From: Deltaproteobacteria bacterium | Lineage (GTDB): Bacteria > Desulfobacterota > Syntrophorhabdia > Syntrophorhabdales > Syntrophorhabdaceae | Length of the DNA stretch: 32,000 nt | Reading direction: 5' to 3' | Assembly (NCBI GenBank): GCA_029559435.1 | Contig: JAKQBZ010000189.1 | Location: forward strand, 5,103 to 37,102 | Notes under the pieces: generated by a model | Database searches by the model: none | Told to the model about the DNA's origin: nothing | The model's input: the letters and a program-made list of their open reading frames with translations, nothing else | Program-made: the position numbers and the translations under genes | Shown here: positions 1 to 32,000 of the stretch, one piece after another | How the letters are laid out: every line of letters starts with the position of its first letter | Numbering within the stretch: the stretch's first letter is position 1

Positions 1-2
1 AG

Positions 3-563
3 AGGAAGACGAAAGAAACGACCATATCGGTACAGTGGCGTATCGACGGAAGCGGCTCCTACACGATCTCAACGGGCATACCTTTTTTTGACCACATGCT
101 CAGCCTTTTCGCAAAGCACGGGCTTTTTGATCTCACGATAAAGGCGAAGGGAGACATTGACATTGATTACCACCATACCGTTGAAGACATCGGGATCGTC
201 ATGGGAAAGGCCCTTAACAAGGCCCTTGGAGAATATAAGGGGATAAAGAGGTATGGCTATGCCATAATACCCATGGACGAGTCATTGTGCATGTGCGCCG
301 TAGACTTAAGCGGCAGGCCCACCCTCGTATGGAAGGGGAAGGTGCAGGGTAAGACCGGGGAGTTTGACGCCGACGTGGTAAAGGAATTTTTCCAGGGATT
401 TGTTAACGAGGCAAAGGCATCGCTGCACATCAATCTCCTTTACGGGGGGAACCTCCACCACAGGGTGGAGGCGATCTTCAAGTCCTTCGGAAAGGCCCTT
501 CAGGAGGCCGTTTCTAAAGACAAGAGGATACGGGGCGTCCCCTCTACGAAGGGAATTCTGTAA
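3..563 (+). CDS. hisB: Imidazoleglycerol-phosphate dehydratase, 5' truncated by window edge
   Basis: The frame is open from base 3 (RKTKETTISVQWRIDGSGSYTISTGIPFFDHMLSLFAKHG...), upstream of the first ATG at 96. It carries the HisB signatures FFDHML, DxHHTVEDIGIVMG and a second LHHRVEA..FK. Confidence 0.95.
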   Translation, partial: RKTKETTISVQWRIDGSGSYTISTGIPFFDHMLSLFAKHGLFDLTIKAKGDIDIDYHHTVEDIGIVMGKALNKALGEYKGIKRYGYAIIPMDESLCMCAVDLSGRPTLVWKGKVQGKTGEFDADVVKEFFQGFVNEAKASLHINLLYGGNLHHRVEAIFKSFGKALQEAVSKDKRIRGVPSTKGIL

Positions 564-602
564 AAAATACGGACAACGGGGCGCCTGGCAGGGTGGAAAA
601 AG

Positions 603-1205
603 ATGATAGCCATTGTTGATTACGGCATGGGAAACCTGAAAAGCGTTGTCAATGTTTTCAAAAAGCTCGGCGCCGATGCGGTGATCTCCAGGGAGAAGGA
701 GGCCATAGGATCCGCAAGGGCCTTGGTCTTGCCGGGCGTGGGCGCTTTTGGGAAGTGCATAGAGAACCTTGAACGGCTTGATCTGCTTGCCTTTCTTAGG
801 AAAACCATCCTGGAAGGCAAGCCCTATCTCGGCATTTGCCTCGGGATGCAGGTGCTCTTTGAGAAAAGCGAAGAGGCGCCGGGCGTTAAGGGCATGGGGA
901 TCATAAAAGGCAGCGTGCCCAGATTCAGGGGCCGGATAAAGGTCCCCCATATGGGCTGGAACAGCATCGAGGTTGTGAAGGAAACCCCGATCCTGAAAGG
1001 GATATCGACCGGCGAACACTTCTATTTTGTACATTCATACTACTGCCTCCCGGAAGAAGATGTAACGGCAACAAGAACGGATTACGGGGGGGATTTCGCC
1101 TCCTCGATACTGAAGGACAATGTTTTTGCATGCCAGTTCCACCCGGAGAAAAGCCAGAGGATCGGGCAGGTGCTGCTGAAGAACTTTATCGCCCTCCATG
1201 CGTAG
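603..1205 (+). CDS. hisH: Imidazole glycerol phosphate synthase, glutamine amidotransferase subunit
   Basis: MIAIVDYGMGNLKSV, LPGVGAFG, nucleophile motif GICLGMQ, VPHMGWN, FVHSYY and FQFHPEKS-type motif (CQFHPEKSQ). It directly follows hisB. Confidence 0.95.
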   Translation: MIAIVDYGMGNLKSVVNVFKKLGADAVISREKEAIGSARALVLPGVGAFGKCIENLERLDLLAFLRKTILEGKPYLGICLGMQVLFEKSEEAPGVKGMGIIKGSVPRFRGRIKVPHMGWNSIEVVKETPILKGISTGEHFYFVHSYYCLPEEDVTATRTDYGGDFASSILKDNVFACQFHPEKSQRIGQVLLKNFIALHA

Positions 1206-1229
1206 GCCAAAACAGGACGAGCATCTATG

Positions 1230-1354
1230 AATAACCAATAACCAAACATCAATCACCAATTAATACCCAATCACCAATGACCGAATACCCAAACGGGAAA
1301 CAATACCGGCAAGTTTCTGTTTGGTTATTGGTTATTATTTGGTGTTTGGTGATT
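1230..1354. repeat. AT-rich intergenic repeat with a perfect 18-bp inverted repeat
   Basis: AATAACCAATAACCAAAC (1230-1247) is exactly complementary to GTTTGGTTATTGGTTATT (1319-1336). The unit is rich in ACCAAT/ATTGGT words. Confidence 0.75.
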
Positions 1355-1373
1355 CTCTTTGTGGTGGATTCCC

Positions 1374-1401
1374 TTGACATAATGGCTTTTTTTACGATAA
1401 C
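1374..1401 (+). promoter_or_regulatory. Candidate sigma70 promoter for the tetraheme cytochrome gene
   Basis: TTGACA (1374-1379), 16-nt spacer, GATAAC (1396-1401), just upstream of the ATG at 1428. Confidence 0.4.
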
Positions 1402-1427
1402 ATGAGAAAAATTTTTTGAGGCGAGCC

Positions 1428-1808
1428 ATGAAAAGGACATTGCCCGCTATCGCGCTGTGCGCTGTGGCGGTATTTTTTGTTGTCGCGATCATCAGTCCGG
1501 CGGGTGCGCAAAAAAAGGCGCCGGAGCCGTTAAGCCTTTTGCTCAAAGGGGCGAAGCTCCCTCCAGCTCCCTTTTCTCACACCACGCACGTCGATAAGGC
1601 AAGGGTCGGCTGCTCCGCCTGCCACCATAAAGATAAAGACCCCAAAGAACCGGATAAGTGCACAACGTGCCATCTCCTGAAAGAGGTTAAAGATAATGCG
1701 CCTCTCGCAAAGCATGCGTTCCACAAGAACTGCAAGACCTGTCACGAGGAAAACGCGGCAAAAGGGGTTAGCGCGCCAACGAAATGTGCAGAGTGCCATA
1801 AGAAGTGA
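1428..1808 (+). CDS. Exported tetraheme class III (c3/c7-like) cytochrome
   Basis: N-terminal signal-type sequence followed by four CxxCH sites (CSACH, CTTCH, CKTCH, CAECH) and extra distal histidines. ATG 1428 is preferred over the in-frame TTG at 1416. Confidence 0.85.
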   Translation: MKRTLPAIALCAVAVFFVVAIISPAGAQKKAPEPLSLLLKGAKLPPAPFSHTTHVDKARVGCSACHHKDKDPKEPDKCTTCHLLKEVKDNAPLAKHAFHKNCKTCHEENAAKGVSAPTKCAECHKK

Positions 1809-1820
1809 CCCGGGGGACAA

Positions 1821-3104
1821 CTGACAGGCCATAAAAAAAGCATAGTAAAGGCAGCCCATGACTTTATCGCCTCGCTGCGATTTGCAATACTCATCCTCTC
1901 CCTTATCGCCATCGCCTCTGTCCTGGGCACGGTCGTAAAGCAGGGGGCAACCGCCGAGGAATACCTCGCCATATATTCTGAAAACACCTATAAAATGATC
2001 AGCCTTCTCGGGCTTGACGATGCGTACCACGCGCCGTGGTTTATCGCGCTTATCGCCCTGTTCGCGCTAAGCCTGGTCCTCTGCAGCCTTCGCAGGCTCG
2101 CCCTTTTCGTTAAAGAAAAAAAGACAATCGTTCTGCCCGAAGAAGACAGGTTGTTAAAGATGGACCTTCATTCATATATCCCGGAGAAAGATTTCAGCGA
2201 AACGCTCGGCCTTTTGGCGCGACGATACAGGCTGGCCCTCGGGGACGGGCAGGGAGCCGTCCTGGAAAAGGGGCGGCTGTCACGATACGGGGTTTTTATT
2301 ATCCATGCGAGCATTATTATAATCCTCGCAGGGGGCCTTATAGGCCTTCTCTTCGGGTACAGGGGGTTTGTAACGCTTAAGGTAGGCGAGACGAAAGACC
2401 GGTTGACGCTGCGCGGAAAAAGCCCTGCCGAGGTGCCTCTTGGTTTTGCCTTAACGTGCAAAGACTTCAAGGTAAACTTTTATCCCACCGGGGAGCCGAA
2501 GGATTTCGTAAGCAGCGTTGAGATAGTAGAAAACGGGAAGGCCGTGCTGGGAAAAGAGATAAGGGTGAACGAGCCCCTTTCATACAAGGGGATCCGCTTT
2601 TACCAGTCACATTATGGCAGCGCCCCTGTCTTTTTCTTCAACGTGGGAGGAGAAAAGGTTGCCCTGATGGAACGGGAGGCGTTCCGGAAAAACAGCCTGT
2701 TGCTTATGGTGGCCCGCTACGAAAGCAGGGTCCATGACTTTGGGCCCGGAGTCCTTGTTGCATATCTTGACGGCGGCGAGCCTAAGGCGACCTGGTTCCT
2801 TAAGAATGTGGACCGCCTCAGGGAGCAAGACCTGCAGGGAGTAAGGGTAAGCCTCAACGATATTCAGGAACAGCTCTATACCGGCCTTGAGGCGTCGAGA
2901 GACCCCGGGGTTTTCGTGGTGTGGGCGGGATTTGTTTTTATCCTCTTCGGGCTGTATGTTAACTTCTTCGTGCGGCACAGAAGGATATACCTGCTTAAAG
3001 TTCCCGGAGGGTTGCTGGTGGCAGGAACGGCATTGAGAAACAGGGGAGACCTCGATAAAGAGTTCAAAAACCTGTTAGAGGAGATTCATGGCCATACACC
3101 ATAA
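1821..3104 (+). CDS. resB: ResB-like cytochrome c biogenesis protein (system II)
   Basis: The track ORF starts at ATG 1995, but the frame is open from 1809 and encodes the conserved ResB N-terminus (LTGHKKSIVKAAHDFIASLRFAILILSLIAIASVLGTVVKQG...). There is no ATG, GTG or TTG in that stretch; CTG 1821 is the best available start. Confidence 0.8.
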   Translation: MTGHKKSIVKAAHDFIASLRFAILILSLIAIASVLGTVVKQGATAEEYLAIYSENTYKMISLLGLDDAYHAPWFIALIALFALSLVLCSLRRLALFVKEKKTIVLPEEDRLLKMDLHSYIPEKDFSETLGLLARRYRLALGDGQGAVLEKGRLSRYGVFIIHASIIIILAGGLIGLLFGYRGFVTLKVGETKDRLTLRGKSPAEVPLGFALTCKDFKVNFYPTGEPKDFVSSVEIVENGKAVLGKEIRVNEPLSYKGIRFYQSHYGSAPVFFFNVGGEKVALMEREAFRKNSLLLMVARYESRVHDFGPGVLVAYLDGGEPKATWFLKNVDRLREQDLQGVRVSLNDIQEQLYTGLEASRDPGVFVVWAGFVFILFGLYVNFFVRHRRIYLLKVPGGLLVAGTALRNRGDLDKEFKNLLEEIHGHTP

Positions 3105-3903
3105 GATCCTCGGGGTGGCGACGCTGTTGTACCTCCTTGTTTTTTTTCTCCACATCCTCTACTTTTCCCTGAAAAAGGAGAAGGCCCTTTCCGCCATATG
3201 GATAACCCTTTACGGTACCATCTGCATCCACACCCTGGGGCTTGTTCTCCGCTGGATAGAATCGTACAGGATGGACATAGGGCACGTGCCGCTCGCGAAC
3301 TTTTATGAATCCCTCATCTTTTTTGCATGGTCTGTAACCTTTATGCTTATCGTAATGCGGAAAAAGATCCCCTACCCCGTAATCACAATGTGCGCGTCCC
3401 TGGCCTCCCTTTTCCTGATGGGATACGCCTCCATCTCGCCATCGGTGGACAGAAGCATTCAGCCCCTGATACCTGCGCTGCAGAGCAACTGGCTTCATAT
3501 CCACGTCATCACCTGTTTTGTAGCATACGCGGCATTTGTCATATCCTTTGTCTGCGGCCTTCTCTATTTTGTCGAATGGAAGGGGGTTGTTCCGCCAAAG
3601 GAGGTCCTTGACAATATAAACTATCGAAGCGTGATCATAGGGTTCCCCATGCTCAGCGCCGGCATACTCACGGGGGCGGTATGGGCGCACTACGCCTGGG
3701 GTTCATACTGGAGCTGGGACCCGAAAGAAACATGGTCATTGATTACGTGGATAATATATGCTTTATTTTTACATGCCAGATTAGTGAGTGGCTGGCGCGA
3801 AAAGAGGATTGCGCTGATCTCGATCATAGGCTTTATGAGTGTTATTTTTACCTATTTCGGAGTAAACTTTATTCTTTCGGGGTTGCATACCTACGCCACA
3901 TGA
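3088..3903 (+). CDS. ccsA: CcsA/CcsB (ResC)-type cytochrome c biogenesis protein
   Basis: Polytopic membrane protein with the tryptophan-rich motif VWAHYAWGSYWSWDPKETWSLITWIIYALFLHAR. It overlaps the 3' end of resB. Confidence 0.93.
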   Translation: MAIHHKILGVATLLYLLVFFLHILYFSLKKEKALSAIWITLYGTICIHTLGLVLRWIESYRMDIGHVPLANFYESLIFFAWSVTFMLIVMRKKIPYPVITMCASLASLFLMGYASISPSVDRSIQPLIPALQSNWLHIHVITCFVAYAAFVISFVCGLLYFVEWKGVVPPKEVLDNINYRSVIIGFPMLSAGILTGAVWAHYAWGSYWSWDPKETWSLITWIIYALFLHARLVSGWREKRIALISIIGFMSVIFTYFGVNFILSGLHTYAT

Positions 3904-4724
3904 AAAAGAAAAGACCAAAAAGCCTGGTGTTGTTTGGAAACGGGATAAACTGCGAATACGAAACTGCCTATGCCAACAGGCTGGCAGGGTTCGACACAAC
4001 CCTCCTCCACATAGACCGCCTGATGGAGGGCCCAAAAGATATCCACCGCTATGCCTTTATAAATTTTCCCGGCGGCTTTCTTGACGGGGACGATCTCGGT
4101 TCCGCTAAGGCCCAGGCGGTGAAATGGCGGTATCAGAGGCTGCGCAGCTCAACGGAGAAGTTTATTGATGAACTGATCAGGTTTGTCGCCGACGGCAAGA
4201 TACTGCTCGGCATATGCAACGGGTTTCAGCTTCTCGTGAAGACCGGGCTGCTCCCGGCAGCCGGAGGCGAATACGGAAGACAGACCGTAACGCTGACATC
4301 AAACGATTCCGGAAGATTTGAGGACCGGTGGACGCACCTTAGGATCAATAAACTTTCCCGTTGCATATTTACCCGCGATATGGATAAAATCTATCTTCCC
4401 GTGAGACACGGCGAAGGAAAATGTGTTGCAGACAGCCGGGAAACCATTGGGAAGATAAAAGAAGGCGGCCATATCGTTTTACAGTATGCCGATGAAAAGG
4501 GGGACGTTACCGATAAATACCCCTGCTGCCCCAACGGTTCGGCAGAAGCGATCGCCGGCCTGTGCGATGCGTCGGGGCGAATCTTCGGCCTCATGCCGCA
4601 CCCGGAAGGTTTTATCCATTATACGCAGCACCCCCGATGGACGAGGGAACCCGTTGAGGAGGCAGGGGGAGATGGTTTGAGGATATTCAGGAACGCATAT
4701 AGATTTGTGTCAGAAAATCAATAG
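3900..4724 (+). CDS. purQ: Class I glutamine amidotransferase, phosphoribosylformylglycinamidine synthase PurQ-like
   Basis: ATG 3900 overlaps the ccsA stop (ATGA). Motifs: INFPGGFLDGDDLGSAK, GICNGFQLLVKTGLLP, VRHGEGK, GLMPHPEGF. Confidence 0.75.
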   Translation: MKKKRPKSLVLFGNGINCEYETAYANRLAGFDTTLLHIDRLMEGPKDIHRYAFINFPGGFLDGDDLGSAKAQAVKWRYQRLRSSTEKFIDELIRFVADGKILLGICNGFQLLVKTGLLPAAGGEYGRQTVTLTSNDSGRFEDRWTHLRINKLSRCIFTRDMDKIYLPVRHGEGKCVADSRETIGKIKEGGHIVLQYADEKGDVTDKYPCCPNGSAEAIAGLCDASGRIFGLMPHPEGFIHYTQHPRWTREPVEEAGGDGLRIFRNAYRFVSENQ

Positions 4725-4735
4725 GAGGTATTTCT

Positions 4736-5020
4736 ATGAACAAGATGGACATTATCAACAAGCTTGCTGCCGACATCAATGTAAACCAGAAGATAGCGAA
4801 GATAGCCGTTGACACGATCATCGACAGCGTAAAAAAGGCAATTATAAATAATGAACGCGTCGAGATAAGAGGGTTCGGGAGCTTTACCCTCAGGGAATAT
4901 AAGGCATACAAAGGAAGAAACCCGAAAAGCGGAGAGATGGTCAACGTTGAGCCGAAAAAGCTCCCCTATTTCAAGGTCGGCAAGGAACTGAAAGAGATGA
5001 TATGGAAGGACTCCCTATAG
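4736..5020 (+). CDS. HU/IHF family DNA-binding protein
   Basis: 94 aa with VEIRGFGSFTLREYKAYKGRNPKSGE...PYFKVGKELK. Strong RBS (AGGAGG). Confidence 0.95.
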   Translation: MNKMDIINKLAADINVNQKIAKIAVDTIIDSVKKAIINNERVEIRGFGSFTLREYKAYKGRNPKSGEMVNVEPKKLPYFKVGKELKEMIWKDSL

Positions 5021-5036
5021 CGGGAAGGTATTGGAA

Positions 5037-6071
5037 CTAAAAATCCCCCCAGCGGGAACTCAAAAGATGTTTTAACCTTTTTACCGTCTGCACTATCTCG
5101 TCTGATTGGCCCTTCTTCTTTTCGTAGGCATATGCAGGGCTCCCCTTCATCTCGGTTATCACCGCCTTCACAGAGCTTGCAAGCCCCGACAGGTCATAGC
5201 CGCCCTCAAGGGCAAAAAGCGCCTTGCCCTTCGAATGTTTTTCGGCGATCTCAAGGAGAATCTTGGTCATCATGGCGTACCCCCCTTCGGTTACAACCAT
5301 TCCGCCGAGAGGGTCGTTGTAATAGGCATCGAAACCTGCCGAAACAAGCACCATTTCAGGCCTGTATACATCCGATACAGGAACAAGGACTTCACGGAAG
5401 GCATAAAGATAGTCCTCATCGGACATGCCGTAGGACATGGGCACGTTGATAGTATACCCTTCGCCTTTGCCCTCGCCTATCTCTTCATACCACCCCGTTC
5501 CGGGGTAATAGGGGTATTGATGGGTTGAAAAGTAGAGAACGGTGGCATCCCCGTAAAAACTGTGCTGTGTGCCGTTGCCGTGATGAAGGTCGAAGTCGAC
5601 GATGAGAATCCTCTTTGCATTATAGGCCTTTTCCAGGTACCGGGCGCCTATGGCAATATTGTTAAAGATGCAGAAGCCCATCCCCCTGTCGCGCTCCGCG
5701 TGGTGCCCCGGGGGCCTCACAAGGGCAAAGGCGCTCTGTATCTCGGACGCCTGCAGCTTGTCGATGAGGGCCAGGACGCCGCCTGCGGCGAGGCACGACG
5801 CTTCGTAGGTCTTGGGAGAGGTGACCGTGTCCGGGTCAATCCTTTTCGGCGGCTTGCCGCTTGTCGCCGCGACATAATCGATGTAGGCAACATCATGATT
5901 GAGGGCGATCTCTTCTCGGGTCGCCTTCCTTGGCTGCACAAAGACGATGCCATCGTCGCTTATCGTTTCGAGCATGGAATAAATAGACCTTAGCCTGTTG
6001 GGGTTTTCGGGGTGGTAATCATCGGTGATATGTTCTAAAAAGAGATTGTCCTTTACAATACCGACGCTCAT
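5037..6071 (-). CDS. Histone deacetylase / acetoin utilization (AcuC-like) family deacetylase
   Basis: ALVRPPGHHAERDRGMGFCIFNNIAIGA, VDFDLHHGNGTQ, MVLVSAGFDAYYNDPLGG, FALEGGYDLSGL. Confidence 0.92.
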   Translation of the reverse strand: MSVGIVKDNLFLEHITDDYHPENPNRLRSIYSMLETISDDGIVFVQPRKATREEIALNHDVAYIDYVAATSGKPPKRIDPDTVTSPKTYEASCLAAGGVLALIDKLQASEIQSAFALVRPPGHHAERDRGMGFCIFNNIAIGARYLEKAYNAKRILIVDFDLHHGNGTQHSFYGDATVLYFSTHQYPYYPGTGWYEEIGEGKGEGYTINVPMSYGMSDEDYLYAFREVLVPVSDVYRPEMVLVSAGFDAYYNDPLGGMVVTEGGYAMMTKILLEIAEKHSKGKALFALEGGYDLSGLASSVKAVITEMKGSPAYAYEKKKGQSDEIVQTVKRLKHLLSSRWGDF

Positions 6072-6194
6072 ATGGCCCTCCCTGATGACAGGATAGTAAG
6101 TTTTCCGTAAAAAAGCAAGGGATTATAGAGGCAGTCGATAGTCGATAGTGAATAGCAATAAAACCAGCTAATGGCTGATAGCAAGGCAAGCACG

Positions 6195-6285
6195 AAATCC
6201 TAATATCGAAGCACTAAACAATATCAAAAATCAAATATCAAATGCTCGAAACGAAGGCATGATATTTATGTTTTGAACATTTTTA
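6195..6285. repeat. AT-rich dispersed intergenic repeat, copy 1
   Basis: AAATCCTAATATCGAAGCACTAAACAATATCAAAAATCAAATATCAAATGCTCGAAAC...TTTTGAACATT. It shares a long near-identical core with 27669-27759. Confidence 0.7.
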
Positions 6286-7221
6286 CGATGTACGCCGAGA
6301 GCCCTGTCTCTTGTCGATCCTATAGCAGCTTCCCCCGTGAAGCTTTGCGTGCCTTTTCATCTCTGAGGCAACCTCGGTAAATTCTCCGTAGTGGGAAAAC
6401 GAAATGTGCCTGTTGTGGGCGATGCCTATGGAGAGGGAAACAACAGGGAACCTTTTTTCATTTCCCTGCCGGTCCTTTGTTTGGATGTATCCGCGCTCCC
6501 TGTCCCCGGGATCGTAGAACGTGGGCATGATACTGTCAAACGCCAGAATGATCTCTGACGAAACCTCTTTAACAAGGCCAAGATCCATGATGTATATAAA
6601 ATCATCGCCGCCGATATGCCCTACGAAACCCCCGGCAGGCTGCTTGTTCTTTACGATATTCAGAATAAGGCGGCCGGCCGCCTTTATCACCTCGTCGCCG
6701 CGCGTAAAGCCATAGTGGTCATTGAAGGGCTTAAAGTTGTCGAGATCGCCATAGGCAAGGGCAAAAACATCACCGCGGTCTATCCGCTGCTGTATCTGCC
6801 GGTTGATGGAGATGTTGCCGGGAAGCTTTGTAAGGGGGTTTACTTCCACAACCCTCTCAGACCTGACAATACAAAGATCGACGCGGGCGAGGCCCTCTCT
6901 TTCAAGGTCGCCTTTTAATATGTAATCTTCGACAAGCAGAGAATCCCAGCGAGGGATCTCCCCGGCATCCTCAAGGGCCGCCAGCACAGGAAGCTGGTTG
7001 AAGATGGGGTCGCTTTTCAGGGTGTTCAGGATATTTGTTGTGAGGGGATCGCCCCCGGCTATATCAATGATCAGCAAGCCGGGAATGGCGTTATAGATAT
7101 AATCAAGGGCGGGCCGGATATTGTCAAAGGACACCAGGCGATAATTGTCCTGCAGGGCACCCGCCAGAAGGCCCGAAAAGGCAGGATGCTGCGAAACGAT
7201 AACGATATCTTTTTTTTTCAT
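6283..7221 (-). CDS. GGDEF-domain protein with receiver-like N-terminus
   Basis: N-terminal IVIVSQHPAFSGLLAGAL...LLIID; C-terminal NPLTKLPGN...YGDLDNFKPFNDHYGFTRGDEVI...GHIGGDDFIYI. Confidence 0.88.
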   Translation of the reverse strand: MKKKDIVIVSQHPAFSGLLAGALQDNYRLVSFDNIRPALDYIYNAIPGLLIIDIAGGDPLTTNILNTLKSDPIFNQLPVLAALEDAGEIPRWDSLLVEDYILKGDLEREGLARVDLCIVRSERVVEVNPLTKLPGNISINRQIQQRIDRGDVFALAYGDLDNFKPFNDHYGFTRGDEVIKAAGRLILNIVKNKQPAGGFVGHIGGDDFIYIMDLGLVKEVSSEIILAFDSIMPTFYDPGDRERGYIQTKDRQGNEKRFPVVSLSIGIAHNRHISFSHYGEFTEVASEMKRHAKLHGGSCYRIDKRQGSRRTS

Positions 7222-8057
7222 AACGCAAGGTCTTCCGTCATTTCCAGGGATTCTTCAAACGTCCACAGCACATCCCTGAGGTCGGCTTCGGACAGGCCAA
7301 GCATCTGCCAGGATTTTGGATTGACCGCCATAAGGGTGTGGTCGCCGGCAAAGCCGAACCCCCTTGCCCGCACCAGTATGTCTGAGAGATGGACAATTGC
7401 GGATTCAACAGGCGCACTCTTTGAAAGGTGCGGCTTGTGGTGGTGCTCAATGACATCGACAAGCTTTTGTGGAAAGCGCCACTTCTGTGCCATCCACGAG
7501 CCGACGCTTGCGTGGGTTGTGCCGTAATGAAGGCGCTCGGCTTCATATATGCCCATGCCGTTAATGTCTGCATCGTGCATCGCCTTCTCGTATTTATCGG
7601 GGAACCGAAGGATCAGCAGAACCTTGCCGATATCATGGAGAAGGCCGTCGATGGATGCCTCTTCGGGTTCTTTCAGCCCCTTTTTTTCGGCGATAAGCCT
7701 TGCTATGATGGCACAGCCGAGGGAATGTTCCCAGAGCCCGATCATGGTCTTTTGCATGAGATCAAAGACCGAGACGCCGAGAAGCAAGCCCTTGACAACG
7801 CTTAATCCCAGGAGGATTACCGCCTGATTTACCGATGATATCCTGCCGGGAAATCCGTAGACCGGCGAGTTGACCATTTTAAGAACTTTTGTTGTAAGGG
7901 CGGGATCGTTCGATATGAAGTTGCTGATCTCGTTCAGAGAGACCCTCGGGTTTTCGATGACCCCCAAAAGCCTTTTCAATACGCCCGGAATGGTCGGCAG
8001 CGCATTTATGTTCTCGACCTTGTCCCTGAGGTCCCCGATGCCGGCAACGCTACCCAT
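7218..8057 (-). CDS. HDOD-domain signalling protein
   Basis: INALPTIPGVLKRLLGVIENPRVSLNEISNFISNDPALTTKVLKMVNSPVYGFPGRISSVNQAVILLG and GLLHDIGKVLL. Overlaps the GGDEF gene start by 4 nt. Confidence 0.93.
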   Translation of the reverse strand: MGSVAGIGDLRDKVENINALPTIPGVLKRLLGVIENPRVSLNEISNFISNDPALTTKVLKMVNSPVYGFPGRISSVNQAVILLGLSVVKGLLLGVSVFDLMQKTMIGLWEHSLGCAIIARLIAEKKGLKEPEEASIDGLLHDIGKVLLILRFPDKYEKAMHDADINGMGIYEAERLHYGTTHASVGSWMAQKWRFPQKLVDVIEHHHKPHLSKSAPVESAIVHLSDILVRARGFGFAGDHTLMAVNPKSWQMLGLSEADLRDVLWTFEESLEMTEDLAL

Positions 8058-8346
8058 ATAAACCCTCTATATGCTCTCTCAGGGCCTTTTTTATGACATC
8101 CATATAGGGCTTCCCTTCCGCTGACTTGAAGCGCCTGTCGAGATCCGACAGCGCCTCCTCCTTTGATGTTGAAGGCGGGGAAATCCCCTGAACGAATATG
8201 CTGTCGGCATCCATGTCCCTGATCTTTTCTATAAGGGCCGCCGTCAGTTCCGTTCCCTCTCCGAGCAGCACCATTCCGCCCCTGTTTGTCACTGGCCTGA
8301 GCAGCTTCATTCCGGGCTTCAGCTTGTCAGGCGTAGTTTTCGGCAC
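8050..8346 (-). CDS. Conserved small protein (98 aa) resembling the module often N-terminal to HD-GYP proteins
   Basis: Best start is GTG at 8344-8346, preceded by AGGAGG on the minus strand: VPKTTPDKLKPGMKLLRPVTNRGGMVLLGEGTELTAALIEKIRDMDADSIFVQG. The track ORF extension to 8562 is not supported. Confidence 0.7.
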   Translation of the reverse strand: MPKTTPDKLKPGMKLLRPVTNRGGMVLLGEGTELTAALIEKIRDMDADSIFVQGISPPSTSKEEALSDLDRRFKSAEGKPYMDVIKKALREHIEGLYG

Positions 8347-8455
8347 AGCGCGCCCCTCCTGTTCAAACGTTTCCTTGGTCAGACATGAAACGTCTCTTAG
8401 ATATAATCGGCCAAAAACGCAATAGGTTAAGTTTTCAGTGATTTTTAGCAGATAT

Positions 8456-9607
8456 TTACAGCGCTGAAAGCCACGCCCCCAGCCTGTCGCACCCTTCTTT
8501 AAGCCTATCAATGCCCGTGGCGTAGGAAAAGCGGACATGAGAGCCGGCCCTGAAGGAGCCAAAATCGTATCCCGGGGTAAAGGCTACCCCGGCCTCGTCG
8601 AGGGCCCTCCCGGTAAAGGCCATGCTGTCAATCCCCCAGCGCTCGATCCCCGCGTATACGTAAAATGCCCCCTCAGGGGTTACGGGCACGCGGAACCCCA
8701 GGTCTTTTAGCCTCGGCACCACGAGGTCCCTCCTTTCCTCGTAGGTTTTCCTCATGCGGCCGAGCTCTTCCGCGTTGTCAAAGGCGCATATGGCCGCGTA
8801 CTGCGATATTGAAGGGGGAGAAATATATATATTCTGAGCGAATTTTTGTATCGGCCTTACGAGTTCGCGCGGGACCACCATCCACCCGAGCCTCCAGCCT
8901 GTCATGGCGTAGGTTTTTGAAAAGCCGTTTACAACGATAACGTTGTCGGATATGGCGAGGGCGCTTCTGGGCCTGTCCCCGTAAGCGAGGCCGAGATATA
9001 TCTCGTCAACGACAAGAAGCCTGTCCTCCGCGGAGAGGCTCTCGTAAAGCAGAGACAGCGTATGTTCCCTGTAAACGGTGCCCGTCGGGTTCGACGGGTT
9101 GGCAAGGACCAGAAGGTCCGGAAGGCGATCGAGGGCGCCGAGATGATTTTGCGTAACCTCGAAACCTGTCTCCTCCGATACCGGTATGGAGAGAATTTCA
9201 CAGTCAAGGAGAGATGCAATGTTTTTATAACAGGGATAACCGGGATCGGATATGCCAAGCGATTTCCCCCGTTCGAGCAGGGCGGCAAAGAGCAGCAAAA
9301 GCGCCCCCGAGGTCCCGTTTGTTATGACGATCCTTTCGGGCGGAATGGCTATTCCGTCTGTCTCCCGGTAGTGCCGGGAGACCCTCGCCCTCAGTTCCGG
9401 GAGGCCGAGGCTGTGGGTATAAAAGGTGCGGTCGCTCCTGATCGATCGGATCGCCTCTTCCTTGATTATGAAAGGGGTGGGAAAGTCCGGCTCGCCGACC
9501 TCCATGTGAACGATGTCCCTGCCGCTTGCCTCCATCTCTTTCGCTTTTTCAAGAAGCTCCATGACATAGAAAGGCGCGATGGCGCCGGTCCTTTTTGCAA
9601 CCCTCAT
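8456..9607 (-). CDS. PLP-dependent class I/II aminotransferase
   Basis: MEVGEPDFPTP, TNGTSGALLLLFAAL, ANPSNPTG, DEIYLGLAYG, VNGFSKTYAMTGWRLGW (PLP lysine), HVRFSYA. Confidence 0.94.
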   Translation of the reverse strand: MRVAKRTGAIAPFYVMELLEKAKEMEASGRDIVHMEVGEPDFPTPFIIKEEAIRSIRSDRTFYTHSLGLPELRARVSRHYRETDGIAIPPERIVITNGTSGALLLLFAALLERGKSLGISDPGYPCYKNIASLLDCEILSIPVSEETGFEVTQNHLGALDRLPDLLVLANPSNPTGTVYREHTLSLLYESLSAEDRLLVVDEIYLGLAYGDRPRSALAISDNVIVVNGFSKTYAMTGWRLGWMVVPRELVRPIQKFAQNIYISPPSISQYAAICAFDNAEELGRMRKTYEERRDLVVPRLKDLGFRVPVTPEGAFYVYAGIERWGIDSMAFTGRALDEAGVAFTPGYDFGSFRAGSHVRFSYATGIDRLKEGCDRLGAWLSAL

Positions 9608-9734
9608 AAGGCTCCTTCTTTCATGTGCGTCCGCGGCTTGCCGGGCGGAAAAAGATATGATTGAAATGTATCAAAAACGCGCTGTCCTGTCAATCCGGAT
9701 GATTCCCCGCAGCGTGCTGCGGAATGACGCTGTT

Positions 9735-9757
9735 CCCTCTCCGCTCGCGGGAGAGGG
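9735..9757. repeat. Short palindromic intergenic element / hairpin
   Basis: CCCTCTCC (9735-9742), loop, GGAGAGGG (9750-9757). An adjacent imperfect palindrome ATTCCCCGCAGC-GT-GCTGCGGAAT lies just upstream. Confidence 0.6.
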
Positions 9758-9775
9758 TAGGGTGAGGGGGCATAA

Positions 9776-11014
9776 TCATGCCGCTTCTATCTTCTGATGC
9801 GCATCATGTTTTTTTCTCACATAGAACTGAAAATAGCACATATTTGCAAGATAGAGAAAGGACAGGCAGAGAAACATCGCCCGGTAGCCCGTCAAGGAAA
9901 GGAGCATGCCCATAACGATCGGCCCGAGCGCCAGCCCGAGATCCGAGATCGCCCGCAAGGTCCCGACGGTGGCGCCGCTTGAAGAGCCTGCGTAATCAAG
10001 GGCATAGGCCATCGTTACCGGGATCAGGAACGAGATGCCCGCTCCCCAGAGCAGTCCCACAAAAATGAACGCAAAAAGGGACTTTGCAAAGAAGAGCATG
10101 GCAAGGACGGCTGCGCCCGTAAAGGTAAAGGTTAGAATGAGCCTTTCCTGGCTGAAAGAGCGCAAGACCCTCCCTCCCAGGGCCCGCCCCGCCATGATCA
10201 TTATTGCCGATGCGGAAAAGAAAAGCCCCGGATTTGCAACTCCGCGCTGTACCGCATAAATTGGGAGAAAGGCGATGATGGCCCCCCAGACGAAATACTG
10301 GAGGAAGCTGGAGATGGCAGGGACAACAACATTCCATTCAAGCAAGGCGTTGCCCCGGGCAAGATCGCCGATCTCGGACTTTTTGCTCCCCCGCCCCTTC
10401 AGCCTCCAGGCACACAGAAAGGCGCAGGCGGAGAGGCTTGCACAGGCGAGAAAGAGGATGACGAAGCTATAATGGCTAACGAAATATATGCTCAGAGAAG
10501 GGGCAATGGCCGTCGCAAGACTGGGCGCCAGCATTAAGTAGCTGATGCCCTGGCCCCGGCATGACAGCGGCAGCGCGCTCACGATAAAGACGAATATGGC
10601 GGTATCCACGCATGCAAGGGAAGCCCCCTGAACGAACCGCACGATCAGCAAGGGCCAAAACCGATGAAATACGGTAAAGGCAAGGAAAGCAAAGACAGAC
10701 AATGTGGCGCCGGCCATGATAACAGCCTTTTCTGAATACCGGAAAAGGATCCCGCCCACAAATGGCCTGCATGCCAATGATGCGACGCCAATGGTCCCGA
10801 CCAGTATGCCTATCTGCTTTTCGCTGGAGCCCAATTGCTCCAGATAGAGGGGTAGCGTGGGATAAAGGGCGGTATTGGTCGCCAGAAAAGCGAAATATGC
10901 AAGAAATCCGAGAATGAAATCGTGGTTCAGTATGTTCCGTAAGCTCAGCCGGGGTACGCTTTCTTCTTTTTGCACTGCATCACACCTCGACAAGCCGTTG
11001 CGAGAGAAAGACAT
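9776..11014 (-). CDS. Major facilitator superfamily transporter
   Basis: 412 aa polytopic protein with MFS-like TM pattern and a GGILFRYSEK loop. It starts 20 nt after the stop of the upstream MmgE/PrpD gene. Confidence 0.88.
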   Translation of the reverse strand: MSFSRNGLSRCDAVQKEESVPRLSLRNILNHDFILGFLAYFAFLATNTALYPTLPLYLEQLGSSEKQIGILVGTIGVASLACRPFVGGILFRYSEKAVIMAGATLSVFAFLAFTVFHRFWPLLIVRFVQGASLACVDTAIFVFIVSALPLSCRGQGISYLMLAPSLATAIAPSLSIYFVSHYSFVILFLACASLSACAFLCAWRLKGRGSKKSEIGDLARGNALLEWNVVVPAISSFLQYFVWGAIIAFLPIYAVQRGVANPGLFFSASAIMIMAGRALGGRVLRSFSQERLILTFTFTGAAVLAMLFFAKSLFAFIFVGLLWGAGISFLIPVTMAYALDYAGSSSGATVGTLRAISDLGLALGPIVMGMLLSLTGYRAMFLCLSFLYLANMCYFQFYVRKKHDAHQKIEAA

Positions 11015-11034
11015 GGAAGATCAGGGCACATGCA

Positions 11035-12432
11035 TCAGGTAAATGACAGGTTGGCCATCAGCTCGCCGATGTCTCCCAGCCGCTCGAGCTTAAAAACAGA
11101 ATTTACAATATGCTCCGATTGGCCTTTATCCAGGAACTGGAGTGCCGTTCCCTCAAACTTCTTCACCAATTCTTCATCGGTCATCGGGTTGAGGCTGTTC
11201 CCTTTCGGATAGTCGATCCGGCGCATGAGCTTCCTTCCGTCCTTGGTAGAGATATGGGCAATGCCGGCAAAAACAAAGTCGTCGAGGCCCGTGTTGGCCT
11301 CCACCGTTACTTTGTCGATGAGGCTTAGCACCACGGGGTTGATAAACCTGTCCGCGGTATACTGGCCCGGCCCGACCGTTCGGTCAACAATGGCAATTGC
11401 CGTTAGATAATAAAGGCTGTGATCCGCCGTCTCCTTGTCTGTCGGAAAGCGCTTCACGAAATCACCGGTATGGTTGGCGGTGCGCGTTGTCGCCTCTATC
11501 TTCACGCGCTCGATATCCTGTGGTTTTAGGTCATGCTCCCTGACAAGCTCCAGCAACGCATTGAGGGCCCCCTGGGTCGTATGCTCCGCGGCCAGGTTCT
11601 TCTGATGCACCTCAAGCAGGGCAGGCTGTTTTCTCGGCGCCGTCAATATCTCCAGATCGTACACGCCGCCCATCACGGTCTGTACAAAGCCCTTATTCCC
11701 CTCGATGATCCTTGCGGGGCCCGTAAAGCCTTTTTGTGCCAGCAGGGCGGCCATGATGCCTATCTGGGCCACCTGGGGCAGCCCGATGTTCTTGGTCATG
11801 TTGTATGGCTCGCCCTGTGTATCGATTATGTCGAGGGTAAGGCCATGCACCCCGGCTATGCCCGCAGCGTCCGCGAGCTGCTCCGCAGAGAGGCCGAGGA
11901 GCTTGCCGGCGGACAGGGCAACAACAAATCCTGCTATGGCAGAATAATGCCACCCCCTCGTGTGCAGGTTCTGGGCAAAGGAGGCGTCTATGAACCTCGC
12001 CGCCAGGTCATACGCAAGCGCTATTGCCGTTATGACGTCCTTGCCGTTTGCATGCCGGCGCTCCCCTACGGCCAGCGCCGCAGGGATCAGCTCGTTGGAA
12101 TGTATGCCGAACCTCAACGTGCCGTTCGTCCTGAAATAGGTATCGTTGTAATCAAGATAACGGGCCATCGCGCCGTTGGCAAGGGCGGCGTTCGCGCAGG
12201 GCACCTTGACCAGGCTGCCGATCATGGTTGACTCCCGGGCCCCGCCCTGGTCTTCCATGACAGAGCGGACGATCCTTCCGGCGTCGCTCTTGTGGGCGCC
12301 TATGGCGCATGCGAGCATATCCAGCACGACCCTTTTTGCTGCATGTATCTCCTGATCGCTCAATGTTGTATAAGAGAAGCCTTCCGTGTGCTGAGCAAGC
12401 TTCCTGCTCACGGACGCGGCATGTGTATCCAT
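11035..12432 (-). CDS. MmgE/PrpD family protein (paralog 1)
   Basis: LDMLACAIGAH, NGAMARYLDYNDTYF, ELIPAALAVGE, IAGVHGLT, ERVKIEATTR, and ADHSLYYLTAIAI motifs. Confidence 0.92.
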   Translation of the reverse strand: MDTHAASVSRKLAQHTEGFSYTTLSDQEIHAAKRVVLDMLACAIGAHKSDAGRIVRSVMEDQGGARESTMIGSLVKVPCANAALANGAMARYLDYNDTYFRTNGTLRFGIHSNELIPAALAVGERRHANGKDVITAIALAYDLAARFIDASFAQNLHTRGWHYSAIAGFVVALSAGKLLGLSAEQLADAAGIAGVHGLTLDIIDTQGEPYNMTKNIGLPQVAQIGIMAALLAQKGFTGPARIIEGNKGFVQTVMGGVYDLEILTAPRKQPALLEVHQKNLAAEHTTQGALNALLELVREHDLKPQDIERVKIEATTRTANHTGDFVKRFPTDKETADHSLYYLTAIAIVDRTVGPGQYTADRFINPVVLSLIDKVTVEANTGLDDFVFAGIAHISTKDGRKLMRRIDYPKGNSLNPMTDEELVKKFEGTALQFLDKGQSEHIVNSVFKLERLGDIGELMANLSFT

Positions 12433-12478
12433 AGGGCCCTCCTCGAGCTTATTCTTTATCCCTGTTGCCCGGACAATT

Positions 12479-13585
12479 TTATGGGCAGGCGGCGAGCTTC
12501 TTTGCGATCATGTCTCCCATCTCGCTGGTCCCCAGCTTTGTCATGCCGTCGCTCATGATGTCATAGGTGCGGTAGCCCTCTTTCAGCACCTGGTCTACCG
12601 TATTTTCGATCGCCTGAGCCTCTTTTGTCAAGCCAAAGGAGTAGCGAAGCATCATGGCCCCGCTCAGGATCGTAGCTATGGGGTTGATCATGTTAAGGCC
12701 GGTGCGGCGGGGTGCGCTGCCGTGTATCGGCTCGTAGAGGCCGGCCAGTTTGCCGCCGCCGGACGGTATGCCGGCCAGGCTTGCCGACGGCATCATGCCG
12801 AGGGACCCGGCGAGCATGGATGCTTCGTCGCTCAGGATATCGCCGAAGAGGTTTTCTGTGACGATCACGTCAAAGTCGGCGGGGCGCTGGATGAAGCTCA
12901 TGGCGCAGTAGTCGACAAGGGCATGTTCGACCTCGATGTCCGGGTATTCGGCGGCCACTTCAATGGCGACCTCTCTCCAGAGATCGGAGCACTTCAGGAT
13001 CTGGAACTTATCAACAGAGGTCAGTTTTTTTCTTCGAACCCTTGCCAGCTCGAAGCCGACGCGGACGATGCGCCTGATCTCCTCTTCCGAATACCTCATG
13101 GAATCGACGGCGCTTCGCCCTTCCGGAGAGCGTATCAATTCTTTCGGCTCGCCGAAGTAGATCCCTCCGGTCAGCTCGCGGACGATGATGAAGTCGACGT
13201 TGCTGACGATCTCCGGCTTGAGGTGGGAGGTGCTGATAACTGACGGAAAGAGCTTGACCGGCCTTAAGTTGGCAAAAAGGCCCATCTCCTTCCGGAGCCT
13301 GATGATGCCGTAGCCACGCTCCGGACGCTCTTTCAGGCCGGGGACCTCGTACCTGGGTTCGCCCACTGCACCGAAGAGGACGGCATCGCTTGCCTTGCAA
13401 AGATCGACCGTTGCCTTCGGCAGCGCCTCGCCGATCTTCTCATAGGCCGCCGCCCCTATCATGCCGTCGCTGAACCGAAACTCATGACCGAACTTTGAAC
13501 CGACAGCCTTGAGAACCTTTACTCCTTCCGCAACGATCTCAGGCCCGACGCCATCTCCAGGCAGCACAGCAATAGACAATTTCAT
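12479..13585 (-). CDS. leuB: 3-isopropylmalate dehydrogenase-like (isocitrate/isopropylmalate dehydrogenase family), divergent substrate region
   Basis: IAVLPGDGVGPEIVAEGVKVL, RLRKEMGLFANLRPVKLFP, VRELTGGIYFGEPKEL, NLFGDILSDEASMLAGSLGMMPSASL, YEPIHGSAP. Confidence 0.82.
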   Translation of the reverse strand: MKLSIAVLPGDGVGPEIVAEGVKVLKAVGSKFGHEFRFSDGMIGAAAYEKIGEALPKATVDLCKASDAVLFGAVGEPRYEVPGLKERPERGYGIIRLRKEMGLFANLRPVKLFPSVISTSHLKPEIVSNVDFIIVRELTGGIYFGEPKELIRSPEGRSAVDSMRYSEEEIRRIVRVGFELARVRRKKLTSVDKFQILKCSDLWREVAIEVAAEYPDIEVEHALVDYCAMSFIQRPADFDVIVTENLFGDILSDEASMLAGSLGMMPSASLAGIPSGGGKLAGLYEPIHGSAPRRTGLNMINPIATILSGAMMLRYSFGLTKEAQAIENTVDQVLKEGYRTYDIMSDGMTKLGTSEMGDMIAKKLAACP

Positions 13586-13634
13586 GACCCCTCCTCCTTT
13601 GGTAATATAATTTTAACTTGTTTTATGTTTCCGC

Positions 13635-14132
13635 CTAAGCATTTTTCATCTGTTTTAACAGCGGTTCAATGCCGCCGCATTCCAGAACCCTGAGCATTTC
13701 GTCAGGAAAAGCCTGAAAATCGAGGACCTTGCCGGTTGTATGGTTTATCACCTTCCGATCGGCAAGGCTTGCTTCCGCCTCGTCGCCATCGTTGCCGAGC
13801 GAAGCTGCGCCCGGGCAGATAATGGCGGGAAGACCGATCGCAATAGAGTTTCTGTAGAATATCCGGGCAAAGGATTCCGCCACGACAGCCCCGATCCCAA
13901 GCGCCTTAAGGGCGGCGGGAGCCGTCTCCCTGCTGGAGCCGCACCCGAAGTTGCGGCCCGCCACGATCATGTCCCCGGGGCTTGCCTTTTGTGCAAATTC
14001 AGGACGCACCTCCTCGAAGGCGTGCCCTTTCAACTCGTCCATGGGGAGATTGATATACTTCCCTGACGTCATGACATCGGTATCAACGTTGTCGCCAAAC
14101 TTCCAGACCCGGCCTTTTATTTTGCTGATCAT
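13635..14132 (-). CDS. leuD: 3-isopropylmalate/aconitase-family dehydratase small subunit
   Basis: GRVWKFGDNVDTDVMTSGKYI, IVAGRNFGCGSSRETAPAALKALGIGAVVAESFARIFYRN. Confidence 0.88.
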   Translation of the reverse strand: MISKIKGRVWKFGDNVDTDVMTSGKYINLPMDELKGHAFEEVRPEFAQKASPGDMIVAGRNFGCGSSRETAPAALKALGIGAVVAESFARIFYRNSIAIGLPAIICPGAASLGNDGDEAEASLADRKVINHTTGKVLDFQAFPDEMLRVLECGGIEPLLKQMKNA

Positions 14133-14144
14133 GGCATTCCTCCC

Positions 14145-15398
14145 CTATAGCCCTCTCGGATCGGTGATTTTGCCTGTTATTGCCGAAGCGGCAACGGTTG
14201 CAGGAGACGCCAGGTAAAGCTCCGATTCAGGGCTGCCCATTCTGCCTTTAAAATTTCTGTTGGTTGTAGCGATGCAGACCTCCCCCGAAGCAAGCAGGCC
14301 CATGTGCCCGCCCATGCAGGGGCCGCAGCCGGCATTGCAGATAATGGCGCCCGACTCGGACAGGCGCATTATGATGCCTTCCCGAACGGCGTCCCGATAC
14401 ACCTCCCACGACGCCGGGATCACAAGCATCCGGACATCGGGGTGGACCTTCCTCCCCGCCATCACCCCGGCGGCCATCCTCAGGTCCTCCAGCCTTGCAT
14501 TGGTACAGGAACCGAGGACTGCCTGGTGGATCTTTATATCACCAACCTTCGAGACCGGTTTTACGTTGTCCACTGAAAAGGGGGAAGCAACCTGGGGCTC
14601 CAATGTGGAGACTTCTTCATGATATACGGCTTCATAGGAGGCATCGCTGTCAGCGGCAACAACGCCGAAATGCCGCTGAGCCCTCTCCATGAGATAGTCT
14701 GTTGTCTTTTTATCGGTTTCAAAAAAGGCGAACTTTGCCCCTATCTCCGCAGCCATGTTGCACATGGTTATCCGGCTGGCGATGCTCAAATCATTGCATG
14801 CCGTGCCCGCGAACTCTACGGCCTTGTACTGGGCCGCTTCGACAGAGTACTTGCCTGCAAGGCTCAGGATAACGTCCTTCGAAGACACCCTCGGAGGGAG
14901 GCTGCCTTCGATGATGAATTTGATGGTCTCGGGCACTTTGAACCAGAGCTTGCCCGTCGTAAAGACATAGGCCATCTCTGAATGGCCGATCCCTGAAGCG
15001 GCCGCACCAAGGGCGCCGTAGCTGATCGTGTGGGAATCGGCCCCAACAACCAGCATGCCCGGCAGAATATGCCCTTTCTCGATGAGCACCTGGTGGCACA
15101 CGCCGGCGTTCTGGCCGTAAAAATGCTTTATGCCAAGCTTTTTTACGGCAGACCTGATGAAATTGTACGTTTCCGCATCCCTCACCGTGGGCGGAGGGTT
15201 CCAGTGGTCAAGGACGCATACTATCCTGTCCGGGTCCCAGGCCTTGTCCACGCCTGCCCTGAACAGGACCTCGCATACCGGCCCCATGGAATCGTGGACC
15301 ATTGCCAGATCTATATCTGCCATTACGTACTCGCCCGGCCTTACGGCCTCTTTTCCTGAGGCCCTCGCCAGGATCTTTTGTGCTGCCGTTGCCCCCAT
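14145..15398 (-). CDS. leuC: 3-isopropylmalate/aconitase-family dehydratase large subunit
   Basis: VGADSHTISYGALGAAASGIGHSEMA, LGSCTNARLEDL, CNAGCGPCMGGHMG, TTNRNFKGRMG. The Fe-S cysteines are present. Confidence 0.9.
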   Translation of the reverse strand: MGATAAQKILARASGKEAVRPGEYVMADIDLAMVHDSMGPVCEVLFRAGVDKAWDPDRIVCVLDHWNPPPTVRDAETYNFIRSAVKKLGIKHFYGQNAGVCHQVLIEKGHILPGMLVVGADSHTISYGALGAAASGIGHSEMAYVFTTGKLWFKVPETIKFIIEGSLPPRVSSKDVILSLAGKYSVEAAQYKAVEFAGTACNDLSIASRITMCNMAAEIGAKFAFFETDKKTTDYLMERAQRHFGVVAADSDASYEAVYHEEVSTLEPQVASPFSVDNVKPVSKVGDIKIHQAVLGSCTNARLEDLRMAAGVMAGRKVHPDVRMLVIPASWEVYRDAVREGIIMRLSESGAIICNAGCGPCMGGHMGLLASGEVCIATTNRNFKGRMGSPESELYLASPATVAASAITGKITDPRGL

Positions 15399-15469
15399 GC
15401 GCCCGCCTCCTTTCTTGAACTATAAAACGCATGTTCCGCCTTGTTCGTTTCTGGTATTGTTGCCCATTT

Positions 15470-16858
15470 CTAAGGCGGCGACTTCCGCAAGATCTCAAAA
15501 AACCTCTCCAGGCCGTCCGTCCTGTCCAGGCCCTGTATGATTGAAAGCAATTCATCCGTCTCGCTGCCCTCAAAGACAGAGCCGCTCAATTGCCAGAACT
15601 TGGCGATCAGCTCGTTTTGGCTCATTGGGTTTTCCGGCTCACCTTTTGGGACGCCCACCTTGTGGGCGTAAGTTTCCCCATTGTTGAGCGTGATAACGAT
15701 CTCGGTCAAAAGGTCAACCGCCCCATGGCCCCATTGAGCGGGGTGTTCAAAACGTATGCATGGTATCAGCTTTTGCCACGAGGCCTTCTGAACTTCCTGG
15801 TCGGTGAAATCACGCATGGTGATCTCGCCGTTCATGATCGACTTCGCTATGCAGTACTCCATGCTGAATTTTGCCTCATAGGCCGTTTTAGGCCTGTGCG
15901 CCGTGGTCATGCCCAACACGAGGGGATTGACCCTGCTTATGATCGAAGCGACCTGTTCCGGCCGGATGGCGTATCTTCGCTTCAGATACAATATGGCGTC
16001 GATGCTCGGATGCGTAGCCCGGCAGCAAGGGTAAGGCTTGAACCCCAATCCGGTCGATATGATCCACCATTCCTTGCCCAGGTCATCGACAGGCATCATA
16101 TCCGGGGAGGCCCGCCCCCCGCTGAAGACCTCGCAGAAACTGGTCTTTCCGTCAAGGACCGACTGGTTGCCCGTCAATCCGCCCTGGGCAAGCGTAGCCG
16201 CGATCACGCCGTTGCGCGCCGCGTTGCCCGCATGCATCGTCTTGGTCATGGTCTCCACGTTCTTTTTTAAGCCGCTTGCCAGCGATGAGGCAATGCCGAG
16301 GGCTGAGCGGGCCCGGGAAGCATCAAGCTGCAATGCCTTCGCGCAGGCGGCAGCCGCTCCAAGGGTGCCCAGTATCGGCGTAGGATACCAGCCGATCGCA
16401 GGGATAGACTGGCCGATAGCGGCCCCGATGCGATAGGTTGCCTCCATGCCGGCCACATACGCAAGAAGGAGGTCCCGCCCCGACAGCTTAAGCCTTTCCA
16501 CAACGGCGAGCGCTGCGGGCAGAATGCACGTTGTGGGGTGAATGTTGTAGCGGGCAGCGTTCGCAAAGGTATCATCGAAATCAAGGGCATGGCCCATTGA
16601 CCCGTTTATGAGGGACGCCAGCTCTGCCGTGGTCATAAGCCCCTGGCAAATGCCGCTCGCTTCCCCCTTTGCGGCAAGCCCTTTCGCATACTGTGCAAGA
16701 ATTGCGACCACCGGTTCCGAAGCCCCTGCGATGGCAACGCCAAGCCAGTCGAGCACCCCCTGCTTTGCAATAAGGATCGCTTCAGGCGGGATGTCTTTGT
16801 AGGCGGCGCCTACGATAAATCCGGCGATCCTTTCAGTATTGGAATTTTCATCGATCAT
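15470..16858 (-). CDS. MmgE/PrpD family protein (more divergent member)
   Basis: GVLDWLGVAIAGASEPV, INGSMGHALDFDDTF, HPTTCILPAALAV, KPYPCCRATHPSIDAI. The start at 16858 (MIDENSN...) has an RBS-like AAAGGA; the track ORF extends to 16888. Confidence 0.88.
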   Translation of the reverse strand: MIDENSNTERIAGFIVGAAYKDIPPEAILIAKQGVLDWLGVAIAGASEPVVAILAQYAKGLAAKGEASGICQGLMTTAELASLINGSMGHALDFDDTFANAARYNIHPTTCILPAALAVVERLKLSGRDLLLAYVAGMEATYRIGAAIGQSIPAIGWYPTPILGTLGAAAACAKALQLDASRARSALGIASSLASGLKKNVETMTKTMHAGNAARNGVIAATLAQGGLTGNQSVLDGKTSFCEVFSGGRASPDMMPVDDLGKEWWIISTGLGFKPYPCCRATHPSIDAILYLKRRYAIRPEQVASIISRVNPLVLGMTTAHRPKTAYEAKFSMEYCIAKSIMNGEITMRDFTDQEVQKASWQKLIPCIRFEHPAQWGHGAVDLLTEIVITLNNGETYAHKVGVPKGEPENPMSQNELIAKFWQLSGSVFEGSETDELLSIIQGLDRTDGLERFFEILRKSPP

Positions 16859-16871
16859 TTGACATCCTTTA

Positions 16872-18269
16872 TCAGCCCTGTTTTTCAAATACCATGAGCC
16901 GGCTCAATTCCTTAATGTCACTCGCTTTGTCCAGAGAGAAGACCGTCTGCATAATTCTGTCTATGCGCCCCGTCGTCATGTAGGGCGCGGCCATATCGGT
17001 AAATTTGGCTGCCAGCTCTTCATCGCTCATCGGGTTCTTGGGGTGCCCCTTTGCAAAATCGATCTGGCAAGAATACTTCCGCCCCTGCTTTGTCGCTATC
17101 TCTGATGTCCCTGCCGTGAGGAACAGGCGGTCAAGGCGGGGATCCCCTTCGAAAACAACCTTATCGGTCAGCTCGCGCACCCGCGGGTCGGAATATCTTT
17201 CGGGGCTGAATTGGGCAGGCCCCAGCTGCCGCTCCAGGATTGCCATTGCCGTGAGATAGTAGGAGCTGTGGTCGGCAGATTCCTTGTTGACGGGATATTT
17301 TTTTGCCGGGTCGCCTGTGTGGCGAGCGCAGCGAGTGCTTGCGGCGATCCGGACCGCCGCCACGTCCTCGGGCCTTATATCGTTCTCTTTTACCAGCTGA
17401 AGGGTTGCCGACAGGTGCCCCTGGGCCGAGTAATCAGAGATTATCGACTTGATGCATGCCTCCATTACCGTGTACCGCCGCCCTGGATCCACAAGCCTGA
17501 GCGGTTCATACTCTCCTGAGAGGACCGTTGCAATAAAGCCGTCGTGCCCCTCAAAAATATTTTCAGGGCCCGTGAACCCCTGGCGGGCCATCATTGCGGC
17601 CAGAATGCCCCCATACGCCATTGCCGGGAAGCGCAGGTTCTTGGTCATGGTATATTCCTCTCCCGAGGCGTCGAGAATGCCCAGCACCGCATGCGTGCTG
17701 CCGGATATCCCCGCTGCGTTCACCACCTGCCCTGCGTCAAGCCCCAGGATGCGGCCTGCCACAAAAGGCATGATATAGGCGCCCCTTGTGTCCCCGTTCC
17801 AGCCTCGCTGCTCCATCTCCCGCCCAACGATCCCCTCCAGGAAACGGTTTGAAAGATCATAGCCCAGAACGATCGCCGCAATCGTTTCGAGCCCTGAAAG
17901 TCCCTGCCTTTCTGCCAGGGCCAGAATGGGCGGGATGACCTCGCTCGGATGATATCCGACGCGGAAGCTGCCTTCTGCCTCTATAACAACCGCGTCGTTA
18001 TAATCGAGGTACCTCGTCATTACGCCATTTGCCAATGTCGCATTAAGGCAGGACGTTTTCACGCCGCTGCCCACAATTGTTGCTTCCTGCGGGCCGGCCA
18101 GCTCGGCGATCAATTTGTGAAGCGACCTGTTCGCATCGCTTGCATAGCCGCCGATAGCGCACCCCAGGGTATCCAATATCAAGCGCTCTGCTTGATGAAT
18201 AACATGAGGAGGAATGTCCCGGGCATCGAAGCTTAGGACCTCCTCAGAAAGCTGTCTTGACAAGCTCAT
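16872..18269 (-). CDS. MmgE/PrpD family protein (paralog 2)
   Basis: Co-linear with the 11035-12432 protein: LDTLGCAIGG, NGVMTRYLDYNDAV, EVIPPILALAE, TGDPAKKYPVNKESADHSSYYLTAMAI. Confidence 0.92.
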   Translation of the reverse strand: MSLSRQLSEEVLSFDARDIPPHVIHQAERLILDTLGCAIGGYASDANRSLHKLIAELAGPQEATIVGSGVKTSCLNATLANGVMTRYLDYNDAVVIEAEGSFRVGYHPSEVIPPILALAERQGLSGLETIAAIVLGYDLSNRFLEGIVGREMEQRGWNGDTRGAYIMPFVAGRILGLDAGQVVNAAGISGSTHAVLGILDASGEEYTMTKNLRFPAMAYGGILAAMMARQGFTGPENIFEGHDGFIATVLSGEYEPLRLVDPGRRYTVMEACIKSIISDYSAQGHLSATLQLVKENDIRPEDVAAVRIAASTRCARHTGDPAKKYPVNKESADHSSYYLTAMAILERQLGPAQFSPERYSDPRVRELTDKVVFEGDPRLDRLFLTAGTSEIATKQGRKYSCQIDFAKGHPKNPMSDEELAAKFTDMAAPYMTTGRIDRIMQTVFSLDKASDIKELSRLMVFEKQG

Positions 18270-18430
18270 TTTTTCACTCCTTCTATCAGGTATTTCCTCG
18301 CCTTAAGCTTAGGCACAAGCTGCGCGCCGGCACGGCCTGGTCATTTTCTCCCGGAATGCCATACCCTTGCATGTCCTTTATCCACCTTTGGCCCCCTTGC
18401 GTCTTTCCCGTGGTCGCCGATATGAGTTAA

Positions 18431-18448
18431 ATATATTGAATAATATAT
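18431..18448. promoter_or_regulatory. Candidate operator palindrome
   Basis: ATATATT-gaat-AATATAT, perfect 7-bp arms, immediately downstream of the predicted minus-strand -10. Confidence 0.4.
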
Positions 18449-18454
18449 CAAATG

Positions 18455-18483
18455 AAAATACTAGACGGGAGAAAGCTTGTCAA
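18455..18483 (-). promoter_or_regulatory. Candidate sigma70 promoter for the minus-strand MmgE/PrpD-Leu cluster
   Basis: On the minus strand: TTGACA (18478-18483), 17-nt spacer, TATTTT (18455-18460). Confidence 0.5.
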
Positions 18484-18589
18484 GGAATATTTTGTACGGC
18501 TGATTACGGCCATTGCTTTAATACGGCAACGTAAATGTGTTTTTATTAAACGCGCCCCCCTCGATTCTCCATGAACACTTCCAATTGCA

Positions 18590-18609
18590 AAGCGCCGTAA
18601 GCGGCGCTT
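18590..18609. other. GC-rich hairpin in the divergent intergenic region
   Basis: AAGCGCCG-taag-CGGCGCTT, perfect 8-bp stem with 4-nt loop; no following T-run. Confidence 0.55.
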
Positions 18610-18754
18610 GCGGATTAGCGTCGATTCACAAAAACAACTTTCTTGTTTGCCGGCTCGGGCGCATTATGCCTCATCGTGCGGCCGCTCATCCCCGTCTCCG
18701 GGCAGGTCCATTAATAAAATATATCTAAAAATATATTAATAACCGCAAAAAAAC

Positions 18755-18783
18755 TTGACAGGCTCGAACGATACGTGTATGTA
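18755..18783 (+). promoter_or_regulatory. Candidate sigma70 promoter for the TRAP operon
   Basis: TTGACA (18755-18760), 17-nt spacer, TATGTA (18778-18783). The -10 is weak. Confidence 0.4.
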
Positions 18784-18832
18784 TAGACAATACAGAATTT
18801 TAAGAAATTAATACGAAAGGAGGGTTCTTTCC

Positions 18833-19864
18833 ATGAAAAAAATGATGAGGTGTCTTGCAATAGGCCTGTTTGCAGCCGTCTGGCTAATGTACGGCATTCC
18901 AGCCAGCGGGGCTGAGCAAACTTACAAGATACGCCTGACCTTATACTGGCCCCCTTCACATCACCTGGTAAAGACCGCCAACTTTTTCTCTGACCGCGTG
19001 AAGGAACACACCCAGGGCAGGGTCGTCGTAGAAGTCTATCCGTCAGGCCAGCTGTATTCCCAGGCAGAGTCGTTAAAGGCGGTCTCCATGGGCAGCATAG
19101 AGATGTCTGACGAGTTTATGGGGAAGGCCGAGACCATCGATCCCCTGTGGGGCGTGGTCCAGACGAACATGTTCGTTTTGACCGACTACCAGATGCTCTG
19201 GAGATACTTTGATCACCCCAAGTTCCGCGAAATAATCGGGGGCCTGTATATCAACAAGATGAAGGTCAAGCCTCTTTTTATCGTTGCCAGCGGGAGCTAC
19301 ATGATGCTGACAAACTCCAAAAACCCGATCAGCAAGCCGGCCGATCTTAGTAAAAAGCTGATCCGCGTGCCTTCAAAGTCCATTATGGAGATGATCAACC
19401 TTTGGGGCGGCAAGGGCGTGATCATGAGCTCGGGTGAGCAGATCATGGCAATGCAGGTGGGCACGGTGGATGGATCATGGACGAGCCTTGGGGATGGCGT
19501 CTCCCGCCAGATCTGGGACGTACAGAAGTACGCGATGCTCTTTCAATCCTGCGTCACCCACCCCTTCGTTATCAACATGAGGTTCTTCAACAGCCTGCCC
19601 CAGGACCTCCAAAAGGGAATAGAGAAGGCCGCGCAGGAAACCCAGGACCACGGGAGGAAGGAGCTGGAGAAGATAGAGGCGGAACAGGTAAAGGTCCTGA
19701 AGTCCAAAATGACCGTACACGCCTTAACTGCCAAAGAAACGGAGGCATGGGCACAGACGATCCAGCCTTTGATCGACAAGTGGGTGAAGGCAACGGGGGA
19801 AAAAGGGAAGGCGTTGCGGGATATAATGGTGCAGGTGAGAAAGGATGTCCTGGTCGGGAAATGA
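18833..19864 (+). CDS. dctP: TRAP transporter substrate-binding protein (DctP family)
   Basis: Signal peptide, then GRVVVEVYPSGQLYSQAESLKAVSMGSIEM, followed by small and large TRAP membrane subunits. RBS AAAGGAGGG. Confidence 0.92.
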   Translation: MKKMMRCLAIGLFAAVWLMYGIPASGAEQTYKIRLTLYWPPSHHLVKTANFFSDRVKEHTQGRVVVEVYPSGQLYSQAESLKAVSMGSIEMSDEFMGKAETIDPLWGVVQTNMFVLTDYQMLWRYFDHPKFREIIGGLYINKMKVKPLFIVASGSYMMLTNSKNPISKPADLSKKLIRVPSKSIMEMINLWGGKGVIMSSGEQIMAMQVGTVDGSWTSLGDGVSRQIWDVQKYAMLFQSCVTHPFVINMRFFNSLPQDLQKGIEKAAQETQDHGRKELEKIEAEQVKVLKSKMTVHALTAKETEAWAQTIQPLIDKWVKATGEKGKALRDIMVQVRKDVLVGK

Positions 19865-19878
19865 TCCCGCGTGGATGA

Positions 19879-19917
19879 GCATTTAGTTCCGGAACGCTAT
19901 GCTCCGGAACTAAATGC
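19879..19917 (+). other. Intercistronic stem-loop between dctP and dctQ
   Basis: GCATTTAGTTCCGGA (19879-19893) / 9-nt loop / TCCGGAACTAAATGC (19903-19917), perfect 15-bp stem. Confidence 0.85.
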
Positions 19918-19948
19918 CTTATAGCGACTTTTGCTGAGGGGTGCGCAC

Positions 19949-20470
19949 ATGAGATCTGATAGCGCCTTGTTTATCCTGATGGACCGGCTGAGCGCCCTGG
20001 GGGCTGCGGCCGCCTCCCTGGGCTACGCTATGATGGCCGCGGGAGTATTTGTGTCCGTTATCTTCCGGTATGTTTTTGTCAGCCCCATGGGGTGGACCGA
20101 TGAAGTAACGCGATTCCTGCTGGTCTGGTGCGTCATGCTCGGCATGGCATATACGCTGCAGCAGGGACGCCACATCAGGGTAACGACTTTGGTCAGGAAC
20201 TTTTCTCCGAGGGTCCAGAGGGCATTAGAATTTATCGGCGACCTGATCGCATTGGCCGTATTGTGCGTTTTCGTTTTTAAGAGCTACCAATTTTCGGCTT
20301 TTACGAAAGATATTGGAGAGGTTTCGCAGGGGTCCCTGGCCATCCCGCTCTGGTGTGCCAATTTGGCCCTCCCGATCGGAGGGTGCCTGTTCGTGCTGCA
20401 GTATCTTGTGAAGGTATTGAGGACCCTCATGGGTGTCAGCAGGGAAAACGAGGACCGTGCACATCATTAG
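19949..20470 (+). CDS. dctQ: TRAP transporter small permease subunit (DctQ)
   Basis: Four TM segments with RYVFVSPMGWTDEVTRFLLVWCVMLGMAYTLQQGRHIRV. ATG 19949 preferred over TTG 19931. Confidence 0.9.
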   Translation: MRSDSALFILMDRLSALGAAAASLGYAMMAAGVFVSVIFRYVFVSPMGWTDEVTRFLLVWCVMLGMAYTLQQGRHIRVTTLVRNFSPRVQRALEFIGDLIALAVLCVFVFKSYQFSAFTKDIGEVSQGSLAIPLWCANLALPIGGCLFVLQYLVKVLRTLMGVSRENEDRAHH

Positions 20471-20512
20471 CGCTGCGAAACTGTAAATTTTATTGTCGAG
20501 GAGACAGACAGC

Positions 20513-21784
20513 ATGACGGAAGGTATCTGGGTTTTCCCGTTGCTCCTTGTTCTTTTATTGTTCGGTCTTCCTATTGGCATCGCGCTCTTTACGTCCGCCC
20601 TCTTAGCTTTGTTGGTCAACAACTTTGACGTCATGAACATGGCCCACACCATGTACCAGACGTTGGATAGCTTCCTTCTGTCCTCTCTTCCGCTCTTTAT
20701 GCTTATGGCGAACATCCTCTTCCGCGCGAATATCGGAGAAGACCTTTTCGAGCTCCTGAACGTCTTCCTTCGAAGGATACGGGGCGGCCTGTCGCTTTCA
20801 GCCCTTGCGGCCTGCGGCCTGTTTGCTGCGATATCCGGATCCAGCGCGGCGACGGTTCTGACGATCGGCATTGTTGCGATCCCCGCCATGTTGTCCCGTG
20901 GATATGACAGAAAATTGGTGTTCGGGGCCTTGGGGTCGGGAGGATTGCTGGGCGTATTGATCCCTCCGAGCGGGTGGATGATCATCTATGGCGACATCGC
21001 AGAGGTCTCGGTGGGAAAATTGTTCCTTGCAGGGGTGATCCCGGGCCTGATACTTCTGGGGATCTTTCTGATCGTTGCCTATATTCAGTCCATAAGGACC
21101 CGTATGCAACCCATGGAGCCCGCCACCTGGCCTGAAAAAAAGGCAGCCCTGCGACGGGCCTTTCCGGCGATCTGGCTGCCGCCCATCATACTTGGCGGCA
21201 TTTATTCCGGCATCTTCACGCCAACGGAATCCGCCGCCGTCGGCTGCGTGTATGCCGCCGCCATCTCGGTAAGGCGGCTGAAGATAAAAGATTTCTGGCC
21301 CATATTCAAAGACACCGTCGTTGCAACGTCCATGCTCTTTCTCGTGATCAAGACAGCGGTGGTCTTTGGCTCATCGCTGACCATGATGCAGATCCCTCAA
21401 AAGCTGGCTGCGATCGTTGTACAGGCGGGCCTGACGCCTATCCCGTTCATCATTGTGATGTCCCTGGTCTATTTTGTCCTTGGATTGTTTGTTGACGGGA
21501 TATGCATGCTGCTTTTGACCCTCCCTATTATCCTGCCCATTCTCGGCGCTTTGAACATAGACCTCATATGGTTCTGCATCATCGTGGTGGTCAACATGGA
21601 GATCGGGTGCATCAGCCCGCCCTTCGGCGTCAACCTCTTCGTCCTGATGGGCATCGTGAAAGACGCCGAGCTGCCCGAGATCCTGCACGGGCTGCTGCCG
21701 TTCTTCCTCGGCCTGGTAGCTTTCCTGATCATTGTTATCAGCTTCCCGGCCCTGTCAACCTGGCTGCCTGCCTTTCTAAAGTAG
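20513..21784 (+). CDS. dctM: TRAP transporter large permease subunit (DctM)
   Basis: LALLVNNFDVMNMAHTMYQTLDSFLLSSLPLFMLMANIL, GLFAAISGSSAATVLTIG, GSGGLLGVLIPPS, FTPTESAAVG, CISPPFGVNLFVL. Confidence 0.95.
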   Translation: MTEGIWVFPLLLVLLLFGLPIGIALFTSALLALLVNNFDVMNMAHTMYQTLDSFLLSSLPLFMLMANILFRANIGEDLFELLNVFLRRIRGGLSLSALAACGLFAAISGSSAATVLTIGIVAIPAMLSRGYDRKLVFGALGSGGLLGVLIPPSGWMIIYGDIAEVSVGKLFLAGVIPGLILLGIFLIVAYIQSIRTRMQPMEPATWPEKKAALRRAFPAIWLPPIILGGIYSGIFTPTESAAVGCVYAAAISVRRLKIKDFWPIFKDTVVATSMLFLVIKTAVVFGSSLTMMQIPQKLAAIVVQAGLTPIPFIIVMSLVYFVLGLFVDGICMLLLTLPIILPILGALNIDLIWFCIIVVVNMEIGCISPPFGVNLFVLMGIVKDAELPEILHGLLPFFLGLVAFLIIVISFPALSTWLPAFLK

Positions 21785-22088
21785 CGCCTTGCAGCGCGGC
21801 GGCCCGCTGATCAAGCCCGCCCCTAAGAAGCGGATCAACTGCAGGCAGTTCAGCCCTATCACGCCCTGGCAAAGGATGGCCACGGTGTCGCCTATCGAGA
21901 TGCCGGCTGCCGCCACGTGCACGAACGTGGCGAAAAGGGGCTCCAAAGCAGAGAGCGCATTCCCCGCAGGGTATCATTCTCCCCCGGAAAACCCTGTCTC
22001 CCGCCTTAAGGCCGTTGACGCCCGCGCCCGCCATAAGGCCTTGAAGGTATGCCCGGTGGGCCTCGAGGCTCTGCAGGGGCGGCCGCAA
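21785..22088 (-). pseudogene. Degraded zinc-dependent (MDR) alcohol dehydrogenase fragment
   Basis: Minus strand encodes ...GAGVNGLKAGDRVFRG..MIPCGECALC, then a +1 frame change to FATFVHVAAAGISIGDTVAILCQGVIGLNCLQLIRFLGAG, matching the zinc lobe and Rossmann start of MDR enzymes with the intervening region missing. Confidence 0.6.
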
Positions 22089-22134
22089 TCCACGGTTTTA
22101 TCGCTCAACGGCCTTCAGGCCTAAGCAGGGCATA

Positions 22135-22146
22135 ATGATATATCAT
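22135..22146. other. 12-bp perfect palindrome
   Basis: ATGATATATCAT, between the ADH remnant and glnA. Confidence 0.4.
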
Positions 22147-22194
22147 AATTACGGCCCGCTGTTCCCCCCGGCAAACAGGAAGGAAGCGAAAAAA

Positions 22195-22224
22195 GCATGC
22201 GCGGTACAGCGTGGCCGCGCATGC
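22195..22224. other. GC-rich hairpin upstream of glnA
   Basis: GCATGCGCGG-tacagcgtgg-CCGCGCATGC, perfect 10-bp stem. Confidence 0.75.
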
Positions 22225-22254
22225 AGGGCGCTTTGTCGGTAGGCCATGAAAACA

Positions 22255-22283
22255 TTGACTTTAAAGGGATATGCGTTCATAAT
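22255..22283 (+). promoter_or_regulatory. Candidate sigma70 promoter of glnA
   Basis: TTGACT (22255-22260), 17-nt spacer, CATAAT (22278-22283). Confidence 0.6.
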
Positions 22284-22325
22284 GGAATTGTTTGAAAAAT
22301 ATATTTTTTAAAAGGGGGCGATGGC

Positions 22326-23651
22326 TTGACAAATGCACAGGTCGTCAAATTGGCTCACGATAAGAAGGTAAAATTCATAAAGTTATGGTTTACCGATATA
22401 CTTGGTTTCGCGAAGAGCTTTACCATTACCATTAACGAGCTCGAAAACGCCCTTAACGAGGGCATGGGCTTCGACGGTTCTTCGATCCAGGGGTTTGCCA
22501 GGATAGACGAGAGCGACATGATCGCGATGCCCGACACGTCAACCTTTGCAATACTTCCATACAGGCCAAAGGACAGCGCCGTTGTAGCGAGGATGTTCTG
22601 CGACATACATGAACCCAACGGTGTGCACTATAAGGGCGACCCACGATATGTGCTGAAGCGGAACCTGAAGGTCGCAGAGGAAATGGGCTTCGATACCTTT
22701 TATGTGGGCCCGGAGCTGGAGTATTTCTACTTCAAGTCCGACAAAGAACCTGAGACCCTTGACCTGGGAGGATATTTCGACATCACAACGCTGGACGAGG
22801 CGACGGACTTAAGGCGGGACACCATACTGACGCTCGGAGAGATGGGGATAACGGTAGAATACAGCCACCACGAAGTTGCCCCGTCACAACACGAGATCGA
22901 CCTCCGCTATGCCGAAGCCCTGAAAATGGCCGACAACACGATCACCTACCGGATCGTGGTCAAAGAGGTGGCGAGAAAATATGGCGTGTACGCGACGTTT
23001 ATGCCCAAACCGATATTCGGGGAAAACGGAAGCGGAATGCACGTTCATCAGTCCCTTTTTAAAGGAAAGAAAAATGCATTTTTCGACGCCAAAGACAAAT
23101 ATTTTCTCTCTGACGTTGCCAAATGGTACATAGCAGGCCTTCTTAAACACTCGAAGGAGATCACCCTCGTAACGAGCCAGTGGGTAAATTCATACAAAAG
23201 GCTTGTTCCGGGCTATGAGGCGCCGGTGTATATCTCATGGGCACAGCGCAACCGGTCGACCCTTGTCCGGGTCCCCCAATACAAGCCCGGCAAGGAAAAG
23301 GCCACGAGGGCGGAATACCGGAGCCCCGACCCTGCGTGCAACCCCTATCTCGCATTTTCCTGCATGTTGCGGGCAGGGCTCGAAGGGATCAAAAACAAAT
23401 ACTCCTTGCCAAGCCCGATCGAGGAAGACGTGTATGAGATGTCGCAGGAAAGAAGAAAGGCGTTGAAGATCGAATCGCTGCCGGGAAGCCTCTACGAGGC
23501 CATAGAGGCTGCCGAAAATAGCAGGCTCATACGGGATGCCCTCGGGGACCACGTCTTTGAGAAGCTTATAGAAAACAAAAAGATCGAATGGGACAGGTTT
23601 AGAACGCATGTTTCAAGGTACGAGGTAGAGACATATCTTCCCATACTATAA
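22326..23651 (+). CDS. glnA: Glutamine synthetase type I
   Basis: GFDGSSIQGFARIDESDM, GPELEYF, HHEVAPSQHEIDLRY, MPKPIFGENGSGMHVHQSL, NSYKRLVPGYEAPVY, RAEYRSPDPACNPYLAF. TTG start. Confidence 0.96.
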   Translation: MTNAQVVKLAHDKKVKFIKLWFTDILGFAKSFTITINELENALNEGMGFDGSSIQGFARIDESDMIAMPDTSTFAILPYRPKDSAVVARMFCDIHEPNGVHYKGDPRYVLKRNLKVAEEMGFDTFYVGPELEYFYFKSDKEPETLDLGGYFDITTLDEATDLRRDTILTLGEMGITVEYSHHEVAPSQHEIDLRYAEALKMADNTITYRIVVKEVARKYGVYATFMPKPIFGENGSGMHVHQSLFKGKKNAFFDAKDKYFLSDVAKWYIAGLLKHSKEITLVTSQWVNSYKRLVPGYEAPVYISWAQRNRSTLVRVPQYKPGKEKATRAEYRSPDPACNPYLAFSCMLRAGLEGIKNKYSLPSPIEEDVYEMSQERRKALKIESLPGSLYEAIEAAENSRLIRDALGDHVFEKLIENKKIEWDRFRTHVSRYEVETYLPIL

Positions 23652-23750
23652 AACAGGAAGGGCACGGGTGGGGCGGAGCGAAGGGCCGCTTCCCGGGAGA
23701 GCGGCGCTTACGTTCATGCGTAAAAATATGCTGATTGTGAGGAAATAACG

Positions 23751-24089
23751 ATGATAGTGAGAAACTTTAACGACCCAGAGGTACTGCAGACAACCTACAT
23801 AGCCCATCGCGGCGCCGTGGCAAGAATGGTTATGACGAGCGAATTCCTTCAAGGCATTGAATTTCTCGCTTATGCGATTCTTCCGCCGGGCAATACTATT
23901 GAGGAGCACATAGACCCCCTTGAGGAGATATACCTGATCTTCAAAGGGGGAGGGATCATGCAGGTGGGAAAAGAAGAAAGAGAGGTAAAAGAAGGCGACG
24001 CCGTTTGGATCCCTGTTGGCGAACCTCACAGCCTGCGGAATACGAAAGACGAAGAAACCTTCGTGCTTGTGATCGCTGCGTACACTTAG
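23751..24089 (+). CDS. Cupin-domain protein
   Basis: 112 aa: LPPGNTIEEHIDPLEEIYLIFKGGGIMQVGKEEREVKEGDAVWIPVGEPHSLRN. Confidence 0.88.
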   Translation: MIVRNFNDPEVLQTTYIAHRGAVARMVMTSEFLQGIEFLAYAILPPGNTIEEHIDPLEEIYLIFKGGGIMQVGKEEREVKEGDAVWIPVGEPHSLRNTKDEETFVLVIAAYT

Positions 24090-24126
24090 AGGCAGGAACA
24101 GGCAAGCTCCCTAACTGAGGTACCCC

Positions 24127-24813
24127 TTGAATATTAAACCGGGAAAGCACATTGCCATTACAGTAGACATGGATCCCTTACGAGAGACTATCGACGTAAA
24201 AAGCTCCACGGTCCATGATATTGTTGACGGAAAGATCATAGCGGCGCAAACAGACCCCCCTCTTCTGAAAAGCTACCTGAACAAGAGCATCTACATAACC
24301 TACCTTGAGAAAGAGGCGGGAAAACCGGTGCGGTATGGTTTCCCGGCAACGGTGCTGGAGTTCATAAAAGATTACAGGCTGACCTCTTCGGAGGTGGCAC
24401 CGGCGATAGCCCTCATGCAGGAAGCAGAGATCGAACAATGTAACCTGAGGATGTTTTACCGCTTGGAGCCGCCGAGCAACAGCGGGCTTGATATCTACAT
24501 TGGAGGGGAAAAGGTCAGCATAATTGATATCTCCATTGGTGGCGCGAACTTCAGCCACAGCAGAAGCAGCCCTTTCCATGCCAACGAGACCGTAAAGCTT
24601 GTCCTGAGCATCGGCGGCGCAGAAACGAAGATCGATGCCCAGGTGTTGAGAGTAAGGGAGCCTGAGAACGACAGGCTGAAAAAAAGCATTGAGCTCGTAT
24701 CGGTATATTTTATCAATATGCCCGGAAGCACAAAGAACGCACTGAGCAGAAAGATAAGAGACATCGAGCGGGCAATGCGGTTCGAGAACAAGTTCTATAA
24801 GAACAGCAGATAG
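24127..24813 (+). CDS. PilZ-domain protein (YcgR-like)
   Basis: N-terminal flagellar-brake-like barrel; R-x(n)-IIDISIGGANFS PilZ motif; RDIERAMR C-terminus. TTG start. Confidence 0.8.
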   Translation: MNIKPGKHIAITVDMDPLRETIDVKSSTVHDIVDGKIIAAQTDPPLLKSYLNKSIYITYLEKEAGKPVRYGFPATVLEFIKDYRLTSSEVAPAIALMQEAEIEQCNLRMFYRLEPPSNSGLDIYIGGEKVSIIDISIGGANFSHSRSSPFHANETVKLVLSIGGAETKIDAQVLRVREPENDRLKKSIELVSVYFINMPGSTKNALSRKIRDIERAMRFENKFYKNSR

Positions 24814-24833
24814 CATATCGTATATAGTAACTG

Positions 24834-24885
24834 CACGTGAAACAATATCGAAATCCTAGTGCGGTCGTGCTGATTGTTTCACGTG
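24834..24885. other. 13-bp perfect inverted repeat overlapping a parS-like site
   Basis: CACGTGAAACAAT (24834-24846) and ATTGTTTCACGTG (24873-24885). Confidence 0.85.
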
Positions 24886-24890
24886 GAACA
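24875..24890. promoter_or_regulatory. parS: parS-like ParB-binding site 1
   Basis: TGTTTCACGTGGAACA matches TGTTNCACGTGNAACA at all specified positions; intergenic. Confidence 0.8.
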
Positions 24891-25002
24891 TTCCCGGCGG
24901 GCGGTCTTTCTTTCTTCATGCCTTACGGCTCATGATCTACGCATGCCTTGCTGTGGGCCGGCCTTCTCAACGAACGCACAACGCCGAACGCATCCCGCCG
25001 CA

Positions 25003-25725
25003 TCAATCTCCGTACTCTTCAAGGTAGCGCTCGATGTATTCGGTCACCTTTTCGTTGGGCCGGTACACGCCGAAATGCCCTTCGCAGAGGATGTCGGCCT
25101 TGAGGGCAAGGAGCTTTTCCATGGACTTCTGCCACCGGGATATATCTGCGCCAAACTCCGCGAGGAAAGGGCCGTGGATATCCTGGCCGAAGAGGACCCT
25201 CCCCGCCAAGGTATCCGTATAAACGGAGATCGAGCCGGGCGTGTGGCCGGGCGTATGGAGGCAGACAACGTCGCCCCGGGGAAATTTAAGGCGATGCTGC
25301 TCGCCGGAGATCTTCACGTCAACGGAGAGAGGGGCGAAGGTAACGCCGTACCAGTGCGCAGCCGTCATCCTGTCGTCGCCCCTTTCAACCGCGCCGGCGT
25401 CGAGTTCGTGCATGACAATTCGCGGGCCGAACTGTTTCTTGAAAACATGCGCCCCGCCGACATGGTCTATGTGGCAATGGGTGAGGATGACCGTCGTAAT
25501 CTTTGCGGGATCAAGCCCAAGGCGTGCAATGTTGCCGGTTATGGCCTCGACGCTGGCGCCCGCGCCGGCGTCGATGAGGATCAACTCGCCGGCGTCGATG
25601 AGATATACCGAACAGTCCTTGGGGTCGGTAATATCCGAGCTGCCGACAATATATATGCCCTTAACAATCTCTTCCGGACCCATGCCCTGCTCCTGAATAT
25701 GAATTGCCCTGTACGCAAGGCACAA
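25003..25725 (-). CDS. MBL-fold metallo-hydrolase
   Basis: ILTHCHIDHVGGAHVFKK, LHTPGHTPGSISVYT, GRVLFGQDI. Confidence 0.93.
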   Translation of the reverse strand: MCLAYRAIHIQEQGMGPEEIVKGIYIVGSSDITDPKDCSVYLIDAGELILIDAGAGASVEAITGNIARLGLDPAKITTVILTHCHIDHVGGAHVFKKQFGPRIVMHELDAGAVERGDDRMTAAHWYGVTFAPLSVDVKISGEQHRLKFPRGDVVCLHTPGHTPGSISVYTDTLAGRVLFGQDIHGPFLAEFGADISRWQKSMEKLLALKADILCEGHFGVYRPNEKVTEYIERYLEEYGD

Positions 25726-25818
25726 ACAGTCTAAAATCCTGAAGGTTTTTTATCAAGATCTTTTATCGCCGGGAGCGGGCATCCCTTGGCCGGAAGCAGC
25801 AGCAGGGCCGGGTTGGCC

Positions 25819-25848
25819 TTGACACTCCCTTGACTGACGTTGTATTAT
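25819..25848 (+). promoter_or_regulatory. Candidate sigma70 promoter upstream of the UPF0173-like gene
   Basis: TTGACA (25819-25824), 18-nt spacer, TATTAT (25843-25848). Confidence 0.55.
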
Positions 25849-25870
25849 CAATAAAAAAGGAGGAACACCT

Positions 25871-26527
25871 ATGAAGATAAAATGGTATGGCCACGCATCA
25901 TTTAAGATAACGACAGAAAAAGGGGTAAGAATTATCATTGACCCTTATGAGTCCGGTATTTTCGGGGGCGCTATCGCCTACGGGAAGGTTACAGATGAAG
26001 CGGATATTGTCCTTACAAGCCACGACCACGAAGACCACAATTATATAAAGGACATTCAGGGAAAATTCAAACATTTCAATCAGGCAGGAACGCACGAAGA
26101 GAAGGGCGTAAAGATACGGGCCATCCCGTCATATCACGATACCTCAAAGGGGAAAGAGAGGGGGGAGAACCTGATCTTTATCATCGACGTTGACGGGCTG
26201 ACCGTAGGGCATATGGGTGACCTCGGCCACATCCTTGAAAAGGACATAGTGAAGCAGATCGGCAAGGTCGACGTCCTTCTTGTGCCCGTAGGGGGCTTTT
26301 ACACAATCGATGCCAAAGAGGCAACGCAGACAATGAACGACCTGGCCTCCCTTGTGACGATACCGATGCATTATAAAACGGAAAAATGCAACCTCCCGAT
26401 AGCAGGAGTCGAAGAGTTTACCAAAGACAAAAAGGCCGTACGGACAACGGGCGGCCCCGAGGTAGAGATCACGAAGGCCAACCTTCCGGAATCGCAGGAG
26501 ATCGTTTTGTTGCAGTATGCCTTGTAG
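25871..26527 (+). CDS. UPF0173/YtkL-like metal-dependent hydrolase (MBL fold)
   Basis: MKIKWYGHASFKI, DIVLTSHDHEDHNY, GHMGDLGHIL, PVGGFYTIDAKEAT, IPMHYKT. Confidence 0.93.
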   Translation: MKIKWYGHASFKITTEKGVRIIIDPYESGIFGGAIAYGKVTDEADIVLTSHDHEDHNYIKDIQGKFKHFNQAGTHEEKGVKIRAIPSYHDTSKGKERGENLIFIIDVDGLTVGHMGDLGHILEKDIVKQIGKVDVLLVPVGGFYTIDAKEATQTMNDLASLVTIPMHYKTEKCNLPIAGVEEFTKDKKAVRTTGGPEVEITKANLPESQEIVLLQYAL

Positions 26528-26552
26528 AGATTCCCGCGTGGGCCGGGGAGCA

Positions 26553-27077
26553 ATGAAAAAACTTTTTTCGAAGGAAGAGATAGGCGGCGCGGTCAGAAGG
26601 CTTGCCTCATTGATAGAGAAGGATTTCGAAGGCGAGGACATCTTCTTTGTCTGCCTCCTGAAGGGCTCTTTTATGTTTACATCCGACCTGCTGCGCTGCA
26701 TCAGAAACCCGTCCAGGGTAGATTTTATGCGCGTAGCGTCGTACGGGAATGCCATGCAATCGAAAGGGGCGATATCGATCACAAAAGACCTGGAAGAGGA
26801 CATTGAAGGCAAAAACGTGGTCATTGTGGAAGACATTATCGATTCAGGGATAACGTTGAGCTCGGTCAGGGATTTGCTCAAGGAAAGGAAGCCGAAGGTG
26901 CTGAAGATCTGTGCGCTTGTTGACAAGAGGGCTCGCAGGGAGGTGGAGATAGAAGGCGATTACGTAGGGTTTACGATTAACGACGGCTTCATCGTGGGGT
27001 ATGGGATCGACTACGCGGAACTATACAGGAACTGCCCGGAGATATATGTCGTTGAAGAAAACGAAAATGCCGGATAG
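26553..27077 (+). CDS. hpt: Hypoxanthine phosphoribosyltransferase
   Basis: VCLLKGSFMFTSDLLR, VVIVEDIIDSGITLS, VGYGIDYAELYRNCPEIYVV. ATG 26553 has a good RBS (GGGGAG). Confidence 0.95.
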   Translation: MKKLFSKEEIGGAVRRLASLIEKDFEGEDIFFVCLLKGSFMFTSDLLRCIRNPSRVDFMRVASYGNAMQSKGAISITKDLEEDIEGKNVVIVEDIIDSGITLSSVRDLLKERKPKVLKICALVDKRARREVEIEGDYVGFTINDGFIVGYGIDYAELYRNCPEIYVVEENENAG

Positions 27078-27144
27078 CGCCTTGCCGGCAGCCCATGGCC
27101 CATAGCGGCAACAGTATCCAGTACCGGACGCGCAAGGAAATAAC

Positions 27145-27573
27145 GTGTTCTTAACGGCAAAAACGTTACTGTGCGCAGCGCTCATCGCCCTGATTTCTGT
27201 AAGCGCGTAGGCGTTCCGGAACGAACCTGACGGATACGGCGGGATCGCCTGGGGGACAAGTATTTCTGCAGTAAAGGGCATGAAGATGGTGGGCGCCAGG
27301 CCCGGGTTCCCTGACAAGAAAATATATGTAAGGCCCGGGGATGCGCTGCGCTTTGGTCATGTTGACCTGGAAGGCATCGAGTACGAGTTCTTAAGGGGAA
27401 AATTCCGGTCAGCGACCTTGAAGGTAAAGGACCTTGCCCGCTATATGGCCCTTAAAAAGGAAGCCTTCAGGCGCTTTGGCTATGGCCGGGAGCTGCACCC
27501 TTTCGCAGAGAGGTATTTCTGGGAAGGGGAAACCTCGAAGATATACCTTATTTCAGCCTTTGACCTCTCCTGA
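27145..27573 (+). pseudogene. Small secreted-protein gene interrupted by one in-frame TAG at 27208-27210
   Basis: GTG 27145 with an AAGGAA RBS gives MFLTAKTLLCAALIALISVSA-stop-AFRNEPDGYGGIAWGTSISAVKGMKMVGARPG... continuing in the same frame to 27573. The track only shows the part from ATG 27280. Confidence 0.75.
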
Positions 27574-27668
27574 GATGATGCCTACGGGGAGGGCCTCCTC
27601 GTCATATCGTCGAAGAAAGCCATGCGCTGATCAGAGGCCAGCCGTCAGTCCCTGAAACTCTAAATTCT

Positions 27669-27759
27669 AAATCCTAAGCACCAAATCCTAAACAATATCA
27701 AAATCCAAATATCAAATGTTCTAAACAAAAACTCCGTATATTTTGAATTTTGAACATTC
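27669..27759. repeat. AT-rich dispersed intergenic repeat, copy 2
   Basis: AAATCCTAAGCACCAAATCCTAAACAATATCAAAATCCAAATATCAAATGTTCTAAAC...TTTTGAACATT, matching 6195-6285. Confidence 0.75.
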
Positions 27760-27769
27760 GAATTTGTTA

Positions 27770-27785
27770 TGTTCCACGTGGAACA
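27770..27785. promoter_or_regulatory. parS: parS-like ParB-binding site 2
   Basis: TGTTCCACGTGGAACA, a perfect 16-bp palindrome (18 bp with flanks, ATGTTCCACGTGGAACAT) matching TGTTNCACGTGNAACA; intergenic. Confidence 0.85.
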
Positions 27786-27891
27786 TGGCTTATAAAAGGG
27801 AGGCGTTGCTGGATGTTTGTAAATCGCGAAGATAGAGGACACATATCGCCCAGAATAGTTTATAATATAACCAAAAACTTCGGAGGCGTCC

Positions 27892-28452
27892 ATGGCGGAC
27901 AGGATGCGGGCGGACGATCACCTTATATCGCGGGACGATTGCGCGCTTATTATCATCGATGTTCAGGAGAGGCTGATACCCGTTATCTCGGGGAAAGAGG
28001 GGGTCGTGCAGAACGTCATACGCCTTGCGCGTTTTGCCGGTATAGCAGGGATCCCCGTTGTGGTCACCGAGCAGGAAAAGCTCGGGTCGACGCTCCCTGA
28101 GGTAAAAAAGGAGCTCGCCGCCTTCAAGCCAGTTCCTAAAACTCACTTTAACTGCTTCGCCTGCAAAGAGTTCAGGGACGAGATGTCAATGATAAACAGG
28201 CATACGCTGATCCTTACAGGCGTAGAAGCCCACATCTGCGTTTTGCAAACGGCGCTCCATGGGGTGGAAAACTATAATGTTCACGTTGTGGGCGACGCAG
28301 TTTCATCGCGCGCTCCTGAAAACAGGAAAGTGGCCATGGACCGCATGATGCAGCGGGGCGCAACGATAACTTCAACAGAGATGTTCATATATGAGATATT
28401 GCGGAAGGCGGGGACCGATGAGTTCAGGGCGACGCTGCCGCTTGTGAAATAA
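27892..28452 (+). CDS. Isochorismatase-like cysteine hydrolase
   Basis: CALIIIDVQERLIPVI, VVVTEQ, LILTGVEAHICVLQTALH (catalytic Cys), VHVVGDAVSSRAPENRKVAMDRM. Confidence 0.92.
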   Translation: MADRMRADDHLISRDDCALIIIDVQERLIPVISGKEGVVQNVIRLARFAGIAGIPVVVTEQEKLGSTLPEVKKELAAFKPVPKTHFNCFACKEFRDEMSMINRHTLILTGVEAHICVLQTALHGVENYNVHVVGDAVSSRAPENRKVAMDRMMQRGATITSTEMFIYEILRKAGTDEFRATLPLVK

Positions 28453-28514
28453 AGCCGGATGGAACAATACGTAAGTCGTATGACCCAAACGTAAATAGAC
28501 TGGATATTCCGGTT

Positions 28515-28576
28515 CAGTTATTGAATATTGGGTATTGGTGATTAATTGGATCTTGGTTATTGGAGATTGGTTATTT
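28515..28576. repeat. AT-rich ATTGG/GGTGATT-type intergenic repeat, second copy
   Basis: CAGTTATTGAATATTGGGTATTGGTGATTAATTGGATCTTGGTTATTGGAGATTGGTTATT resembles the reverse complement of part of 1230-1354. Confidence 0.55.
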
Positions 28577-28582
28577 ACTTTA

Positions 28583-29824
28583 CTACTGCTTTACGTATAC
28601 AAGGTCCGTTGCGGAGAAGCTTGTTCCCTTTTTCGGCTTGGCCCAGCTTGCATCCACACCAAAAAGCTCAACGACCTCGATCTCGCCCTTGAAGCTCCCC
28701 TTTTGCCTGCCGAGAGGGGTTTTTGTCTTGGAATCCAATATCTGTTCGCCGGGCGAATATACCTCAAGGATGCCTCCCTTTTCGAGGCCGGACAGCCTCC
28801 CGGCATTGAGATAGACCTTTCCTTCCTCAATGGATGCGATACGGGCATGCCAATCAAGGGTGAGGACCGCCTTGAGGAGGTCGTCGGCGATTATCTCTAT
28901 TGCCAGGTCGATCGATTTCATTTTCGCCTTCTCAGAGCTCATGTCTCCCCCCTCCCGCGACAGGAAGACGGGGTTTCTTCCTGAGAGCTGCTTCAGTATC
29001 GTTCCCGTATCTGTATTGTAGACATCGACAGACAGCTTCGACATGGCGAAGGACGTTTCCTGCTGCTGCTTGCCCTCGATCTTTGACGTGCTTGTATATA
29101 CGTCTGAAAGATTTGCCTTGAGGACCGCCACAACCCCAAAGACCTCATTGAGCGTCTTCAGATTGGTGGGGTCGGTGAGAATACCCTGTATATTCGTAGT
29201 GTTAGGGTCGATGCAAATAGTGGTGCCGGTGTTCTCAAGACGAGAGATAAGCCGTTTTGTTGCCAGTTCCCCGAGGTGTTCTTCTTTATAGTTCGTCGTA
29301 TCCGTTACCGGGAGAACGATGACCTTCCTTTTCATTTTTGGCGAAGGATAATTGAAGTTGACCATGGCAAGGCCCGGCATGAAACCCATGCCAAGCGGGA
29401 TAGATCCCATTTGCATGGGGTATACCATCTGCGGCGCGATCCCCTTCTTCTTTAGCTCTTCTTCGAGCTTGGCGAGCCTTTTCTCCATCTCGTCCCGGTC
29501 CTTTTTCGACGCCGCCCCTCCGGACAAAAGCCCTTCGCCCAGGCCGGGGGAGTACTGGTCTTTTCTGATCCAGACGTATTCGGGCTCATAAGGCGAGAGC
29601 ATGTACCTTCTGTTTCTCGCGTAGATGTATTCAACCCCGTCGATAACCTTAATGTCACCGGGTTTCTGGTCGCCCACCTCCACCTTGTCCACCTTTTCCT
29701 TTTCGCCCTTGGCTTGCGAAGACTTCGCGGTTGTGGCAGGCTTGTCTTCCTTCTTTTTTGTAAAAGGCATGTAACTGCACGACAGGAATGTAAGTGCAAG
29801 AAAGAGAATGATAAATTTTCGCAT
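28583..29824 (-). CDS. Lipoprotein of unknown function with a FlgT-like C-terminal region
   Basis: N-terminal lipobox (MRKFIILFLALTFLSC), charged linker, RKVIVLPVTDTT..., and C-terminal ARIASIEEGKVYLNAGRLSGLEKGGILEVYSPGEQILDSKTKTPLG. Confidence 0.7.
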   Translation of the reverse strand: MRKFIILFLALTFLSCSYMPFTKKKEDKPATTAKSSQAKGEKEKVDKVEVGDQKPGDIKVIDGVEYIYARNRRYMLSPYEPEYVWIRKDQYSPGLGEGLLSGGAASKKDRDEMEKRLAKLEEELKKKGIAPQMVYPMQMGSIPLGMGFMPGLAMVNFNYPSPKMKRKVIVLPVTDTTNYKEEHLGELATKRLISRLENTGTTICIDPNTTNIQGILTDPTNLKTLNEVFGVVAVLKANLSDVYTSTSKIEGKQQQETSFAMSKLSVDVYNTDTGTILKQLSGRNPVFLSREGGDMSSEKAKMKSIDLAIEIIADDLLKAVLTLDWHARIASIEEGKVYLNAGRLSGLEKGGILEVYSPGEQILDSKTKTPLGRQKGSFKGEIEVVELFGVDASWAKPKKGTSFSATDLVYVKQ

Positions 29825-29883
29825 CGCGGTAATTATAAGTCAGAAAGGTTCGCAAAGTCAAATCGTATAAAAGAAAATCGACG

Positions 29884-32000
29884 CTACGCTTCTTGATTAA
29901 AAAGAGGCAGCGTAAAGCGAAAAACACTTCCCTTGCCGGGCGCGCTCTCAACCCAGATCTTCCCTCCATGCGCTTCGACAATTGACCTTACAATAAAAAG
30001 GCCGAGGCCTGATCCGCTTTCCTTTTTTCCAAAGCTCCCTCTCCTGTACTTGTCAAAGATATAAAGGACCTCATCCGCAGGGATCCCTATGCCTTTATCG
30101 CTGACCGACGTAACAATGAAATTCCTGTCCTGCCTTGCGCCTATTAAAACAGGGGAATCTTCGCCTGAAAACTTCATCGCGTTGACAACCAGGTTCACAA
30201 GAACCCTTTCAACATATGACCGGTCGGCAAAAACGGGCGGGAGCACATCCATTTCCGTAACGGCTATCCTCGGGCCGTACAGCTGGGCAATCTCTCTTAG
30301 CACCTCAGCTATATCCATGGCCTTGCGCGCAAGCTCAAGCCTTCCGGACTCGATCTTTGATATATTCAGGTAATTTTCAACAAGGTGATAGATCTTCGAG
30401 GTATTTTCCTGAACGCCGGCGATCTTTTCCCGCAGCGGTCCCTCAAGGTGTCCGTATTTTTCCTTCAGGATCCTGTTCAGGAAGCCGGTCACCGGTACCA
30501 GGTATGACTTGATGTCGTGGGTGATCGATGATATAAAATCGGCCTTGAACTCCTCGACCTTTTTTTCTTTTGAAATGTCCCGAAAAAGGACCACGTGGCC
30601 GGTTTCCTCGCTTTCAAGGATATATGGCGATATGTGTGCGTTCAGATATAAAGGCGATGAAGGGCCTTTGAACAGAAATTCCAGGCGCGTGGCCTGCTGG
30701 CCCGGCTCAATACGAACCTCTTCAAAGACCGTTTTATAGTGCCTGCCTATCGTCTGGTGCCTGTCAACGCCGGTTATTGTTTCTGCAGCCCTGTTAAAGT
30801 AGGTTACCGCCCCCTTGTCGTCCAACGTCATGATACCGTCGTCCATCGTCTCGAGAATGGTAAGAAGCCTTTTCCTGTCGTACTTTATGGTTTTTGATTT
30901 TGCCTCGAGGGCGCTGTTGATGGCTCTCATCGACTCGATGTTCTCGCCAATCGTCTTCTCCCGTGCCGCAATCGATTCGGCCATCTTATTCATCGATGAC
31001 GCGATAAGCTTGAATTCCTTGATCGATATGCCCGTAACGTCTATACGGGACCTCGTGTCCCCTTTTTCTATATCTTTACAGGCATCGACTATCCTGTTAA
31101 GGGAGGGCTTTATGCCGGCGGTGATAAGGAACGCAACAAGAATGACAGCGAGGGCGGAGAGGCACGATATGGTAATGAAGGTGTAAAGAAGTTTCTTTTT
31201 AGAAGGCACGAAAATGTTTTCGTTCACCGCTATCCCGTATGCCCACCGGGTGATCACGTTTCCATATCGATAGGGTTTATAGATGGTAAAATAACCGGTA
31301 TTGCCGATCCGGGTCTTGCCTATATATTTTTCACCCTTGCCGTAGATAGCGTCTGTAATGTCCTGCCGCAGATCCTGTGTCTGGTAGCCGGCAACCTTAA
31401 AGATCGTACTGAAGACCCGTCTTTCTTTATAAAATATCGAAATGAACACGGGCTCATCACGCTTTCTCGCCAGGAGCCCTGATACGTTGTTAACAAAGGC
31501 GCTGCCGCTGTCGAGGACGACAAGCCCCGTTATGCTGCCGGACAATCCGGATGTTTCCCCGAAGGGAACGCTGACGAAGAGCGCAGCACGCTCGACCGCG
31601 CCTGCCTTCACGAAGGTAAAGCCCCTCAAGATGTTCTTTTGCAGTTCCTGCGGAGGCTGAACGTCAACCAGCGGATCGCGAGCCCCGTTGCTCACCGTAA
31701 GGGCAAACCGGCCCTTATTATCAGAAACATGAATTACGTCAATATTTTTTTCCTTGAAGGAATCCTGGAACAGCTGCCGGATCATCTTTTTGTTACGCAG
31801 ACGAAAGGGCTCCTTAAACCTGTTGTTTATCGACAGCCGCGACAGGTGCGTCTCGATGCCGTCGAGCTCCCTGTCGATGGCAAAGTTAAAAAGGTCTACA
31901 TCTGCAGTGAGCCCTTTCTCAAGTTCGTTGACGGCAATCTGTTCTATGGAGGTTATGCCTGAGTAGGTTGTGATAATCGAGAGGATAACGATAAGGGCAA
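29884..32000 (-). CDS. Multidomain sensor histidine kinase (extracytoplasmic sensor, HAMP, PAS, HisKA, HATPase), N-terminus beyond the window
   Basis: The frame stays open past ATG 31785 to 31998 (ALIVILSIITTYSGITSIEQIAVNELEKG...). HisKA FISSITHDIKSYL; ATPase NLVVNAMKFSG, DKGIGIPADEVLYIFDKYRRG, SGSGLGLFIVRSIVEAHGG. Confidence 0.9.
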   Translation of the reverse strand, partial: ALIVILSIITTYSGITSIEQIAVNELEKGLTADVDLFNFAIDRELDGIETHLSRLSINNRFKEPFRLRNKKMIRQLFQDSFKEKNIDVIHVSDNKGRFALTVSNGARDPLVDVQPPQELQKNILRGFTFVKAGAVERAALFVSVPFGETSGLSGSITGLVVLDSGSAFVNNVSGLLARKRDEPVFISIFYKERRVFSTIFKVAGYQTQDLRQDITDAIYGKGEKYIGKTRIGNTGYFTIYKPYRYGNVITRWAYGIAVNENIFVPSKKKLLYTFITISCLSALAVILVAFLITAGIKPSLNRIVDACKDIEKGDTRSRIDVTGISIKEFKLIASSMNKMAESIAAREKTIGENIESMRAINSALEAKSKTIKYDRKRLLTILETMDDGIMTLDDKGAVTYFNRAAETITGVDRHQTIGRHYKTVFEEVRIEPGQQATRLEFLFKGPSSPLYLNAHISPYILESEETGHVVLFRDISKEKKVEEFKADFISSITHDIKSYLVPVTGFLNRILKEKYGHLEGPLREKIAGVQENTSKIYHLVENYLNISKIESGRLELARKAMDIAEVLREIAQLYGPRIAVTEMDVLPPVFADRSYVERVLVNLVVNAMKFSGEDSPVLIGARQDRNFIVTSVSDKGIGIPADEVLYIFDKYRRGSFGKKESGSGLGLFIVRSIVEAHGGKIWVESAPGKGSVFRFTLPLFNQEA

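Follow-up and report, generated by a model that had tools for sequence, protein, structure and literature searches.

A TRAP importer, three MmgE/PrpD proteins and remodelled LeuC/LeuD/LeuB-like enzymes in Syntrophorhabdaceae: a family-restricted cluster most likely directed at a substituted di- or tricarboxylic acid rather than leucine

Genes resembling leuC, leuD and leuB, when found among three MmgE/PrpD genes and opposite a TRAP transporter, raise the question of whether they serve leucine synthesis at all. We addressed this question in a 32-kb window (that is, the whole stretch of DNA analysed, 32,000 nucleotides) from an uncultured, syntrophic Syntrophorhabdaceae bacterium. Gene identities were assigned from the list of open reading frames together with Pfam/NCBIfam profile matches, and all domain matches were far over the Pfam cut-offs. 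The relevant features are as follows:

8456-9607, minus strand: class I/II aminotransferase (Pfam PF00155)
9776-10975 (or to 11014), minus strand: MFS transporter, MFS_1 (Pfam PF07690; gene call of 399 aa)
11035-12432, minus strand: PrpD3, MmgE/PrpD family, paralog of PrpD1
12479-13585, minus strand: LeuB-like beta-decarboxylating dehydrogenase, 368 aa
13635-14132, minus strand: LeuD-like small subunit, 165 aa
14145-15398, minus strand: LeuC-like large subunit, aconitase-family hydro-lyase, 417 aa
15470-16858, minus strand: PrpD2, 462 aa from the ATG used by public gene callers
16872-18269, minus strand: PrpD1, 465 aa (Pfam PF03972 and PF19305)
18430-18448, unstranded: operator copy 1, ATATATT-N5-ATATATT (motif match)
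18718-18736, unstranded: operator copy 2, ATATATT-N5-ATATATT (motif match)
18833-19864, plus strand: DctP, TRAP solute-binding protein (Pfam PF03480, NF037995)
19949-20470 (or from 19931), plus strand: DctQ, TRAP small membrane subunit (Pfam PF04290; gene call of 173 aa)
20513-21784, plus strand: DctM, TRAP large membrane subunit (Pfam PF06808 and TIGR00786, above cut-off)

The seven minus-strand genes from PrpD1 to the MFS gene are tightly packed, as described in the initial annotation, with successive gaps of 13, 71, 12, 49, 46 and 59 nt; an alternative ORF for PrpD2, of 472 aa, has a TTG start at 16888. GC content was 0.54-0.59 in the cluster compared to 0.48-0.53 in most flanking windows. 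Neither the large ORFs scanned across the 32-kb window nor the Pfam-matched public gene calls for approximately 10 kb on either side of PrpD1 included an HMGL/LeuA-type synthase, which bears out the earlier remark that no leuA is adjacent. Judged from sequence, the TRAP importer, the three MmgE/PrpD proteins and the altered LeuC, LeuD and LeuB would most likely act on a substituted di- or tricarboxylic acid to produce a 2-oxoacid, not leucine, and the cluster is probably an accessory regulon for the use of an imported substituted C4-dicarboxylate or tricarboxylate. We regard the locus as a real, family-restricted pathway variant assembled from known kinds of enzyme.

The minus-strand run and dctPQM had been proposed to share one control region, and this was substantiated: the 563-nt spacer between PrpD1 and the divergent dctP carries an identical operator, ATATATT-N5-ATATATT, at both promoters and nowhere else in the window (four overlapping motif matches vs 0.01 expected). 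Copy 1 lies just downstream of a minus-strand promoter-like site (TTGACA at 18483-18478, TATTTT ending at 18455), and copy 2 about 20 nt upstream of the TTGACA box (18755-18760) that precedes dctP. The operator is kept in every related locus (L007-L009, L089 and L177), including where the rest of the spacer has diverged, and the position of copy 2 relative to dctP is unchanged in L177, where the two units have lost their divergent arrangement. It is also present upstream of a GntR/FCD gene in L009. A gene for such a regulator adjoins the cluster in two relatives (L009 and L177), and no regulator gene was found in the 32-kb window itself; we infer that the cluster is controlled by a GntR/FCD regulator encoded outside the window. 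The repetition of the operator in the spacer had been missed at first reading.

In Syntrophorhabdaceae lineages the cluster forms one conserved unit, whose proteins are 71-97% identical (LeuB down to 71%). The conservation of gene order that the initial annotation proposed to check was found within these lineages, but the full order is limited to this one family, in which unrelated neighbours (HDOD, GGDEF) are also syntenic. In L177, the TRAP genes, the GntR/FCD gene and the PrpD1-PrpD2-LeuCDB operon are adjacent though rearranged, and are split by an IS110 element, while PrpD3 has decayed in one lineage into fragments of 195 and 44 aa (L089 and L090). Outside the family, PrpD1 orthologs occupy a different, widespread cluster that starts with a cyclic amidohydrolase.

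With regard to the LeuCDB enzymes, the LeuB-like protein may retain IPMDH activity, since it passes the leuB equivalog TIGR00169 (456.7 bits vs 353.2) and shares 63-65% identity with canonical LeuB. It belongs to a monophyletic clade (38/38) with a two-residue Gly-Tyr insertion in the substrate loop, GYG[ILF]IRLRK, and with the further clade-specific changes V108L, L91I, position 92 to Arg and A186F; the insertion and the last three of these changes lie around the pocket in which IPMDH accommodates the isopropyl group. The specificity loop of the LeuD-like protein is likewise altered, to DTDVMTSGKYINLP, which sets it apart from the canonical DTDxIIPARYLN and from the loops of the IPMI (YLVY) and homoaconitase (YLRT) subunits of known structure; it reads SGKY[ILM]xL in every copy adjoining a GYG-type LeuB, and is PARYLN-like in the approximately ten type-II LeuD copies adjoining canonical LeuB for which the loop was captured. 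This protein passes the LeuD/DmdB subfamily model TIGR02087 and fails both the LeuD and the HacB equivalog models. In the LeuC-like protein both cysteine motifs (GSCTN and CGPC) are kept; it passes three subfamily models (NF001614, TIGR01343 and TIGR02086) and does not reach the LeuC equivalog TIGR02083 (478 bits vs a cut-off of 610.65). Its identity is 69-86% to LeuC adjoining GYG-type LeuB elsewhere, and 30-49% to LeuC adjoining canonical LeuB. The catalytic residues of the LeuB-like protein and the Fe-S cysteines of the LeuC-like protein are intact.

A leuA-type synthase or ilv-type gene was seen in none of the eight recovered contexts of GYG-type LeuCDB, in which the neighbours are transporters, catabolic regulators, amidohydrolases or PrpD genes; they include PrpD with EamA, TctCBA, IclR, an amidase with a hydantoinase-like gene and, in L085, ABC and SDR genes with orthologs of PrpD1 and PrpD2. 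Because three LeuCDB (GYG) contexts are devoid of PrpD genes, the PrpD and LeuCD reactions need not be consecutive steps. A non-leucine role of the LeuCDB cluster, as initially proposed, is supported, but only indirectly, by the shared operator, the TRAP linkage, the remodelled loops, the contexts, none of which shows leuA, and the PrpD residues described below; the direction may be catabolic, as proposed, or else assimilatory or biosynthetic.

The three proteins initially grouped as MmgE/PrpD do all belong to that family, but they cannot be treated alike: identity is 43% between the paralogs PrpD1 and PrpD3, and only 25-26% between PrpD2 and either of them. By alignment to PDB 2HP3, Arg86, Glu153 and Asn158 replace in the PrpD1 subfamily the His85, Tyr145 and His150 of IDS epimerase and are invariant across 22 orthologs, and PrpD3 has His157 and His162 at the positions of Glu153 and Asn158. 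PrpD2, the nearest of the three to IDS epimerase (199 bits) and to cis-aconitate decarboxylase (CAD; 180 bits), has Pro153 for Tyr145, Tyr158 for His150 (CAD His159) and Cys for CAD His277. None of the PrpD proteins reaches the cut-off of the 2-methylcitrate dehydratase (PrpD equivalog) models (at most 84 bits vs 458-950). The three proteins split into two uncharacterised subfamilies without the diagnostic residues of CAD and IDS epimerase, and PrpD1 and PrpD3 are of a new active-site type. All characterised MmgE/PrpD enzymes use a 1,4-dicarboxylate backbone (PMC12290011).

We infer the following flux direction, succession of reactions and roles of the individual PrpD proteins. The acid would be imported by the TRAP system, and the MmgE/PrpD enzymes, through enolate chemistry on a succinate backbone, would dehydrate, isomerise or decarboxylate it to a 2-substituted cis-enedioate (a substituted maleate) or, alternatively, correct its stereochemistry. 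The LeuCD-like Fe-S hydro-lyase would then add water to yield a (2R)-3-substituted malate, which the LeuB-like dehydrogenase would oxidise and decarboxylate to a 2-oxoacid. The neighbouring aminotransferase would then transaminate this product, or it would be oxidised elsewhere. Our best guess for the substrate class, a tentative one, is a C5 branched dicarboxylate (citramalate, itaconate, mesaconate or citraconate), which would give 2-oxobutyrate; tricarboxylates, e.g., aconitate or homocitrate analogues, come next and are less probable.

DctP has a signal-peptide-like N-terminus, is far from every solved SBP (best match, 86 bits) and belongs to a rare family (27 matches); its orthologs (51%) adjoin either two other Iso_dh enzymes and a 2-oxoacid:ferredoxin oxidoreductase or a CitE-like lyase and a CoA transferase. 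The MFS gene, the last of the packed run, matches exporter models weakly and far under their cut-offs, the best being an opine-metallophore exporter model (72.9 bits vs 235). The aminotransferase gene, overlooked in the initial annotation, lies 168 nt further downstream behind a promoter-like site of its own (9693-9665); its best NCBIfam match, PRK08960, is below cut-off, and it is syntenic in L089 together with unrelated neighbours. It is a possible last step, from 2-oxoacid to amino acid, although its membership in the pathway is uncertain.

Housekeeping leucine or isoleucine synthesis, with LeuC, LeuD and LeuB as sole copies placed among unrelated PrpD genes and leuA or cimA elsewhere, would agree with the TIGR00169 match of LeuB and with the intact catalytic residues and Fe-S cysteines. 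We consider it very unlikely, however, given that the alkyl-recognising loops of both LeuB and LeuD are changed clade-specifically, that neither LeuC nor LeuD reaches its equivalog model, that the eight contexts contain no leuA- or ilv-type gene, that the operator is common to the TRAP importer, with a GntR/FCD regulator in relatives, and that IS elements adjoin several LeuCDB copies. Furthermore, leucine regulation, which the initial annotation held would speak against its reading, was not detected, as an Rfam leader search found neither a leucine leader nor a T-box. A biosynthetic route, in which 2-oxoacid chain elongation or tailoring would supply a non-proteinogenic amino acid or metallophore precursor finished by the aminotransferase and exported by the MFS protein, is improbable to a slightly lesser degree. 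LeuCD/LeuB paralogs serve chain elongation in the coenzyme B and homophenylalanine pathways, the aminotransferase and MFS genes lie downstream, and the MFS protein, with its opine-metallophore exporter match, could export a product, which would point to biosynthesis. Against this stand the weakness of that match, the lack of a condensing enzyme (LeuA/NifV/AksA type) in the window or any related context, the association with high-affinity uptake systems (TRAP, TTT, ABC) and with regulators of the GntR/FCD or IclR kind, and the apparent promoter of the aminotransferase gene itself.

Somewhat less unlikely, though still doubtful, is the tail of a cyclic imide, ureide or amide pathway, in which amidohydrolases encoded elsewhere would release a substituted maleate, malate or aminosuccinate, PrpD would eliminate the substituent and LeuCD/LeuB would form the 2-oxoacid. 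Relatives of LeuB (GYG), PrpD1 and PrpD2 do adjoin hydantoinase/dihydropyrimidinase-like genes and isochorismatase-family amidases (L085 and L087), and a cyclic amidohydrolase heads the widespread cluster of PrpD1 orthologs. The Syntrophorhabdaceae cluster, however, contains no amidohydrolase; the only isochorismatase-family gene of the window (27892-28452; a weak YcaC match) lies some 6 kb off, with unrelated genes in between, and the TRAP importer implies that the imported molecule is already a carboxylate. Least probable of all is that TRAP, PrpD and LeuCDB are independent and adjacent only through the close kinship of the compared genomes. The restriction of the full order to one family and the synteny of unrelated flanking genes would fit this, whereas the identical operator at both promoters has survived spacer divergence, the linkage in L177 has outlasted rearrangement and IS insertion, PrpD-LeuCDB recurs with different flanks, and L085 carries orthologs of PrpD1, PrpD2 and LeuB (GYG) together.

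The proposed conversion of a substituted acid to a 2-oxoacid resembles the 2-methylcitrate cycle in placing an MmgE/PrpD enzyme before an aconitase-family Fe-S hydro-lyase, a pair that would move a hydroxyl along a substituted succinate backbone via a cis-alkene. It differs in that the PrpD proteins score at most 84 bits against equivalog cut-offs of 458-950, prpC and prpB are absent from the locus, the hydro-lyase has two subunits, as in LeuCD, and a LeuB-type oxidative decarboxylation would take the place of the lyase. LeuCD-LeuB of leucine synthesis and of the citramalate-isoleucine route share with the locus their folds, catalytic residues, TIGR00169 match and expected chemistry (alkylmaleate to 3-alkylmalate to 2-oxoacid); in contrast, the locus has LeuC and LeuD that fail the equivalogs, an altered LeuD specificity loop, an altered LeuB alkyl-pocket loop within a monophyletic clade, no synthase found alongside, and linked genes for importers and for regulators of a catabolic type. 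In nicotinate fermentation, dimethylmaleate hydratase (DmdAB) is also a LeuCD-like two-subunit hydro-lyase in catabolism, and the subfamily model named "LeuD/DmdB family" is passed by the LeuD-like protein of the locus. There, however, a lyase acts after DmdAB, whose product, a tertiary alcohol, cannot serve LeuB as a substrate. The pseudomonad itaconate/methylsuccinate cluster, which contains an MmgE/PrpD methylsuccinate isomerase, likewise has an enzyme of this family acting on a free acid in branched C5 dicarboxylate catabolism, but its pathway runs via CoA esters (transferase, hydratase, lyase), and the isomerase keeps a His/Tyr two-base site where PrpD1 has Arg/Glu/Asn and PrpD2 has Pro/Tyr (PMC12290011). 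Finally, among relatives of solved structure, IDS epimerase and CAD/IRG1 come nearest to each of the three PrpD proteins: although His85, Tyr145 and His150 of IDS epimerase are replaced in PrpD1, and Tyr145 and His150 as well as CAD His159 and His277 in PrpD2, the catalytic His and both Lys are conserved in the PrpD proteins of the locus.

Pfam and NCBIfam searches bore out the gene set proposed in the initial annotation, namely three MmgE/PrpD proteins, a LeuC-like/LeuD-like pair, a LeuB-like Iso_dh protein, an MFS_1 protein and a complete DctP/DctQ/DctM set, arranged as follows:

8456-9607, minus strand: class I/II aminotransferase
9776-10975, minus strand: MFS protein
11035-12432, minus strand: PrpD3
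12479-13585, minus strand: LeuB
13635-14132, minus strand: LeuD
14145-15398, minus strand: LeuC
15470-16858, minus strand: PrpD2
16872-18269, minus strand: PrpD1
18833-19864, plus strand: dctP
19949-20470, plus strand: dctQ
20513-21784, plus strand: dctM

With the start codons of public gene callers, the gaps from PrpD1 down to the MFS gene amounted to 13, 71, 12, 49, 46 and 59 nt, while 563 nt separate PrpD1 from dctP. As had been remarked before, no leuA is adjacent: a LeuA-type synthase was absent from the large ORFs of the window and from the public gene calls, which extend some 10 kb to either side of PrpD1. Likewise, neither prpC (methylcitrate synthase) nor prpB (methylisocitrate lyase) was found among the scanned window ORFs or the public gene calls. 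Over the cluster and TRAP genes (window 9001-22000), G+C content was 0.54-0.59, falling to 0.48 at the spacer, and most 1-kb windows of the flanks gave 0.48-0.53; the higher value is compatible with an acquired island.

Two features had been overlooked, a repeated operator in the spacer and the aminotransferase gene, which lies 168 nt downstream of the MFS gene with a promoter-like site of its own. What part the aminotransferase and the MFS protein play in the cluster is uncertain. The former is followed on the same strand by genes for a GGDEF protein, an HDOD/HD protein and a small ORF without Pfam hit (6283-8562); because this run is also syntenic in L089, a Syntrophorhabdaceae relative, synteny alone is no proof that the aminotransferase belongs to the cluster. 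Elsewhere in the window, housekeeping genes unrelated to the cluster occupy 96-4724 (hisB- and hisH-like genes, ResB/CcsA-type cytochrome c biogenesis genes and a GATase_5 protein), and within 28583-31785 a sensor histidine kinase (29884-31785; sCache_3_3 and PAS domains) adjoins a 413-aa ORF without Pfam hit (28583-29824), with no response regulator seen anywhere in the window. An isochorismatase-family gene (27892-28452) was rejected as a pathway member, since it lies about 6 kb off, behind glnA, PilZ and other genes, and its YcaC match is weak.

The control region that the initial annotation had described as common to the enzyme run and dctPQM gained support, in that the same putative operator stands at both promoters and is conserved in relatives. 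The motif ATATATT-N5-ATATATT occurred twice in the spacer and nowhere else in the window, with 0.01 occurrences expected by chance. Copy 1 (18430-18448) closely follows a good promoter match on the minus strand (TTGACA-17-TATTTT), and copy 2 (18718-18736) about 20 nt upstream of the TTGACA box ahead of dctP. Both copies are invariant in the related loci L007, L008, L009 and L089, though much of the intervening spacer has diverged or been replaced, and the rearranged relative L177 retains both at the corresponding promoters. In L009, the same motif, in palindromic form, precedes a GntR/FCD gene just past dctM, the product of which is 52% identical to the GntR/FCD regulator of L177; from this position, we infer that the operator is paired with the GntR/FCD protein. 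A search of the window gave neither a GntR gene nor a remnant of one, and therefore its regulator, if any, is encoded elsewhere. The shared operator is the strongest evidence that importer and enzymes act together.

Identical or near-identical proteins were labelled as Syntrophorhabdaceae or Syntrophorhabdus MAGs, on contigs from digester and bioreactor metagenomes. The proposed check on co-occurrence showed the gene order to be conserved, with the full cluster confined to one family: in a scan with one genome per species, the complete arrangement was found only in three Syntrophorhabdaceae-type MAGs (L007-L009; PrpD1 88-95% identical), the seeming loss of LeuB in L007 reflecting 100 consecutive N. 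At a greater distance, the lineage L089/L090 (LeuB 71%, LeuC 78%) has retained TRAP, followed by PrpD1-PrpD2-LeuC-LeuD-LeuB-MFS-aminotransferase, and the genes beyond TRAP differ from those of the window. In this lineage (11192-11913; 4919-5062), PrpD3 is down to 195 + 44 residues and a 48-residue GntR/FCD remnant stands in the TRAP/PrpD1 spacer, which suggests gene decay inside the cluster. In L177 (DctP 80%, PrpD1 83%), the TRAP and enzyme units are co-directional, and the interval from dctM to PrpD1 (13249-15499) contains an IS110 transposase as well as the gene for the GntR/FCD regulator.

LeuB passed the equivalog model TIGR00169 (456.7 bits versus a cut-off of 353.2) and was 63-65% identical to ordinary LeuB of Dehalococcoidia. 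Its isopropyl-pocket loop carries a two-residue insertion, RPERGYGIIRLRK versus RPEDG--LLALRK. The canonical alkyl-pocket motifs E87-x-G-L90-L91-x-L-R94 and K185-A-N-V188 were thus not found, Gly-Tyr being inserted after position 88. Among 121 sequences compared, 38 with the Gly-Tyr insertion (hereafter GYG-type) and 83 canonical, the former made up a single clade with no canonical member inside it in a neighbour-joining tree. L91I, a change of position 92 to Arg, A186F (beside the catalytic Lys185) and V108L are fixed in the clade and absent from canonical LeuB, while the equivalents of the catalytic and substrate-carboxylate residues R94, R104, R132, Y139, K185, D217, D241 and D245 are invariant or nearly so in the clade alignment. 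Positions follow Thermus LeuB numbering, with eight catalytic or substrate-binding landmarks and four further pocket residues in agreement. In IPMDH, residues 90/91 and 188 determine the size of the alkyl group accepted, and in HICDH an Arg in the same loop selects homoisocitrate. From these sequence features we conclude that LeuB is a derived paralog, the pocket of which has been reshaped. When metagenomes were scanned with the LeuB-clade alignment as query, no GYG motif occurred among the matches listed, all of which were canonical LeuB loci and served as reference for the canonical LeuD loop.

LeuC and LeuD failed the equivalog models for LeuC (TIGR02083, 478.1 bits versus 610.65) and LeuD (TIGR02084, 152 bits versus 245.85) and passed subfamily models only; nor were the HacB equivalogs of homoaconitase reached (180.2 versus 230 and 133.7 versus 230 bits). 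The specificity loop of LeuD reads DTDVMTSGKYINLP, of which the MTSGKYINL portion replaces the type-II IIPARYLN[TVS]. Here, the window LeuD has YINL, as against YLVY in the solved IPMI subunit of M. jannaschii and YLRT in that of homoaconitase, the Arg of which serves the distal carboxylate. About ten type-II LeuD proteins adjoining canonical LeuB, for which the loop was captured, showed the type-II motif or one near it, and the SGKY loop was present in every LeuD adjoining a GYG-type LeuB (L087, L089, L171, L172 and L177). Similarly, LeuC proteins adjoining GYG-type LeuB were 69-86% identical to that of the window, versus 30-49% for canonical LeuC. Since both the loop and the identity split track the GYG-type LeuB, LeuC, LeuD and LeuB travel as a single specialised module.

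Outside Syntrophorhabdaceae, this module was found with one PrpD gene upstream and another in convergent orientation together with an EamA transporter, immediately after tctCBA, and behind an IclR regulator. In L087 (8179-13965), the genes after LeuC, LeuD and GYG-type LeuB encode an amidase of the isochorismatase family and a hydantoinase/dihydropyrimidinase-like amidohydrolase, with an ISL3 fragment alongside, a cluster that has the look of a pathway leading from a cyclic imide or amide via a cis-enedioate to a 2-oxoacid. L085 harbors the GYG-type LeuB alone, together with an ABC transporter, two SDRs, the same two hydrolase types, and PrpD2 (48%) and PrpD1 (63%) orthologs; one more copy was isolated. 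No leuA-type or ilv-type gene was present in the eight recovered contexts of GYG-type LeuB.

The three proteins earlier grouped as MmgE/PrpD members do belong to that family, with PF03972 and PF19305 in each, and are not equivalent to one another, PrpD1 and PrpD3 being 43% identical and PrpD2 about 25% identical to either. All are nearer to IDS epimerase and CAD than to 2-methylcitrate dehydratase, an identity rejected at 42-84 bits at best versus cut-offs of 458-950 (TIGR02330, NF006943, NF042438). Only four characterised activities are listed for the family, and the residues of IDS epimerase are H85, D88, H99, H150, K198 and K266, with Y145 as second base (PMC12290011); the PrpD residues were mapped onto these positions.

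PrpD residues at IDS epimerase positions H85, D88, H99, Y145, H150, K198 and K266, in this order
PrpD1: R86, D89, H107, E153, N158, K210, K274
PrpD2: H, D, H, P153, Y158, K, K
PrpD3: R, D, H, H157, H162, K, K

The PrpD1 pattern was invariant in 22 of 22 orthologs. Two-base MmgE/PrpD enzymes need the second base Tyr145 plus His85 and His150 (PMC12290011), and this set is incomplete in each PrpD, which led us to reject an IDS epimerase or methylsuccinate isomerase identity. The CAD active site comprises His103, His159, Lys207, Lys272 and His277 (in part after PMC12290011); a CAD identity was rejected given Tyr158 at His159 and a Cys at His277 in PrpD2, and Asn158 in PrpD1. The family core, proposed to carry out enolate chemistry on a succinate backbone (PMC12290011), is kept, with His107, Lys210 and Lys274 invariant in PrpD1 orthologs and the His, Lys and Lys retained in PrpD2. 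By these residues, none of the three PrpD proteins fits a characterised activity.

PrpD1 orthologs (53-61% identical) are common and, in about 24 species representatives of several phyla (Desulfobacterota, Spirochaetota, Myxococcota, Acidobacteriota), belong to a different conserved cluster, in the order cyclic amidohydrolase, GntR/UTRA regulator, PrpD, succinyl-CoA-synthetase-like beta and alpha, CitE-like lyase, second PrpD, flavocytochrome-c/TcuA-like flavoprotein and ABC binding protein. This cluster, apparently uncharacterised, is exemplified by L016 (7449-19235) and also occurs in L011, L014, L015, L023-L031, L040, L048 and others, the amidohydrolase being allantoinase/dihydropyrimidinase-like. 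Judging from both gene contexts, the predicted PrpD1 product can evidently be passed either to the ligase/lyase pair or to LeuCD/LeuB, an alternative hand-over that would fit a 2-substituted malate or maleate intermediate. A striking subfamily expansion was seen in the groundwater Deltaproteobacteria MAG JACPSE01 (L034, L036-L039, L050, L055), with many PrpD1-like paralogs (36-50%), often three or four in tandem.

With regard to uptake, the three TRAP genes are adjacent and match PF03480, PF04290 and PF06808, with TIGR00786 passed. DctP belongs to a small family (27 hits) and is far from all solved binding proteins (best 86 bits), a comparison that gave no ligand inference. In L175 (96-10819), a DctP 51% identical to that of the window is encoded in the order GntR/FCD, Iso_dh, DctPQM, second Iso_dh, GntR fragment, four-subunit 2-oxoacid:ferredoxin oxidoreductase and RraA-like protein, which looks like a compact hydroxy-dicarboxylate-to-acyl-CoA unit. 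In L176, the DctP ortholog (51-52%) adjoins a CitE-like lyase and a family III CoA transferase, and the context of a third ortholog (51-52%) is uninformative. Two of the three contexts include enzymes for hydroxy- or alkyl-dicarboxylates and may point to a ligand of this kind.

Housekeeping leucine (or isoleucine) synthesis by LeuC, LeuD and LeuB would be in keeping with the equivalog score of LeuB; the lack of a leuA-type gene in the window and the eight recovered contexts, the failed LeuC and LeuD equivalogs and the altered pocket loops make it very unlikely. The initial annotation had named conserved leucine regulation as counter-evidence to its own proposal, and Rfam detected no T-box, leader or riboswitch, and nothing at all, in the window. 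A biosynthetic role of the cluster in a wider sense, beside which an aminotransferase gene could be accommodated, also appears improbable, as the cluster is linked to an importer. That the TRAP, PrpD and LeuCDB genes are neighbours by chance is scarcely credible: their linkage has outlasted the rearrangement in L177, PrpD and LeuCDB recur together with other flanks, and the operator pair persists across relatives. Finally, the genes might form the tail of an N-heterocycle or cyclic imide pathway, as the hydrolases accompanying the module in L087 and L085 could suggest; we consider this unlikely for the window, where the cluster contains no amidohydrolase and a TRAP importer implies a substrate that already bears a carboxylate.

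The most economical reading is that of an accessory, transporter-linked regulon converting an imported substituted di- or tricarboxylate to a 2-oxoacid. The PrpD enzymes would supply, or stereochemically correct, a cis-enedioate, which LeuCD would hydrate and LeuB would then oxidatively decarboxylate to the 2-oxoacid. As regards the substrate and chemistry that we infer, branched C5 acids that lead to 2-oxobutyrate would be compatible with every gene and with the ligase/lyase and CoA-transferase/lyase contexts of PrpD1 and DctP orthologs, and tricarboxylates would agree with the TctCBA context and with the Arg newly present in the LeuB loop. Tentatively, and as a possibility only, we propose an undescribed CoA-independent route in a syntrophic anaerobe, in which new MmgE/PrpD activities (the PrpD1 Arg/Glu/Asn site type and a CAD/IDS-epimerase relative without key residues) would feed a neofunctionalised isopropylmalate isomerase/dehydrogenase, such that branched C5/C6 di- or tricarboxylates of the itaconate, citramalate, mesaconate or aconitate kind would yield 2-oxobutyrate or a related 2-oxoacid. 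In such a route, energy conservation might benefit from the decarboxylations and from the pairing of importer and MFS protein.

Most MmgE/PrpD proteins are without known function, and the locus offers a genetic frame for assigning at least two new PrpD subfamilies, with an importer, an operator, a likely regulator and downstream enzymes of predictable chemistry. It also documents a clade of LeuCD/LeuB paralogs putatively recruited away from leucine synthesis; as these are automatically annotated as '3-isopropylmalate dehydrogenase/dehydratase', metabolic reconstructions of anaerobic digesters may wrongly assign them to leucine biosynthesis. In the literature, we found no account of this arrangement, nor any of how Syntrophorhabdus metabolises leucine. 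Each component is an enzyme or transporter of a known kind, the novelty being the combination, the two uncharacterised PrpD active-site types and the recruited LeuCDB clade. Were the substrate of the itaconate or citramalate type, the degradation route already known would have an alternative that is free of CoA. Among known systems, the proposed route shares its PrpD/aconitase logic with the methylcitrate cycle, its LeuCD/LeuB steps mirror the second half of the citramalate pathway, and the window LeuD passes TIGR02087, a subfamily model shared with dimethylmaleate hydratase (DmdAB of Eubacterium barkeri).
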